Shown in pieces: positions 1 through 64,000 of a stretch of DNA of 64,000 nt (the stretch's first letter is position 1; every line of letters starts with the position of its first letter). Position numbers and translations under genes: made by a program. Under the pieces are notes generated by a model. It did not search any database, was not told the origin of the DNA, and saw nothing but the letters and a program-made list of their open reading frames with translations. The DNA is from a bacterium. Its GTDB lineage: Bacteria; UBA8248. Location: assembly GCA_965203325.1 (NCBI GenBank), contig OZ241875.1:4256001-4320000 (forward strand), given 5' to 3'.

Positions 1-635
1 ATCACAGCGACAACTCGGGCGATATTGACCAGCCGCCCACAACCGTACTTTTCGTACTTGGTGCTCAGGATATGCATGCCCTCCCCGACAGCAGAAGCAA
101 TAGTATTGGTCAACTTGGCCGAAGATGCAATAATTGTGAGTTGTTGCGAATCGTTGTGTCAGTATTCCACGATAGCAAACACGCTCACAGCCAGTCGATA
201 CTGGAGCGTTCGGCAGATTCTCCCGCACCGCATTCCGCCTTCTGTCCAAGCACCCTATCCGGTCCGTTTGTCATCGTGACAATCTCAGGCGGTCGAGGCG
301 GATCGGGTGGCGACACTCTATTTAGCGTATGAGTCGATTCCTCTGACAGCAAAACTTTTTCGACATTTCCAAGGTGGTTTGTTTTCTAGACTTCTGTCGG
401 ATTTGGCGGCAGTTCGACTTTGTATCCAATAGCGAGGATTATTACTCTCGCTGCTTGGTAGCCGCATCATTTAGCGCACACGTTCCGATCATCTGATTTG
501 AGCGAAACAGACTTAGGTTTTCTCATCTAGGAACCGGTCAACAACTACTATTTAGCGCGGCCCGAAAAGGCATCACAATAAATCTGCTATCGTGTAGTCC
601 ATTCGCTCCCACTTGCCTCCGATGAGGGCTAGTAA

Positions 636-3461
636 TCATAAACTGAGGTCTCGCTCGGTCTGCTTCTCGCGATCCGTCGTTCGTCCCTCTTTCGACCCCG
701 CTCCCGTCTCTTTCGCTGGTACTTCCCGTACAGTTTCCCCGATCCCCTCGAGCGCCGATACCCGTTCGCCCGTGGCCGTTTCGAGCCGCTCGCGCAGGGC
801 ATTTGCGTCGTCGGTCACGAGTTCCGCGCGGTCCCGGGCGCGGCTGATCTCGACGTAGAAGCTCTTCTGCGTGGTGAGGTGGGGGTGGTTCGCCTGCATC
901 GCGGCGATCACGTTGTCGACGGTCCGGCCCTGGAAGGCGTGAACGGTCGATGCCCAGGCATGGTCGAGGTGGCGCAGTTGGGGATCGCCCGGGGTCATAG
1001 CGAGCCTGCGCCCGTCTTCCAGGCGCAAGGAGACGCGGTCGTTCCCGACCGAAAGCACTTCGGCCGTGCGGCTGTTGACGAGACCGAAGCCCTTGTCGTT
1101 GCGGGTCCAGCGGATACGGTCGCCGGCGCGAAGCTCGATATCTTCTGCCCGGTAGACCTCGGCGCCGCCCGTCCGCCCGGCGATCCGCCCGGGCTTCCAT
1201 GAGACGCGCTCGCCGTCCTTGCCTTCGAGCACCACCGTCCGGTTCTCGTGATCCACGCCCGATACGCGGAGTTCGTCGCCCTTCTCCACGCCCAGGCGCT
1301 TGTAGGGGCGGTGAAAGGCCACGACGTCGCCAGGGGCGTAGTTCGCGGCGAGCGATTTCTCGGCGTTCGTGTAACCGCGGGAGACGAGCCGCTCCCCCCT
1401 GAAGGCGGGGCCGTGGATATTGCCCTCCCGCGCGAGACGCTCCCGTATATGGGCGTTGATCTTCCGGCGAAGTTCATGACTGGGCGCCATGACGCCGGTG
1501 TTCTCGCGCGCCTCGGGCGAAAGAGCGAGCCAGCGCGCCGCCACCGCGCCCGCGATGTTGTCGGCCTTCACCTGCGCGACGTTCGACCCGAGCTTCTCGA
1601 ACGCGCGGCCGATCTCGCCGGCGAGGCTCGCCTCGACCGCGGCCTTGAGGTCCGGGTCGCGCTGGCGCAGGATATCGTCCATCACGGCGGTCTTCATGCC
1701 GGCTTGCTGCAGTTGCGCGAAGGGCTTGCCGGCGTCCACGGCGTCCAGTTGTTTCTCATCGCCCACCAGCACGACCCTGGGGATGCGCAGGGCGCGGGCG
1801 ACCCGCAGGAGATCTCGGGCCTGCAAGGTGGAAGCAAGGGACCCCTCGTCCACCACGAGCACCGTCTTGCCCCAGGCCGCGCGCATCTGCCGCTCGGCCT
1901 TTCTGGTGAGCCTTTCCCCGGCCACGCCGGCGTTTCGCGCGAGGAAACGCTGCAGCGTCTCGCTCTCGATCCCGGCCTCGGTTCCGAGCGTCTTGACCGC
2001 CGAGGCCGAGGGCGCAAGGCCCTTGACCTCGAACCCGCGTTTTTCCAGTAACACGCGGGCGCGGTTCAGCATGGTGGTCTTGCCGGTCCCGGCATAGCCC
2101 TGCACGCCGACGACGCGGTCCTTGGCCGAGAGGATGAGTTTGACCGCTTCCCTCTGGCCTTTCGTCAGCGCTCCCTTGTGCAGATACGCCTGCGCGATCC
2201 AGCTGCGCATCGCCACCCGGCCCCGGCCCTGACCGTCCCGCATCAGCCCGATCGTCTCGCGTTCGTCCGCGAGCGCCTTGTCGGTCGCCAGGTCATCCCT
2301 CCCGTGCAGCCCAGGTGCTGTGTGAAGCCGTCCCCCTCTTTCGAGGTCGCCCAGCGCCCTCTCCGCCGCCTCGACGGACACCGCGCCCGGCCGCCAGGCC
2401 AGCGCGGCGGCCAGCGCGTCGGCGCGGGCGAACACGGCCTCGCGCTCTGAGAGATGCGCCACGGCCCATTCCACGGCCTCTCCGGCCGGACCGCTCTCCC
2501 GGACCTCTCCTTTGCTTTCAAGACCGGCGACCCTTGAGGCCGCTTCGGCCGCATGGGCCCTGGCGTCGAATCCGAGGTCCGCGGCCTGTTTCTCCCACAT
2601 GCCCCTGAGCGCGGACTTGTCCACGTCACGTTTTCGGGCGCGGGTCATGAGCGCCGCGCGCTCGGCGATGCGCTGATTCTCCGCCGTCGTTCCCAGGCCC
2701 CGCTCCGCCATCGCGGCCTCGATCTCCGCCCGACGGGTCGAGAACGCCTCGATCACCTCGCGGCGGACGCCGGCGACCTCGAACCGCCCGTCGGCGTGCG
2801 TCTTCTCAATCCCGTAGCCCAGCTTCCCCAGTCCCTGCGCCAGCTCGCTCCTGTAGAGCATGCCGATCAGCTTCTGGCTGCGGTAGAGCGCCTCGTTGGA
2901 CATCGTCCGCCACTTGCCGTCCGGACCCCGAACCATGTTGGCCAGCACCGCGTGGGTGTGAAGCTGGGGGTCGAGGTTGCGCGAGGCGTCGTGGCGGAAG
3001 GTCGCGGCCAGCGTTTTCTGATCCCCGGCCCGGACCATGCGTCCCGTCTCCGGGTCCTTCATCCTGGTCTCCGCGGCGTGGCCCTCGACCCAGGCGAGAG
3101 TGCGCTCGACCGCCCGGTCATGGGCCTCGACGACGCGGGCGTCGCCGCCCACCAGCGCGGCGAGCGAGACGGACTTGGGCGCAGAGAAGGTGAGGTCGCG
3201 TCCGGGACGGTGCTCCAGGACGCCGTCCTTGCGCCTGCGGCCGAGCTTTCTCCCCGAACCGTCGGGCACATGGCCCTCGAGTACCGCCTTGAATACTTCC
3301 GGGTCGACCGTGCCCGTGAGGCCTAAGTCCTCCGCTCCCCTGCCGGCCCATGCGCTCACCTCCCTGTGGGCGGGGTCGTCTTTGGCGTAATAGCCGTCGC
3401 GCTCGTAGTAGGAGGCGCCCTGGGCGGGGGCGGCCACGGCGCCGATCGAGACGACCATCAC
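636..3461 (-). CDS. trwC: MOBF conjugative relaxase-helicase (TrwC/TraI-like)
   Basis: N-terminal YY..YY (SYYERDGYY), DLTFSAPKSVS and HUH motif HDASRNLDPQLHTH. C-terminal RecD-like helicase with GYAGTGKTT, VDEGS and HAFQGRT. Confidence 0.95.
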   Translation of the reverse strand: MMVVSIGAVAAPAQGASYYERDGYYAKDDPAHREVSAWAGRGAEDLGLTGTVDPEVFKAVLEGHVPDGSGRKLGRRRKDGVLEHRPGRDLTFSAPKSVSLAALVGGDARVVEAHDRAVERTLAWVEGHAAETRMKDPETGRMVRAGDQKTLAATFRHDASRNLDPQLHTHAVLANMVRGPDGKWRTMSNEALYRSQKLIGMLYRSELAQGLGKLGYGIEKTHADGRFEVAGVRREVIEAFSTRRAEIEAAMAERGLGTTAENQRIAERAALMTRARKRDVDKSALRGMWEKQAADLGFDARAHAAEAASRVAGLESKGEVRESGPAGEAVEWAVAHLSEREAVFARADALAAALAWRPGAVSVEAAERALGDLERGGRLHTAPGLHGRDDLATDKALADERETIGLMRDGQGRGRVAMRSWIAQAYLHKGALTKGQREAVKLILSAKDRVVGVQGYAGTGKTTMLNRARVLLEKRGFEVKGLAPSASAVKTLGTEAGIESETLQRFLARNAGVAGERLTRKAERQMRAAWGKTVLVVDEGSLASTLQARDLLRVARALRIPRVVLVGDEKQLDAVDAGKPFAQLQQAGMKTAVMDDILRQRDPDLKAAVEASLAGEIGRAFEKLGSNVAQVKADNIAGAVAARWLALSPEARENTGVMAPSHELRRKINAHIRERLAREGNIHGPAFRGERLVSRGYTNAEKSLAANYAPGDVVAFHRPYKRLGVEKGDELRVSGVDHENRTVVLEGKDGERVSWKPGRIAGRTGGAEVYRAEDIELRAGDRIRWTRNDKGFGLVNSRTAEVLSVGNDRVSLRLEDGRRLAMTPGDPQLRHLDHAWASTVHAFQGRTVDNVIAAMQANHPHLTTQKSFYVEISRARDRAELVTDDANALRERLETATGERVSALEGIGETVREVPAKETGAGSKEGRTTDREKQTERDLSL

Positions 3462-5545
3462 AACCAGTCCGGCGTGCGGGACCTGGCCCCATCGCCGTCT
3501 TCGCCCCGGTTTTGCTCATCGTCATCCGCCGCACCGGCGTCATCTCCTTCCGCGGAGTGGACCGCGGGTTGCGGCGCCCCGGGTGTTTCGGAGGATTGAT
3601 CGGGCCCCGCCAGGCCTGAGTCCGGCGGCGGAGCGGGTCGTTCACACTCGTAAACTTCCGCCTCGCCGTTCGCGGTCGTATCGCCGGGCGATTCGGCTTC
3701 CTGCCGATTCGCCGCCTCGCCGGATTCAGTCGCCCTCCCGGACTCGTGTGTTTTCCCGGTCTTCGATGCCCCGGCTTCGGCGCCTCCCGTTTCTTGCGTC
3801 GGCGCATTCTCCCTCGGCATGAAACTCTCGGCCGCACCGGGTCTTTTCACGTAGTCGAGCTCGATGCGGGCCACCGGCCAGGGGCCGGGGAACTTGAGGT
3901 AGCCGTGCAGATTCTCGAGGCGCATGATCTCGGACGGCAGCGCCAGGGGGCGCATCTCGCGGCGCTGCGTGAGCGATACGCCGTCCCTCATCGCGCTGGC
4001 GCCGTAGCTCAGGCCCTCCGCGTACTCGGTGACCTCGCCGCGCCCCAGGCTCTCGGCCGACCAGCGCGCCGTCTCCTGGTCGGGCGCCGCCAGCACCACC
4101 CGGGTGCCGCAGAGGCCCGATACCGTCTCGGCGCCGTTTCGCCCGTACAGATCGCGCAGGGCGGAAATCACCTGGATCCCCAGCACGAAACACCCCCCGA
4201 ACTGGCGCGATTCGGCGAGTCCGGGCTGGAGACTCGGCACCTGGTGGAGGGTGGGGAGTTCGTCGAGCACAATCCAAATCCTGCGCGCGTCGTCCCGGCC
4301 GAGGGACAACAGCGCGTTCACGGCGATCTCCAGCCAGGTCGAGATGAGGCCCCTGAGACTCGCGTGCTGGTCGCCTCGCGAGGTCAGGAACAGGAAGCCG
4401 GTTTCGTCCTCGCGCTCCACCCACTCCCTGATCGAGAAGGGGACGCCTGAGTCGGGCAGGCATTCGAGCGCGCCCAGGTGCGCCGTCAGCATGGCGCGCA
4501 CCGAGAGCGCCGTCTTGGGGTTCTCGGGGTCCACGATGGACTGCGCCACCGTGCCCTCCATGGCCTCGGCCAGAGAGGTGAGTTCGGTCTTGAGCAGGTG
4601 CTCGACGAGTATCCGGTTCTCCGTCACGCCGCGCTTCCAGAGTACGCCCGCGCCGTTCGCGAACAACTGCCGCGCGGCCGTGACCCAGAAGGGGTCCACC
4701 GTGTCCTTCTGCTGCGGGATGAGGGCGGCGGCCATCGTGTCGAAGTCCCTGGGCGTCCTGGCTTCCAGGAAGGGCGACCACCGTGGCGCCCGGGCGTCCA
4801 GGGGATTCATCAGGACGTCGCGGGCGGGGTCGTAGAACGCTCGCGTGTAGCTTCCCATCTTGTCGTAGAGGATGCAGCGCTCGCCGCGTTCCCTGATCTG
4901 CGCGACCAGGTCCGATATCAGGACGGTCTTGCCCGAACCCGTGGTTCCCGAGACGATGGTGTGCTGGGTCTCGGCGCGCTCGGGCCAGGGGACGCCCGCG
5001 ATGCGGGGTCTGGACTTGCGCGCGGCCGGAAAGAATTTTTCCCCCAGGCGGGAGAAAACGGGTTGGACGCGTCTTCCCAGCGCACCTGCCGAGGTCATCT
5101 CGGCGCCCCGCACCCTGCGCGCGCGGGCCATGCGCCGACCCAGGAGCCAGAAGAAGAACGCGAACAGGGCCACGCCGCCCAGACCGAGCCAGAGGCCCAG
5201 CCAGGCTTTCGAATAAATGGTATCGAGCATGCGCCTCCTGATCCGCTCGATCCTGGGGTCCGAAGCGATGAGCTCGATCCGCTCGATCGTTCGCTCACCC
5301 GCCCCCCACTCGTACACCTGGCCCGAATCGGGGGAATACCCGATGGCGAGCTTGGCCTCGGCCAGCGTGCCCAGGCCCACGACGCGCCACTCGTGCGCGC
5401 TCGTCGTCGTGAAGACCGTGATCGCGGGCGTCAGGACGACAGTCAGGACGAGTCCAAAAATTCCCCAGCGCGCGAGCTGGCCCCACATCCTGGCGTCGTG
5501 GAGCAGGGTCTGGCCGCCGCGCAGGGTGGCGTTTCCGATGGTCAT
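3458..5545 (-). CDS. traD: Type IV coupling protein (TraD/TrwB family)
   Basis: Two N-terminal TM segments, Walker A GTTGSGKT, YDKMG, LDELPTL, ESRQFGG and an acidic C-terminal tail. Overlaps the relaxase start by 4 bp. Confidence 0.93.
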   Translation of the reverse strand: MTIGNATLRGGQTLLHDARMWGQLARWGIFGLVLTVVLTPAITVFTTTSAHEWRVVGLGTLAEAKLAIGYSPDSGQVYEWGAGERTIERIELIASDPRIERIRRRMLDTIYSKAWLGLWLGLGGVALFAFFFWLLGRRMARARRVRGAEMTSAGALGRRVQPVFSRLGEKFFPAARKSRPRIAGVPWPERAETQHTIVSGTTGSGKTVLISDLVAQIRERGERCILYDKMGSYTRAFYDPARDVLMNPLDARAPRWSPFLEARTPRDFDTMAAALIPQQKDTVDPFWVTAARQLFANGAGVLWKRGVTENRILVEHLLKTELTSLAEAMEGTVAQSIVDPENPKTALSVRAMLTAHLGALECLPDSGVPFSIREWVEREDETGFLFLTSRGDQHASLRGLISTWLEIAVNALLSLGRDDARRIWIVLDELPTLHQVPSLQPGLAESRQFGGCFVLGIQVISALRDLYGRNGAETVSGLCGTRVVLAAPDQETARWSAESLGRGEVTEYAEGLSYGASAMRDGVSLTQRREMRPLALPSEIMRLENLHGYLKFPGPWPVARIELDYVKRPGAAESFMPRENAPTQETGGAEAGASKTGKTHESGRATESGEAANRQEAESPGDTTANGEAEVYECERPAPPPDSGLAGPDQSSETPGAPQPAVHSAEGDDAGAADDDEQNRGEDGDGARSRTPDWL

Positions 5546-5927
5546 TCGATTCTCCCTTTCAGGGTTTGATGGATGGCTGTGATTTTCCTCGTGGAGTCAC
5601 TTGCCGGCCTCCCTTCGGTGGGGTGAAGACGCGTTTGGCCAACCGATCCCCAGCGGCGATGTAGGACGGCTTGCGAGCCGGGTCTTGATGCTTCGTCTCA
5701 ATTGACAGGCCGGGGTGGTCCCGGTGCGGGATTCGATCGCATTCATCTCAGCGTATGTAATACGAAAATACTTCACCGGCAACAGGTTTCAGTAGCTCAT
5801 ATCCTACGGAATTGTTCCAAATACGCTCACACTTGCGCTCCGGTGCGCAGAACCATGACAAAAACGTGAGAAAACGCGATGGAAGAAGACGAGAGAGAAG
5901 CGCTCCGGCGCGAACCGTCGAGCGCCG

Positions 5928-6098
5928 TCATGTTTCCTTCAACAGTTCGTCGATGCGGTCGGCAATGCGTTGCGCGGGTTCGCGCAGTTGCCCGACATTT
6001 CAGTCGGAGGCGTAGCCCTAGGTCACCCCGTCGGGCCGGGTGTGATTCACCAGCCGCTAAGTTAGCGAACGCGGCAGCATGAGTTCGTGTTCCGCAAC
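5928..6098 (-). pseudogene. C-terminal remnant of a tyrosine integrase with three in-frame stops
   Basis: Manual translation gives VAEHELMLPRSLT*RLVNHTRPDGVT*GYASD*NVGQLREPAQRIADRIDELLKET*. This has the LVNH...T.GY catalytic His/Tyr spacing and terminal helix of tyrosine recombinases. Confidence 0.75.
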
Positions 6099-6335
6099 CT
6101 TATGCAGTGCCCGACATAACGTCCCGCCACATAACAGCCCCAATCCTGAGTGCCTGAGTTCTTGAGCCCCGTACAGACGATGAACTCGTCCCGCTCGGGT
6201 CGTATCTCCCGGACCGCCCTGCGCGAGGACAAGACATTTGTATGGGACGTATAGCACGCGAGGGGCGTTTATAAGGATTGAGCAAGAGGATACAAGCTCT
6301 TTCTCGTATCTGTTTTGAGGCAATTGCTTCATCCA

Positions 6336-9300
6336 TTAGGGCGAGATCACAACGCGAAAAGACGCTTGAGTGGTCTTGATTAGGTAAAGCTCTGTCGTCG
6401 CGAGAAGCCGCAAGCTATCGTCCGTTATGCTATTTACAGAAGCTCCTGGCTGTACAAGTATCATTTCGAAGTTCAGCTTCGCACGACGCGCCTTTTCCTT
6501 AAAGTAGGCAAACCCTTTCATGTCACTCTTTAAAAAGCGGGACGCTCCGTCTTGTTGCCATGCTTCGTGGCGTCGTTTGAGGTCGTTATACAATCTTCGT
6601 AATCCAGTGTGCTTCACAGTGATGCTCTTCTGGGCTTGGCCGCAAACCGTGTAGAAATTTCGAATATCTTGTGAAATTCGCCCTTCGTGTGCGCCTTTGC
6701 AATGGACAAGACAAAGTTGGATTGTACTTTCGTTTACATCTTTTAAGCAGACCAGATCCGCTGCTTCACCACAACCATCGTCATTGAAGATGACGTCGTA
6801 GTCATCCCGCAGATTTTCAAAGGTACGATATTGGATCGTGGCGGTGTCGCGCGTTTTATGCATAGATTCTTGATTAAGCGGTATCCCTCTCCAGTCCCAA
6901 CATTCCAGCTTATCTTTATCGAAGATACCGGAGTCAAGATTTGCTGGGATGTGGTAGCAATTGTAGGAATAAGTGCCGTCGGCGTAACGAACGATGAAGG
7001 GGTCTTTCTGAAGGTACTCCTCCAATGATAGTGCAGGCACATTACTCATTTGAATACTTATCGCAGGGCCAGCAATGTGTTCGTGTTGATAGCCTCCCGT
7101 GAGCGATTCAGAAATGGATAGCCGATATTCTGAAATTGCACTCTCGGAGATAATCCTTATTGAAATCGAACCGTCATGTTGGATTGCACCAATCTCGAGA
7201 TCGACCATGAAGAGGGGAATTTCCATCTTGTCGAAGATGACCCACTGCCGATTGCCAATGCGTAACTGGGCCCGCTCGCCCCATTGTACCGAAATTGGAT
7301 GGGACTCGTACGGGCCTGGCATTCTTTTCGGTCGAAGGAAGTCGCGGGTAATGTTGGTTTCCTGCTGATCCTCTGTGGTAACCTTCGCCCACGTTGCTGA
7401 AGTCCAGTTGATCCATTCAGCGATTGTCCCGGATTTTTGCTGCCAGATCTTTCCGCGACGCTGCGCACCTCCCCATAAGACACGTTCCCCGTCTTCGTAT
7501 CCAAGACATGCGATGTTGTTCAGGGAAGACTCCGCCTTCTCTATGCTGGCAAGGCCTTCAGTTACATTCGGGCCGAAATAAGAAGTGAAACTAATCGCGC
7601 CAATTCGGGAGGAGCCTAAACTCTTTACTAGCGGAAGCTCTACATTATTCAATATGTTGAATATCGGCGTGCCTGAGACAAGCTCCGCTGTTTCATCTGT
7701 GACGGCTTTCGCTATGCGGTCGGAGGGAAGCGCACCATAGTTACTCGTATACAGGCAGAGCACGCCATTCGCTCTGTCCCATCTAAGAACAAGGAGGTCA
7801 TATATAGTATCGAGTAGATTTTCATAGTTTCCCCATTTCACTTCGACGGAACGGCATAATACAGCTACCAGCACTTCCTCAGCTTCGTTGAAGGCAACCC
7901 AGCTTTTCGTCTCAGGTGACAGGACCGAACGAAATTTGAATGGCGACCAATTTTCGCAGGTTGTCCTAAAAAACTGAGCGGAAAGTGCCGGTCGCAGATT
8001 CCAAAGCGATAAATGCTTGTGCAAGTCACCAGCTTCTTTGAGTCCGTATACGACTTCTTGCAGTCTTAACTCTGAAGCTATTCGCTCTTCACTCAATTGC
8101 CGTATGATCTGGTCCCAATCCGCACCATCAGCGTAGAGTTTGGCCAGCTTCGATTCGGCGTCTGGATCAGCTATGTTCGTAACTACCGTAGCTTCACCAA
8201 TTTCCCTCCAATTACCCTTTCGCGTAAACCGGCCGATAAATTGTAGCGTAACCGCAAGTGATTTATGGGTATCGTGGAGTGCTGCGATTTTCAGGTTCGC
8301 TAAATCAAACCCCTCTCCAAGCATGTCAACGCAAACTACAATACGCGACCTGCTGAGATTTCTGTCAAGAATGCGTTGCAGCGCTTCCTTGTTGGCGTTC
8401 GTGCGACCCGGGCCCGAAAACACCACGACAGGGTTTAGATCCGGGGCGAGCTCACGATAGAGTACTGCAATTTTCTCGGCGCGTTCTTTGGTGCGTGTTC
8501 GGGCCATCAAGAGATGGTCCAAACCGAGTTCATCTAAATCGCGACGTAGGGCGAAGATCGCTTCTTTAGCGATTGCTTGGTCTCGCTTACTCTGATCCCC
8601 ATACTCTTCAATAGTACGGAGGTTAATTGGCCGATAATAACCTGCCACCTGTGCATCGCCAAGCTTGTAGTTGAAGATAATCTTTCCATCAATTCTATTG
8701 CCATCACGTCTGAACGGCGTTGCAGTAAACTGGATGATACGTTTTTCTTTGAACAATTCTCGGATGGCGTTCCAAGTGGTCGCCGTCACGTGGTGTGCTT
8801 CATCTACGATCAGGTCGGTGCATTCTTGGATAAGATAGTTGGTAGCATCTGGGGCTGACGCCTGTATAGTATTTGGAAGGGCTATAATGACGTTGGCGTG
8901 TTCTATTATGGAACGGGCTTCTTCAACAGAGCTAATTCCTCCCTTAATGATTGCGACATGTGGCCTTGGTAGTTCGTGTGGTATGACGCCGACATCGTGC
9001 AGAACTCCAAGTGATGCAAACTTTTCTCCGATCTGACTGCGTAACGTATTGCTTGGAACAAGTACGAGGGTGCGTTTGAGCTGGCGATAGACCAGGGTGG
9101 CAAGCATTGTTTCGGTTTTGCCCGTTCCCGTGGGCAACACTATCGTTGCAGCCTCAAAGTCTCCTTCAACAGCGAAATGTGCGGAAATCGCGTGAAGTGC
9201 GCCGATTTGCGGAACACGCAGACCTGGTATTCCGACTTCTTCGTTTGCTGTACGGAAATAGAACTTGTTTGACCAGGACTGGATAACATTCTCAGGGGTA

Positions 9301-9629
9301 TCAGCATAAGTTTCCAGTTCCCCCAACTTGTCCCAGGCTACCGTGAACTGCTTGGGCCAAGTTTCTGGGCCACCAAGTTGTTCACACGTTACAACAGGCA
9401 GGGAAGTAGGTTGGCGACGTGCTCCCTTGCGCCTTAGAATAACTTTGTCATAAGGCTGAGTCAGATCTGTCCTAAGTATATAGTGGCCCGATAATTCGCA
9501 ATCAAAAAGGAGGGATTGGCAACTCGCTCCCATGAATGGGCGCTGGATTACACGGTTGCGACCAATGCGTTTCTTCCGCTCGGGAAGTGGTGGTAGGTTG
9601 ACAATACCTTGCCATTTGGAATTGTTCAT
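6336..9629 (-). CDS. SF2 (DEAD/DEAH, ResIII-like) helicase with C-terminal PD-(D/E)xK-like nuclease domain
   Basis: Q-motif LRVPQ, LPTGTGKT, DEAHH, TATP, MLGEGFD and QFIGRFTR. C-terminal DDGCGEAADLV...LVHCK. RBS AAGGGG upstream. Confidence 0.88.
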   Translation of the reverse strand: MNNSKWQGIVNLPPLPERKKRIGRNRVIQRPFMGASCQSLLFDCELSGHYILRTDLTQPYDKVILRRKGARRQPTSLPVVTCEQLGGPETWPKQFTVAWDKLGELETYADTPENVIQSWSNKFYFRTANEEVGIPGLRVPQIGALHAISAHFAVEGDFEAATIVLPTGTGKTETMLATLVYRQLKRTLVLVPSNTLRSQIGEKFASLGVLHDVGVIPHELPRPHVAIIKGGISSVEEARSIIEHANVIIALPNTIQASAPDATNYLIQECTDLIVDEAHHVTATTWNAIRELFKEKRIIQFTATPFRRDGNRIDGKIIFNYKLGDAQVAGYYRPINLRTIEEYGDQSKRDQAIAKEAIFALRRDLDELGLDHLLMARTRTKERAEKIAVLYRELAPDLNPVVVFSGPGRTNANKEALQRILDRNLSRSRIVVCVDMLGEGFDLANLKIAALHDTHKSLAVTLQFIGRFTRKGNWREIGEATVVTNIADPDAESKLAKLYADGADWDQIIRQLSEERIASELRLQEVVYGLKEAGDLHKHLSLWNLRPALSAQFFRTTCENWSPFKFRSVLSPETKSWVAFNEAEEVLVAVLCRSVEVKWGNYENLLDTIYDLLVLRWDRANGVLCLYTSNYGALPSDRIAKAVTDETAELVSGTPIFNILNNVELPLVKSLGSSRIGAISFTSYFGPNVTEGLASIEKAESSLNNIACLGYEDGERVLWGGAQRRGKIWQQKSGTIAEWINWTSATWAKVTTEDQQETNITRDFLRPKRMPGPYESHPISVQWGERAQLRIGNRQWVIFDKMEIPLFMVDLEIGAIQHDGSISIRIISESAISEYRLSISESLTGGYQHEHIAGPAISIQMSNVPALSLEEYLQKDPFIVRYADGTYSYNCYHIPANLDSGIFDKDKLECWDWRGIPLNQESMHKTRDTATIQYRTFENLRDDYDVIFNDDGCGEAADLVCLKDVNESTIQLCLVHCKGAHEGRISQDIRNFYTVCGQAQKSITVKHTGLRRLYNDLKRRHEAWQQDGASRFLKSDMKGFAYFKEKARRAKLNFEMILVQPGASVNSITDDSLRLLATTELYLIKTTQASFRVVISP

Positions 9630-9893
9630 GTTTTACCCCTTAACATACGGATATAGACGAGACTCTTTTGCGCGTGCAAAGACAGAATAGTCGTCTGTTT
9701 ACACTTGCGTATCCCGCCTTTCGAATGGATTTCTCCGGCAAATGCCTCGTATGTCCACACATCGTTTTTCAGTGTTGCGAGAACGGAGTTCTTCCCGAAA
9801 ATTGCCCTTTAGGATGCGACGGCGCAATGATTGTATTTGCCGTTCTAAAGGCGGCTTGCGGGGAGGGCGGACATCCTCAATTAGCTTTAGTTC

Positions 9894-10664
9894 CTACGCT
9901 GTCTTCGTGAGATGACTTTGCAGAAACGTTGATCTCCTCTCAAGGGCGCCGGGTCTGTGAAGGTCGTAAAGATCGAGAATGTCTGAACCAAGTTCGTTTT
10001 GGAGCCAGAAAAGGTCCTGGAAATCATTCGCACTCAGGACTTTAGGCTTGAACCTTAGGTCGCACTTTATGGGATCGTAGAACCATCGCCTCTGCATGGG
10101 CATCAAAGCAGGTTCGCCCAAACGGATTATTTCCTGAAGCAATGCTTCGCGTAGATATTGGTCAGCGTTCGAGCGAAATGCAGTTCGCACTAATACTGGC
10201 AAAGGCAGTAAAGCCGGATCGCAAAGGATGAGCCCAAGCTGAATGCAAAACGCCCGAACGTTAAACGTAGTAGGAGAAGATGAAACGATAAGCCGCCACC
10301 AACGCTCGTGAGCAACTTCTAGGGGTCGCTCGCAGTAGAAGTCGAGCGTCTTTTGATGAAAAAGTGCCGCATCCGTCTTAGTAACTCCAGACTTCTGTGA
10401 CTTGCACTCTAAGACTATACAGCGATTACCACTAGTCGCGCCCGAGTCTATCTCATGCCCGATTCCAGAGGCCGGGCGGAAACCGAATAAAGTTGTGGTA
10501 CCGGGACCTTGGCGACACGTCAGGCCGGGGCGTTGGAGCAAGCTACCAATTGCGTGTTCCCATATACGACCGTCGACCAAGATGCCACGGTGATTTGTGC
10601 TCGCTCTGGCGAGTAGCCAAGCGTCTAACGTAAATTCGGCGAGTACGTCTAGATCGTGTGTCAT
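9894..10664 (-). CDS. PD-(D/E)xK restriction-endonuclease-like protein
   Basis: Motif HEIDSG...VLECKS. The likely start is ATG 10664, just after the ATPase stop; the ORF track extends it to 10766. Confidence 0.72.
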   Translation of the reverse strand: MTHDLDVLAEFTLDAWLLARASTNHRGILVDGRIWEHAIGSLLQRPGLTCRQGPGTTTLFGFRPASGIGHEIDSGATSGNRCIVLECKSQKSGVTKTDAALFHQKTLDFYCERPLEVAHERWWRLIVSSSPTTFNVRAFCIQLGLILCDPALLPLPVLVRTAFRSNADQYLREALLQEIIRLGEPALMPMQRRWFYDPIKCDLRFKPKVLSANDFQDLFWLQNELGSDILDLYDLHRPGALERRSTFLQSHLTKTA

Positions 10665-10674
10665 GATTGGCCCG

Positions 10675-11943
10675 TCATCGCGTTCCGAGGAGCAGATCGT
10701 CGATGTCTTCGGATTCGCTACCATAATCGATTGCAATTTCGAGGTCGGTACTTTCAAATTGTCCATCGAAGAACCGTCGGGCTAGTTCTCCAGTAATCCG
10801 AGGTGCTCCTCGTTCAGCTGCAAAATTGAGTAATTCGTGTGCGCGGTTAAGCAAAATACCTACGCGCCCCTCAGATACCTCGCGTAGGACACCAATCGAG
10901 TCTGGTTCGAAGGGAACAAGTTCATCATCGACGCTGTCTTCGCGGCCTTCTTCCAGGTATACACGAAGCAACTCGCGTACTTGATCGTCATCCTTTAGAC
11001 CGCGTAGGACCACAACGGAAGCGGCATTACTAGGGGACACTTCGAATGGCGGCAGACGATTTTGTTCCCAAAAGCGTTCAAGCTCTAGCGCTGCTCGGCT
11101 ATGGAAAGTGAAGATGAAATGCACTCTGTTTGCGTAGGGTGGCCCTTCAAGCATGTCCCGAATTCGGCCGATTTCTCTTGACCGTTTTGCAGCAGTGATG
11201 CTTCGTGTCGTGGCTAAATCCTCAAGCTGGTCGATCATCAAGTAGAGATGATCAATCCCAGCGGATGCGAGAGCAGCAAGGGCAAAGTCGAGATAGTGAA
11301 GACCGTTTCGCAGACGAGCCGTGGCCGATACTGCTCCTAGCGCCATCTGGACATGTTGAGCGCCACCTGAAGCGAAAGCGTTTACCAGTTCCTGTCGAAG
11401 TGGAGGAGCAGTTCCGCAGATACGATGCCACGTATTGTTAATGTGACTTGCGACTTCAGAAGGCTCCTCCGATTTCAATTGCTCGATGATACGCGCCTTG
11501 GCTTGGTCTAGGACTGCGCTCTTATCCCCTAATGGCTGTGCGAGATCAATTACCGCGTTAAACAGAACGGGATATAGCCCAGAAGCATTGAGATTGTTCA
11601 AATTAGAAAAAGCGGCGGCAACCGGTCTTTGTTTCTCTGGTCGAACACCAGCCTCAGTCAGGGTCTCGACACCCAAGTCTTGGTTGATCTCCTTCGTGAT
11701 TTCTCGCATGAGGGTTGTCTTTCCGAATCCTGTGTCGGCATTAGCTCCCTGGGACCACAGGAAACCAATATTGACTCTTCCCCGAATCGAACTTCGGATA
11801 AACTTGCGACGAAACTCACGAGATTCCTCGTCAAACACGGCCGGGCTGTAGGGTGAATCCTGATCATGGATAGCTGCGGCCGGAAAAGGATTGCCATTCA
11901 ATCCCCATGCTTCTTCCATGTGGTCAAACGCATCGACTGTCAT
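10675..11943 (-). CDS. AAA+/P-loop ATPase (ExeA/ORC-Cdc6/STAND-like)
   Basis: N-terminal WGLNGNPF, Walker A TGFGKTT, Walker B LMIDQLED and lid-like SEGRVGILLNRAH. RBS AGGAGG upstream. Confidence 0.85.
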   Translation of the reverse strand: MTVDAFDHMEEAWGLNGNPFPAAAIHDQDSPYSPAVFDEESREFRRKFIRSSIRGRVNIGFLWSQGANADTGFGKTTLMREITKEINQDLGVETLTEAGVRPEKQRPVAAAFSNLNNLNASGLYPVLFNAVIDLAQPLGDKSAVLDQAKARIIEQLKSEEPSEVASHINNTWHRICGTAPPLRQELVNAFASGGAQHVQMALGAVSATARLRNGLHYLDFALAALASAGIDHLYLMIDQLEDLATTRSITAAKRSREIGRIRDMLEGPPYANRVHFIFTFHSRAALELERFWEQNRLPPFEVSPSNAASVVVLRGLKDDDQVRELLRVYLEEGREDSVDDELVPFEPDSIGVLREVSEGRVGILLNRAHELLNFAAERGAPRITGELARRFFDGQFESTDLEIAIDYGSESEDIDDLLLGTR

Positions 11944-11954
11944 TTCGACCTCCT

Positions 11955-13142
11955 TTAGGAGTTTCGAGGTTGCAGGGTCATTTCATATCGGCGGTTACCG
12001 CCTCGTCTGTAGACCGGCTCTGAAGTCGGTTGGCGAGTGGTGCCAAGGTGAAGCAAAACGTGAACACCGAGGTCCGGGATGATTCCAGTAGCTAAACGTT
12101 CGAGCACTAAATCCACAAGAGCTCGCGTGACCTTACAACGAAAAGCTGCATCTGCACGCACACGATAAATGGGAAGATATGGAGCAGCGAGCCTGCTGTC
12201 GGCTACTTGTGCTTGGGCATAATAGGCGGTGACAATCGCTTCCGACACCTGCTGTTCATGTGTTTCAGACGTTCGGCGTTGAATTTGTAGATCGCAGTTC
12301 CCATCAAGATCAGCCGCAAGCCATATAACGTTCTTGCCCTTGAACTGAGGCACATAGCGGGATTGGTCGAGTATTCGTAGTTGTGAGCCCCAACTCTTTA
12401 ATATCTTTAAGTCAGTCGCGCCGATGGCAAGTCCACGCAACCGAATGGCGGCTTCGATGAACGCATCATTCAAAGCTTCTGCCATTTCCTTATTTGTCGG
12501 TCTTTTCTCGCGCTTGTGCCCAAATCGCTTCCGAACGACTGAAACAATGACTTCTCGGATTTGAGCTTTGTGGCTATTTGATAGTTCGTGATCTGTAAGC
12601 CACTCAGTTGCGTAGTGAAACCAATGCTCTGTTTTCTTTCCAGAGCGGCGGGATTCCTCCACGTCTCCTTCCGTGATCTCAGGACAAGCAAGTGGTCCTG
12701 TCTCAAGTATATGAATGAACCTCTGGAAATAGGGGTGTGCGGAATAAACAGCAGTCGTGAGGCGGTCGAAGAACGCCGCCATGTTACTCTCGGCTTGCTC
12801 TGCGGCATCATGGCCAAGAGAAGTGAGACTATATTGACGGTCTCGGTGCGCATCTACGTACTTGCGAGCTGAAGGAAGTTGACGACGTTCTACAAACCCA
12901 AGTCGCATTGCTTCGTCGAGCACCTCACGAGTGGGCGCCCAATACCTATCCCTGTCTCCAACCCGGCTTGCGGTTTTCCGGCCGAGCCCTTGGACGAATA
13001 ACCGATCAACGGTGGCAGCGTATCGGAGGCGAGCCTGTTCGAATGTCGCACCCTCGCGCAGGCCGGACAGTTGAGCCCGCATGTGAGGGACCAATTGTTG
13101 TAATCGAGGAATCGTGTCACGTATATCAGTCGGCTTCATCAT
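11955..13142 (-). CDS. Hypothetical protein, probably with several winged-helix domains
   Basis: 395-aa ORF, first in a tight operon (11-nt gap to the ATPase). TREVLDEAMRLGFVE...YSLTSLG is a typical wHTH helix-plus-wing pattern. Confidence 0.7.
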   Translation of the reverse strand: MMKPTDIRDTIPRLQQLVPHMRAQLSGLREGATFEQARLRYAATVDRLFVQGLGRKTASRVGDRDRYWAPTREVLDEAMRLGFVERRQLPSARKYVDAHRDRQYSLTSLGHDAAEQAESNMAAFFDRLTTAVYSAHPYFQRFIHILETGPLACPEITEGDVEESRRSGKKTEHWFHYATEWLTDHELSNSHKAQIREVIVSVVRKRFGHKREKRPTNKEMAEALNDAFIEAAIRLRGLAIGATDLKILKSWGSQLRILDQSRYVPQFKGKNVIWLAADLDGNCDLQIQRRTSETHEQQVSEAIVTAYYAQAQVADSRLAAPYLPIYRVRADAAFRCKVTRALVDLVLERLATGIIPDLGVHVLLHLGTTRQPTSEPVYRRGGNRRYEMTLQPRNS

Positions 13143-13177
13143 GATATAAACATATACAAATGTCAGGTCTCTGTCAA
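13143..13177 (-). promoter_or_regulatory. Sigma70-like promoter predicting a leaderless transcript
   Basis: Minus strand reads TTGACA-N17-TATGTT-N6-ATG(13142), with no Shine-Dalgarno. Confidence 0.55.
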
Positions 13178-13607
13178 GAGTTCTGAGTTAATAAAATATA
13201 AAAATGGTAAAAGCTGGCTTAGACAATACGAGACTGTCGAGTTCAGCTAAGTTAACGCGAGGCCGAAGTCCAGTGAAAAATTGATGCTACCTATATGGAT
13301 TATAAGCAGTGTATCGTGTGTTTCAGTGAAGTGTTTGTGATTCGGGCACTACAATCGACCGGAAAACCTGAGGGAACTAAAGAATGCGAATAGCTGAAAT
13401 GCGGCGATGTCAGTTCAGGACTCCTAAAAACGATGAATGCCTAAGGGGTTACCATAGCGGTATTAAATCTAGTTGGGAAACGATTAGTCAGCCCGATAAA
13501 ACATCATCTAGGGGGTTGTAACAAACACGGCTCCAAGGACATGGAAATCTTCAATGAACTGCAAGAGAACGACGAAGTCATGAACTACAAACATGCCTAC
13601 AACCTTC

Positions 13608-14768
13608 TCACAAGATATCCTCGGAAATGCTCAACGCGACCCGTTCCGCCGCCTCGCGCACCGTATCGCGCGCGAGATGCGCGTAGCGCGCCGTGGTCTG
13701 TATATGGGAGTGGCCGAGCAGCTTCGCGATGACGGAGAGTCCTTCTCCCAGCGCCAGCGCTCTCGAGGCGTAGGAGTGACGCAGGTCGTGGATCCGCACG
13801 TCATCGAGCTCCGCCCGCGCCCGTACCTTTCGCCAGACGTGATCGAGCCCGCTCAGGCGCGCGCCCGGCTTCCTGCCGGGGAATACCCAGGGATTTCCGG
13901 GAAGACGGGGAAGAGCGGCCAGGAGCTCGGCCGCCGCCGGCGGAAGCGAGACCACGCGCGCACCCGTCTTCGAGTCCACCAGCCGCAGTTCCGATTCCCC
14001 GAGCGCCACGTCCTCCCAGCGCAGCCCGAGGACCTCCGACTTCCGGCACCCGGTCAGCATCAGGAGCCTGATGGCGGCCACGGCGCAGGCGGACGCGCCG
14101 CCCTCCGCCTCCAGCGCGTCGAGCGCCAATCCCAGGCGTTCGAACTCCGCCTCCGTGAGGAACCGCTCCCGCCTGCGAAGGGGGTATTTCACGATGGCGC
14201 GGCACGGGTTCGTTCCTTCGGGCAAAAGCCCCCAGTCGCCTGCCGCCTCGAACATCGAGGAGAGTACCCGCAGCGCCGCGTTCGCCGCCGCAGGCGTCTC
14301 GTGGAGTCCCCGGTGGAGCGCCGCCGCCTGCGCCCCCTCAAGCGATGCGAGCGGTATCTTCCCCAGGGCGGGCAATATGTGCGCACGAAGCGCCGCCCGG
14401 ACCGCGGCGGCCGTGCGCGGCTTGCACCTCACCTCGACGTGTTCCGCCATGTAGCGCCCGGCGAGTTCGGCCACGGTGGGGCCGCCGGCGGATCTCACGG
14501 GCGCGGCCTCCCCGCCCGCCTTGATCTGAGCGATGAGGAGCGCCGCGCGCCTTCTCGCCTCCTCGGAATGGATCACGCCGTGGCGGCCTACCGTCACCCG
14601 TCTCGGTCCCTCGGGCCCCCGCGCCTGCGCGATATACACCTTGCTCCCCGTGGGGTAGACACGGACGCCGAAGCCGGTGAGATCCCTGTCCCAGAACACC
14701 GTGTCCTTGTGGACCTCGAGTTTCCCCACCATCCGGTTCGAGAGCGTTTTCATTGCGGGCTTCCTCAT
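13608..14768 (-). CDS. Tyrosine recombinase/integrase with N-terminal arm-DNA-binding domain (copy 2)
   Basis: FWDRDLTGFGVRV arm domain. Catalytic residues in GCRKSE (R), SKTG (K), HDLRH, LLGH and RYAH (Y). Confidence 0.95.
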   Translation of the reverse strand: MRKPAMKTLSNRMVGKLEVHKDTVFWDRDLTGFGVRVYPTGSKVYIAQARGPEGPRRVTVGRHGVIHSEEARRRAALLIAQIKAGGEAAPVRSAGGPTVAELAGRYMAEHVEVRCKPRTAAAVRAALRAHILPALGKIPLASLEGAQAAALHRGLHETPAAANAALRVLSSMFEAAGDWGLLPEGTNPCRAIVKYPLRRRERFLTEAEFERLGLALDALEAEGGASACAVAAIRLLMLTGCRKSEVLGLRWEDVALGESELRLVDSKTGARVVSLPPAAAELLAALPRLPGNPWVFPGRKPGARLSGLDHVWRKVRARAELDDVRIHDLRHSYASRALALGEGLSVIAKLLGHSHIQTTARYAHLARDTVREAAERVALSISEDIL

Positions 14769-15928
14769 CGCTCCATCCTCCCGTTCGTGACGTGGACGCC
14801 TATGCTCTCGCCCACCCGGGCCGCCGCCGCCCGCTCGGCATCCCGCATCAGGTGCGCGTAGCGCGCCGTCGTCGCCACCTCGCCGTGTCCAAGCAGCGCC
14901 CCGATCACCGGGAGGTTCTCGCCCAGCGCGAGCGCACGGCTCGCATACGAATGACGCAAGTCGTGAAGCCGCACGTCCCCGAGCCCCGCCCCCGCCCGGA
15001 GGGGCTTCCAGTAGTGATAGAGGTTCGTGAGCCTGCCCCCGCCCCGCTGGGCGCGGAACACCCAGGGACCGTCCCCCCGCGGGGGAAGGGCATCGAGCAA
15101 CGGCCCCGTCAGCGGAACCATCCGCGGTCCCGTCTTCGTGTCTCTCAATCTCAGTTCCCCCGCCGCGCGGTCCACGTCGTCCCAGTGCAAGTTCAGCACC
15201 TCATCCCGCCGGCATCCCGTCAGGAGGAGAATCCTGATCGCCGCCACCGCAGGCGGCCACGACGTATCGTCTTCCCGCAACACACGGCCCAACCGGCGGT
15301 ATTCCGCAGGCGTCAGGAACCGCTCCCGCTTGCGCGTCCGGTAGCGGCGAAGCCTTCGGCACGGGTTCCGGCCGGGCGGTATCAGTTCCCACGCCTCGGC
15401 AAGCGCGAACATCCGCTTGAGCACGTCCACCGCGGCGTTCGCCGTCCCCGGCGTCGCGCGAAGGGCGTGCTGGAGCGCCGCGGCCTCCGCCTTGCCCACG
15501 TCTCCCACGTTCATCGAACCCAGCGCCGGCAGGATATGGTTGTCGAGCACGGAGCGGTACTTCGGCGCCGTGGACGGCTTGCAGCGGCTCGCGACGTACT
15601 CGCGCATGAAGCGTCCGGCCAGGTCCGCCACCCTAAGCGCGGGTTCAGCCTCTCCGGAGAGGGGCTCCTCGCCCCGCCTGATCCGGTCGATGACGGGTGC
15701 TGCGCGTTTCCTGGCCTCATCGCACGAGAGCGCCCCGTGGCGACCGAGCGTCACGCGCACAGGCCCTCTGGGTCCTCTCGACTGCACCACGTAGACCTTC
15801 CGGCCCGTTGCGTGCACCCGCACCCCGAAGCCCGCCAGTTCCCGGTCCCAGAATACGGCGTCCTTCTCCTTGACGGAGAGCGCGTCGACCGCGCGCTTGG
15901 TGAGCCTGAACTCGCTTCTTCTCGGCAT
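14765..15928 (-). CDS. Tyrosine recombinase/integrase with N-terminal arm-DNA-binding domain (copy 1)
   Basis: FWDRELAGFGVRV, GCRRDE, TKTG, HDLRH, LLGH and RYAH. ATG 15928 is preceded by GGAGG. Confidence 0.95.
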   Translation of the reverse strand: MPRRSEFRLTKRAVDALSVKEKDAVFWDRELAGFGVRVHATGRKVYVVQSRGPRGPVRVTLGRHGALSCDEARKRAAPVIDRIRRGEEPLSGEAEPALRVADLAGRFMREYVASRCKPSTAPKYRSVLDNHILPALGSMNVGDVGKAEAAALQHALRATPGTANAAVDVLKRMFALAEAWELIPPGRNPCRRLRRYRTRKRERFLTPAEYRRLGRVLREDDTSWPPAVAAIRILLLTGCRRDEVLNLHWDDVDRAAGELRLRDTKTGPRMVPLTGPLLDALPPRGDGPWVFRAQRGGGRLTNLYHYWKPLRAGAGLGDVRLHDLRHSYASRALALGENLPVIGALLGHGEVATTARYAHLMRDAERAAAARVGESIGVHVTNGRMER

Positions 15929-16130
15929 GGTTCCTCCAGACAAATATGTAATCAAAACGCATACGAGCGGCGTCAAACGAGAGCGTATTCAAGCATAAGT
16001 ATGACGAAAACGCAAGAGGGGAAATTCGAAAGGTATGTTATTTAATCAAGTATTATCAGTTATTTGCATCATCCAGGCGTAGTCAGTCGAACGATTGACA
16101 TACCGGTCGATTTGAATTATATGTTTGCTC

Positions 16131-16157
16131 GTCATTCCGGCGTATGCCGGAATCCAG
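16131..16157. repeat. REP/dRS3-like palindrome GTCATTCCGGCGTATGCCGGAATCCAG
   Basis: ATTCCGGC-GTAT-GCCGGAAT hairpin with GTC and CCA flanks, typical of this repeat class. Confidence 0.7.
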
Positions 16158-16345
16158 AGCCGGGGAGGGGCGCTCTCCGATTTGGTCTCTCTAATCATTC
16201 TCCTTGAGGGTCGGGTATTCCGAGGGGGAAACCAGACGCAGAAACCGCGTCCTTTCAACAAATGCTGAGGTGGAGGAAGGGTTTGTATCGGAGCATAGGT
16301 TCTAATGCCGAAGCTAAGTTTCTAACTGCTAATTTTCAAGTGAAC

Positions 16346-17389
16346 TCAGTCTCGATTGATCACTGCTTCAGCTATTTGAAGCTGCTCGATGAGCCACCCG
16401 AAATCAGGAACGTCGCCCAGGATCATGCCTTGGATAGCCCTGTAATCTCTTTCAATCACCGAGCGCAGTTCTGATTGTGGAACCAATCGCAAGGTACCTG
16501 GAACGGCTTTCTCGAACTGCTTCCAGGCTTGTCGGAAGGCGATGAGGTTGTGCTCCCGGACCGAATCCAGTAGATCGATATTCGAAAGAGCTGATCTGCC
16601 CGTTTCGGTTGCCGTAATCATCGCGGCATCATAGTAATGGCGCGAAATCAAATCCCTGTCGGTCGGCAAACGCTTTCCATCTTGATACCCGTAGTGCAGG
16701 CCATGCAGGATCAACAGCTTCTCCCAGTAAGTGCGTTCCGGTGCAAGGGTTCTCACACCGTCCACGTGGAGCGACCAGCTTGGTAGTTCGCCGGAGATGT
16801 AGGGACTCACGGCGCAGGTTAAACTCGGGTCCAGCGCGGACCTCGCTCCCGCTTCAATCTTCACGCGCGGGGACACGTAGGAAACGTCACCGCTCGGGTA
16901 CAGGGTGGAATATTCGATGAAGAGCGTTTGCCGGTTTCCATCATCTTCGTCTGGCAGGACACCGCATCCCTCCACCATCTCGTCAATCAAACCTATCAAC
17001 GCCGCTTTTAGATCTCCCAGAATGTAGTCGCTGCAGACCCCCGCGAGTTCTTTGAAGAGCGCATTTCGTTTCTTTCCGGACAGGTCTCCTCTTATCGTCG
17101 GGTCCCTATCGCCTTCGAAGCCCAAGCCGTCGCGATAGACTACCAGGTCGATGTCCTCGGAAAACCGCTTGATGAGACCGAATGCCTTGGACAAGGATGT
17201 CCCGCCCTTGAAGAGTAGTTTTGGATGCCCGTCGGGCAATCCGTTGTAGAGCGCATCAAGAACGAAACAGACCCAGAAGTCCTTTTCCACGTAACCGGGC
17301 AACGTACCGAGTCGCCTCGCCGCTTCTTCGAACACGTCGCGTTTGTCCTGCTCAGGCAAGGCGAAAAAGGATACGAACGCTCCGTTCAT
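16346..17389 (-). CDS. abiEii: AbiEii/AbiGii-family nucleotidyltransferase toxin (type IV TA)
   Basis: VEKDFWV, FKGGTSLSK, RFSEDID, ERTYWEK and SRHYYD. Confidence 0.93.
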   Translation of the reverse strand: MNGAFVSFFALPEQDKRDVFEEAARRLGTLPGYVEKDFWVCFVLDALYNGLPDGHPKLLFKGGTSLSKAFGLIKRFSEDIDLVVYRDGLGFEGDRDPTIRGDLSGKKRNALFKELAGVCSDYILGDLKAALIGLIDEMVEGCGVLPDEDDGNRQTLFIEYSTLYPSGDVSYVSPRVKIEAGARSALDPSLTCAVSPYISGELPSWSLHVDGVRTLAPERTYWEKLLILHGLHYGYQDGKRLPTDRDLISRHYYDAAMITATETGRSALSNIDLLDSVREHNLIAFRQAWKQFEKAVPGTLRLVPQSELRSVIERDYRAIQGMILGDVPDFGWLIEQLQIAEAVINRD

Positions 17390-18009
17390 GAGGCCGCCGC
17401 CTCATCGGTCGCAATGCTGCGCGCGAGCGGCTGCGCCCAGCCCGGCAGGTCGCGGCTGTTTCGGGCCAGGTCGCGTTTTACCGCGTCGGGAAGACGACGC
17501 TTCAGAATTGAGGCGACGCGAGCGTCCGAGGCGGCTGCGGGACCAAGCCACCGGAGCGCCTGAAAAACTGGAGCCGCCGCCTTCCCGGCCCAGCGCATGA
17601 CGCTTGGACTCGCATGCCGGAACCGAAGCGTTCGCCCGTCGATCTCGACCGATCGCGACGCGCCATCTGTCACGTAGCAAGGTCTGGCGGGAACTGCGTT
17701 TGTGAGGCCGAGTTGGTTGGCGGCCGCCATGCCGTCGGGCATGACCCGGATGCCGTCTCTTCGCGCGATAGCCGCGATCGCGGCATCCAGGTCGGCCGGC
17801 GCGGGCCGATTCAGCACACCGCTCATCCTCGGCTCCTCGTACAAGCCACGACCGACCCGGCGCAGTCGGCCCGCCTTGACGAGACGCGACAAGGCCTGGT
17901 CGACGGCCTCACGGCTCCCGATATCCAGAAAATCCCTCGGCGTGCACACCCACGTCCCGTTGCCGCTTGCGGAAATCCTCTTCATAATCTTGTCGGACAT
18001 GGAAATCAT
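17386..18009 (-). CDS. abiEi: AbiEi-like antitoxin (DUF6088 type, N-terminal wHTH)
   Basis: DFLDIGSREAVDQALSRL...RRVGRGLY and AANQLGLTNAVP. Overlaps the toxin by 4 bp. Confidence 0.88.
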   Translation of the reverse strand: MISMSDKIMKRISASGNGTWVCTPRDFLDIGSREAVDQALSRLVKAGRLRRVGRGLYEEPRMSGVLNRPAPADLDAAIAAIARRDGIRVMPDGMAAANQLGLTNAVPARPCYVTDGASRSVEIDGRTLRFRHASPSVMRWAGKAAAPVFQALRWLGPAAASDARVASILKRRLPDAVKRDLARNSRDLPGWAQPLARSIATDEAAAS

Positions 18010-18027
18010 TCGACATCCCCCTCCAAA

Positions 18028-18059
18028 TTGTCAGAAATTATACTATATAAACCTGACAA
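18028..18059. promoter_or_regulatory. Inverted repeat TTGTCAG-N18-CTGACAA, probable AbiEi autoregulatory operator
   Basis: Lies in an AT-rich stretch directly upstream of the antitoxin start. Type IV antitoxins are known to bind promoter inverted repeats. Confidence 0.6.
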
Positions 18060-18408
18060 ACCAAACTGGTTTTTAAGTCGCAGACAAACGTAGGGAAAAA
18101 GATGACATCCACGGCCCGGATTGACTCTCCCGCCACGGTTGGCTAAGCATCCAGCTTCAATCGTCAGCCCGTCCCACCTCAATCACTACCTCCCCCCTCC
18201 CCAATCGCGTCAAACACTCATTCATCAATCGTGTTCGACCACAAAAAAAGAGGTTGACAGAAAGGCCGTTTGGCGTTTATTCAAAATATATGAAAGGTTG
18301 TATTTCGAGTTCGGTTTTCGCCCGCTGCACGAGGCCATGAACGAGTCACAAGCAAGAACGCCCGTCGAACGATCATCCCCTTTGGATACCGCATCGGAGG
18401 ATGAAGTC

Positions 18409-18765
18409 ATGGATAGATCTACCGCGCAAAATAGTTCCGCCGCTTCGGGCGCCGCCGGGATTCTCCGTGACGTCTTCGGCGGTCTCGACTACGGCCTCAG
18501 CTTCCGCCTGTGGGACGGGACGACGCTCCCGGTGGGCCGCGAGGCGCTGGCCATCGAGGTGGCGTTTCCCTCGCTGGACGCCTTCAAGCGCGTCATGCTG
18601 AACCCCAGCGCGGACGCCTTCGCGGAAGCCTATTGCGATTCGGTCATCGACGTCGAGGGCGATCTGTTTGAAGTCATGAAAGTGGCCGACAGCATGGAGA
18701 CGGTCGAATTGGGCACGATTCAGAAATTCAAGATCGCCCTCCGCATCTGGAAGCTATCCGAATGA
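18409..18765 (+). CDS. Stand-alone N-terminal (lipid-binding) domain of a cyclopropane fatty acid synthase-like protein
   Basis: FRLWDGT...LNPSADAFAEAYCDSVIDVEGDL resembles CFA synthase N-termini. GGAGG lies 8 nt before ATG 18409. Confidence 0.7.
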   Translation: MDRSTAQNSSAASGAAGILRDVFGGLDYGLSFRLWDGTTLPVGREALAIEVAFPSLDAFKRVMLNPSADAFAEAYCDSVIDVEGDLFEVMKVADSMETVELGTIQKFKIALRIWKLSE

Positions 18766-19874
18766 GCGCGCCCGAAGTCATCGTCGTCGGAGGGGGCCCG
18801 GGGGGCAGCACGGCCGCTTGGGAGTTGGCCAAGCGCGGCCGCCGCGTCCTCGTGCTCGATGCGGCCACCTTCCCGCGCGTCAAACTCTGCGCCGGCTGGG
18901 TGACGAAGCAGGTGATGGCCGACCTGCAATTGAACCCGGCTGAATACCCCCACACCATACAGCCGTTCCAGAGCGTGTTCGTCGGCTATGACGACAAGCT
19001 GCTCGAGACGAGGTGGAGCGAACCCGCGAGCTACGGGATCATCAGGAGCCAGTTCGACACCTGGCTCCTGAGGCGCGCGCAGGAAGAGGGCGCGGAAGTC
19101 CGCGAGGGCGTCCGCGTCCGCGGCGTGGAGAAAACGGCTGATGGAATGAGGGTGGATACAGGTGATGAAAAAATAAATGTTCCCGTCGTCATCGGTGCGG
19201 GCGGACACACCTGCCCGGTCGCGAGGGCGTTCGGCGACGTCTCCTCGGAAGAATCGGTCGTCTTGACGCAGGAGAGCGAGACGAACGTGGGTGCCGAGAA
19301 GCTCCGCGCCCTGGCGCCGAATTACGGTCTGCCCGAGTTGTTCGCCGAGCCCGACTTCAAGGGCTATGCGTGGTATTTCACAAAAGGGGACTTTTTGAAC
19401 ATCGGCGTGGGCTGCATCGGCAAGAAGCCGAGCGTCCACGAGCGCCTCGAAATCCTGCTCGCAAAATTCCGGGAGACGGGCAGGCTGCCCGCCGGAATGG
19501 AACTCACGAAATTCCGGGGCCACGCCTATTCGGTGCACCGGGTGCACGTCCGCAGGCCGGCGGGCGATGGCTTCGCGCTCATCGGCGACGCCGCAGGGCT
19601 CGCCAAGGATTTCAGCGGAGAGGGCATCGGCCCCGCCGTTCATAGCGCCAGGATGGCGGCCGAGGCCGCGGTTCAGTATCTCGAGACCGGGAAGGGCCTC
19701 GCGGAATACGGCGAGGCGCTTTATGAGAAGTACGGAGGCGGCGGGGAAGGGTTGTTCGATAAATTGGTCGATCGTCTTCCCGATAAGGTTCTTTTCGGCG
19801 TGGCGAAGTTCATTTGCGGCAACGCATGGCTCAGACGCCGGCTGGTTCTGGAAGGCGCATTCGGGATCGGATGA
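18762..19874 (+). CDS. FAD-dependent oxidoreductase, geranylgeranyl reductase family
   Basis: VVGGGPGGS, FPRVKLCAG, IRSQFD, GYAWYF and IGDAAGLAKDFSGEGI. Confidence 0.9.
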   Translation: MSAPEVIVVGGGPGGSTAAWELAKRGRRVLVLDAATFPRVKLCAGWVTKQVMADLQLNPAEYPHTIQPFQSVFVGYDDKLLETRWSEPASYGIIRSQFDTWLLRRAQEEGAEVREGVRVRGVEKTADGMRVDTGDEKINVPVVIGAGGHTCPVARAFGDVSSEESVVLTQESETNVGAEKLRALAPNYGLPELFAEPDFKGYAWYFTKGDFLNIGVGCIGKKPSVHERLEILLAKFRETGRLPAGMELTKFRGHAYSVHRVHVRRPAGDGFALIGDAAGLAKDFSGEGIGPAVHSARMAAEAAVQYLETGKGLAEYGEALYEKYGGGGEGLFDKLVDRLPDKVLFGVAKFICGNAWLRRRLVLEGAFGIG

Positions 19875-19893
19875 ACAAAACATTGAGGCGGCC

Positions 19894-20811
19894 ATGGTAA
19901 AAGAGCGGACAAAAGAATTCGACGCAGAGGCGATATCGCACCACTACGACCTCTCCAACGAGTTTTACGAGCAGTTCCTGTGCGAGAACATGCTCTACAC
20001 GTGCGCCTATTACCGCACGCCCGACGGCGACCTCGCCCAGGCGCAGCGCGACAAGATGGACCTCGTCTGCCGGAAGCTCAGGCTCTCCCCCGGCGAGGAT
20101 TATCTCGACATCGGCTGCGGGTGGGGCTCGCTCGCGATATGGGCGGCGAAGCACTACGGCGTGAACGCCACCGCCGTCACGCTCTCGCGCGAGCAGGCCA
20201 AGTGGGGCCAGGAGTGGGCGCGCCGTGAGGGGGTCGAGGAGAGGTGCGAGATCCACCACATGGATTACCGTGATTTCCCGGAATCGAGGACGTTCAACAA
20301 GATTTCCGCCATCGGCATCATCGAGCACGTCGGCATCGCGAACTACATGAGCTACTTCTCTTCCGTGAGAAACCGCCTGCGCGACGGGGGGTTGTTCCTG
20401 AACCACGGGATCACGACGAACAAGTTCTGGAAGCCCACGAGCCAGAACGAATTTCTGCTGAGAAACGTCTTTCCCAACGGGGAGATGGACAACATCTCCC
20501 ACATCCAGGACGTGATGGAACTCGCGCGCTGGGAGATCCTCGACGTGGAGAATCTGAGGCTCCACTACGCGCGGACGTGCAAGCACTGGTACGAGAAATT
20601 CGAGGAGAACGCCGAGCGCATCAAGGAGTTGGTCGGCGAGCGCACCTACCGGATCTACCGCGTCTGGCTGGTATGTTCGTCGAACGCGTTTTTCTGCAAT
20701 TCGCTGGGCCTCTACCAGGTGCTGGCGCAGAAATACGAACAGGAATACCGCTTCGACCCGCCGACGCACCGTGAGGATATCTATCGAGCGTTCCTCGATC
20801 AGGACGCCTGA
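19894..20811 (+). CDS. cfa: Cyclopropane-fatty-acyl-phospholipid synthase-like SAM methyltransferase (catalytic domain)
   Basis: ISHHYDLSNEFY, YTCAYY, LDIGCGWG, EHVG, VFPNG and LRLHYART. Start reassigned to ATG 19894. Confidence 0.92.
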   Translation: MVKERTKEFDAEAISHHYDLSNEFYEQFLCENMLYTCAYYRTPDGDLAQAQRDKMDLVCRKLRLSPGEDYLDIGCGWGSLAIWAAKHYGVNATAVTLSREQAKWGQEWARREGVEERCEIHHMDYRDFPESRTFNKISAIGIIEHVGIANYMSYFSSVRNRLRDGGLFLNHGITTNKFWKPTSQNEFLLRNVFPNGEMDNISHIQDVMELARWEILDVENLRLHYARTCKHWYEKFEENAERIKELVGERTYRIYRVWLVCSSNAFFCNSLGLYQVLAQKYEQEYRFDPPTHREDIYRAFLDQDA

Positions 20812-20896
20812 TCCGCGCCTCCGGGGAGAGGGGTTGTTGAAAAAATCGTGATTCCGCGTTCGGCGTATGGAGCCAAACGAGAAGGGAATGAACTTC

Positions 20897-21138
20897 ACTC
20901 CCCCCTTGAGGGGGAGTCGATGAGGTGAGGGTATAAACCCGAAACCGAATCGGTGGGGGGAGTTTTTTTCTGTGGCATGTCCCCCCACCGCATCAACCTT
21001 CGCCCTTAAGGGCTTGGTTTCTGCGACTCCCCCTCAAGGGGGGAGTTGATTCTTTCCTTTCTGCAAGAAGTGACAAAACCCTCAAGGGGGGAGTAAATTT
21101 CCCCTTTTATTAGGAAGTAATGACCCCCAAGGGGGAAT
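20897..21138. repeat. REP-like nested inverted-repeat cluster
   Basis: ACTCCCCCCTTGAGGGGGAGT (20897-20917) has its exact reverse complement at 21026-21046. Inner IR at 20951-20961/20980-20990 and partial copies near 21079 and 21124. Confidence 0.8.
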
Positions 21139-21211
21139 CTATCTTGCTCTTTCGTCGTTCTTGCCAAACCCCTGTTCATCCGACTTATGTAACATCTCCC
21201 TCACGCGCGGC

Positions 21212-22204
21212 ATGAAAAATAACGCTTCTTCGCCCACCCCGCCTTTCCGCCCGGCGTGGTTCTGCCGGGGGCGTCACCTCCAGAGCACGTGGGGATATTG
21301 TTTGAGAAAACACCCGAGGGTCGACTGGCGGCGCGAGCGCTGGGATACGCCCGACGGCGATTTTCTGGACGTTGATTTTCTCGATTCGGATCAACCGGAC
21401 GCCCCGACGCTGCTCGTCCTGCACGGCCTGGAAGGTTCCGCCGATTCCCATTACGTGCGCGGGGCGGCGGGGAGGGCGTGCGCGCTCGGCTGGCGGACAT
21501 TGGCGCTGAACTACCGCTCCTGCAGCGGCGAGCCGAACCGCAATCCCAAATTCTACCACTGCGGGGAGACGGGGGACCCGGGATTCGTGGTAGGGCGGAT
21601 TCTGGAGAGGTTCAGCGGGCCGCTCGTTCTGGCGGGCTTCTCTCTGGGAGGGAACGTCCTGCTGAAATGGCTGGGGGAATGCGGCGATAAGGTTTCGCCC
21701 CGCATACACGGGGCCGCCAGTATTTCCCCGAGCATAGGGCCCGCCGCGTGCGCGAAAGTGCTCGATTCCTTGCCGGGTTATTTCTACAAATGGCATCTGT
21801 TGAGCAGTGTGAAGGAAAAAGCGGAGCGTTTCTCGAAAATGCACCCCGGCCTCATCGACATCGATGGCGTTCGGCGCGCGCGGACTTTCCACCGTTTCGA
21901 CCGCCTCGTCATCGCGCCGCTCTATGGGTTCCGGGACGAGCTGGATTATTACGAGCAAGCGGACGCCTCGCCGTATCTGCCCCGAATCCGAGTGAAAACG
22001 CTCATTCTCTCCGCCGAGAACGACCCCATCGTGCCGCCCCACGTGTTTCCCCATCGAGAAATCGGGGAATCCGAATGGCTGAGCGGCGTCTTGCTGAAAA
22101 GCGGCGGGCACGTGGGCTTCGTGTCGGGCGGCAACCCCCGCGCGCCGGTCTACTGGGCCGAGGAGCGGGCGTTCGAGTTTCTCGATGATTGTCTGAAAAG
22201 CTGA
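21212..22204 (+). CDS. YheT/ABHD-like alpha/beta hydrolase
   Basis: TPDGDFLD, HGLEGS, NYRSCSG, GFSLGGN, NDP and GGHVGF. Confidence 0.92.
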   Translation: MKNNASSPTPPFRPAWFCRGRHLQSTWGYCLRKHPRVDWRRERWDTPDGDFLDVDFLDSDQPDAPTLLVLHGLEGSADSHYVRGAAGRACALGWRTLALNYRSCSGEPNRNPKFYHCGETGDPGFVVGRILERFSGPLVLAGFSLGGNVLLKWLGECGDKVSPRIHGAASISPSIGPAACAKVLDSLPGYFYKWHLLSSVKEKAERFSKMHPGLIDIDGVRRARTFHRFDRLVIAPLYGFRDELDYYEQADASPYLPRIRVKTLILSAENDPIVPPHVFPHREIGESEWLSGVLLKSGGHVGFVSGGNPRAPVYWAEERAFEFLDDCLKS

Positions 22205-22214
22205 CGGAGAGGTT

Positions 22215-22404
22215 TGTCGAAAAAGCCCCCCTCCTTAGGGGATAAAGGCACCCCCCCCTACCCCCCCTTGTCAGGGGGGTATGAAAAGGCGGCGCCCGAC
22301 GCCGGTAGAGGGCTTTTGTTTTTTTGCCCCCCTGACAAGGGGGGGTAGGGGGGTTGGTTTTCAAGGCGCAGGTGCCCCTTCCTCCTTGAGGGGCTTTCTC
22401 GACA
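22215..22404. repeat. MITE/REP-like element with nested inverted repeats
   Basis: Outer IR TGTCGAAAAAGCCCC / GGGGCTTTCTCGACA and a ~27-bp inner IR (22253-22279 / 22327-22353), between convergent genes. Confidence 0.75.
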
Positions 22405-22425
22405 GCCCCGGTAAAACCATGTTCG

Positions 22426-23520
22426 CTAGGCGTTTCTGTCGTATTCCCGGGATTGCAGCTTCTCGTGGCGCGCCCTCGCGCAACTGATGAGCCGATCCAG
22501 CATTTCGGGGTAGGAGACGCCCGCCGCGCGGATCATGCGCGGGTACCCGCTCAACTGCGTGAAGCCGGGCAGGGTGTTCACCTCGTTGATGTAGAGTTCG
22601 CCCGTTCTTTCGCGGTAGAAGAAATCCACGCGGGCGAGTCCCGAACAGCCCAGCGCGCTGAACGCGCTCCGCGCGTAGAGGCGGGTGTGATCGGCCAAGG
22701 ATTCCTCCACGGGCGCGGGGATGATCAACTCCGCGCGCCCCTCTTCGTACTTCGCCTCGTAGTCGTACCAGCCCGAACGCGTCGTGATCTCCATGATCGG
22801 ACTCGCGAGGAATTCGCCCAAAGCGGGGCCTTCGAGCACGGAGCACTCGAGCTCGCGGCCCTGCGCGTGTTCTTCGATCAATACCTTGCTGTCGAAGCGG
22901 AAGGAGTCGGCGACGGCGTCTTGAAGATCATCGGGACTCTCCACCAAATGGACGCCGACGCTGCTGCCCGAAGAGGAAGGTTTGACGAAGAGGGGATAGC
23001 CGATCTTCGAAGCCGCCTCCTCGCAGAGGGCGTCGCGGTCTGCACCCCAAGTTTCCGGGAACAGCGTGAGCGCGGGAAGAACAGGCAGTCCCGCCGCGCG
23101 CAGCACCGCCTTGGCGACGGCCTTGTCCATCGTGACGGCGGAAGACGCGCACCCCGAACCCACGAAGGGAACCTCCGCCAGCTCGAACAGGCCCTGCAGC
23201 GTGCCGTCCTCCCCGAAGGTGCCGTGAATGATGGGGAAGAAGACGTCGATAGCGAGGCGCTCACCGCTCCCGGCGTACCGGAGCGGCGCTTCGCCCGGCG
23301 TGCCCGAAAAGAGAACTTCCTCGCCCGCATCTTCCGGCGCATCGGGGGCGGGGAGGGCGATCCATGCCCCCGACCTCGTGATGAGGATGGGGTGGACGTC
23401 GTATTTCCCGGAATCGAGTTCCGCCATGATGGCCCGGCCCGAGTTGCGGCTCACCTCGTGCTCGGTCGAGCGGCCGCCGAACACGACGCCGACGCTCGTT
23501 TTTGAAGATGCTGACGCCAT
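22426..23520 (-). CDS. ddl: D-alanine--D-alanine ligase
   Basis: FGGRSTEHEVS, HGTFGEDG, MDK, VKPSSSGSSVG, YDYEAKY and NEVNTLPG. Confidence 0.97.
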   Translation of the reverse strand: MASASSKTSVGVVFGGRSTEHEVSRNSGRAIMAELDSGKYDVHPILITRSGAWIALPAPDAPEDAGEEVLFSGTPGEAPLRYAGSGERLAIDVFFPIIHGTFGEDGTLQGLFELAEVPFVGSGCASSAVTMDKAVAKAVLRAAGLPVLPALTLFPETWGADRDALCEEAASKIGYPLFVKPSSSGSSVGVHLVESPDDLQDAVADSFRFDSKVLIEEHAQGRELECSVLEGPALGEFLASPIMEITTRSGWYDYEAKYEEGRAELIIPAPVEESLADHTRLYARSAFSALGCSGLARVDFFYRERTGELYINEVNTLPGFTQLSGYPRMIRAAGVSYPEMLDRLISCARARHEKLQSREYDRNA

Positions 23521-23571
23521 TTGCGGCGAATCCTTCTTAGGGGGCTTACAAATTTTAGGTGGGCGTAGGAC

Positions 23572-24138
23572 CTAACGTATCAGTTTCGAGAGGAATTTGA
23601 AATCCTCGGTGCCCGCCACGCGGAGAAGCTCGAAGAGCGCCTGCTCGGTCGTGGCGGGGATGGCGCCCGCGCGTTCGAGCGCCGAGAGGCCCGTCCGCCA
23701 GTTCAGCTTCGAGCGCGAACAGGTGGCGTCGGCCACCGCGTGGACGATGAAGCCGTTATCGAGCAGGTCGAGCGCCGTCTGGTAGCAGCACACGTGCGTC
23801 TCCGCACCCGTGAGTAGTATCTTCGTCCGGCCCGTCTCGTGCAGGCGCGGGAGGAACGTCTCCTCGGCGCAGCAGCTGAACGCGATCTTCTCGATGGGGG
23901 CGAACCCCGGCACCTTCTCCGCCACCTCGGAGAGGGTGGGGCCGAGTCCCTTTGGGTATTGCTCGGTGACGAGGATCGGGAAATCGAGTCGCGCCGCCGC
24001 CTCCGCCAGAGTGAGGATGCGTTCGACGACCTGCGCGCGCACGTCTTCGGCCATGGCGGACATGAGCCTCTCCTGCGCGTCGACGATGAGCAGGAGGCAG
24101 TCTTCGGGCTTAAGCCTGAACGAGTCGATGTCGGCCAT
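23572..24138 (-). CDS. Isochorismatase-family hydrolase
   Basis: VDAQERL, TEQYPKGLGPT, EKIAFSC and GAETHVC. Confidence 0.93.
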   Translation of the reverse strand: MADIDSFRLKPEDCLLLIVDAQERLMSAMAEDVRAQVVERILTLAEAAARLDFPILVTEQYPKGLGPTLSEVAEKVPGFAPIEKIAFSCCAEETFLPRLHETGRTKILLTGAETHVCCYQTALDLLDNGFIVHAVADATCSRSKLNWRTGLSALERAGAIPATTEQALFELLRVAGTEDFKFLSKLIR

Positions 24139-24300
24139 TCGCTCTCCGCCTTCTGGAAACGGGAAACCGTGAAAAAGGCTATTACAGGGTTTTCACGCGG
24201 TCAAGGAATGCGCCCAAAGCCTTGATTCCCTTATGCCCGTGGGATAGCATCGCGCAGTAAATTTTCAGGCCATCATGGATACCAACAAAAGGGGAACAAC

Positions 24301-25293
24301 ATGCCGGACAAGGCGAAAGTCGTCCTGACCGATTACGTCTGGGAATCTTTGGACGTGGAGAACGAGATTCTGGGCGAGCTGGCCGACATCGTCGCCATGC
24401 AGACGAAGACGCCCGCGGAATTTCTGGCGGAAGCCGCCGATTGCGACGCGATCCTGAACACCTACGCCGGCCCCATCACCAAAGAGGACATGGCGGGGAT
24501 GCCGGATTGCAAGATCATCGCGCGCTACGGCATCGGGGTGGACACGATTGATCTAGACGCCGCCACGGAGGCGGGCATCATCGTCACGAACAACCCTACC
24601 TACTGCATCGAGGAGGTTGCCGAGCACACGATGGCGCTCCTGCTCGCATCGGCGAGGAAGGTGGTGTTTTACGATCGCCGGGTGCGCGCGGGTGAGTGGG
24701 CGGTCCCGCCGGGCAAGCCCATGTTCCGCCTCGTGGGCGCGACGCTGGGACTCGTGGGCTTCGGGAACATCGCCCGCATGGTGGCCTCCCGCGCCGCATC
24801 GTTCGGGATGCGGGTGCTGTTCAACGACCCCTTTGTGGCGCAGGGCCAGTTCGACGCGCCCGGCGAGAAGGTGGATGAGTTGGCCGATATGTACGCCGAG
24901 GCCGATTTCGTCTCCATCCATCCGCCGCTCATCCCCCAGACGCGCGGGATGATGAACGATGCGGCGTTCTCGCAGATGAAGAACACCGCCGTCATCATCA
25001 ACTGCTCGCGCGGCCCTATTATCGATACCGACGCCCTCGTGCGCGCGCTCGATTCCGGCGAAATCGCAGGCTGCGCCTTGGATACGACCGACCCCGAACC
25101 CCTGCCCGACCCGCACCCTCTGCGGGGGCGCGAGAACGTCATCATCAACCCCCACGCGGCCTGGTACAGCGAGGAGTCCATGGTGGGCCTGCAACAAGGC
25201 GCGCCGGGCGAGGTGCGGCGTGTGCTTTCCGGCGAATGGCCCGTGAACGTGGTCAATAGAGCCGTCAGGGAGAACAACAGGGCGGGTTTGTAG
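24301..25293 (+). CDS. D-isomer-specific 2-hydroxyacid dehydrogenase (CtBP-like)
   Basis: RYGIGVD, EVAEH, GFGNIA, INCSRG and NPHAAWYS. Confidence 0.93.
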   Translation: MPDKAKVVLTDYVWESLDVENEILGELADIVAMQTKTPAEFLAEAADCDAILNTYAGPITKEDMAGMPDCKIIARYGIGVDTIDLDAATEAGIIVTNNPTYCIEEVAEHTMALLLASARKVVFYDRRVRAGEWAVPPGKPMFRLVGATLGLVGFGNIARMVASRAASFGMRVLFNDPFVAQGQFDAPGEKVDELADMYAEADFVSIHPPLIPQTRGMMNDAAFSQMKNTAVIINCSRGPIIDTDALVRALDSGEIAGCALDTTDPEPLPDPHPLRGRENVIINPHAAWYSEESMVGLQQGAPGEVRRVLSGEWPVNVVNRAVRENNRAGL

Positions 25294-25341
25294 GGGCGAG
25301 TGATTCTCGATCGCGCCTTGATTCGATTGGCGCAGATTCTC

Positions 25342-25470
25342 GTAGGGGCGGTTCGCGAACCGCCCCTGCAATTGAATAACCGTCATTCCAGTGAATATCA
25401 GAATGACAAACAAGAATCTGATTATGGATGCAAGGTGCTCTGTAGGGACAGGTCGCGACCTGTCCCTACA
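25342..25470. repeat. GTAG-type REP palindromes
   Basis: GTAGGGGCGGTTCGCGAACCGCCCCTGC (25342-25369) and the perfect 30-bp palindrome TGTAGGGACAGGTCGCGACCTGTCCCTACA (25441-25470). Confidence 0.8.
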
Positions 25471-25832
25471 GAGCTGCTCCCGTGGATTCATGAAACAGTG
25501 CAATTTCTCCTGTTTCTTCTCATACTTTATCGTATTCGAGAAGAAAGCCGTCCACAAGTTCGCAAAACTCATTCTATCCGTCGAGAAACGCGCATCCGCT
25601 CTTGACACGAGGCGGTTTCGCCCGTAATAAGAACCTTGGCAATAGCTCAAATCCTGATGGTCTCAGCGTCCGGCGAGGCCATGCGCCGCCCGTGGCGAAA
25701 CCAAGCGAATCGGTTTCATTATCCGTCGTTATCGGGGATAATGCCTCCGCGCGACGCTTGGTAGTCGACAGGCTTTGGGATGCGCGAAGTCGAAAGGTGG
25801 TTCGAGTCTCGAAACGGGAGTGCAGAGTCCGC

Positions 25833-26387
25833 ATGAACACTCGCTTGAAAGCCCCTCCGGTGAAGCTGCCTGCCGATTACGAGGAGGAGGCGAAAGAGAA
25901 AAGGCCGTTCATCGACCGCAGGCGGTTCATGAACTACACGGGGTGGCTCGGCGTCCTGGGCGCCATCAACGTCGCGCTGATCGGTTTCCTGCGATTCATG
26001 TTCCCGCGCGTTCTGTTCGAACCGCCCACCGAGTTCAAGGCGGGGGACCCGGCGGATTACGCCGTGGGCGTGGTGGACACCCGCTACGTGAACAGCGAGC
26101 GCGTCTGGATCATTCGCGAGCAGAATGGCTTCTACGCCCTGAGCGCGATTTGCACCCATCTGGGATGTACGCCGAAGTACCTGGGCTCCGAGGACAAGTT
26201 CAAATGCCCGTGCCACGGGAGCGGGTTCCGCCGAAGCGGCATCAACTTCGAGGGACCGGCCCCGAGGCCGCTCGAGAGGCTCAAAATCGGCCTGGCCGAG
26301 GATGGGCAACTGTTGATTGACAAGGGCAAGCTGTTTCTCCACGAGAAAGGGCAATGGGACGACCCGGGCGCTTTTCTCTTTATTTAG
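25833..26387 (+). CDS. petC: Rieske iron-sulfur subunit of a Rieske/cytochrome b complex
   Basis: Tat-like DRRRFM plus a TM helix, CTHLGC and CPCHGS boxes, and GPAPRPL. Confidence 0.93.
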   Translation: MNTRLKAPPVKLPADYEEEAKEKRPFIDRRRFMNYTGWLGVLGAINVALIGFLRFMFPRVLFEPPTEFKAGDPADYAVGVVDTRYVNSERVWIIREQNGFYALSAICTHLGCTPKYLGSEDKFKCPCHGSGFRRSGINFEGPAPRPLERLKIGLAEDGQLLIDKGKLFLHEKGQWDDPGAFLFI

Positions 26388-26435
26388 TATAAGGGCTTAT
26401 TTATTCGTTCGACGCGAGTTCGTGGGGGTTTTTAG

Positions 26436-27224
26436 ATGCCGAGTTTGAAAGAACGCTTGAACCTGGATCAGGTGAAACGCAGTGTGCTCGACTCCCAGGT
26501 ATGGAGGTCGATGTTCCGCCACGGGTATGAGGACACGCCGAGAAACCGCGTTCTCATGGTCGTGGACAACCTCTGGCTGCACCTGCATCCCACGAAAATC
26601 AGGCGCCACGCCATCCGCATCCGCTTCACGTGGTGCATGGGCGGGGTGACGTTCCTGTTGTTCCTCTACCTCGTCGTCACCGGCGTGGTCTTGATGTTTT
26701 ACTACCGGCCCGTGGGCGAGTACGCCTACGCGGACATCAAATACCTCGAATTCGACGCCCCCTTCGGCATGTTCATGCGCAACATGCACCGCTGGGCGGC
26801 GCACGCCATGGTCATCGCCGTGTGGCTCCACATGCTGCGCGTCTTCATGACGGGCTCCTACAAGCCGCCGCGCGAGTTCAACTGGGTCATCGGAGTGCTG
26901 CTGCTCACGCTCACGCTGCTGCTCAGCTTTACCGGCTATCTGCTCCCCTGGGATCAGCTCGCCATCTGGGCGGTGACGGTCGGAACCAACATGGCGCGGG
27001 CCACGCCTCTGCTGGGGTCCGAGGGCCCGTTCGCCGAAATGGTGGGCGTGACGCCGCGCTTCGACGCGCGCTCCGCACTCCTGGGCGGAACCATCGTGGG
27101 TCCGCCCACGCTGTTGCGCTTCTACGTGCTGCATTGCATCGTCGTTCCGCTGATAGCGGCGATCCTGATGATGGTGCATTTCTGGAGAATCCGAAAAGAC
27201 GGGGGCATCTCAGGGCCCCTGTAG
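26436..27224 (+). CDS. petB: Cytochrome b6-type subunit (N-terminal cytochrome b)
   Basis: WCMGG (heme ci Cys), heme b His pairs in MHRWAAH..LHM and LHC..VHF, and GYLLPWDQ. Confidence 0.93.
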
Positions 27225-27256
27225 GTTTCGTGGCATAAAAGGGAAGGGCGAGAACA

Positions 27257-28036
27257 TTGGCGAAGGAAGACAGGGTAGTCGGCTCTGCCGATGAGATGGC
27301 CAAGACGAGTTGGGAGCGGGTGAACGACAAGGTTCACGTGTGGCCCTACCTCACGCGCCTGGAGTTCATGTGCGCGATCATCATCACCATATTTTTGGTG
27401 GTGTGGTCCATCGTTATCGACGCGCCGCTCGAAGAGCCCGCGAACCCTTCCGTCACGCCGAACCCTTCGAAGGCGCCGTGGTATTTCCTGGGCCTTCAGG
27501 AGTTGCTCGTCTATTTCGACCCGTGGATGGCGGGCGTCGTGCTGCCCACCCTCATCATCGTGGGCCTGATGGCCATCCCCTTCATCGACGTGAACCCCAA
27601 GGGGAACGGCTACTACACTTTCCACGAACGCAGATTCGCCATCTTCACCTTCCTGTTCGGGTTTCTGGTCCTGTGGGTGTGGATGGTGGTGCAGGGAACC
27701 TTCCTGCGCGGGCCGGGGTGGAACTTCTTCATGCCCTGGGAGTACTGGGACCCGCACAAGGTCGTGGCCCTGACGAACGTGGACCTGCCATACATGCTGG
27801 GCTTCAGGAGCTACTGGGGCCAGGCGGCGTGCGGCACAGTGCTAATCCTGCTCTGGTACGCCACCATACCGGCTTACTACATCTGGCGGCGCGAGCGCAT
27901 GAAGAACGTGGGCCTGGTGCGCTATCTCATCAAGGCGTCGCTCAACATGACGATGATGGGTATCGTGGCGAAAATGGTCCTGCGCATCGGGCTCAACGTC
28001 AAATACGTGCTCGTCACGCCCTGGTTCAACATCTAG
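27257..28036 (+). CDS. petD: Subunit IV-like (C-terminal cytochrome b) protein
   Basis: PLEEPANPSVTPNPSKAPWYFLGLQE, PFID and several TM helices. Directly follows petB. Confidence 0.85.
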   Translation: MAKEDRVVGSADEMAKTSWERVNDKVHVWPYLTRLEFMCAIIITIFLVVWSIVIDAPLEEPANPSVTPNPSKAPWYFLGLQELLVYFDPWMAGVVLPTLIIVGLMAIPFIDVNPKGNGYYTFHERRFAIFTFLFGFLVLWVWMVVQGTFLRGPGWNFFMPWEYWDPHKVVALTNVDLPYMLGFRSYWGQAACGTVLILLWYATIPAYYIWRRERMKNVGLVRYLIKASLNMTMMGIVAKMVLRIGLNVKYVLVTPWFNI

Positions 28037-28060
28037 GTTTTCTCAACCCGAGCGGAGAAG

Positions 28061-28168
28061 ATGGTTCAGGACAGACAGCGTAAACATCTCTGGTGGGACG
28101 CCTGTGGCGTGAAGGTGGCCGCGGTGGCCCTGCTCGTCGTCTCGGGCGTGATTTATTTTTTGGCGTAG
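28061..28168 (+). CDS. 35-aa single-TM small protein, last gene of the Rieske/cyt b operon
   Basis: Manual translation MVQDRQRKHLWWDACGVKVAAVALLVVSGVIYFLA. GGAGAAG lies immediately upstream and the ORF precedes the operon terminator. Confidence 0.6.
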   Translation: MVQDRQRKHLWWDACGVKVAAVALLVVSGVIYFLA

Positions 28169-28219
28169 GGGATACTTGAAGCCGCAGAAATCGCCTGATA
28201 CTTCAAAGAATAATTGTTG

Positions 28220-28249
28220 AGCCGCTTCCTCATGGAGGCGGCTTTTTTT
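28220..28249 (+). terminator. Rho-independent terminator
   Basis: AGCCGCTTCC-TCAT-GGAGGCGGCT followed by a T run. Confidence 0.8.
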
Positions 28250-28267
28250 GTTCGAATGTCTCGTTTT

Positions 28268-28342
28268 TGTAGGGACAACCCCCGGTGGTTGTCCTTTATC
28301 GGATGGCGCAACGGCTGGACAGGCACGGGGGCCTGTCCCTAC
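28268..28342. repeat. GTAG-type REP pair
   Basis: TGTAGGGACAACC...GGTTGTCC and GGACAGGC...GCCTGTCCCTAC, the same family as 25441-25470. Confidence 0.7.
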
Positions 28343-28395
28343 GTGTTTATCGCGCGTTTTCTCTTTTGGCGCATTCTTTTACTGGAACAGGAGAA

Positions 28396-28908
28396 TCACT
28401 CCGCACCGGGCCAGGCCATGTCGTGGGCGTGGAGTATCTCGCGGAGTTTCGCGACGTTGATGAGCTCCATGGGAGCGCCTTCGGAGTATTTCTGCACCTC
28501 TTCGGTGAAATATCCCGTCGAGATCAGGATTCCCTTCAAGGCCCTTTCGGCGCGCACGGTGTCGGAGAGGCCGATGACCCGTATCGAGTTCACAAAGTCG
28601 CCCTCGGGCACGAGAATGCCGTGGATGATGTAGTCGCCCCCGAGAATGGGTGCGGGGTTGTGCGCGAGGATGTCGATTTCCTCCTCGTTCACCCAGTGAA
28701 TCTCGACGATGCGCATGTTCATGCTTTCGAGCAAGTCCACGAGCATGCGCTCGAACGCCTGGGGAGACATCTGACGCAGGGATTCGATTTCAGAATCGTT
28801 CCTGGTCTGTTCGGCATCCGCTTCGAGCGCGATGTTCGAGGTCGTTCGCTTGACGAACAGTATGGTGATGAATCCCAGGATGAGCGCGACGAAGATGAGT
28901 TCTAACAT
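28396..28908 (-). CDS. Membrane-anchored Mrr-like restriction-endonuclease-fold protein
   Basis: N-terminal TM helix, MSPQAFERMLVDLL, EIDILA, KGILISTGYFT and MELIN. The catalytic (Q/E)xK appears replaced by HGI. Confidence 0.75.
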   Translation of the reverse strand: MLELIFVALILGFITILFVKRTTSNIALEADAEQTRNDSEIESLRQMSPQAFERMLVDLLESMNMRIVEIHWVNEEEIDILAHNPAPILGGDYIIHGILVPEGDFVNSIRVIGLSDTVRAERALKGILISTGYFTEEVQKYSEGAPMELINVAKLREILHAHDMAWPGAE

Positions 28909-29032
28909 GCCGGAATCCAGAGGACAGTTAAGAGAAAGGGCGTCGCGATAGAGGTAAACATCCGGAATTCAAGGGTCCGTACACGGTAGTTGGTGAAGCT
29001 GAGTGATGAGTTCGAGTGAATGAGCAAAGCGC

Positions 29033-29200
29033 TTATCGAATCATCTCGTCGTAGACGTCGTCTTTTTTCCCCTTTTTGATGAGCCTGTCGTGTCTGAGGC
29101 CTTGTGAGATGGCCAGCCAGACGAAGAACGCCACAAGGGGAATCATGAATGCGATGGGGATGTTGTCGGGTTTCGTCAGAATGAGCAGGAAATTTTCCAT
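29033..29200 (-). CDS. 55-aa membrane protein with PDNIPI motif (cytochrome b complex-associated candidate)
   Basis: MENFLLILTKPDNIPIAFMIPLVAFFVWLAISQG..., one TM helix, AAGGA upstream of ATG 29200. Confidence 0.7.
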   Translation of the reverse strand: MENFLLILTKPDNIPIAFMIPLVAFFVWLAISQGLRHDRLIKKGKKDDVYDEMIR

Positions 29201-29443
29201 CTCGAATCCTTTTCGGTCGAATTGGCGGTAAATGAGCAACGCCGGTATTCTGACGCAAATCCGGGCCGAGGGCAAGAGAATCAGGGGTTTCGCTCCCGCA
29301 TATCAGCTGTTTCACCAGCGATACGCCTTGACAACCGGCGCGCGGAATGGATATATCTTTGATATCGAGAGTATGTCGCCGGAGTTATTGCGTGGAGCCG
29401 GCGCGTCGCCCTTTGTGATTCAAGTCATTCAAGAGGCGCTGAT

Positions 29444-29923
29444 ATGCCGCATTTCATCTTCGACGCTTGCATCGGGTGTTCCGTGTGCGAACCCGTCTGC
29501 CCCACGAAGGCCATCACGGGCGAGCCGCGCGAGATCTACAAGATCGACCCCACGCTCTGCATCGACTGCGGCGTGTGCGGCAAGTACTGTCCGGCCTTCG
29601 CCATACAGGACGATACGGGCGACATCATCAAGAACATCAAGCACAAGGAGATGCCCAAGGCGTTCGTGCTCGAAGAAAACTGCACGGGCTGCATCTGGTG
29701 CGTGGACGTGTGTCCGTTCGACTGCATTCGCATGGCGCCCTCCTCCGTGGAGCGCGACCACAGCGCGGTGGCCGTGGTGGATCAGTCCACGTGCGTCGGC
29801 TGCCGTCTGTGCGAGGAGATTTGCAACAAGGGGGCGATCATCGTGCCCAAGCACGAGGACGAATCCGAATACATGACGCCGTTCATGCACGAGTTCGTCA
29901 CCTCGCCGCTTCGCGCGTATTAA
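29444..29923 (+). CDS. Polyferredoxin with four [4Fe-4S] motifs
   Basis: Four CxxCxxCxxxC motifs: CIGCSVCEPVC, CIDCGVCGKYC, CTGCIWCVDVC and CVGCRLCEEIC. Confidence 0.92.
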   Translation: MPHFIFDACIGCSVCEPVCPTKAITGEPREIYKIDPTLCIDCGVCGKYCPAFAIQDDTGDIIKNIKHKEMPKAFVLEENCTGCIWCVDVCPFDCIRMAPSSVERDHSAVAVVDQSTCVGCRLCEEICNKGAIIVPKHEDESEYMTPFMHEFVTSPLRAY

Positions 29924-29944
29924 GACGAGGCGTATCACACCAGG

Positions 29945-29972
29945 GCTCCCCCGGAATCGGGGGAGCTTTTTT
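29945..29972 (+). terminator. Rho-independent terminator
   Basis: GCTCCCCCG-GAAT-CGGGGGAGC-TTTTTT. Confidence 0.8.
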
Positions 29973-30107
29973 ATTGAGCGAACTCCTTGACGCTGTGTGG
30001 GTGCTCAGGTAGCGTTTTCCTGGATAGTGGCTCTATATTCATCGAAAGAGCCTGATTTTGCTCTTTTTCGCCATCAGGCCGAGCAAGTCGAAAGAGGAGG
30101 AAATTCG

Positions 30108-32342
30108 TTGCCTCCAGTTTTGACGTCACGCCCGCCCGCCCGGATCATGGACATCGTCGATCTGGTCGAGGAATACTCGCCGGACTGCTCGGACTTGCTC
30201 ACCAAGGCCTATATCTACACGGCGAAGGTTCATAAGGGGCAATCGCGTATTTCCGGCGAGCCCTACATATCCCATCCGTTGGAGGTGGCCCGGCTTCTGG
30301 CGGAGTTGCGCCAGGACCCCGAAACCGTATGCGCGGGGCTTTTGCACGACACCGTGGAGGACACCGCCACCACGCTCGGGGAAATTGACGAGCATTTCGG
30401 AAAGGACGTCGCCGAACTCGTGGACGGCGTCACGAAACTCGCGAAAATCGACGTTTCGAACACGCAGGTCCGCCAGGCGGAAAGCTACCGCAAGATGCTG
30501 ATCGCCATGGCGAAGGATATTCGCGTCATCATCATCAAACTCGCCGACAGGCTCCACAACGCGCTGACGCTCCACCATCTCCCCCAGAAAAGCAGAGAGC
30601 GCATTGCGCGTGAGACGGCGGAAATATACGCCCCGCTCGCCAACCGCATCGGCATCGGGTGGCTCAAGGGAGCGCTCGAGGACGTGGCGTTCAAGCACCT
30701 GCATCCCAAGGAATTCCTGGAGATCGACGAGATGCTCCGCGACGGCCTCGAAGACCGCGAAGCGTATATGGAACTCGTCATGGAGCGATTGAGGGAGATT
30801 CTAGAGATGGAGGGCATCGAAGGCGATGCCTCCGCCAGATTCAAGCTCCACTCCAGCATCTACGAGAAGATGCAGACGCAAAACCTCGATTTCCACCAGG
30901 TGTACGACATTTGCGGCGTGAGAATCATCGTGGATTCCATGAAGGATTGTTATGCCGTATTGGGAATCCTGCATTCCACGTGGACGCCCATTCCCGGACG
31001 CTTCAAGGATTACATCGCCCTTCCCAAGGCGAATCTGTATCAATCCCTCCACACCACCATCGTGGGGCCGGAGGGCCAGCGGGTGGAGTTCCAGATCCGC
31101 ACGAAGGAGATGCACCGGGTGGCGGAGGAGGGCATCGCCGCTCACTGGAAGTACAAGGAGGGCGATGAGACCGACGACGGCATGGCCGACAAGTTCGAGT
31201 GGATCCGGAGAATCGTGGAAAGCCTGAACGAGGAGTCCGACCCCAGGAACCTGGTCGACTCCGTCAAGGTGAACCTGTTCCAGGACGAGGTGTTCGTCTT
31301 TACGCCCCGGGGCGAGGTGAAGAGCCTGCCGCGCGGGGCGACGCCGGTGGATTTCGCTTTTTCCATCCACACCGAGGTGGGGAGCCGTTGCGTGGGCGCC
31401 AAGGTCAACGGAAAAATTACGCCGCTCAGCACGCTGCTCGAGAACGGCGACATCGTCGAGATCATCACGAATCCGCACCGCAGGCCAAGTGCGGACTGGT
31501 TGAAGTTCGTCGTCACCGCCCGGGCGAAGCAGAAAATCAGAAACTGGATAAGACAGGAGCAGAAAGAGCGCTCCCTCACGCTCGGCCAGGAGTTGCTCGA
31601 AAATGAGCTGGAGCGGTGCGTGGAGAAGAAGGAAGTCGCGGGGTACATGAAGCCGAAGGAATTGAAAGGGGTGGCGCGGTCCTTCGGGGCGCAAAGCGAT
31701 CAGGATTTGTTGATTTCCATAGGTTTCGGGCGCGTATCCGCGCGGCAGGTGGTGCACAAGCTGTTGCCCGAGCAACTCGTGCGCGAGCGGGAGAAGCGGG
31801 AGAACTCCCGTCTCAGGCGTCTCGTGAGCCGCGTGAGCCGCCACAAGAACAAATCGGGCATCCTCGTCAAGGGCCAGGACGACGTTTTGATTCGTTACGG
31901 GAAATGCTGCCAGCCGATCCCGGGCGACGGGATCGTGGGCTTCATCACGCGCGGACGCGGCGTGACGGTGCACAACGAGAGTTGTCCCAACATCAAGGCG
32001 TTGATGGACGATCAGGAGCGCCTGGTCGAAGTCGCCTGGGGCGAAGTCGACAAGGATCAGATGCACCTGGTGACGCTCGTCGTCGAGGCGCGCGACAGGC
32101 CGGGCGTGCTGGCGAGCCTGAGCGCCGACATCGCGACTTGTGATGCGAACATCTCGCGCGTCGAGGCCGAGACCTTCGGGAACAAGGCGAAGATACGCCT
32201 GGACGTGCAGGTGCATGATCTGGCCCAACTCAACGAAGTCCTCAAGAAGGTTCGCGGCGAAAAATATATCTTCTCCGTCAACCGCATCGCGCCCGAGGTG
32301 GCCCCGGTCAAGGGGAAGGTTCCGCAGATTCCCACGGAGTAG
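30108..32342 (+). CDS. spoT: Bifunctional (p)ppGpp synthetase/hydrolase (Rel/SpoT)
   Basis: GEPYISHP, LHDTVED (HD), KLADRLHN, RFKDY, YQSLHTT, TGS, CCQP and ACT domain. TTG 30108 follows GAGGAGG. Confidence 0.96.
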   Translation: MPPVLTSRPPARIMDIVDLVEEYSPDCSDLLTKAYIYTAKVHKGQSRISGEPYISHPLEVARLLAELRQDPETVCAGLLHDTVEDTATTLGEIDEHFGKDVAELVDGVTKLAKIDVSNTQVRQAESYRKMLIAMAKDIRVIIIKLADRLHNALTLHHLPQKSRERIARETAEIYAPLANRIGIGWLKGALEDVAFKHLHPKEFLEIDEMLRDGLEDREAYMELVMERLREILEMEGIEGDASARFKLHSSIYEKMQTQNLDFHQVYDICGVRIIVDSMKDCYAVLGILHSTWTPIPGRFKDYIALPKANLYQSLHTTIVGPEGQRVEFQIRTKEMHRVAEEGIAAHWKYKEGDETDDGMADKFEWIRRIVESLNEESDPRNLVDSVKVNLFQDEVFVFTPRGEVKSLPRGATPVDFAFSIHTEVGSRCVGAKVNGKITPLSTLLENGDIVEIITNPHRRPSADWLKFVVTARAKQKIRNWIRQEQKERSLTLGQELLENELERCVEKKEVAGYMKPKELKGVARSFGAQSDQDLLISIGFGRVSARQVVHKLLPEQLVREREKRENSRLRRLVSRVSRHKNKSGILVKGQDDVLIRYGKCCQPIPGDGIVGFITRGRGVTVHNESCPNIKALMDDQERLVEVAWGEVDKDQMHLVTLVVEARDRPGVLASLSADIATCDANISRVEAETFGNKAKIRLDVQVHDLAQLNEVLKKVRGEKYIFSVNRIAPEVAPVKGKVPQIPTE

Positions 32343-32403
32343 GACTCTTTCCCGCCGTTTCGGCGTAATGACGCGCACCCCGATTGTCTCATGACCAGGG
32401 CGA

Positions 32404-33138
32404 ATGACGCTGAAACCTATCGCCCCTTCAAGAATCGATGACGGATCGATGACTGACTTGCTCCACCACTCCTGGGAGATCGCGCCCCCCGAAGCGGTTC
32501 GCCTCCAAAAGGCGCTTGAAAAACGCCTGGCTCTGCATCCGCTGTCCGCCGCGCCGAAAACGATCGCGGGCGCCGATATCTCATGCGGGTGGCGCGGGCG
32601 GTTCGGAGTAGGAGGAATGGTCGTTTTCTCCTGGCCGGACATGCGGCCCGTCGACGAATCGTTCCATGGTGGAGATTTGCGGTTCCCCTACGTGCCGGGG
32701 CTGCTCTCTTTCCGGGAGGGGTTCTTGCTCGAAAAAGCCTATCTGGGCTTGAGGGTAAAGCCGGATCTCATCATCTTCGACGGGCAGGGCACGGCCCATC
32801 CCAGAGGACTCGGTATCGCCTCGCATTTGGGACTTCGCCTGGGCGCGCCTTCCATCGGATGCGCTAAGAGCCGCCTGTTCGGCGACGCCGCCGAGCCGTT
32901 GGGAGAGGAAAAAGGGGATTGGCGATACCTGCTCTCACCTGATGGGCGGAAGATAGGCGCGGTTCTCAGGACGAGGCGGGGGGTGAAGCCCGTCTATGTA
33001 TCTCCCGGCCACCTCATCGACATCGAAGATTCTGTCCACTGGGTACTGGCGGCCACTTCCCGGTTCCGTCTGCCAGAGGTGATACGCGCGGCCCACAGGC
33101 GCGTGGGCGAGGAGCGCGTGAGGCGGAAGATGCGATAA
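32404..33138 (+). CDS. nfi: Endonuclease V
   Basis: AGADIS, FPYVPGLLSFRE, DGQGTAHPRGLGIASH, GCAKS and VSPGH. Confidence 0.96.
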   Translation: MTLKPIAPSRIDDGSMTDLLHHSWEIAPPEAVRLQKALEKRLALHPLSAAPKTIAGADISCGWRGRFGVGGMVVFSWPDMRPVDESFHGGDLRFPYVPGLLSFREGFLLEKAYLGLRVKPDLIIFDGQGTAHPRGLGIASHLGLRLGAPSIGCAKSRLFGDAAEPLGEEKGDWRYLLSPDGRKIGAVLRTRRGVKPVYVSPGHLIDIEDSVHWVLAATSRFRLPEVIRAAHRRVGEERVRRKMR

Positions 33139-33167
33139 AAAAGCGCCCCTTGCGAGGCGCTTCTTTT
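33138..33167. terminator. Probable bidirectional terminator
   Basis: A run, AAGCGCC-N8-GGCGCTT and a T run, between convergent nfi and cytochrome c. Confidence 0.65.
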
Positions 33168-33184
33168 GTGCGGGAAATTGAGGT

Positions 33185-36139
33185 CTAGCCGGACGAAGCG
33201 TCGTTTTCGGCCTGTTCGGCCTCAGCCTCCTTTTCGGGCTTCCCGGTTTGAGGCGCTTCGTTCTTCGCGCTGGACTCGCCGGGCTTGAGGAAATTCGTCT
33301 CGATCATCAGGTAATCGCGCATCGCGCGGATTTGCCGGTACGCGTCGCCGCCCAAGAGTTCTTCGTCGATGGGCTCGCCGTGGCTCTCTATCGTCGCCTT
33401 TCCGATGGTTTTTCCGAGATCGACCGGCGAGGAGATGGTCATCTTCTTCTCATCTATTTCCGCCACCTTCACGAGGTGCGTGGCGCCCCCGACGCGCAGG
33501 GTGGCGAATTGCTCTTCCGGCAACTCGACTTCTTCCGTGGCTTCGAGTTCGTAGATGAACAGGTCGTCTTCCTTCTCGCCCCGGACGCCCTTGATGATTT
33601 CAGACTGGGAGCCTGCGCCCTCGAAGAAGTTGGGCATCTTGGTTCCCGGCTGGATTTTGCCCGGGTATATCAGCCAATCGACTATCCAGTCGGGACGCAG
33701 TCGATTCTTGGAGAAAAGCAGGTTCGGCGCCGTAGGCGGTTCCTGCCCCGGCGGGGGCGGCCATTCTCCATGACAGGCCAGGCATTCGGCCATGGCAAAG
33801 AGCTTTTTGCCGGCCTGGAGGTTTTCCGCGCTCACGCTCTTGGCGTCGAAATGGATATAGGGATTCAGTTTCGAGTCCAGCGCGGCGAAGTAATCCACGA
33901 GAGCCGCAGCATCTTTCTCGGGCATCTGGAAGCTGGGCATCCGCACCTTGAGCCATGGCCGCAGCGTCACGACGTTGCGCAGGAAGCCGAAGAACCAATC
34001 GGGCTGCACCTTTCTTCCCTCGCCGTTCAGCAGGGGCGGGCCGTTCGTCTTGTCCTCATAGCGCCTGAGCAGGTCGCCGCCCCAGTTCTCGATGACGTGG
34101 CAGCCGTTGCAGTTGTATTTCTCGATCATCCGGCGGCCGTTTTCGATTCGCCGGGCGCGGGTGTCGAGCACCTGGTGGACGCTGTGCGGCGCGCCGTGCG
34201 GGGTCATGGAGCGCAGCAGGGTGCGTATGGCGGAGACCTCCGGATCGGAAAAGTCGAAGTTCGGCATGAGCAGCGTCTCGCGCTCGGTCTGGTAGAGTTG
34301 CGGGTTCTTGAGCTTGCCGAACGTCCACGCCTCCCAGGTGTGGGGCATGTCGACCACGTTGCCGAAGGAGAGCTCGAAGGGTTTTTTGGCCGCGAAGCGC
34401 GTCAGGTCCGGCCCGATCTTGGAGAGCTTCTCGGTGCCGGGGATGACGTGGCAGCCGAAGCAACCGCGCGTCGCCACGAGTTTCTTGCCGCGCTCGAACG
34501 AGGCCTCATCGCCGAGTTTCCGGGGCTTGGGCCGTTTTGACTCAGGAGTGAGGCTGATGAGATACGAAGTGACCGCACTCGCTTCCTCATCCGTGAGGCG
34601 AAGGCTCGGCATCTTGGTGTCGTGCCAGTAGGCTTTCGGGTTCTTGAGCCAGCGGAACAGCCAGTCGGGCTGGATTTTGGCTCCGATGTTCTGGAGCGCC
34701 GGTGCGAAATCGCGGTTGCGGTAGACGATGGGCCTGCCGTTCACGCCTTCGAGCGGGGGGCCGAGTTCCAGGTCTTTTTCGTTTCGGATGTGGCAACCCA
34801 GGCAACCGACCTCTTCGAAGATGGATTTCCCTTGCTTGATCTGCGCGGCGTCATCGAGATTCGGGAACGCGGCCGGTTCCACCTTGCGCGGACCCTGCCG
34901 CCAGACGTATGTGGCGATGTCCAGCGCTTCCTGGTCCGACAGGCTGAAATAGGGCATGCGGGTGCGCGGGTTGTAGTCTTTCGGCCTCTTGACCCAGGAG
35001 ACGAGCCAGTCGGGCGCCACCTTCTCCTGGATTCTCGAGAGGTCCGGCCCCACCTTGCGCAGGCCTTCCGTGCCCGGAAGGGTGTGGCAGCCGTTACAGC
35101 CCAACTCCCGGGTGAGGGAGATGCCGCGCGAGATTTGCGGCGCCTCGGGGATGTTGAATATCTCGGTGTGGCAGCTTCTGCACTTGGTTTGCGTTTCGCT
35201 GCCGTGCAGAAGAGGGTCTTCCCAGAATTGCACGTGGCCGTGGGCCGTATTGAGGCTGGTGACGGCCGTTCCCTGACCGCCGTGGCAAAGCGTGCAACCG
35301 ACCTTGTTGAATTCGTGCTTCGAGAGATAAAGACGCCTGTTGGGGTGCGTGCGGAAAGGTTGGGGCGCATCCTCGAAGCCCGCCCTGTTGATGCCCAGGT
35401 GACAGGTCTGGCACCGCTCCACCTTCATCACGGGTTCGTTGAAGTTGTTGCGCTCATATTCGCGCAGGACGAGCTGGCTGATCTCATAGGGACGGGCGGA
35501 GATGCCTTTCAGCCGCCGCTCCTGGGAGGAAATGTCGCCCGCCACTTTTCGCCGCGTCGCCTGGAGCGTTTTCAGCTCTTTTTCCTTGGCCTCAATCTTT
35601 GCCTTTATCGCGTCTCTGTCGGCTTCGGCCTTCTCCGCGACGGGCGTTATCTCATCGAGGAGGGCCTTGGCCTCGTCGACTTCGGTTTGCTCGGCTTCTT
35701 TGTCATGTCCTTGCCGGATGGCTTCCTGAAGATAGAAGTAGGACTGATCGAAAAGCGCTTTTCTGAAGCCAAGCTCCTGCACTTTCTCGAAAGCGTCGAG
35801 TTCGCTCTTCGTGAGTTCTGCTTTCAGTTGCTTGAGTTCTTCGTCGCCCGCGAGTTTTTGTTCTTGCGCGGCGATTTTCTTGTCGAGTTCGGCGACCGCG
35901 GAGCCGGTGGTTTTCTTGAGTCTGTCGAGTTCTTTCTCTACCTGGGCTTTTTCATAGGCGTTGAACTGTTTCTGGTATTGTTTCCAGGGTCTGCGCGTGA
36001 ACGCCTCGTCCCAGACGGTCCAGAACGTCACCGCGACCATGAAGAGGCCCAGGATGAAAAACGGAATCGGACTGGTTTTTTCTTCCGGAGGTTTGAAGTC
36101 TCGGCCTTGCATCTTGAAAAAACGCTCCCCCACCGGCAT
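33185..36139 (-). CDS. Membrane-anchored octaheme cytochrome c
   Basis: N-terminal TM and coiled coil, then eight CxxCH motifs (CQTCH, CTLCH, CRSCH, CNGCH, CLGCH, CFGCH, CNGCH, CLACH) with repeated GPDL...W...P...MP units. Confidence 0.92.
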   Translation of the reverse strand: MPVGERFFKMQGRDFKPPEEKTSPIPFFILGLFMVAVTFWTVWDEAFTRRPWKQYQKQFNAYEKAQVEKELDRLKKTTGSAVAELDKKIAAQEQKLAGDEELKQLKAELTKSELDAFEKVQELGFRKALFDQSYFYLQEAIRQGHDKEAEQTEVDEAKALLDEITPVAEKAEADRDAIKAKIEAKEKELKTLQATRRKVAGDISSQERRLKGISARPYEISQLVLREYERNNFNEPVMKVERCQTCHLGINRAGFEDAPQPFRTHPNRRLYLSKHEFNKVGCTLCHGGQGTAVTSLNTAHGHVQFWEDPLLHGSETQTKCRSCHTEIFNIPEAPQISRGISLTRELGCNGCHTLPGTEGLRKVGPDLSRIQEKVAPDWLVSWVKRPKDYNPRTRMPYFSLSDQEALDIATYVWRQGPRKVEPAAFPNLDDAAQIKQGKSIFEEVGCLGCHIRNEKDLELGPPLEGVNGRPIVYRNRDFAPALQNIGAKIQPDWLFRWLKNPKAYWHDTKMPSLRLTDEEASAVTSYLISLTPESKRPKPRKLGDEASFERGKKLVATRGCFGCHVIPGTEKLSKIGPDLTRFAAKKPFELSFGNVVDMPHTWEAWTFGKLKNPQLYQTERETLLMPNFDFSDPEVSAIRTLLRSMTPHGAPHSVHQVLDTRARRIENGRRMIEKYNCNGCHVIENWGGDLLRRYEDKTNGPPLLNGEGRKVQPDWFFGFLRNVVTLRPWLKVRMPSFQMPEKDAAALVDYFAALDSKLNPYIHFDAKSVSAENLQAGKKLFAMAECLACHGEWPPPPGQEPPTAPNLLFSKNRLRPDWIVDWLIYPGKIQPGTKMPNFFEGAGSQSEIIKGVRGEKEDDLFIYELEATEEVELPEEQFATLRVGGATHLVKVAEIDEKKMTISSPVDLGKTIGKATIESHGEPIDEELLGGDAYRQIRAMRDYLMIETNFLKPGESSAKNEAPQTGKPEKEAEAEQAENDASSG

Positions 36140-36334
36140 TTTGAGCGGAAATTCCGGGTTTCTTGGCTAAAATCCGGCTGATTATAGGTACGGGCATGAC
36201 GGGCGTCAACCGCAGAGCGGGTAGTTTTGACTTAAGATAATTCCGCCTGCATACGGGGAGAATATGCTGAAAACGCGAATCGCCTCCCGAAAGAGACGGC
36301 GGGTGTTCATGCCCCGCATTCGCCTCGCCTGAAG

Positions 36335-39300
36335 TTATTCGTTTTGGCTTCTGATGATGCCGGCGAGTTGGCCGATGATGGCGATGGAGATGGTCGGGTG
36401 CTCGTGAATCAGTTCGAGAAGGGGCTCTTTCTCGATACCCAGCAATGAGGTGTCCCGGCTGGCTCGCGCGCCTGCGCTTCTGCCCTCATCGCCGAAAAGC
36501 GCGATTTCCCCGAACGAGGTCGGGGGACCGAGCGTGGCCAGAATCCTCGGCGCCCCGTTCGCCTGGTTGAGGATGATTTCTATTTCCCCGTCCACGATGA
36601 CGTAGAGATAATCACAAGGGTCTCCCTGTTCGAAGAGAACCGTTCCCTCCGGTATCTGGATTTCCCTGGAAATGTTGCTCAGTATTTTCAACTCGTCCGC
36701 GCTCAACGTCTCGAACATGTTGACGCCTTTCAAGAACAGGGCTTTTTCGATGGTCGAGAGCATGAATTTCTCCTGTCCGTGTAGAATTTCGCCGACCGCG
36801 CCGTCTCGGGGGCGGTCCCGGCGCGTCTGGATGCGCACCAGTCGGCTTTCGTCATTCTCCATGGTTCTCAAGAACGCCTCAAGTTCGTCTTCGTCTTTCC
36901 CGATGATTCTCGTTGCGACGACCGCCGCCTCGCGGACGTAGGGGTCGCCCTCGGAGGCCCGCGCCTTGAATTGCGCGCGCCATTCGGCGGTCGCCTCATC
37001 CGGTTCGCTTTCGAGGTGTTTGCCCGCCGCGTCGACGGCGATGGCCTGGAGCCACGCGTTTTCGGAATCCATATAAGTCGTCAGCACCTCGTCAATCGAT
37101 CCTTCGGGTATCTCCCAAAGTTTCCTGCCCTCGGAGACCTTGTCGGCGGTCGACCTGCCGAGCAGCAAAGGTTCGAGAGCCAGAATCAGGACTCTCGTAT
37201 TGCCGGCCGAAGAGAAGTTCGAGAGCGTTTCGATGGCGATGGCTCTCGACGAGGAGCCGCCCCGTGCGAGGGATTCCGACACGGTATCCACCGTCTTCTC
37301 GTCTCCAATCACCCCCAATAGTTCCAGCAAAACCAGTTGTCTTTCCGCGACGACGTCTTCAAGCGCTTTTCTCAGCATCGTGAAGGCGGGTGCGTTTTCC
37401 CGGCGTTCGATGACGTGGAGGTGATTGATGACGCCGTAGACTTCCCGCAGGTGCTCCACGGCGAACCCCGAGAGGGAGTCCACGATTTCCTGCGCGCTCA
37501 TTTCGCGGGAGCCGTTTTCGGCGCTTCTGGACAAAAGCGGAGCAAGAAACGAAAGTACCCCGGAACCTTCGAGCGAGAGGGTTCCTTTTCGCTTCATGTT
37601 CTTGAGCGATTCGACGGCCTCTCGCCTCACCAGAAAATCGACGTCCGAGAGAGCGGTCAGGGCGCGTTCGAAACTCTCCCGCGAGCCTTTGTTGCCCAGT
37701 TGCCGGACGCCTCTGCGCCTGATGGCCGCGCTCTCATCCGAGGTGGTCACCCGGATGACTTCTTCCATGCTCTCCTCATCGACTCCCTGGTTCATGGCCA
37801 GAACTTCTATCGCCTCCAAGGCGGCTTCGCGGACTTTCTCCTCGTCCTGATAGAGATAGGGAATCAATCGTCTGATGAAGCGCGGGTTCTGAAGCTCTCC
37901 CATGCACCTGAGGGCGCAGACCCTGGCCGCCGCGTCTTCTTCGTTCAGCATCCGGTGCAGGGTTTGCAGGCCGTTGGCGAGCCAGAACAGATCGTCCGAG
38001 CGGACGAGCAGCTCGACGGCACGGGCCCGGACTTCGGGGGAGCCGCTTTCCAGATTCTCGTGGACCAGTTCCGCCGTCTCCTCCGTCAGTCCGATGCTTT
38101 CCGCCGCATCCATGGCGGCGCACTGGAGGAGCGGCTCCTCGCAGGTGAGGTATTCCTCCAGCAGGGGCCGCATTTTCTCGCCCTCATCGGCTCCGGGAGC
38201 CCTGGCGAGAATTTTCAGCAACTCGGCCGCGGCCCCTCCTTTTCGCCGGGGGATTTCTTCGAGGATGATCCCGAAAATTTCGCTTCTGCCGCTTTCCGCC
38301 ATCATCTGCGCCGTGAAGACGCAAAGATCATCGTCCCCCTCGCGGATGTTCTTCCTGAGTATCGCCATGCTCTCATCGTCAACCGGGCCGAACCCTTCCT
38401 GCGCGTAGCGGAACAGGCCCAAGTTTCTCTCCTCGAGCATCCGGCGCAGGGCGGCGCCGTATTCATGACGCACGAAGAAGCCGACGGCCAGATAGGCGAA
38501 GGCGATGAACAAGGAGATGAGCGCCAATTGGCCTGCGCTCAAGGGGAAGAGGGCGAGACCGGTGGGCTTGATGATGAGCAGGGCGACGCCGCTGACGATG
38601 CTGGCCACGGCGACCACCTGGCCCGCGACGAACGCGCCGACTCTCGCGCGGATCGAGGGGGAGACGGCGTTATAGAGCAGGGCGTTGATGGCGTTTCGAA
38701 TCGATTCCTGGAGGTTCTTGTTGTTGAAGCGCAAGAAGACGGCGGAATAGAAGCCGGGCGAAATCGCCATGCCGGCGAGGCCGATGATGGTCGTGAGCGG
38801 GTAGAGGAGGTTCGCCGTTCCCAGGCCGAGCCGCTTGATGATGCGCGGGGTGATGAACGTCTGAACGAGCAGGGAGAAGGCGCTCCCGATGGCGGTGAAA
38901 TACCCTAAAAACGAGGCGAGTTGCGCGCGGTCGGGAAAGACTTCGCGGAATACGAGGCTGTATTGGAAATCCTGAAAACTCCTGAGAATCACCACGATGA
39001 AGCTGAACAGGGCGAACGCGCAGACGTATCTGTTCGTCCGCATGAGCGCGAGATTGCCGCCTTTTGAGGCCGTCTTGGTTGTTTTGCGCTTTTTGGGGCC
39101 CGCATCGTCGATCAGGTGGTCTCTCAGCCGCCGTTCGGTGTATTGCACCACACCGACGCTTACGACGATGGCGCCGATCCATACATAGAGCAGATTCGAG
39201 ACGCTCCCCAGGATGGGGATGAGCAGCGGAATGGCGAGGCCGCCGACAATGCCGCCGTAGCGTCCCCCGGTCAGGATGATCGGAACCAGCCGTTTGGATT

Positions 39301-39742
39301 GCAGGACGTCGAGATACTGCCCGTAAAGGGCGCGGAAATTGTTCGGCAGCATGTTCGTGAACATGACGAACAGCGTGTGGAGAAGCGGGAATGCGATCGG
39401 CATCGCGTAGGCGCGGAAATCCGCGAAGATGAGCAGTTTGATGCCGAAAACGAGCACGATGAAAAAAACCAGGACGGTCTTGAACATCGCCGGAATCGAG
39501 AGTTTTTCGGTCAGCGAGGAGTAGAAGGTGCTGATGAAGATGATCATCAGGGCGTTGAATATGTACATATAGGGGAGAAAACCCGGGCCGACTTCCGAGA
39601 GGAACAGGGCTTCGGATACGGTGAGCCCGATGGAGAACTGAATCCCGATCAGGAAATAGAAGAAAAAGAACACCGAGAAGACGAGCAACTCTTCTTCCTG
39701 GATGTTGAAGACTTTTTTGAGGAGTTTCTTCATGCCGGTCAC
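36335..39742 (-). CDS. NTT/TLC-like MFS transporter fused to HEAT repeats and a cNMP-binding domain
   Basis: Multi-TM N-terminus (SEALFLSEVG..LPYMYI), HEAT-like repeats (PEVRARAVELL), and C-terminal IEKALFLKGV...LFEQGD...FGEIALF...RSA. Confidence 0.85.
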   Translation of the reverse strand: MTGMKKLLKKVFNIQEEELLVFSVFFFFYFLIGIQFSIGLTVSEALFLSEVGPGFLPYMYIFNALMIIFISTFYSSLTEKLSIPAMFKTVLVFFIVLVFGIKLLIFADFRAYAMPIAFPLLHTLFVMFTNMLPNNFRALYGQYLDVLQSKRLVPIILTGGRYGGIVGGLAIPLLIPILGSVSNLLYVWIGAIVVSVGVVQYTERRLRDHLIDDAGPKKRKTTKTASKGGNLALMRTNRYVCAFALFSFIVVILRSFQDFQYSLVFREVFPDRAQLASFLGYFTAIGSAFSLLVQTFITPRIIKRLGLGTANLLYPLTTIIGLAGMAISPGFYSAVFLRFNNKNLQESIRNAINALLYNAVSPSIRARVGAFVAGQVVAVASIVSGVALLIIKPTGLALFPLSAGQLALISLFIAFAYLAVGFFVRHEYGAALRRMLEERNLGLFRYAQEGFGPVDDESMAILRKNIREGDDDLCVFTAQMMAESGRSEIFGIILEEIPRRKGGAAAELLKILARAPGADEGEKMRPLLEEYLTCEEPLLQCAAMDAAESIGLTEETAELVHENLESGSPEVRARAVELLVRSDDLFWLANGLQTLHRMLNEEDAAARVCALRCMGELQNPRFIRRLIPYLYQDEEKVREAALEAIEVLAMNQGVDEESMEEVIRVTTSDESAAIRRRGVRQLGNKGSRESFERALTALSDVDFLVRREAVESLKNMKRKGTLSLEGSGVLSFLAPLLSRSAENGSREMSAQEIVDSLSGFAVEHLREVYGVINHLHVIERRENAPAFTMLRKALEDVVAERQLVLLELLGVIGDEKTVDTVSESLARGGSSSRAIAIETLSNFSSAGNTRVLILALEPLLLGRSTADKVSEGRKLWEIPEGSIDEVLTTYMDSENAWLQAIAVDAAGKHLESEPDEATAEWRAQFKARASEGDPYVREAAVVATRIIGKDEDELEAFLRTMENDESRLVRIQTRRDRPRDGAVGEILHGQEKFMLSTIEKALFLKGVNMFETLSADELKILSNISREIQIPEGTVLFEQGDPCDYLYVIVDGEIEIILNQANGAPRILATLGPPTSFGEIALFGDEGRSAGARASRDTSLLGIEKEPLLELIHEHPTISIAIIGQLAGIIRSQNE

Positions 39743-39829
39743 TTATCAAGCGGTGGAGAGGATACTTCGTGAGATTATCGCCTCCCGGAAGCTCCGGAGT
39801 GGAAGCGAACTTGCGCTGTTGATTCTAGC

Positions 39830-41476
39830 CTAGGCTTTTTGAGATTTCCATGAGTAGAACGACAAGGCGTCCTCCGTCCACTGCGCGCAGTTCCGGCTGA
39901 ATCTATCCCATCGGCTGTTGGCGCATTGGGCGCGAACGGGGTCGGCGTTGCCCTCGGCAATGAGGCCGTTGAGCGGCGAGAGGTCGAATTCGGCCCGAAC
40001 GGGCACTCTGCCGCGCTCCTCGGGGCCGAGGAGAGACAAAAAGCGCGCGAACGCGTCGAATGCGCCTCGAATCTTCTCGCACAGGTGCTCCGCGCCTCCC
40101 GCGTATGCGACCAGGGGTGGAACCAAAGGGGCGTAGCGGTTCAGTTCCATGCCACCCTCCGTGCGGTTCGTGATGCTGTCCACGCCGACGACCCCGACCG
40201 AATCCTCCGAGAATTCCACCGGAAAGAGTCTGGCGTAAATCGTTTCCACGACCGGCCCTTCGCGGCTGAGCCTCAGATGAACGCGGACGCTGAACAGGCC
40301 GAAATCGATCCAGTCGCATATCAGCGGAAGGTAGCGCGCGTCGAACACCTGCTCGTAGTTCTCGATGGCGCTCGCCAGGAGGCGAATCGAATCCTCACGC
40401 GTGCGGGACGCTTCGCGCAGTTCGGATTCGAGTCTGGGCGCGCAGTTTTTGAGCATCTGCCCCAAAACGTCCGGGGAAGCGCCGCCTCCCGCCCTTCGGG
40501 TCTTGACGTAGGCTTTCGCGGTCGCCGGGCTTTCCTGGAAGCGGTGAACGAGCCAGTCCATCGCCTGGAGGTGATCGTGGTTTTCCGCGTCGAGAGACAA
40601 GGGGAGGGGAATCGCGTGGTCCGCCGCGACGCCGAGTCTGCTCAAATCCGGAAATCCGAACCCGTTGGGGTAGACGTCCAGCCGAAAGCATCCGCGTCCC
40701 CCGCCGCCTTCCTGCGGTTTGACGAAGAAAGTCCCCGTCCCCCGTTTTTGAGACAGGGCGGAGGCCCTCTCCAGAATGGCGGCGGCGGTCTCCGCAGGTC
40801 TTCCTCCGTTCAGTTCCACCACTTCATAGGCGGCCGTCAGGCGACGCTCGGGACCGCCCGCTTCGGGGTTTTCCGTGTCCGTCCCGTTTCCGTTCAGGAG
40901 TTCGTACGTGGTTTTCTTGTTGGAGAGCGGCCCGCCGGGGGCGGTGAGAGACCCCGGCGCGACGACGATTCCGCGGGCTTCCAGGACCTTGGCGAGGGTG
41001 GCGTCGTAGAGGCTTCTCTGGGCGGTCTGGCTGATGACGAGCAACTCTTTCGGCGCTCTGGCGGCGCGGGCCAGCAGTTCCTCCCGCCGGTTCAGGACCC
41101 TGACGGGGATGGACAACCCGAGTTGTTTCAGGTGCGCCCTCATCACCCGCGCCGTTTCCATGGTGAGGGGGAGCCGGCTCGGGGAGCCGTCCAGCAAAAG
41201 GATTTCTCCCGGACGCCGAATGGGCGGCGCGTCTTCCAGAATGCGCAAGTCTGCGAAACGGGGTTCGCGCGACGCCCAGAGGTTGAGGCTTTCGATCAGC
41301 GTTTCGTTCAGATCGCCGTCAGGCGAGTCGAACTCCCGGCTCACGCGGTACAGGTCCCAGACGCCGCCGCTCGCATCGGGCGTGAGATTGTAGAGAGCGG
41401 GTTCCCGCGCGATGCGGGGATGGTTTGATGGTTTGCGCGAGGTCAAGGTTTCGTTCTCGATGCCTAAAACACCCAC
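39830..41476 (-). CDS. Divergent ATP-grasp-fold protein
   Basis: SNKKTTY, FFVKPQEGGGGRG and late EFDL...AEGNAD, matching ATP-grasp Lys1/Lys2/ExN positions. Confidence 0.65.
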   Translation of the reverse strand: MGVLGIENETLTSRKPSNHPRIAREPALYNLTPDASGGVWDLYRVSREFDSPDGDLNETLIESLNLWASREPRFADLRILEDAPPIRRPGEILLLDGSPSRLPLTMETARVMRAHLKQLGLSIPVRVLNRREELLARAARAPKELLVISQTAQRSLYDATLAKVLEARGIVVAPGSLTAPGGPLSNKKTTYELLNGNGTDTENPEAGGPERRLTAAYEVVELNGGRPAETAAAILERASALSQKRGTGTFFVKPQEGGGGRGCFRLDVYPNGFGFPDLSRLGVAADHAIPLPLSLDAENHDHLQAMDWLVHRFQESPATAKAYVKTRRAGGGASPDVLGQMLKNCAPRLESELREASRTREDSIRLLASAIENYEQVFDARYLPLICDWIDFGLFSVRVHLRLSREGPVVETIYARLFPVEFSEDSVGVVGVDSITNRTEGGMELNRYAPLVPPLVAYAGGAEHLCEKIRGAFDAFARFLSLLGPEERGRVPVRAEFDLSPLNGLIAEGNADPVRAQCANSRWDRFSRNCAQWTEDALSFYSWKSQKA

Positions 41477-42633
41477 TTGCGCTGGCGCATGAAGTGTTTG
41501 ATCACCCAGTCCGCAATGGCGCCGCCCACGGCATTGTCGGTCGCAAGGGAAGAGGGGTTCGGGGCGATGCAGCTCAGGGCGCGTATCCCCGTCATACGAT
41601 ACGCCTCCTCGCGCGCGTGCGCTTCGTTGGCGAGCCTTCCGGAAATGAGCATGTTTTCCTCCTCCACCCCCAGGTGGCTTCGGATCCAGTGGACGATGAG
41701 CGTTGATTCCAGCGTATCACATGCGCAGACGATCAACCCTCTGCGCGAGAGCCAGTCTTTGACCCAGGGGTCGCTCGCCACGTGAAGGCTGGCGTCCGAG
41801 GAGGGAGAATCCGCCAGTTCCGCGATGACGATTTCCGCCTTGGCGCATGCGTGGCGTAGCAGGTTTTGGGCGCATCGCCTGACCTTGTGCCTGGAGACGC
41901 CGCACGTGGAGGCAAGGCCCGCATCGACGAAATCCCAGCCGAGTCTCGCGGAATCGAAAAACCCGAGCGGTCTTCCGTAGTTCACTTGCATGAGGTCCCG
42001 CATCCGGCCGGTTCCCGTGAGTTTCACGTATGAAACGTGAATGCCCGAGGAGTGCAGGGCGGAGGCGAGCGAAGACGCGCAGGTCGTTTTGCCCACGTCC
42101 ATATCGGAGCCGGTGACCAGGATGATGGGAGCGCAGGGAACTCCCTCTTCATCCACGGGGCAGCGGGTATCGGGAATGACGGGGAGATGAGAAAGCAGAG
42201 CGGGTTCGCCTCGATGCGCGACGCCCCCTTTCACCTCTATTCTCACGCACGGCGTTTCGGGGTTCGTGCGGATCCCGCAGACGCCGCCGACATTCAACAG
42301 GTCGAGCACGGTTCCGGGTGCTGCGGGAGAGTCCGGCTCACGGCCCGAAACGCTGCGATTCGCATATCGCCCGCCGATCACAACGACCACGTTCATCTTT
42401 TCGCGCAATTTTGCTTCGCTCGTCATCCAGGCATCTTGCGTCCCCTGGAGGACTTCGAGTGTTTCCAGGCGATCGACGGGAGCGTTCTTCGGCGCTGCGA
42501 CGACTTCACCCAGCGCGATTCCGTTCGAGGGAACGGCCCTGGGGTCGGGCGTGAAATCCGCATCGAACGCATACGGGATTTCAGGCGACAGGAACAATCC
42601 TCGGGCGGTGGATGCGAAAAAGTCCGGTTTCAA
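41464..42633 (-). CDS. DUF1611-like P-loop protein
   Basis: GGRYA, LLNVGGVCG, TGSDMDVGKTT, KLTGTGRMRD, DFVDAGLAST and ELAD. Confidence 0.78.
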   Translation of the reverse strand: MKPDFFASTARGLFLSPEIPYAFDADFTPDPRAVPSNGIALGEVVAAPKNAPVDRLETLEVLQGTQDAWMTSEAKLREKMNVVVVIGGRYANRSVSGREPDSPAAPGTVLDLLNVGGVCGIRTNPETPCVRIEVKGGVAHRGEPALLSHLPVIPDTRCPVDEEGVPCAPIILVTGSDMDVGKTTCASSLASALHSSGIHVSYVKLTGTGRMRDLMQVNYGRPLGFFDSARLGWDFVDAGLASTCGVSRHKVRRCAQNLLRHACAKAEIVIAELADSPSSDASLHVASDPWVKDWLSRRGLIVCACDTLESTLIVHWIRSHLGVEEENMLISGRLANEAHAREEAYRMTGIRALSCIAPNPSSLATDNAVGGAIADWVIKHFMRQRKWVF

Positions 42634-42646
42634 TTTTCACCATGTC

Positions 42647-44137
42647 CTAAGCGGGAGAAAGAGCGAGACGGCGCGTGAATGTATCTATCATTTCCCGGGC
42701 GGCGGGGGATATCTGCTCTTCTCCCTCTTCATAATAGATGGATGAGACGCCCTCGAGCTTACAGAATGCTCCCCTCGGCTCTACTATGGTGCCTTTCGCC
42801 GGGGGAGAGCAAGTGACGAGCACCTCATCCTGGTCTTGAACGTCGCTCAGGCGATAACCCCGCCGGATGAATTCGGGCCTCCCGTTTTGGACGGTGTAGA
42901 TTCCGGGTTCCAGCGAATAACCGATTCGCGCTCTCGAAGGGCTCGTGTTTCGAATCAAAAGCTGAAAACCGGATAAATCCGATCGGCCGAGTTCGGCGAG
43001 CGAATCCCGGTGTGCGTCGAGAGCGGCGCCCGGCTTCAGGAATTCGGCCAGATGCCAGTAGGTGGTGGTGGGTGCGTCGCCGTGTATTTCCTCGAGCTCG
43101 GTCATCAGTTGCGTGGTTCCCAGCACGCGCGGGTTGAGTTCGAGGGCATAGGGTTCGTCCCGATGGACGATGAAATCGACGCCGTATATCCCCCGGTAGC
43201 CCGCACGGGCTATCCACTCTCCGATTTTCAGGGTGAATTCCTCGATTTTTCGCCGGCTCCTTTCGGAAACCAGCCGATACGCCGCATAGTCGCTTCCGGC
43301 ATAGTCGAAGCGGTGCATGGAGCAGCCGGGAATTCCCGTGAACATCACCGAAGGGTGGGACATCCGGGGTTTCCCGTCATAAATCAACCCCGCCGTTCCC
43401 AGGGCGGGGCCGCTCAGAAACGCGCTCACGATCACCGGCGCATCGGGGCCCAGTTTTTCGGTGAGTTCATCCCGTTTGTTCGCGAGCGCCTCGGATGAGT
43501 CGATGAGGTGCGTCTGGTTGCCCGAGGAGCCGATTCGCTCCGAAATGATCATGACCGGCCCGAATTGATCAAGTTGTTTGGGTCCGAGTTCGCCCAGGGC
43601 CACCACGTCCCCCGGGGGAACGGCGAACCCCGCTTCGACCGCTTGGCGCCGGAACGCTATCTTGTCATCGAATCTCGTCTTGATTTCCACCGGGTTCGCC
43701 AGGATGTGGAGCCTGCCGTCGGCTTCTTCTGCGAGTTTGCCGAGGAATTCCGTGGAGCGGTAGGGGATGACGTATCGGGGAGCGTCCCCTTGTGAGAGAA
43801 ATTCCCGGATTTGAGAGCCCAGGGCGCCTTCATAGGCTTCTACGAGTGATGAATGGGTCCATACGATTCGTCTGTTCCGCCCGCGCTCCACGGCGAAATA
43901 GCGCAGGCGCCTGTCCCATTCGGGCCCGTCGAGACCGTAGTCACAGGCGATGAGGAAATCGAGGGGGACGATGTTTTCCACCGTGATCGAATCGACCGCG
44001 CGCAGCCCCTGAAAGCCGAACGTCGAGCCGTCCGGAACGGCGGAGGTCAGCGCTTCTTTGAAACTGTCTTTTGCATGACGAGACAAGGAAAAGCATCCTT
44101 CATGGAGAATCAATGATGAATGTCCAGACGGCGCCAA
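42647..44137 (-). CDS. ATP-grasp peptide/amide ligase-like protein
   Basis: FDDKIAFR, GSSGNQTHLI, GYRGIYGVDF and ELNPR. Confidence 0.8.
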   Translation of the reverse strand: MAPSGHSSLILHEGCFSLSRHAKDSFKEALTSAVPDGSTFGFQGLRAVDSITVENIVPLDFLIACDYGLDGPEWDRRLRYFAVERGRNRRIVWTHSSLVEAYEGALGSQIREFLSQGDAPRYVIPYRSTEFLGKLAEEADGRLHILANPVEIKTRFDDKIAFRRQAVEAGFAVPPGDVVALGELGPKQLDQFGPVMIISERIGSSGNQTHLIDSSEALANKRDELTEKLGPDAPVIVSAFLSGPALGTAGLIYDGKPRMSHPSVMFTGIPGCSMHRFDYAGSDYAAYRLVSERSRRKIEEFTLKIGEWIARAGYRGIYGVDFIVHRDEPYALELNPRVLGTTQLMTELEEIHGDAPTTTYWHLAEFLKPGAALDAHRDSLAELGRSDLSGFQLLIRNTSPSRARIGYSLEPGIYTVQNGRPEFIRRGYRLSDVQDQDEVLVTCSPPAKGTIVEPRGAFCKLEGVSSIYYEEGEEQISPAAREMIDTFTRRLALSPA

Positions 44138-44310
44138 AATGAAAACAGGCGATTCTAATTCGATAGCCTCGCGGATATCAACATAATAATACGGCGTTTC
44201 GGAAAACGATCGGTGTCACTCCCGGGAGCTTCTGCAACGCGCAGCGCGCTATGCTAGGATACGGGGCGTTTCAGCCGAAAAATGACACACTCATGCGTGA
44301 GAGTGGATGT

Positions 44311-45243
44311 ATGTCCGTAGAGAGAAACATGCCCGAATCGGCGTTGGATACCGATGAATACCCGATGATGTCGGAATCGGAGCTCAGGTGGGAGAAATTC
44401 CGCCGGAGTTTGGTGCGCGCCAAACCGGCGATGCTCGGAGGCGTTTTTCTCATCCTGCTGGTGGTCGTTTCTCTTTCCGCCCCCCTCATCGCGCCGCAAG
44501 ACCCGAGCCTGGTGGACGTCAACCTGCGCCTGAAGCCTCCCGTGTGGGAGGAGGGCGGGAGCGTGAGCTACCCCCTGGGAACCGACGCGCTGGGCCGGGA
44601 CATTCTGAGCCGGCTCATGTACGGGGGCCGCGTCTCCATTCTGGTGGGCTTGAGTTCGGTGGTGATTTCGGGGGTCATCGGCATCGTCCTGGGCCTTGTC
44701 TCGGGTTTTTTCGGCGGGAAAATCGACGATCTCATCAGCGGGTTTTCCGAAATCCAACTGGCGTTTCCCTTCATTCTGCTGGCCCTCACGATCATGGCGG
44801 TCGTCGGGCCGGGCCTGCTCAACATCATCGTGGTGCTGGGGATCAGCCGGTGGGTGGCGTACGGCCGCGTGGTGAGAGGACAGGTCATCTCGATAAGGGA
44901 GCGCGAATTCGTGGAGGCCACGCGCGCCCTGGGTTACCCTTTGTACCGCATATTGTTCATGCAGATTCTGCCCAACACCTTATCTCCGCTGATCGTCATC
45001 GCCACCTTCGCCGTGGCGGGGAACATCATTTCCGAATCCTCGCTGAGTTTCCTCGGGCTCGGCGTACCGCCCTCGGTCGTCACCTGGGGGGGCATGTTGT
45101 CCGAGGGACGCGAATATCTGAGAGGCGCGTGGTGGATGGCGACTTTTCCGGGTCTCGCCATCATGGCGACGGTTCTGAGCATCAACCTTATCGGCGACTG
45201 GCTGCGGGACTACATGGACCCCCGCCTCGGCGATGATATGTAG
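44311..45243 (+). CDS. dppC: Peptide ABC transporter permease (DppC/OppC)
   Basis: LGTDALGRD, EFVEATRALG and ESSLSFLGLG. Start uncertain (44251-44328). Confidence 0.92.
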   Translation: MSVERNMPESALDTDEYPMMSESELRWEKFRRSLVRAKPAMLGGVFLILLVVVSLSAPLIAPQDPSLVDVNLRLKPPVWEEGGSVSYPLGTDALGRDILSRLMYGGRVSILVGLSSVVISGVIGIVLGLVSGFFGGKIDDLISGFSEIQLAFPFILLALTIMAVVGPGLLNIIVVLGISRWVAYGRVVRGQVISIREREFVEATRALGYPLYRILFMQILPNTLSPLIVIATFAVAGNIISESSLSFLGLGVPPSVVTWGGMLSEGREYLRGAWWMATFPGLAIMATVLSINLIGDWLRDYMDPRLGDDM

Positions 45244-45264
45244 GTTTCTGAAGGGAATTCGTGC

Positions 45265-46812
45265 ATGAAAAGGGCCTTGTTGTGCGGATGTTGTCTGCTG
45301 CTCGTGGCGCTCGCCGCCTGCGGCCGCGAAGCGAAAGAGGGTCCCTTCACGGTTCTCCTCTCGGTGGAGGCCAATACGCTCGACCCCCATTTCGCGACGG
45401 CCACCATCGAGTGGAGCATATTGATGAACATGTTCGACCCGCTCATCGAACGGCGCGGCGATATGACGCTGGGCCCCGCCCTGGCCGAACGCTGGGAGGT
45501 GGACGAGACGAAAAAAATCTGGACGTTTCATCTTCGCAAAGGGGTGAAGTTTCATAACGGCGAACCTTTCGATGCGGAATCCGTGCGCTACACGTTCGAG
45601 CGCATGCGCGATAAAAAGCTCAAGCCCCGCATCACGGTTTACCGGAGGATTTTCCTGGACAGGGTGGAAAAAGTGGACTCCCACACCGTGAAGATTCATA
45701 CGAAGCGCCCGGTCGCCACCCTGCCGGTGTGGATGGTGAACGCGTTCATGCTGCCGCCCAAGTATTATTCGTCGACCCCGCCCAAGGAATTGTTGAAGAA
45801 ACCCGTGGGCTCGGGACCCTACAAGCTGGTGAAATGGGTCAAGGACGACCGCATCGAGATGGCGGCCAACGAGGGCTGGTGGCGGGGTGAGCCTGCGATA
45901 AAAAAAGCGGTCTGGCGGCCGGTGGCCGAGGCTTCGGCCCGCATAGGGGAGCTTGAGACGGGCGGGGCCGACGTCATCATGAATATCTCGCCCGATCAGT
46001 CGAAAACCATTCTGTCGAGAGAAGAGGGTCTCCAGCTTAAAGGTGCTCGGGGGGGACGCAGGATTTATCTGGGAATTCGCACGGATCACGGGGTGCTCGG
46101 CGATGCGCGCGTCCGCCGGGCGCTGAACCACGCGATTGATTTCGAGGCCGTCGTCAGGAACGTTTTTCTGGGCCATGGCTCGCGGATGCGCAGCATCGTC
46201 AATCCCCCGAACGCCGCCCCGAACATCAAGGCGTACGCCTACGATCCCCCAAAGGCGAAAGCGCTCCTCGCCGAGGCCGGTCTCAAGGATACGAATGGGG
46301 ACGGTGTCCTGGAAGCGAATGGAAAGCCATTTGAGGTGAAACTTGAAGTACCCGCTTCCAGATATTTGAAAGGAAAGGAGATGGCGGAATTTATAGCAGC
46401 TTATTTCCGCGACGTGGGCGTCCACGTGGAAGTGATTCCCCTGGAGTGGTCCGTTTTCCTCGCCAGAAGGAGAAAAAAGACGCTGGCGCCCTTGTATTTT
46501 CACGGGTTCAGTTCCGCCTTCAACGAAGAACTCGACCTGGGTGTATTGAGGCCGAACCTTTTCGCGAACCTCACCGCCTGGAGGAACCGGAAGTTTATTC
46601 AAAATTACAAGAAGTTGGGCCAGACGTTCGACCCCGCCGAGCGCAAGCGGATCAGCTACCGGATGCAGCGCATCGTTCACGAGGAAAGTCCGTGGGTGTT
46701 TCTCTGGAACCAGTATGATTTTTTCGGCCTGAGCGCGAGGACGCAGTGGACGCCGAGGCCGGATGAGAGAATCTACCTGCCCACGATTCGCTTGAAAGAG
46801 GCGAAAGAATAG
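45265..46812 (+). CDS. Peptide ABC transporter substrate-binding lipoprotein (family 5)
   Basis: Lipobox LAAC, TLDP, FHLRKGVKFHNG, PVGSGPY and RVRRALNHAID. Confidence 0.92.
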   Translation: MKRALLCGCCLLLVALAACGREAKEGPFTVLLSVEANTLDPHFATATIEWSILMNMFDPLIERRGDMTLGPALAERWEVDETKKIWTFHLRKGVKFHNGEPFDAESVRYTFERMRDKKLKPRITVYRRIFLDRVEKVDSHTVKIHTKRPVATLPVWMVNAFMLPPKYYSSTPPKELLKKPVGSGPYKLVKWVKDDRIEMAANEGWWRGEPAIKKAVWRPVAEASARIGELETGGADVIMNISPDQSKTILSREEGLQLKGARGGRRIYLGIRTDHGVLGDARVRRALNHAIDFEAVVRNVFLGHGSRMRSIVNPPNAAPNIKAYAYDPPKAKALLAEAGLKDTNGDGVLEANGKPFEVKLEVPASRYLKGKEMAEFIAAYFRDVGVHVEVIPLEWSVFLARRRKKTLAPLYFHGFSSAFNEELDLGVLRPNLFANLTAWRNRKFIQNYKKLGQTFDPAERKRISYRMQRIVHEESPWVFLWNQYDFFGLSARTQWTPRPDERIYLPTIRLKEAKE

Positions 46813-46815
46813 ACG

Positions 46816-47733
46816 ATGAGCGCCTATCTTTTCAGACGATTTCTTCGGGCCGTCGTGGTCGTGGTCGGCGTGAGCTTCATCTCGTTCGCCGTCTTGTTCC
46901 TATCGGGCGACCCGACCGACACCATGGTGGGCGAGGACTGGACGGTCGAGGAGGTACAGAAACTCAAAAAAGACTTGGGTCTGGACAAGCCCTGGTTCGT
47001 TCAATACACGCTCTACGTGGGCAGGGCGGTGCAGGGTGATTTCGGAGAAAGCCTGCGCTACCGCCAGCCCGCGTTCGAACTCATCATGGAGCGTCTGCCG
47101 GCGACGCTGGAACTCGCTCTCGTGGCGCTGGTTCTCTCGATTATCCTGGCGTTTCCGGTAGGAGTCATCAGCGCGACGAAACGCGGCTCTCCGTATGATC
47201 ACGGGGGGATGCTATTCGCGCTCCTGGGGCAGTCCATGCCCGTTTTCTGGCTCGGCTTGATGCTCATCCTCATCTTCGGGGTGGGTCTGCGGTGGCTGCC
47301 CGTCAGCGGAAGAAGCGGCTGGGAGCATCTGGTGCTGCCCGCCATCGCGCTTTCCACCTACTCGATTGCGAGAAACGCGCGGGTGGTCCGAAGCTCCATG
47401 CTCGAGGTTCTGCGGCATGAATACGTGAAGACCGCCCGGGCGAAGGGACTCTCCGAGTGGGTCGTCGTCAACCTGCACGTGCTCAGGAATTCCATGATTC
47501 CGGTGATCACCATCATCGGCCTCGAATTCGGGCATCTGCTGGGGGGTGCTGTGATCGTCGAGACGATTTTCTCCTGGCCGGGGGTGGGAAGGCTCCTGAT
47601 CCAGGCCGTCTACGCCAAGGATTTCCCCCTGGTGCAGGCCTCGGTGACCATCACCGCTCTGATTTTCGTGTCATTGAACCTCATCGTTGACCTGATGTAT
47701 TCCGTCCTCGACCCAAGGGTGAGACTCCATTGA
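46816..47733 (+). CDS. dppB: Peptide ABC transporter permease (DppB/OppB)
   Basis: GDFGES, RLPATLEL, YVKTARAKGL and ETIFSWPG. Confidence 0.93.
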   Translation: MSAYLFRRFLRAVVVVVGVSFISFAVLFLSGDPTDTMVGEDWTVEEVQKLKKDLGLDKPWFVQYTLYVGRAVQGDFGESLRYRQPAFELIMERLPATLELALVALVLSIILAFPVGVISATKRGSPYDHGGMLFALLGQSMPVFWLGLMLILIFGVGLRWLPVSGRSGWEHLVLPAIALSTYSIARNARVVRSSMLEVLRHEYVKTARAKGLSEWVVVNLHVLRNSMIPVITIIGLEFGHLLGGAVIVETIFSWPGVGRLLIQAVYAKDFPLVQASVTITALIFVSLNLIVDLMYSVLDPRVRLH

Positions 47734-48668
47734 GCCGGACCGCGTATTTCTGGACACCCGAATCTCTCATGCACGACAACGGCCGGCATGTGGAGAACGT
47801 CGAGCGCGCCAAACGCCTGGCGCCCGAGAGAATACTCCCCCAAGTCCCGTCGCTCCGACACATGGAGATTACACCGCACGACGCTAAGGAGTGGGTTCTG
47901 AGGGTGCATGAGGAATCGCACCACCGCTTCGTGCGCGAAGCGTGTGACGGCGGCAGGTGTATTCTCGATGGCGGAGATACGCTGGCGGGTCCGGGAAGCT
48001 ATGAGGCCGCCCTCGCCGCTGTCGATGCGGCCCTGAGCGCGGCGGATGCCGTCGTGGGTGGGGAGGCCGATAACGCCTTTTGCGCCGCGAGGCCTCCGGG
48101 ACACCACGCCTTGCCCCATCAGTCGATGGGTTTTTGCCTGTTCGCTACCGCTTCCATCCTGGTTCGGTATCTGCAGGAAAAACACGGCCTCCGGAGAATC
48201 GCCGTGGTGGATTGGGACGTGCATCACGGAAACGGCACGCAGGATACCTTCTGGCGAGATCCGGATGTTTTTTTCGTCTCCTTGCATCAGCATCCCCACT
48301 ATCCGGGCACGGGGCTCTCGGGCGAGACGGGGGAGGGAGCGGGCGAGGGTGCGACGCTCAACATTCCCGTCGCGGCGAGAACGCCCGAGGAGGAATACTT
48401 GGCGAAATTTCAGGAAAGCGTTATCCTCGCCATCGAGGCGCACGCGCCCGAAGCGATCATCGTATCGGCGGGTTTCGACGCGCACCGCGACGACCCGCTC
48501 GGAGGGCTGATGATCACCGAAGCCGGGTTCGCCCGCCTGACCGGATGGGTGAAGACGCTTGCCGAAAGCCTCTGCGGGGGGCGGCTTATCTGTCTTCTCG
48601 AAGGCGGATACAACCTCGACGCATTGGAGCGCTCCGTCGTCGCGCACTTGCGAGAACTTTCGGGGTAA
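47730..48668 (+). CDS. Histone deacetylase-family Zn amidohydrolase
   Basis: RPPGHHA, DWDVHHGNGTQ, SAGFDAH and LEGGY. Overlaps the permease by 4 bp. Confidence 0.94.
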   Translation: MSRTAYFWTPESLMHDNGRHVENVERAKRLAPERILPQVPSLRHMEITPHDAKEWVLRVHEESHHRFVREACDGGRCILDGGDTLAGPGSYEAALAAVDAALSAADAVVGGEADNAFCAARPPGHHALPHQSMGFCLFATASILVRYLQEKHGLRRIAVVDWDVHHGNGTQDTFWRDPDVFFVSLHQHPHYPGTGLSGETGEGAGEGATLNIPVAARTPEEEYLAKFQESVILAIEAHAPEAIIVSAGFDAHRDDPLGGLMITEAGFARLTGWVKTLAESLCGGRLICLLEGGYNLDALERSVVAHLRELSG

Positions 48669-48705
48669 CGGATTTGCACACCGGGCTTACAGACAGCCCA
48701 AAAAT

Positions 48706-48739
48706 TTAGTTGACTAACTAACTAAAAAAGATTTATATT
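48706..48739 (+). promoter_or_regulatory. Sigma70 promoter with overlapping palindrome (candidate TetR operator)
   Basis: TTGACT-N18-TATATT, with TTAGT-TG-ACTAA and ACTA repeats covering the -35. Confidence 0.55.
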
Positions 48740-48814
48740 CCATATAGCTTGTGGAACTGGCTTCGGCGTATTGGTTCGATGAACTGGATTTTCAACTTAC
48801 CGGGGGGAGAGGGT

Positions 48815-49447
48815 ATGGCAGTGGCAACGGCGACGCCCAAAGGCCTCAAGGCGTCCGCTACGAAACAGAAAATCATCGAAGCGGCCGCGCGGCTCGTCTA
48901 TCACAGAGGGTTTCACGCCACGTCGCTCGATATGGTGGCGCAGGCCGCCGGGGTGAACCGGGGGAGTCTGTACTATTTTTTCCGCTCCAAGAAGAACCTG
49001 GGACTCGCCGTCATCGATCACTACGAATCGCTTCTTCATCAAAACTATCTTTCCCCCTCATTTGACACAAGGGCGAAGGGAAGCGAGAAAATAAGGCGGC
49101 TGGCGGAATCCTACGCCCGCATGCCGATTCAGGATTCCCCGTGCTGCGGATGCCCTGTCGGGAACCTTTCGCTCGAACTCAGCGCCATAGATGAGGAGTT
49201 GCGCGTTCGGCTGAAAGGGGTGTGGGACGGGGTTTTCGAGAGGATCGCCCACGTATTGGCGCAGTCCAAAGAGGAAGGCGACCTTCCGGGGGAGCTTGAG
49301 CCGCTCGCCCATGCGCGTTCTTTTTTCTCCCAGATTCAGGGCGCGCATATCATCGCGCGGTGTTCGCAGGATGAGGCGTCTTTGCGCGGAGACTGCGAGC
49401 GCGCTTTCATGAGCCTGCCCTGGACGCGGAAAGGGGAGTCGGAATGA
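48815..49447 (+). CDS. TetR/AcrR-family regulator (NemR/ComR-like C-terminus)
   Basis: GFHATSLDMVAQAAGVNRGSLYYFF HTH and CCGCPVGN. Confidence 0.92.
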   Translation: MAVATATPKGLKASATKQKIIEAAARLVYHRGFHATSLDMVAQAAGVNRGSLYYFFRSKKNLGLAVIDHYESLLHQNYLSPSFDTRAKGSEKIRRLAESYARMPIQDSPCCGCPVGNLSLELSAIDEELRVRLKGVWDGVFERIAHVLAQSKEEGDLPGELEPLAHARSFFSQIQGAHIIARCSQDEASLRGDCERAFMSLPWTRKGESE

Positions 49448-50592
49448 ACGGGGGAGGTCGTGAATTCAGGCGCGGTGGTCCCGTCTTTTCCAGCGGATGG
49501 GGATGGCTCGTCTGGTGTGTTTTCTTGCTGGGCGTCGTCCTCGCATGGCTGTTCGCAAGGGGCTATTTTGACAACCTCCACGATCCGGACGCCGTGCCCC
49601 GCGTCGTCACCCCGCGCGGGGACCTCGCCGCCGAGGAGAAATCCAACATCGAGCTTTTCCGCCTCTCCTCCCCGTCGGTCGTCTACATTACGCGGCTGGC
49701 GATGAGGCGCGACAGGTTCAGCCTCAATTTGTTCGAGATTCCCCAAGGCACGGGTTCGGGCTTCGTCTGGAACGACCAGGGCCACGTCATCACGAATTTT
49801 CACGTCATTCAGGGGGCGAGCGCCCTGCGCGTCACCCTGACGGATAATTCCGAGTGGGATGCGCGCGTGGTGGGCAGGGCGCCGGATCAGGATTTGGCGG
49901 TTCTCTTCATCAACGCGCCGAGGGATCGGTTGAAGCCTATCGCCATCGGGCAGTCCGCCAATTTACAAGTGGGCCAGCGGGTGTTCGCCATCGGCAACCC
50001 CTTCGGGCTGGACCAGACGCTCACGACGGGGATCATCAGCGCCCTGGGGAGGGAGATCAACGCCGTGTCGGGCCGCAAGATCAGCGGCGTCATCCAGACC
50101 GACGCCGCGATCAATCCGGGCAATTCCGGAGGGCCTCTTTTGGACAGCGCAGGGCGCCTCATAGGCGTGAACACCGCCATTTTCAGCCCCTCGGGCTCCA
50201 ACGCAGGCATCGGCTTCGCGGTTCCCGTGGATACGGTGAACAGGGTCGTTCCCCAGTTGCTCCGCCATGGGCGCGTCATCCGGCCGGGTCTCGGCATCCA
50301 CGTGGCGGACAGGGGTACGGCGGAGCGCTTCGGAATACGGGGCGTTCTGATCATCCGTGTGCAGAAGGGCAGCGCGGCGGAAGGCGCTGGGTTGCGCGGC
50401 ACCGGGAGGAACCGGGAAGGCCGCCTCGTGCTCGGCGACGTGATTGTCGGCGTGGGAGAGCGCTCCATCACTTCGCTCAATGACTTGTTGGACGCCCTCG
50501 ATGCCCACAAAGTGGGCGACGTCGTGGAAGTGCGCCTGATGCGCGAGGGTAGCGAGATGAACGTAAGCGTAAAACTTCAGGCCCTGGGCTAG
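49444..50592 (+). CDS. HtrA/DegP-type serine protease with PDZ domain
   Basis: TM anchor, GTGSGF, TNFHV, DLAVL and QTDAAINPGNSGGPL. Confidence 0.94.
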   Translation: MNGGGREFRRGGPVFSSGWGWLVWCVFLLGVVLAWLFARGYFDNLHDPDAVPRVVTPRGDLAAEEKSNIELFRLSSPSVVYITRLAMRRDRFSLNLFEIPQGTGSGFVWNDQGHVITNFHVIQGASALRVTLTDNSEWDARVVGRAPDQDLAVLFINAPRDRLKPIAIGQSANLQVGQRVFAIGNPFGLDQTLTTGIISALGREINAVSGRKISGVIQTDAAINPGNSGGPLLDSAGRLIGVNTAIFSPSGSNAGIGFAVPVDTVNRVVPQLLRHGRVIRPGLGIHVADRGTAERFGIRGVLIIRVQKGSAAEGAGLRGTGRNREGRLVLGDVIVGVGERSITSLNDLLDALDAHKVGDVVEVRLMREGSEMNVSVKLQALG

Positions 50593-50601
50593 GAGTGTGG
50601 C

Positions 50602-53013
50602 ATGTCGATAAATTCCATTCCTGAAACATTGGAAATTCCGGTCGAGGGCATGTCGTGCGCGGCATGTTCCGCGCGGCTGGAAAAACGGCTTGGCGCGCTC
50701 GACGGCGTATTGCGCGCGAACGTGAATCTGGCGCTCGCGCGCGCGCAGGTCGAGTTCGTTCCCGCCCAGGTCACGCCCGCCGACATCACCAAAAGAGTAG
50801 AGAAGACCGGGTTCCGCGTTCCGCATTCTCACGTCGAGTTCACGATAGAAGGGGTGGCGAGCGCGGCGGATGCCGTTGGCCTGGAGGAGCAATTAAGCGT
50901 GCTCGATGGCGTCGTCTCCGCTGGCGTGGACCTCTCGAAGGCCCAAGGCCGTGTCGAGTTCCAGCCGGCCATCACTCACGCCGATGAGATTTTGAATTAT
51001 GTGGCCAGGGCGGGATATTCGACCCGCCCGGTGATGGATGAGGAACAGGATACGGAGAAACTGAAACGAGAGCGCGAATTCAGGAAAAGCGTACGTCTGC
51101 TCGTGCTCTCAGCGGTTTTGTCCGCACCGCTGCTCTTCCAGATGGCCGGGATGATACCGGGCGCCGGGGGCTGGGAGTTGCCCAGGTGGTGGCAGTTCGC
51201 GCTCGCCACGCCCGTGCAGTTCATCGTGGGCTGGCGGTTCTACCGGGGCGCGTATCATTCGCTCATGGGCGGCGGCGCGAACATGGACGTTCTCGTTGCT
51301 CTGGGTACGAGCGCGGCCTGGCTGCACAGCAGCGTGGTGACGCTAATGGGTTTGAGCGGGCATCATGTGTATTTCGAGGCGTCCGCGGTTCTGATCACGC
51401 TCATCGTGCTCGGAAAGGTGCTCGAAGAGCGTGCCATGGGACGAACTTCAGAGGCTATCAAGAAACTCATGGGCCTTCAGGCGAAGACGGCGCGGGTGCT
51501 CCGCGACGGAGAAGAGCGCGAGGTTCCCGTGGGCGAGGTTCGCGTGAACGACGTCGTGATGGTGCGCCCGGGTGAGAAATACCCCGTGGACGGTATCATC
51601 CTTGAGGGCATGACTTCCGCCGATGAATCCATGCTGACGGGCGAGAGCGTGCCCGTGGCGAAAGGTGTGGACGACGCGGTCACCGGGGCCACGCTCAACA
51701 TCGACGGGGCGGTGACGTTCCGGGCCACCAAGGTGGGAAAAGATACGGTGCTCGCGCAGATCATTCGCATGGTGGAGCAGGCGCAGGGCTCCAAGGCGCC
51801 GATTCAGCGCACCGCGGACAGGGTTTCGGGCATATTCGTGCCCATCGTGCTGGGAATCGCCCTCGTCACATACATTCTTTGGGACTTTATGGGGCCGTTC
51901 ACGCCCGCGCTCATCAACGCCGTCGCCGTTTTGGTCATCGCCTGTCCGTGCGCCCTGGGATTAGCGACGCCGACAGCCATCATGGTGGGCACCGGGAAAG
52001 GAGCTGAGGCCGGGGTTTTGATCAAGGGCGGCGAATCTCTGGAGACGGCGCACAGGCTCGACGCCGTCATTTTGGATAAAACGGGCACGCTGACCAAGGG
52101 GTCGCCCGTGGTGACAGATATTTTGCCGCTGAGCGGACTCTCCCAAGAGGAGTTGCTCAGGCTCGCGGCGAGCGCGGAGCGGGGTTCTGAGCATCCGCTG
52201 GGCAAATCGATAGTCGATGAGGCGGGGGCGCGAGGCGTTGAATTGCTCGAGATGCGGGATTTTCGCGCTTTTCCGGGGCATGGCCTGGAAGCGGAGGTGG
52301 GAGGGCGGAAAATTTATCTGGGCAACGAGAAGTTCATGGCGGAGCGTGGTGTGGACGCGCCCGGGTCTGTCGATGAGATTCGCCGCTTCGAATCGGAGGG
52401 GAAAACAGTGGTCCTCGTCGCCGATGACGGGGGCCTGCTGGGCGTCATCGGCGTTGCCGATTCCTTGAGGGAAAACTCGGCGGAAGCGGTTGCGGCTCTT
52501 CAGGGCATGGGAATCGAGGTCTACATGTTGACGGGCGACAACGAGCGCACGGCGCAAACCATAGCGGCCGAAGCGGGCATTTCCCACGTGATGGCGGACG
52601 TGATGCCGGATGAAAAGGCGGCGATGGTGCAACAGCTTAAACGAGAAGGCAAAAAGGTGGGCATGGTGGGTGACGGCATCAACGACGCCCCGGCGTTGGC
52701 CGCCGCTGACGTGGGCTTCGCGATCGGCTCGGGCACGGATATCGCGATGGAGGCGTCGGACATCACGCTGATGCAGGGCGATCTGATGGGCGTCGTGGCG
52801 GGAATTCACCTCTCAAAGACCGTGTTGAGGAAAATTCGCCAGAACCTTTTCTGGGCGTTTTTCTACAACATTCTCGGCATTCCTCTCGCGGCGTTCGGAT
52901 TCTTGAGCCCCATCGTCGCGGGGGCGGCCATGGCGTTCAGTTCCGTATCCGTCGTCTCGAACACCTTGTTGCTCAGAAACTGGAAGCCCGCTCGTTCGAG
53001 GAGTGCGGGCTAG
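50602..53013 (+). CDS. copA: Cu(I)-translocating P1B-type ATPase
   Basis: GMSCAAC, TGES, CPC, DKTGT, SEHP, GDGIND, YN and MAFSS. Confidence 0.96.
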
Positions 53014-53069
53014 ATTCGGGGTGCAGGCTTAAGCCCTCAGTGACTCGATTTTTCTTGGAGAAACATGAA

Positions 53070-53276
53070 ATGGCCAAAATGGAGATAATCGTAGGTGGGA
53101 TGAGTTGCGGGATGTGCCAATCGGCAGTCCAGGAGGCGTTAAGTGGTGTGGAAGGTGTGGCCGAAGCCGCCGTCGATCTGGAAGGGGGCAGGGCGACTGT
53201 CGTTTTCGATGAGGGGAAGACAAACCTCGACGCAATGCGCGCCGCCGTTGAAGACGCCGGATTTGATGCAGAATAA
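53070..53276 (+). CDS. copZ: Copper chaperone (HMA domain)
   Basis: GMSCGMC and terminal DAGF. Directly follows copA. Confidence 0.92.
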   Translation: MAKMEIIVGGMSCGMCQSAVQEALSGVEGVAEAAVDLEGGRATVVFDEGKTNLDAMRAAVEDAGFDAE

Positions 53277-53347
53277 GACGCTAATTAACAGTTAGTTATG
53301 TGCTGTATATCAAGTAGATTCTCGATTCATCTGCTTCACTCTCGGCC

Positions 53348-53971
53348 CTATCTAGGCTGTCCGTCCTGAAAACTTCTCTCCAGAAATTCCCCGAGCGTGC
53401 ACTGCCAAAAGCCGTTTAAGCGGCCGATGGGACCTAGTTTCTTCATGTCGATGTAGCCGCCCGTCATGATGTCCGGGTTGACGTGGAAATAAACGACTTC
53501 TCCAATCAGGAGGGGGTGCTTGTTCGGCCCGAGTTCGAAGACGTTGTGGGTCTTGCACTCGAAGTGAATGGGCGCGTCCTTGATGCGCGGCGCCTTTACC
53601 TTCCTGGCGGGTATCGGTTCGAGGCCGGTGGCGTCGAATTCGCTCTCCTCCGCCGGGATGCCGTTCGCCGTGTCCACCATCTGCTCCCAATGGCGGTGAG
53701 TGACGACGTTGAAGCAGAATTCCCCGGTTTCCTGCGCGTTGATGAGGGTGTGCTTCTTGGTGCCGTCGGGGTTTCTCGCCACAGTGAGCGATATCATCGG
53801 CGGCGCCACGCACACGCAGGTGAAGAAGCTGAAGGGCGCGATGTTGTGGACTCCCTCCTGGCTGATGGACGACGCCCAGCCGATAGGGCGCGGGACGATG
53901 GAGCCCGTGAGCAGGCGGTAAATCTCGCGTCTTTCTATCTCGTCGGGGTCGAATTCCAGGTATTCGCTCAT
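53348..53971 (-). CDS. Flavin reductase-family FMN-binding protein
   Basis: IVPRPIGW, NIAPFSFF, KHTLIN and FECK. Confidence 0.9.
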   Translation of the reverse strand: MSEYLEFDPDEIERREIYRLLTGSIVPRPIGWASSISQEGVHNIAPFSFFTCVCVAPPMISLTVARNPDGTKKHTLINAQETGEFCFNVVTHRHWEQMVDTANGIPAEESEFDATGLEPIPARKVKAPRIKDAPIHFECKTHNVFELGPNKHPLLIGEVVYFHVNPDIMTGGYIDMKKLGPIGRLNGFWQCTLGEFLERSFQDGQPR

Positions 53972-54014
53972 CTGATTCCTCAAAATGGCTTGAAGCGCGC
54001 AAGAATCACGTCAT

Positions 54015-54782
54015 TTACGACATGTAGCGTCCCGCGTTCACGGCGATGGTCTGGCCCGTGAGGTAGGCGGATTCGGGCGAGGCCAGCATGAGCACCCAGC
54101 CCACCATGTCGTCCACATCGGCGATGCGGCCCAGGAGCGTGCCTTTGCCGATCATCTCGCGCTGCTCTTCGGAACGCACCGCAATGACGCGCTCTGTCGC
54201 CGTCGTTCCGGGTGCGATGGCGTTCACGCGCACGTTGTATTGCCCAAGCTCGTAGGCGAGGACGCGGGTTAAGGCGTGGACGCCCGCCTTGGCCGCCGCG
54301 TAGGGCGGGGAAGACGGCTGGAGCGTGGTGATTCCCGACATGGAGCCCAGGTTGATCACGCAGCCGCCCTTTTGCTTCTCGAAAACGGGCGTGAGGTATT
54401 TAGAGGTCAGAAACACGCTTTTCAGGTTCCTGTCCACCACGGCGTCCCACTCGTCTTCCGACGTATCGCCCGTGGATAGCTGCTGGTGAAAGCCGCCGGC
54501 GGAGTTGACGAAAATATCGATAGCGCCCGCCTCGTTCACGATACGCTCTATCATCTGTTTCACGGCCACCGAGTCCGTGAGGTCGCAGTCGATGAAGGTG
54601 GCGTCACCCCCGTTCTCGCGGATGCCGGCGGCGGCCGCCTCGCCTGGTTCGACGTCGATATCGACGAGATAGGCCTTGGCGCCCGCCTCGGCGAACCGCT
54701 CCGCCGACCCCTTGCCGATGCCGCGCGACGCGCCCGTGACGACGGCGACCTGTCCGGAAAAATCAAAGTTCGTTTTGCCCAT
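54015..54782 (-). CDS. Short-chain dehydrogenase/reductase
   Basis: TGASRGIG, NSAG, YAAAK and VNAIAPG. Confidence 0.94.
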   Translation of the reverse strand: MGKTNFDFSGQVAVVTGASRGIGKGSAERFAEAGAKAYLVDIDVEPGEAAAAGIRENGGDATFIDCDLTDSVAVKQMIERIVNEAGAIDIFVNSAGGFHQQLSTGDTSEDEWDAVVDRNLKSVFLTSKYLTPVFEKQKGGCVINLGSMSGITTLQPSSPPYAAAKAGVHALTRVLAYELGQYNVRVNAIAPGTTATERVIAVRSEEQREMIGKGTLLGRIADVDDMVGWVLMLASPESAYLTGQTIAVNAGRYMS

Positions 54783-54811
54783 GAAACACTCTCCTTAACG
54801 ATAATAAACCT

Positions 54812-55618
54812 TTACGCTCTCAGGAATTTCAGCACACGCTCGTTGAAAATACCGGGTTGCTCCCACTGTGCCATGTGTCCGGCGTCCAGAATAATCCCTA
54901 GTTCTGCATGGGGGGCGGCTTTTTGGCAAGCGCGCTGCCGTTCCTCCGGCGTGGGGAAGGCGATTACGTCGGCGTCTCCCCACAAGATGAGCAACGGCAT
55001 GGAACACGCCGAAAGCAGGTCGGGCAGGTAGGGTTCCCGGTTCATGGCGTAGATGTTCATCCTCGAATTCTTGAGGTTCGTCCATGCTTGGGAGAGGTAC
55101 GCCTCATCCGCACAGGCCGGATTTTTGAACATCAGCGCCTTTTGGTTGTGGACGAACACTTCGTATTTCTCTTGGGGGCTCATCTCCCTGGTGGCGCGGC
55201 GCTCGTCGCCGAGCCTGACGTCGCCCGTTATCCCTAGCCCTCCGGGCCCCAGCAAAACGAGTTTTTTGAACTTGGAGGCGTTTTCCCGGCAATACGTCAC
55301 GCTCATGGTCGCACCGAACGAAAATGCCACGCAGGGGCACTCTTCGATTCCCAGCCCGTCGAGCAGGCGCCCGATGCCCTGCGTTACGGAGGCTGCCGTA
55401 TGCGGCTTGGGCGGCCGATAGCTTTCTCCGAAGGCGGGGAGATCCATCGCCAGGGTGCGGTAATGCTCGGCGAAGAAAGCCTGGTTCTTGAGCCAGTGGT
55501 TCGCCGCCCCGAAGCCGCCGTGCACGAGGAGCAGGGGTTCTTTATCGCCGTCCCCCGCCTCGGTATAGGCGAGCGGGCCGTCCGGGGTTCGCAGTGTTTT
55601 GGATTTGAGCCGGGCCAC
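54812..55618 (-). CDS. Alpha/beta hydrolase
   Basis: VHGG, DLPAFGES, AFSFG nucleophile elbow, WGDAD and AGH. GTG start follows AAGGA. Confidence 0.9.
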   Translation of the reverse strand: MARLKSKTLRTPDGPLAYTEAGDGDKEPLLLVHGGFGAANHWLKNQAFFAEHYRTLAMDLPAFGESYRPPKPHTAASVTQGIGRLLDGLGIEECPCVAFSFGATMSVTYCRENASKFKKLVLLGPGGLGITGDVRLGDERRATREMSPQEKYEVFVHNQKALMFKNPACADEAYLSQAWTNLKNSRMNIYAMNREPYLPDLLSACSMPLLILWGDADVIAFPTPEERQRACQKAAPHAELGIILDAGHMAQWEQPGIFNERVLKFLRA

Positions 55619-55826
55619 TGAGCATCCTTTGCCGTGTGACGATTTTGGGGAGGCTATCACTTTTCGCCCGAAGCTGTGTAGCCGGCTCCGGGTTTTCTCT
55701 CACTGGATGTTGTTTGTTCCGAATCCGTGATATGGAGATTTGCTCGGTTGCATTTGATACGTCGAATTTTTAAGGGAGATGCGGACTTCAGAAGATAGGA
55801 AGCACGACTCTCGGGCGCATGGCGTC

Positions 55827-55988
55827 TCAGCGGCCCCCATTGATGAGTTCGATGAAGGTGTCGATAATTCCGTTGTCATAGAGCGTCCACGCCGTTACCA
55901 CGACGACGAGCACGAGAACGCTCAGGAGCAGATATTCGAGAAGCCCGTGTTTGACGGCGGCGGGTTTTCTGGGATTTCTTTTCGCCAT
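55827..55988 (-). CDS. 53-aa Flp/Fap pilin-like small membrane protein
   Basis: Manual translation MAKRNPRKPAAVKHGLLEYLLLSVLVLVVVVTAWTLYDNGIIDTFIELINGGR: basic leader, EY motif and hydrophobic helix. Confidence 0.55.
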   Translation of the reverse strand: MAKRNPRKPAAVKHGLLEYLLLSVLVLVVVVTAWTLYDNGIIDTFIELINGGR

Positions 55989-56175
55989 ACGTTGGTTTCT
56001 CGGCGCCTGGATGGAATGCGGGGCGAGTTTGTTGCTGAATTATAAACGCAATTCCCCGCTGGTGAAAGCCGAAATAAACGCGATGGAAGTTTGAATAGAC
56101 AAGGGTGGGACATCCGTTTATGGTATACCGATCACGAGCCGTCTCATCATCGCATTGCGGAGTTTTACATCTCAC

Positions 56176-56754
56176 ATGGATTCTGCCAGACATAATTTCG
56201 GCGAAGTCGAAAAAATAAGAACCGAAGCGATAGGTGTCGCAGGAAAGAGGATTTTCCGCATTCTGATCGATTGCCCGACGAAGTCGGCCGCCACGCTTTG
56301 GCTGGAGAAGGAACAGGTCTATGGTCTTTCGATGGCGATGAAGAAGATGGTGGAGGCGAAAGGGCAGGAGGAACGTTCGAGCGAGGAGCCGGATTTTCCC
56401 GATATCGCCGAGGTCGGCTCTGCTCCCGTGAGTTCCGGAGGGTTACTCGAATTCAAAGTGAGCCGATTGGGGCTGGCGTATGGTCCGGGCAAGAGCCGCG
56501 TTACGGTCTTTTTTTACGATGAACGAGATGAGGTCGCCTCCGAGGGGGAATCTTCCGAAGAAGAGGAATACGAAGAAGAAGCCGTCGGCCCCGCCGCTTT
56601 GCAGGTGAGTCTCGCGCATGCGCAGTTGGATGAATTCATCAACCAAAGCCTCAATGAATGTTCCTCCGGGCGGGGGACGGATGCACTCTCTCATCACGCC
56701 ATGGTGGCTACCGGCAAGGTCGACCCCAATACGAACGGGCATTTTCGTCATTAA
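56176..56754 (+). CDS. DUF3090-family protein
   Basis: EAIGVAGKRIFRI, LEKEQV, EFKVSRLGLAY, SSGR and DPNTNGH. Sits next to a SCO1664-like gene, as is usual for this family. Confidence 0.75.
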   Translation: MDSARHNFGEVEKIRTEAIGVAGKRIFRILIDCPTKSAATLWLEKEQVYGLSMAMKKMVEAKGQEERSSEEPDFPDIAEVGSAPVSSGGLLEFKVSRLGLAYGPGKSRVTVFFYDERDEVASEGESSEEEEYEEEAVGPAALQVSLAHAQLDEFINQSLNECSSGRGTDALSHHAMVATGKVDPNTNGHFRH

Positions 56755-56786
56755 ATCGCCCTTTTTCTATTCGGCAGGAATATCTC

Positions 56787-57572
56787 GTGGCCCGGAAATT
56801 CTCTCCTCTTGAAGGCCCCGAAACGGTGGATGCGGCCGAATCGCAAGCCTATCGCTTCGAACCGGCGGAAATCGAAAATCTTTTGCTCAACTCGGAAATT
56901 CTGGGCGGTGAGTTGGTGCCGCAAGGCTCGAACTACACGTTCGCCGTGAGGATGAGTGCGGAGGATTTCCAGTTCTGGGGGATATACAAGCCTGCGAGCG
57001 GGGAGAGGCCATTATGGGATTTTCCTTACGGAACGCTCCATTTTCGTGAGAGGTGCTCTTTTCTGGTGAGTCATCATCTGGGATGGCACCTCGTTCCTCC
57101 GACGGTGATCCGTGAAGGCCCGCACGGGGAGGGTTCCATGCAGTTGTGCGTGCCCTATGACGGAAAATCGAACTATTTCACGCTCCGCGCAGAGGAGCGT
57201 CCGGAACTGGTGCTGATCGCGGCCTTCGACATTATGGTGAACAATACGGATCGCAAGGGCGGCCATTGCTTCAAATCCGAAGACGGCCGCGTTTGGGGAA
57301 TCGATCACGGCCTCACGTTTCATGCGGAACCCAAGCTGCGAACCGTCATCTGGGACTATGCGGGCGTTTCCCTGCCCGAAGCGCAGTTGAACGACGTAAA
57401 AAGGCTGGAGGACAGCCTGCGCGATAGCGATAGCTCTTTAAGGCGTGAGATGGACGAACTTCTGGAGCCCGAGGAAGTGGAAATTTTTCTGGAAAGGGTG
57501 ATTCGCTTTCGAAAAAATCCGTGCCTGCCGACGCCCGAAGAGTACCGGCGTCTGCACTGGCATTTCGAATAG
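56787..57572 (+). CDS. SCO1664-family PI3/4-kinase-like protein
   Basis: GSNYTF, IYKPASGERPLWDFP, VPPTVIREGPHGEGS, NNTDRKGGH and IDHGLTF. Confidence 0.9.
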   Translation: MARKFSPLEGPETVDAAESQAYRFEPAEIENLLLNSEILGGELVPQGSNYTFAVRMSAEDFQFWGIYKPASGERPLWDFPYGTLHFRERCSFLVSHHLGWHLVPPTVIREGPHGEGSMQLCVPYDGKSNYFTLRAEERPELVLIAAFDIMVNNTDRKGGHCFKSEDGRVWGIDHGLTFHAEPKLRTVIWDYAGVSLPEAQLNDVKRLEDSLRDSDSSLRREMDELLEPEEVEIFLERVIRFRKNPCLPTPEEYRRLHWHFE

Positions 57573-57617
57573 TTTTGAAAACGCCCGGGGAAATGGTGAG
57601 ACGCTGAGGTGTAGGCG

Positions 57618-58934
57618 ATGAGGACCCATACGAACCTGGCCGGGAATCGGTTGTTTTTCTTTCTTCTCTGCTTCATTCTCGGCTCGACGCTCGTCGGGTG
57701 CCCGGAGACTTCGCGCGTGCGCAGGAGGGCGCCGCGCGATGTGATGAACGAAAAACGCTGGTTTGTTCACGACAACCCCGATCATCCACAATCGAAGGTA
57801 TTTCTGGCGGAACTCGATGAGTTTGATTTTGAGCGGGCTACACGAAGGCACACGGCCCTCGCTTACAAAAAGTATCTCGAATATCATTTTACCGGCAAAT
57901 ACTTTCGCCGGGCGCGCTATTGGCGGGAGCGGTTGCTGTATCAGGAAGCGCTCGAATCGAAAGAACCCGGCGCCCTCGAAGAGTTCCTGAAGCGCTTTCC
58001 TGAAGGCTGGTTCGAGACACCCTCCGGCGCAGATATCCAAAAGAGTGAGTATGAAGTACTGAGAGAAAAAGACGAGGTCGCATCCTACAGGGCGTTTATT
58101 GAAAAATACGAAAAGGCGCGGAGTGAGTGGACCGAAGCGGCGACCCAGCGCCTCGAAAGACTCCTGCTCGACGCGGCGAAAGCCTCAGGAAGTGTTCTCG
58201 GCCTCGAAAGGTTCGCTTTCGACAATCCCACCAGCCCGTATCTCGAAGAGGCGAAGGGCGCTTTGCGCGCGGTGAGGTTCGAGAGGGCGATGCGATCCGG
58301 GAAGGAGGTGGACTGGAAAGCCTTTGTTCGCAGATTCGAAGGCTCGAAAGAGGCCGCCCTCATGCGGCAGCACATGGAGACGCGGGCGCTCGAAGGGGCC
58401 GAGCGCTCGGGCCGCGTCGCTGCGCTCGAGCAATTTATCGTGCGCTATCCCGATTCGGTTCACAAAGAGCGAATCCTCTCCTCCATCAACAAGATGGCGC
58501 AGGAGAGGAATCAACAAGTCCATCGGTGGGTGCGCGTCGAGAGCGCCGAAGTCGAAGTGTTAAGGAAGCCCAGATGCAAATCGTGCAGGTCCTATCTGCG
58601 CGCCCAAGGCGTGTTGCTCAACACAGACCCCGATTTTTCCTTCGATGTGGGGCTGCAGGTCGAACTCATCCGAAACGGGAAAAAATGCTGCCGCACCAGG
58701 CACTGGCTCAGAGGGTTGCGGCCCGGGGAGAGCCGCCCGTTTTCATTCCCGCTACGCGGAAAATCACCCAAAAGAGGCAGCCCCGCTCCCCGGTATGAAT
58801 TCGAAGTGATATCCGGCTCTGCATATCGGAACCCGCAGGAGGAGCGGGTGATGGAAATCGAAGGTTTGGGTGGAAGAGGCAAGGGCCCCCAAAGCGATCG
58901 GTTCGCGCCCGTCCGGGTTCCCGATCTGAATTAG
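57618..58934 (+). CDS. Repeat-containing hypothetical lipoprotein
   Basis: Signal peptide with lipobox LVGC and repeated helical (A/S)(Y/L)xxFxxx(Y/F)P units. Confidence 0.7.
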   Translation: MRTHTNLAGNRLFFFLLCFILGSTLVGCPETSRVRRRAPRDVMNEKRWFVHDNPDHPQSKVFLAELDEFDFERATRRHTALAYKKYLEYHFTGKYFRRARYWRERLLYQEALESKEPGALEEFLKRFPEGWFETPSGADIQKSEYEVLREKDEVASYRAFIEKYEKARSEWTEAATQRLERLLLDAAKASGSVLGLERFAFDNPTSPYLEEAKGALRAVRFERAMRSGKEVDWKAFVRRFEGSKEAALMRQHMETRALEGAERSGRVAALEQFIVRYPDSVHKERILSSINKMAQERNQQVHRWVRVESAEVEVLRKPRCKSCRSYLRAQGVLLNTDPDFSFDVGLQVELIRNGKKCCRTRHWLRGLRPGESRPFSFPLRGKSPKRGSPAPRYEFEVISGSAYRNPQEERVMEIEGLGGRGKGPQSDRFAPVRVPDLN

Positions 58935-59010
58935 AATATCATATATATCAGTATGTTATAAATTTATCTTAAAGTAAAATAGAGATAATGGTCTCTGTTC
59001 CCAGAGGACG

Positions 59011-59913
59011 CTAGCGATTCTTGCGCCCGAGTCTGCGCCGGTTCACTTTCTTGATGTGTTTCGCGATGTAATTCACGAGGGCGGGGTTGCCGATAAGCAG
59101 TGATTGCCGCCATTTGCGCGCGGCGTCCAGGTCTTTGGGCGTGTTCTTCCCGGAGAAGAAGGTATCCAGCTCACGCCACTTGTTCGTGCGGTCGCGCCGG
59201 GCGAGCGTGATGCCCCCCGCTTCTTTCACGATGACGGCGCCCGCCGCCACGTCCCAGATGCTGGGAACGCCGAAGAGCGTATAGTGCAGGCCTCCGCGCG
59301 CTACGAGGGCCTGTTCGTAACACATGGAACCCGTGGCGCGCACTTCGCCCAGGTTCTTCTTGAGGGGTCCCGTGGGGCGGAATTGCGTCCAGTAGGAACC
59401 GGGAAGCGCGACGATGCGCTTTCCCGTGGGTTTCTCCTCTCCCGCCACCTCGATTCGGTGCTTGTTGCGATACGCGCCGCCCCCCTCGTAAGCGTGGTAG
59501 ATGGTGCCTTTGCCCTCCGGCGTGAATATGGCGCCCGCAATCGAACGGCCGCGCCTCAAGACTCCCACCGAACAGCCCCATACGTGCAGTCCGTTCAGGA
59601 AATTTTTCGTGCCGTCCAGAGGGTCCAGGACCCACAGGTACTCGGGCACCTCGCGCGCGCCCTGTTCTTTGGCCTCTTCTTCGTCTTCGGGCTTCTCTTC
59701 GCCCAGGACGCCGTGCGCCGGAAATTTTTCGTTTATCGCTTTCGTGAGAAACTCCTGGCTCGCGCGGTCGGCTTCGCTCACCGGGTCGGTTTCGGCCTTG
59801 TTCTTGTAGTCCACCTCCACCTGCTTGCCGAAAAGCCCCATCAGGATCTCTCCCGCCTCGCGGGCGAATCTGGAAGCGGCTTCGGCCAATTCGTGAGGAG
59901 TAGGGTCGCTCAT
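59011..59913 (-). CDS. Inositol monophosphatase-family protein
   Basis: VSEAD, GEE, LDPLDGTKNF and WDVAAG. Confidence 0.93.
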   Translation of the reverse strand: MSDPTPHELAEAASRFAREAGEILMGLFGKQVEVDYKNKAETDPVSEADRASQEFLTKAINEKFPAHGVLGEEKPEDEEEAKEQGAREVPEYLWVLDPLDGTKNFLNGLHVWGCSVGVLRRGRSIAGAIFTPEGKGTIYHAYEGGGAYRNKHRIEVAGEEKPTGKRIVALPGSYWTQFRPTGPLKKNLGEVRATGSMCYEQALVARGGLHYTLFGVPSIWDVAAGAVIVKEAGGITLARRDRTNKWRELDTFFSGKNTPKDLDAARKWRQSLLIGNPALVNYIAKHIKKVNRRRLGRKNR

Positions 59914-60959
59914 TCTCCACGCTCCAGCGGAGGGAGGTCGAGCCTTTGGGCGATCTCATCGAGTTCCGCGAGCCGCTCGCTCGACAGCTCGAACCCGCTT
60001 TCCCGGCGTTCCATCTCGTTTTGATGCTCGATCTCTCCGGGCATGAAAATCGTCTCCACACCCGCCGCTTTCGGTGTGGTTTTGATGATGGAGATGAAGG
60101 CGCCGGCGGCGGCCTGGAATTGCGATACCGGAAGCAGCGCCTCGACGTTGATGGCGACGAAAACGCTTGTGACACGGCTTTTCCCGTGAAATTCGTTGAT
60201 GCCCACGATCTCGTGGCTGTGGCCTCCGCCCGCGAGGGAACCCAGAATGGCGTCGATCGCGATGGAAAGCCCGCTGCCCTTGTAGCCCGCAATCGGGGAG
60301 AGGAGGGAGCTTTCGAGAACCTCGTGGGGGTCGGTGGTGGGTCTTCCCTCCTTGTCCAGCCCCCAGCCCTCGGGGATGAGTTCGCCCGCGCGCGCCGCCT
60401 CGATGATGTAGCCCCGGGCCACAACGGAGAGCGCCATGTCCAGCACCATGGGCGGGTCGCTCGGCAGGGCGATAGAGACGGGATTGTTGCCGATCCTGGG
60501 TTCCTTGCCTCCTGCAGGAGGCAGGACGCGCAGCGTGTTCGTCGTAACGAGGCCGACCATGCCGGCTTCGGGGGCCATGGCCGCGTACGTTGCGGCGGCG
60601 CCGAAATGGTTGCTCTCCTTGAGCAGGACGACGCCCACGTTATGGAGCCGCGCGCGGTCGATGGCCTCTTCCATCGCGAGCCTGGAGACCACCTGGCCCA
60701 TGCCGTTGTCGCCGTCTGCGAGCGCGAGTGCGCCTGCGTCTTTGACGACTTTGAAATTGGGAGCCGGATTCGCCAGATTGATTTCCAGGCGCCTGGCGTA
60801 GTGCGGCATGCGGATCACGCCGTGGCTGGTGACGCCGCGCAACTCGGCCGTCACGAGCGTATCCGCCGTCCATGCGGCGTCCTCATCCGGCATGCCCAGC
60901 TTGCTGAAGACTCGCTCTAAAAACACGTGGAGTTTATCGCCCGTCGTGTGTCCGCTCAT
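59910..60959 (-). CDS. Ldh_2-family (malate/L-lactate/sulfolactate) dehydrogenase
   Basis: GVTSHG, DGDNGMG, SNHFG, GNNP, DMA, GYKGSGL and MPGE. Confidence 0.92.
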   Translation of the reverse strand: MSGHTTGDKLHVFLERVFSKLGMPDEDAAWTADTLVTAELRGVTSHGVIRMPHYARRLEINLANPAPNFKVVKDAGALALADGDNGMGQVVSRLAMEEAIDRARLHNVGVVLLKESNHFGAAATYAAMAPEAGMVGLVTTNTLRVLPPAGGKEPRIGNNPVSIALPSDPPMVLDMALSVVARGYIIEAARAGELIPEGWGLDKEGRPTTDPHEVLESSLLSPIAGYKGSGLSIAIDAILGSLAGGGHSHEIVGINEFHGKSRVTSVFVAINVEALLPVSQFQAAAGAFISIIKTTPKAAGVETIFMPGEIEHQNEMERRESGFELSSERLAELDEIAQRLDLPPLERGE

Positions 60960-61574
60960 TCACTCCTCACGCGTGAACAGATAGGCCATCCCGTGCCGGA
61001 CGTGCGCACCCGAATCGACCTCGCTCAGAAAATCGACTCGCGAAACCGACCAGCGGTTCACTTCGCTCAACTCTCGCATGCTCCAACCGGGGGCGTCCCA
61101 CAGCGCTTCGCTCCCGGCATAGCCCGGCCCTTGCTGCACCACCGCCAGGTACCAGCGGATGCTCATCGCCTCCAATATCTGTCGTTCGGCGCCCGAATCG
61201 AACGGCAGCCAGCAGGAGAACACGAAATCAGGCGCATGGGCGAGGAGCGCCTCCTGCGCGTCCAGGGCTTCGGTACCCTCGCCTCCGGCCGGGTCCGTGA
61301 GTCTCAGGTTCACGCCGCGCGCCTGAAGCGCTTTTCCGATCGTGCCGTCGCCGGCCCCCGCTTCCAGAGGCGCTTCGGGAGCTAACCCTAAGATTTCCTC
61401 TGCCAGTGCGTCCAGCCATTCGACCACGGGAAGCTGGTAGAGGTTTTTCCTCTCGCAGAATACGAGCCAGCCGTCCCCCCGTTCTTCTTCGGCGAGCTTA
61501 GCGATGGCCTCGGCGTAGGGGAGGGGTTTCACCGCCGAAAATCCCGGGCGAGAAACCGGGTCGCCTGCAAGCAA
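60960..61574 (-). CDS. Hypothetical protein, class I SAM-methyltransferase-like
   Basis: LEAGAGDG motif I and FSCWLP. Confidence 0.6.
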   Translation of the reverse strand: MLAGDPVSRPGFSAVKPLPYAEAIAKLAEEERGDGWLVFCERKNLYQLPVVEWLDALAEEILGLAPEAPLEAGAGDGTIGKALQARGVNLRLTDPAGGEGTEALDAQEALLAHAPDFVFSCWLPFDSGAERQILEAMSIRWYLAVVQQGPGYAGSEALWDAPGWSMRELSEVNRWSVSRVDFLSEVDSGAHVRHGMAYLFTREE

Positions 61575-61595
61575 GAATTCACCCGCAACCCTGTA

Positions 61596-61629
61596 AGAAA
61601 CAAACCCCCGGAAATCATCTTCCGGGGGC
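61596..61629 (-). terminator. Rho-independent terminator
   Basis: CCCCCGGAA-N6-TTCCGGGGG hairpin with a T-rich tail on the minus strand, downstream of the UxaA-family gene. Confidence 0.65.
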
Positions 61630-61643
61630 TGGTGATGAATCTC

Positions 61644-62852
61644 CTAGACGCTGGGCCCATTCCTGTTGATGGCGAAGGCGTTGTCCTCATACAGGATTTC
61701 GGCTTTCGTCATCTTCCCGCTCGCGACTTCGAGCACCTCGTCGTAGACGCGACGTCCGGCCACCTCGATGGGCGCGCCCTCGAAGATGTCCGTCACATCC
61801 ACGTCGGTGGTGTCGGCCTGAAGCCTCGCTGAAAGCGGGTTGCCCGTGATGCGGATGGTGCTCATCAGGGGGTGGTTGATGGTATGGCCGCCGCCCGTGG
61901 AGAAGATGAGCACCTGAGAGCCGCCCGCCGCGATGCCGGTGATGGACTCGCCCCCGTGGCCGGGGGTGTCCATCACGTGGAGGCCGCTCCTGCGGTTCGC
62001 GCGCTTCGCCCAGGGGATCACGTCCACGATGGGGGCCGAGCCCGCCTTCTGGATGGCGCCCAGGGATTTCTCTTCGATCGTGGTCAGGCCGCCCTCCATG
62101 TTGTCGCCCGTGGGCTGGCTGCCCCTGAGATCCACGCCGCAGGCGAGGATGCGCTCTTCCATCTCCTCCACCATCCTCCAGATGCGCTTGCCCAGGGCCG
62201 GCCTCACGCATTTGGCGGCCAGTACGTCCTCGCCGCCCATCATCTCCGTGGTCTCGGCCAAAAGCACGCGTCCGCCCTGATTGACCACCTGGTCCGTCAC
62301 CCAGCCGGTGGCCTTGTTGTGCGAGAGGCCCGAGGTAGTGTCCGACGTTCCGCAGTTGACCCCCAACAGGAGCTTGCTCACGGAAACTTCCTGGCGGCGT
62401 TCGTTCGTGAGTTCTCTCAGCATCTCCATGCCGATGCGCGTGGCCTTGGCGGTGGCGTCTATCGCGCCGCCGTCTTCGCGGATGTTGATCGCTTCCACGC
62501 GTTTCCCTGTTTTGGCGATTTCATGGGCGATCTCGTCCGCCGTGCAGCCTTCCTCGCGGTGGTGGTCGATGACAATGACGGCGCCTGCGTTGGCGTTCTG
62601 CCCGTGTCCGACGAGGGTTTCGAACGTGCGCTGAATGTCGGGGCCGATCTGACAGCGTCCCAGCGGGTGGGTGAGGGCGACGCTATGCCGAAGGGTTCTG
62701 GCTACACGCTCGCATGTGGAGTTCGCATAAAGCGTTCCGCTCAACAAGAGCAGGTAGTTTCTCGCGCCCACGTCGCCGTTCTCTCTGGGATATCCCCACC
62801 AGGTTTTTCTCAGACGTTTCGATCTTGCGCCGCTTCCGTTTCTTCTGGCCAT
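61644..62852 (-). CDS. UxaA-family dehydratase/sulfo-lyase large subunit (SuyB-like)
   Basis: GYPRENGDVGARNY, NCGTSDTTSG, ETTE, GNMEGGLTTIEEKSLG, MDTPG and FSTG. Confidence 0.9.
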   Translation of the reverse strand: MARRNGSGARSKRLRKTWWGYPRENGDVGARNYLLLLSGTLYANSTCERVARTLRHSVALTHPLGRCQIGPDIQRTFETLVGHGQNANAGAVIVIDHHREEGCTADEIAHEIAKTGKRVEAINIREDGGAIDATAKATRIGMEMLRELTNERRQEVSVSKLLLGVNCGTSDTTSGLSHNKATGWVTDQVVNQGGRVLLAETTEMMGGEDVLAAKCVRPALGKRIWRMVEEMEERILACGVDLRGSQPTGDNMEGGLTTIEEKSLGAIQKAGSAPIVDVIPWAKRANRRSGLHVMDTPGHGGESITGIAAGGSQVLIFSTGGGHTINHPLMSTIRITGNPLSARLQADTTDVDVTDIFEGAPIEVAGRRVYDEVLEVASGKMTKAEILYEDNAFAINRNGPSV

Positions 62853-62867
62853 GGTCGACCTCCTGTC

Positions 62868-63161
62868 TTAAGCGAGGTCGCCGCGGCCGCGGGCGCTCTC
62901 TATGTTATGCACGTGAATGTAATCGCCCACCTCGATGTCCTTGCTCGCCACACCGATGGACAGGCCGTATTTCATGCAGTGCTCGCCCTTTTTCAGGGGC
63001 TTGATGCAGATTTTGTGGATGTAGGGGATCGCCTGATTCGCCTTGAGCGTCTTGCCCATCTTTCCGTTGAGCATGAGGCGAACGGAGCCCCCCTTCGCCA
63101 CCTTTTCGAGACAGGTGGCGACGTTGTCTCCCTTTTCGATGATCATGGCTGTTACCGGCAT
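62868..63161 (-). CDS. UxaA-family SAF-domain small subunit (SuyA-like)
   Basis: DNVA, IPYIHK, KYGLSIG, HVHN and RGD. Confidence 0.9.
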   Translation of the reverse strand: MPVTAMIIEKGDNVATCLEKVAKGGSVRLMLNGKMGKTLKANQAIPYIHKICIKPLKKGEHCMKYGLSIGVASKDIEVGDYIHVHNIESARGRGDLA

Positions 63162-63296
63162 GTTTTCTCCTTCAAAAATTCAGGGCGCGAAAACGCCTCG
63201 CACCCAGTCATGTGACGGATATATGAGGAACGTCCAATCAACAGCGCCATAAACCTAGCGCATGGGGGCCGACACTTCAACAAGGAGAGGCTTTTC

Positions 63297-64000
63297 TCAA
63301 CTCCCGTGCAACGGCGCCACGCCCACTTCTTCGGCTATCCGGTCCAAATCTTGTGCGAGGGCTTCTTTGATTGTGATGCCCTCGGTCAGGGCGGCCTGAT
63401 ACCTGCGGTGCGCCCCTTCGCCGGGGATGCGGATTTCATCGAAGCCGGGCGCCAGGCCCGAGGCCTTGATGCGCGTCACGGCTTCATCCACCGCCGCCTC
63501 ATAGTCGCCGCCCAGGCATCTCTCCGGGTCAATCGCCATGGCGAACATCGGCAGGCCGAAGGGCTTGTCCGTCTCCAGCCAGTCGGGCTGGGCGGCGTCG
63601 AAGCCGTTGCCGGTAAGCGCTCCCGTCAGGAAGGTGAACATGAGCGCCAGGCCGTATCCCTTGTAATCGCCAAGTGGCAGCATGGTTCCCCTGGCGGCGA
63701 GCGTGGCGTCCGTGGTCGGGTTGCCCGAAGGGTCGAGCGCCCAGCCCTCGGGGATCGGCTCGCCCGTCCGGGCGGCCAGCAGCACGTAGCCTCTCGCCAC
63801 CTTGGAGGTGGCGATGTCGAAGAGGATGGGATATTCCTGGTTCGAGGGAACCGCGAAAGCGACCGGGTTGTTCCCGATCATTCGCTCGTAACCGCCCCAC
63901 GGGGCGAGGTTTCCCACCGCGCCGCTGATGACCACCCCGATCATCCCGTGTTCGAGCGCCATCGCGGCGAAATAGCCGATGTGGCCCGTGTGGGAGGACT
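63297..64000 (-). CDS. Ldh_2-family dehydrogenase (5' part outside the window)
   Basis: The frame stays open to the window edge (SSHTGHIGYFAAM...). GNNP, DIATS, DYKGYGL and RIPGE. Confidence 0.9.
   Translation of the reverse strand, partial: SSHTGHIGYFAAMALEHGMIGVVISGAVGNLAPWGGYERMIGNNPVAFAVPSNQEYPILFDIATSKVARGYVLLAARTGEPIPEGWALDPSGNPTTDATLAARGTMLPLGDYKGYGLALMFTFLTGALTGNGFDAAQPDWLETDKPFGLPMFAMAIDPERCLGGDYEAAVDEAVTRIKASGLAPGFDEIRIPGEGAHRRYQAALTEGITIKEALAQDLDRIAEEVGVAPLHGS

Follow-up and report, generated by a model that had tools for sequence, protein, structure and literature searches.

The question raised by this locus is what four adjacent genes, two of which encode putative ATP-grasp ligases, do together. 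The window, i.e. the whole stretch of 64,000 nucleotides that was analyzed, carries four co-oriented open reading frames (g1–g4) on the minus strand at 36335–44137, just as the original prediction had it. The further claim that they represent an undescribed pathway agrees with the naming of the genes: in the sources searched g2 and g3 are called "hypothetical protein", g4 is named after its domains or its family, and the cluster has no functional name, and the literature searched contains nothing on the cluster as such.

Layout of the gene cluster

The features are as follows, in the direction of transcription.

44152–44181, minus strand: promoter-like site 5′ of g1, TTGATA-18-TAGAAT (10/12 matches; consensus match only)
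42647–44137, minus strand: g1, predicted ATP-grasp ligase, 496 aa, TTG start
41464–42633, minus strand: g2, SIMIBI P-loop protein (BioD/CTP-synthase-like) with a predicted all-beta N-domain, 389 aa, TTG start
39830–41476, minus strand: g3, predicted ATP-grasp ligase, orphan by sequence, 548 aa, GTG start
39822–39850, minus strand: promoter-like site running from the g3 3′ end into the g3-g4 spacer, TGGAAA-17-TAGAAT (9/12 matches)
36335–39742, minus strand: g4, NTT(TLC)-HEAT-cNMP-binding fusion membrane protein, 1135 aa, GTG start
38363–39742, minus strand: g4 membrane domain, NTT/TLC-like, aa 1–460 (from distant homologues and Atlas)
36773–38305, minus strand: g4 HEAT-repeat region, about aa 480–990 (four HEAT_2 stretches)
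36353–36733, minus strand: g4 cyclic-nucleotide-binding domain, aa 1004–1130 (PF00027 over aa 1029–1115)

All four open reading frames have protein-level homologues, down to 24–60% identity. With the called starts there is a 13-nt gap between g1 and g2 (42634–42646), a 13-nt overlap of g2 and g3 (41464–41476) and an 87-nt gap between g3 and g4 (39743–39829). These are the spacings given originally, but alternative starts alter the overlap and the 87-nt gap. Close g3 homologues are mostly 538 aa, which matches a TTG start at 41446, and with this start a 17-nt g2-g3 gap replaces the overlap. The homologues of g4 are 1132 aa; their length matches ATG 39733, which is likely the true start of a 1132 aa protein and would make the g3-g4 spacer 96 nt. 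TTG 44113 is a possible g1 start, since conservation of g1 begins only at residue 9. Depending on the choice of starts, the spacers range from −13 to +96 nt.

The two ATP-grasp proteins

g1 is a predicted ATP-grasp enzyme. It matches the curated Pfam model ATP-grasp_3 (PF02655) with 29.1 bits (cut-off 23.2), and a search of PDB with a profile of 23 homologues finds carbamoyl phosphate synthetase (CPS), pyruvate carboxylase and PurT (3e-8 to 4e-4). The best NCBIfam match is a PRK06524-type "biotin carboxylase" (1e-17 to 2e-20). Invariant in the 23 sequences are K153, D157, K159, S204-S205-G206, T209, D321, E333, N335, P336 and R337; thus the acidic/Asn metal triad (D321, E333, N335) and the catalytic Arg (R337) are intact. 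The reported lack of the usual second Lys also holds. Residues 197–206 read IISERIGSSG, S199 occupies the canonical Lys position, and the strand before the Gly-rich loop has no Lys or Arg in the window protein. The S199 column shows five S, two T and one R in the clade-A rows (n = 8) and 13 Q and two K in the clade-B rows (n = 15; the clades are described below), and CPS has an Arg at the aligned position. With the canonical second Lys absent (S199 here, Q in 13 of the 15 clade-B rows), the ATP chemistry of g1 may be atypical.

g3 matches no Pfam family and has no relevant NCBIfam or PDB sequence match, and this includes the curated ATP-grasp models. The family is small, with 44 hits among 1.84 billion representatives. 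The AF2 (AlphaFold) model has a pLDDT of 84.8 and a pTM of 0.87. A Foldseek search with this model gives D-Ala-D-Ala ligases, DcsG, LysX/ArgX, PurK and CPS with a probability of 1.0, E-values of 4e-6 to 6e-5 and TMt up to 0.64. The 548-aa protein, which had been taken for an ATP-grasp enzyme, is thus predicted by its model to have a three-domain ATP-grasp fold. All 27 sequences compared share K187, K253, G257–G260, G262, D498, E508, N510 and R515. When equated with the residues of D-Ala-D-Ala ligase (Ddl) by motif order and predicted strands, as opposed to residue-level superposition, these comprise two Lys (K187, K253), the Gly loop GGGGRG and a metal triad (D498/E508/N510). g1 and g3 each keep the predicted Mg-ATP-binding residues. 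The two are dissimilar, as first noticed: BLASTP gives no significant match between them and the hhalign profile-profile probability is 0.4%.

Membership of g3 in the D-Ala-D-Ala ligase family was considered and rejected, as there is no Pfam match to Dala_Dala_lig_N/C. Cell-wall synthesis can do without g3, since the window has an ordinary Ddl of its own at 22426–23520.

Conservation of the pair and the two versions of the cluster

The cluster was followed in 70 loci from 70 species genomes (clade A, n = 30; clade B, n = 40). Read in one direction, from g3 to g1, the two genes are neighbors, g1 lying immediately 5′ of g3, in 68 of the 70 loci, which is 68/68 of the informative ones; the contigs of the remaining two (L003 and L024) begin within g2. 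The loci are labelled Nitrospinota, Tectomicrobia, Omnitrophota, Planctomycetota, Elusimicrobiota, KSB1, Auribacterota and Myxococcota. The conserved core is the g1-g3 pair. Co-occurrence elsewhere, on which the original prediction depended, is found, but across phyla only g1 and g3 are kept, and g2 and g4 belong to one lineage.

This lineage is clade A (Nitrospinota/Tectomicrobia), whose 30 loci show the window-like version. g2 lies between g1 and g3 in 30/30 loci and g4 lies downstream in 28/30, the other two being contig ends. However, the entire neighborhood of approximately 20 kb is syntenic in clade A, and the downstream cytochrome c, EndoV and RelA genes are equally conserved in position. 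The constant presence of g2 and g4 is therefore weak functional evidence.

Clade B (Omnitrophota, Elusimicrobiota, KSB1 and others; 40 loci) is without g2 and g4. A MATCAP/QEGLA zinc carboxypeptidase (PF08014, TIGR02421-like), which retains HExxxH and EEGLA, immediately precedes the pair in 25 of 31 informative loci, those of the deepest branches among them. A CstA transporter follows g3 in 21/30 loci. The slot after g3 is thus filled by two unrelated transporter families, NTT-HEAT-cNBD in clade A and CstA in clade B. The MATCAP peptidase is absent from the window and from 30/30 clade-A loci (tblastn, 1e-3), and the CstA, SPL-like and SagB-like genes of clade B (the latter two are treated below) are likewise absent from the window and all clade-A loci. 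Identity between the clades is 24–33% for g1 and 32–36% for g3. With these genes missing in clade A and identities this low, any inference from clade B to the window is indirect.

Ligase/peptidase pairs such as TTL/MATCAP and RimK/RimB are established. The clade-B peptidase, with its HExxxH intact, brings in a reading in which g1 and g3, like RimK on S6 and TTL on tubulin, add amino acids to the C-terminal end of a protein or a ribosomal peptide, and a MATCAP-type carboxypeptidase removes the tail in the sister lineage, the eraser of the window's lineage being encoded elsewhere or lost. Such a role agrees with the presence, among the structural matches of g3, of LysX/ArgX, whose site of action is a carrier protein's C-terminal Glu. 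However, neither g1 nor g3 matches the TTL and RimK models, no target candidate or small conserved open reading frame is present in or near the cluster, the MATCAP gene is missing from the window and every clade-A locus, and the transporter after g3 in both lineages favors a small molecule. This reading is unlikely.

A second reading makes the cluster part of salvage or catabolism. CstA, the neighboring Opp-like ABC system and perhaps also g4 would import an amide or peptide-like compound, a peptidase or amidase would trim it, and the ATP-grasp enzymes would then re-ligate or activate the pieces, e.g. in recycling of cell-wall or D-amino-acid peptides. CstA, a peptide-type transporter, follows the pair in clade B, and in the window and clade A a divergent OppC/SBP_bac_5/OppB cluster and an HDAC-like amidohydrolase adjoin g1; this clade-A adjacency, however, is indistinguishable from plain synteny. 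Distant g1 relatives on rhizobial and roseobacter plasmids cluster with a decarboxylase, a C45 peptidase and an SBP_bac_5 ABC transporter, but rhizobial plasmids very commonly carry SBP_bac_5 systems. The Ddl-like structure of g3 would fit as well, although the regular Ddl of the window leaves g3 unneeded in cell-wall synthesis. Biosynthesis is the normal role of ATP-grasp ligases, and salvage appears rather improbable.

In a third reading, a ribosomal precursor would be the substrate of the ATP-grasp enzymes, as part of a RiPP or scaffold-peptide pathway of the graspetide-like or amino-acid-on-scaffold type. It is prompted by the Omnitrophota-type loci, where an SPL-like radical SAM gene (23/40 clade-B loci) and a SagB-family dehydrogenase gene (15/40; 130 bits, cut-off 78) are seen upstream of the peptidase and ligases. 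These two genes are missing from the deep clade-B branches as well as from clade A, and g1 and g3, at about 500 aa, match no graspetide-type ATP-grasp model. No precursor peptide had been seen in the window, and none appears here: there is no conserved open reading frame of 20–100 aa near the cluster in the 70 loci of either clade, and the conserved "small ORFs" of clade B resemble, as judged by eye, translated tRNA genes. A pathway of this kind is very improbable.

The P-loop protein g2

The AF2 model of g2 has a pLDDT of 79.3 and its N-terminal domain is predicted to be all-beta. Foldseek finds CTP synthase 8fve_A (E = 1.6e-6), HypB 5auq_F, BioD (1dts/3of5) and SRP GTPases; among the 50 matches listed, the nearest folds are the synthetase domain of CTP synthase, HypB and BioD. 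The P-loop GSDMDVGKTT and K204-L-T-G-T-G are invariant and similar to those of BioD-type enzymes. Nevertheless, g2 is not assigned as dethiobiotin synthetase BioD, because TIGR00347 gives 26.9 bits against a cut-off of 83.3 and extends over some 45 residues, even though the fold is similar.

g2 had been called DUF1611-like. This stands, below cut-off, for a P-loop stretch of some 45 residues: PF07755 (DUF1611) gives 20.4 bits (cut-off 25) over residues 168–211 only, the Pfam DUF1611 and AAA_26 matches both stay within about residues 168–212, and in the g2 family 15/16 members match PF07755 at E ≤ 0.01 (best 1.9e-4). It does not stand for the remainder; the fold of g2 is nearest to CTP synthase, HypB and BioD. 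Residues 1–216 have no Pfam match apart from the P-loop and no DUF1611-type N-domain. DUF1611_N is Rossmann-like, unlike the predicted all-beta N-domain of g2. A true DUF1611/DgcN assignment is not supported. The remote kinship recalls the D-glutamate N-acetyltransferase DgcN and D-Glu catabolism, and to this extent is in line with the salvage reading.

The fusion transporter g4

In g4, HEAT repeats (HEAT_2, PF13646, 4.8e-24) are followed by a C-terminal cNMP-binding domain (cNMP_binding, PF00027, 3.7e-21), and so the predicted fusion to these two modules is found. Amino acids 550–715 match alphaRep. The cNMP domain matches PKG, PKA-R and CRP chains at 5e-18 to 1e-11 and contains FGEIALFGDEGRSA, which we take to resemble the phosphate-binding cassette motif. 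The membrane domain has no direct Pfam TLC (PF03219) match and is itself below detection; homologues of aa 1–460 at E = 1e-110 to 1e-10 carry PF03219, one distant homologue of these 460 aa is named "Npt1/Npt2 family nucleotide transporter", and Atlas features place g4 with TLC clusters (0.97). g4 probably belongs to the NTT-HEAT-cNBD fusion family, which is published, widespread and functionally uncharacterized (Major, Embley & Williams 2017, PMC5381601).

The original four-gene operon is only partly sustained. Co-orientation and short spacers favor it, but it is insecure because g4 has its own conserved −10-like box. By-eye count, this TAnnnT box lies immediately 3′ of the g3 stop in 26/28 clade-A loci; outside of it the spacer is divergent among these loci and shows no convincing RNA structure. 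It is a real, if doubtful, possibility that the functional unit consists of g1-g2-g3 and that g4 is an independently transcribed neighbor kept through lineage synteny. Along with the box, the equally conserved positions of the cytochrome c, EndoV and RelA genes point this way, as does the wide occurrence of NTT-HEAT-cNBD proteins without the cluster (PMC5381601). On the other side, g4 has the same orientation and a steady spacer of 74–119 nt in 27/28 clade-A loci, no terminator-like site was found between g3 and g4, clade B has a different transporter at the same position, and read-through is compatible with an internal promoter.

Proposed function

The best explanation, held tentatively and at slightly less than an even chance, is that g1 and g3 perform two successive ATP-dependent amide ligations, building a short product or tail of peptide-like nature with a link to transport. 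g1 and g3 are a sequence-unrelated ATP-grasp pair inherited together. As to reaction type and order of steps, they would most likely form two amide bonds in succession on one acceptor via acyl-phosphate intermediates, leaving a short peptide-like molecule or tail with its C-terminal residue free. The MATCAP/QEGLA peptidase and CstA flanks of clade B suggest a product with a cleavable C-terminal residue and transport as part of the system. g2, inserted between the ligases in Nitrospinota/Tectomicrobia, probably supplies a third ATP-dependent step, for which C-N bond formation, amidation, ring closure and phosphoryl transfer are candidates. g4 is probably a membrane carrier for a substrate or the product, or else a nucleotide exchanger, and would be controlled by cyclic nucleotides. 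The small modified peptide or amide originally proposed as the product is plausible, but the clade-B MATCAP gene agrees equally well with a C-terminal tail that is put on a peptide or protein and taken off again.

Comparison with known systems

The PRK06524-type genes, which lie on alphaproteobacterial plasmids, are like the g1 loci in their flanks, a C45 peptidase and an ABC transporter of peptide type (SBP_bac_5). They differ in partner genes, which include an OKR-type decarboxylase, and a g3 partner was found on none of the plasmids. Their tblastn identity with g1 is 22–28%, and g1 scores 63–72 bits with PRK06524, far under the equivalog cut-off of 684 bits.

g2 has a GxDxxVGKT P-loop and a SIMIBI fold in common with DUF1611/DgcN and BioD-type enzymes, and remote homologues bear PF07755 (P0117, E = 2e-10, 29% identity); DUF1611 structures, however, are missing from the 50 Foldseek matches listed for g2. 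g4 appears to have the same three-part architecture as the NTT-HEAT-cNBD fusions and its N-domain is homologous to that of PF03219-bearing members, but a link to ATP-grasp genes is not reported in the available text of PMC5381601.

The TTL/MATCAP and RimK/RimB cycles resemble the sister lineage, where an ATP-grasp ligase likewise adjoins a MATCAP-family zinc peptidase. They differ in that g1 and g3 lie outside the TTL and RimK families, that there are two ligases, not one, and that the window's lineage has no nearby MATCAP gene.

There is likeness, too, to the ATP-grasp carboxylate-amine ligases, among them D-Ala-D-Ala ligase, the L-amino-acid ligases, LysX/ArgX and DcsG. In its model g3 superposes on these enzymes, and it has both Lys, a Gly-rich loop and an acidic/Asn triad for metal in common with them; g1 is alike through its sequence match to ATP-grasp models, but its second Lys is missing. 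In comparison with Ddl, g3 is longer by approximately 240 residues, and its model shows extra helices at the N-terminus and an inserted helical segment at about residues 300–378. The ligase pair found in several phyla would, in the window's lineage, have been joined by g2 as a third enzyme that binds ATP and by g4 as a membrane transporter controlled by a signal.

Conservation of the gene pair in other genomes

The genes g1 and g3 are a conserved pair within a set of four co-oriented genes in the window. The open reading frames are:

42647–44137, minus strand: g1, 496 aa
41464–42633, minus strand: g2, 389 aa
39830–41476, minus strand: g3, 548 aa
36335–39742, minus strand: g4, 1135 aa

A scan with the g3 alignment, taking one genome per species, gave 70 loci, against which g1–g4 were then searched by tblastn. 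g1 is directly upstream of g3 in 68 of the 70; in the other two, L003 and L024, the contig starts within g2. The loci fall into two groups. Clade A (L001–L030; Nitrospinota, Tectomicrobia and unlabelled MAGs) consists of window-like loci, all 30 of which carry g2 at 49–99% identity. g4 is found in 28 of these, and the other two contigs end before it. Both g2 and g4 are absent by tblastn from all 40 loci of clade B, which are labelled Omnitrophota, Planctomycetia, Elusimicrobiota, KSB1, Deltaproteobacteria and Auribacterota. From one clade to the other, identity is 24–33% for g1 and 32–36% for g3, and in a FastTree phylogeny of 68 g3 sequences a branch of 100% local support separates clade A from the rest. 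The original prediction of a four-gene unit thus holds elsewhere for g1 and g3, which co-occur across phyla, but not for g2 and g4, which do so in clade A only.

In clade A a region of about 20 kb is syntenic (HDAC-like gene, OppB, SBP_bac_5, OppC, g1–g4, cytochrome c, EndoV and RelA/SpoT), therefore the constant presence of g2 and g4 is not enough to establish a shared function. Stronger arguments are, for g2, its insertion between the core genes and tight coupling to them and, for g4, that a transporter of another family fills the same slot in clade B. Counting against membership of g4 in the unit is a conserved −10-like box after g3 (TAGAAT, TAGACT, TACTAT or TAATAT), which opens the g3–g4 spacer in 26 of 28 clade A loci as counted by eye; the remaining spacer diverges.

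The spacings first reported (a 13-nt gap, a 13-nt overlap and an 87-nt gap) were reproduced with the open reading frame starts as given. The starts of g3 and g4 are uncertain because of homologue lengths and the reading of the DNA. Close homologues of g3 are mostly 538 aa, as expected for a start at TTG 41446, which would leave a 17-nt gap; homologues of g4 are 1132 aa, in keeping with a start at ATG 39733 and a 96-nt spacer. Conservation in g1 begins only at residue 9. These doubts leave the tight packing and co-orientation of g1–g4 intact. Promoter-like sites are situated as follows:

44181–44152, minus strand: 5′ of g1, 10 of 12 consensus matches
39850–39822, minus strand: 5′ of g4, 9 of 12 consensus matches
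36209–36181, minus strand: 5′ of a multihaem cytochrome c gene, 11 of 12 consensus matches

An RNA structure in the g3–g4 spacer was considered and rejected, the consensus energy being −4.75 kcal/mol with little covariation. No riboswitch was found 5′ of g1 or g4 in an Rfam scan of 33000–49000 at E ≤ 1. The sole match of that scan, to the fluoride riboswitch (47152–47250, minus strand), lies inside the OppB-like gene and is probably due to chance (21.6 bits against a gathering threshold of 34, E = 0.035).

The ATP-grasp pair

By its sequence g1 is an ATP-grasp enzyme, with 29.1 bits to Pfam ATP-grasp_3 (cut-off 23.2). Among NCBIfam models PRK06524, "biotin carboxylase", scores best, with 63 bits where the cut-off is 684. 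In the PDB, a profile built on 23 homologues finds carbamoyl-phosphate synthetase (CPS), pyruvate carboxylase, PurT and BesA. The alignment of these homologues shows an invariant DK motif (D157, K159), an SSG loop (S204–G206) and D321/E333/N335/R337. The second Lys usual in ATP-grasp enzymes had been noted as missing from g1, and S199 does hold that position in IISERIGSSG. The position is S, T or R in the aligned clade A rows; in clade B it is Q in 13 rows and K in only 2. CPS has Arg at the aligned position, therefore this Lys is not universal.

g3 gives no Pfam family, no meaningful NCBIfam match, and no match to PDB sequences either as a single sequence or as a profile. A confident AlphaFold model built with 27 homologues (pLDDT 84.8, pTM 0.87) yields D-Ala-D-Ala ligases as top Foldseek hits (8evz_A, E = 3.7e-6, probability 1.0, TM on target up to 0.64), followed by DcsG, LysX/ArgX, PurK and CPS. 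The assignment of the 548-aa protein to the ATP-grasp fold is thereby borne out. Invariant residues are K187, K253 within FFVKPQEGGGGRG, and D498/E508/N510; with these Lys and metal residues conserved, g3 looks catalytically complete. A regular D-Ala-D-Ala ligase is encoded at window 22426–23520, minus strand (Dala_Dala_lig_C, 5e-64), therefore g3 is not the housekeeping Ddl. The two ATP-grasp proteins are as dissimilar as first described, with no detectable sequence kinship. An uncontrolled complex prediction for g1 with g3 scored 0.00 and counts neither for nor against binding.

The g3 family is small. Its profile found, among 1.84 billion representative proteins, 44 matches at E ≤ 1e-3, 39 at ≤ 1e-10 and 29 at ≤ 1e-30; many of the 44 are fragments, and there is no tail reaching other ATP-grasp families. 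No match to g3 was found on plasmids. "Hypothetical protein" is the only name that homologues of g2 and g3 carry in any source.

The P-loop protein and the probable transporter

The description of g2 as DUF1611-like stands in part. A P-loop stretch of about 45 residues matches the DUF1611, AAA_26 and BioD models, all below cut-offs, and a few remote matches carry PF07755 (e.g. P0117, 29% identity, E = 2e-10). The N-domain differs: the model (pLDDT 79.3) has an all-beta N-domain (residues 1–165) and an alpha/beta P-loop domain, the nearest structures to the latter being the CTP synthase synthetase domain, HypB, BioD and SRP GTPases. The motifs GSDMDVGKTT and KLTGTG are invariant, and the family is restricted to Nitrospinota/Tectomicrobia (61 clusters). 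The earlier citation of DgcN as a characterised DUF1611 protein that acts in D-glutamate metabolism is in line with PMC12363236, where dgcN is described as the key gene of a D-Glu racemisation pathway.

g4 carries HEAT repeats and a cNMP-binding domain. Its 460-aa membrane domain shows no direct Pfam match; the NTT assignment comes through homologues combining PF03219 (TLC/NTT), HEAT_2 and cNMP_binding, one of which is named "Npt1/Npt2 family nucleotide transporter". A language-model search gave TLC clusters at 0.97. These matches support the NTT-HEAT-cNMP fusion originally proposed, and g4, with a probable NTT-like membrane domain, belongs to the published NTT-HEAT-cNBD architecture, which Major, Embley and Williams (PMC5381601) describe as a monophyletic group found widely in bacteria, with no characterised function. 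A candidate role in anti-phage defence (PADLOC) was rejected, the matches being domain-level only, to the cNMP and HEAT parts of g4.

Neighbouring genes

In clade B a MATCAP-family peptidase gene lies immediately 5′ of g1 in 25 of the 31 loci with enough upstream DNA, and it is present on the deepest branches. The peptidase matches PF08014 at 1e-44 to 3e-53 and TIGR02421 "QEGLA" at 157–205 bits, under the 338-bit cut-off; it retains HExxxH and an EEGLA motif. A CstA transporter gene is immediately 3′ of g3 in 21 of 30 loci. Genes for an SPL-like radical SAM protein (23 of 40 loci) and a SagB-family dehydrogenase (15 of 40), both represented by L034 5242–7349 and its equivalents, are, where seen, upstream of the MATCAP-like gene, in Omnitrophota-type loci. 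The MATCAP, CstA, SPL-like and SagB-like genes are all absent from the window and clade A loci. Three loci of Elusimicrobiota type (L051 11433–11960; L059 4378–4950; L064, family c45) have a P-loop gene of the CobA/CobO/BtuR type that overlaps the g3 homologue at its 3′ end. Its product is a second, unrelated P-loop protein coupled to the pair.

No precursor peptide was found near the cluster by a conserved small-ORF search of both clades, in agreement with what was first seen. Judged by eye, the conserved "small ORFs" in clade B resemble tRNA genes read as protein (e.g. L034 4380–4900 and 14970–15210; L037 3240–4090). As they flank the clusters, they suggest tRNA gene clusters on both sides.

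Divergent from g1 in the window (44251–48668, plus strand) is an Opp-like ABC system, near which there is no ATPase gene, followed by an amidohydrolase gene:

44251–45243, plus strand: OppC-like permease
45265–46812, plus strand: SBP_bac_5
46816–47733, plus strand: OppB-like permease
47730–48668, plus strand: Hist_deacetyl-family (HDAC-like) amidohydrolase, with a 4-nt overlap with the OppB-like gene

The Opp-like/HDAC-like arrangement is syntenic in clade A. Distant relatives of g1 (22–28% identity), named "biotin carboxylase", occur on plasmids of Rhizobium, Sinorhizobium and Roseobacter. In the two records inspected, from Rhizobium and Roseobacter plasmids (L071 3907–14819; L072 2815–14972), the g1-like gene sits in a conserved cluster among genes for an Orn/Lys/Arg-decarboxylase-like protein of 860–920 aa, a C45 (AAT) peptidase and an SBP_bac_5 ABC transporter. 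By analogy with these plasmid clusters, the Opp-like system and amidohydrolase of the window may share a pathway with g1. Thus a theme of ligase, peptidase or amidase, and peptide-type transporter recurs three times around this ATP-grasp branch: in the plasmid clusters, in clade B and in the window.

The gene directly 3′ of g4 (33185–36139, minus strand) encodes a multihaem cytochrome c of 984 aa that includes a SoxX-like segment; the promoter-like site of this gene is a strong one, and the intergenic region is conserved in clade A. At 25602–28036, plus strand, consecutive genes encode a Rieske protein and a cytochrome b split into a b6-like N part and a petD-like C part. The segment 636–18009 resembles an integrated conjugative element, either a remnant or a copy, and G+C is 0.49–0.53 across 6001–14000 against about 0.60 elsewhere. 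The element includes:

636–3461: TrwC relaxase
3458–5545: TrwB/TraG coupling protein
6336–9629: ResIII/DEAD helicase
13608–14768: tyrosine integrase
16346–18009: AbiEii/AbiEi toxin-antitoxin pair

Proposed pathway

g1 and g3 would act one after the other on a single acceptor, each making one amide bond by way of an acyl-phosphate; g2 would carry out a third ATP-dependent step, and the product or a substrate would pass across the membrane. Judging by the MATCAP-type carboxypeptidase of clade B, the product has a cleavable residue at its end. Such an end fits a small peptide-like metabolite that is turned over equally as well as a C-terminal tail added reversibly to a peptide or protein. We tentatively favour the small molecule, made by two successive ligations, over both a tail and a salvage role because both lineages keep a transporter in the slot after g3 and the loci show neither a target nor a precursor gene. 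The tail appears less likely, and salvage less likely still.

More speculative than the small peptide-like product, and a long shot by our estimate, is a prokaryotic ligase/carboxypeptidase cycle. Here g1 and g3, with the MATCAP-type peptidase of the sister lineage, would reversibly extend a protein or peptide C-terminus, by analogy a bacterial counterpart and possible forerunner of tubulin tyrosination/detyrosination. In Nitrospinota the cycle would have been rewired to include a BioD-like enzyme and an NTT transporter gated by cyclic nucleotides. If true, it would for the first time place the NTT-HEAT-cNBD proteins of free-living bacteria in a functional setting.

Relation to known systems

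The cluster combines clean conservation and a new ATP-grasp family with two hooks, MATCAP and NTT-HEAT-cNBD. g3 represents a rare ATP-grasp family missing from curated libraries, and its obligate pairing with g1, an unrelated ATP-grasp enzyme, across phyla points to a two-step ligation product in widespread uncultured bacteria, among them marine Nitrospinota, Tectomicrobia and Omnitrophota. The MATCAP link offers a testable bacterial context for a family known mainly from eukaryotic microtubule biology, and the NTT-HEAT-cNBD link is one of a small number of genomic clues to what that widespread, uncharacterised transporter family does. The literature covered, with most subscription journals outside it, gave no account of the g1+g3 pair, the MATCAP-family link or the four-gene form of Nitrospinota, and nothing relevant on DUF1704, QEGLA, prokaryotic MATCAP, DUF1611 or Nitrospinae ATP-grasp.

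As read from sequence and model, the g1+g3 system would work like the ATP-grasp amide ligase pathways (L-amino-acid ligases, Ddl, LysX/ArgX). TTL/MATCAP and RimK/RimB are ligase/peptidase pairs, and the clade B form resembles them. The system belongs to none of these families: g3 satisfies none of the sequence models, g1 falls far short of the cut-off of its nearest equivalog, PRK06524, and g2 falls under the cut-offs of both DUF1611 and BioD and has a different N-domain. g1–g4 are an uncharacterised variant within a well-known kind of enzyme, not a new kind of system.
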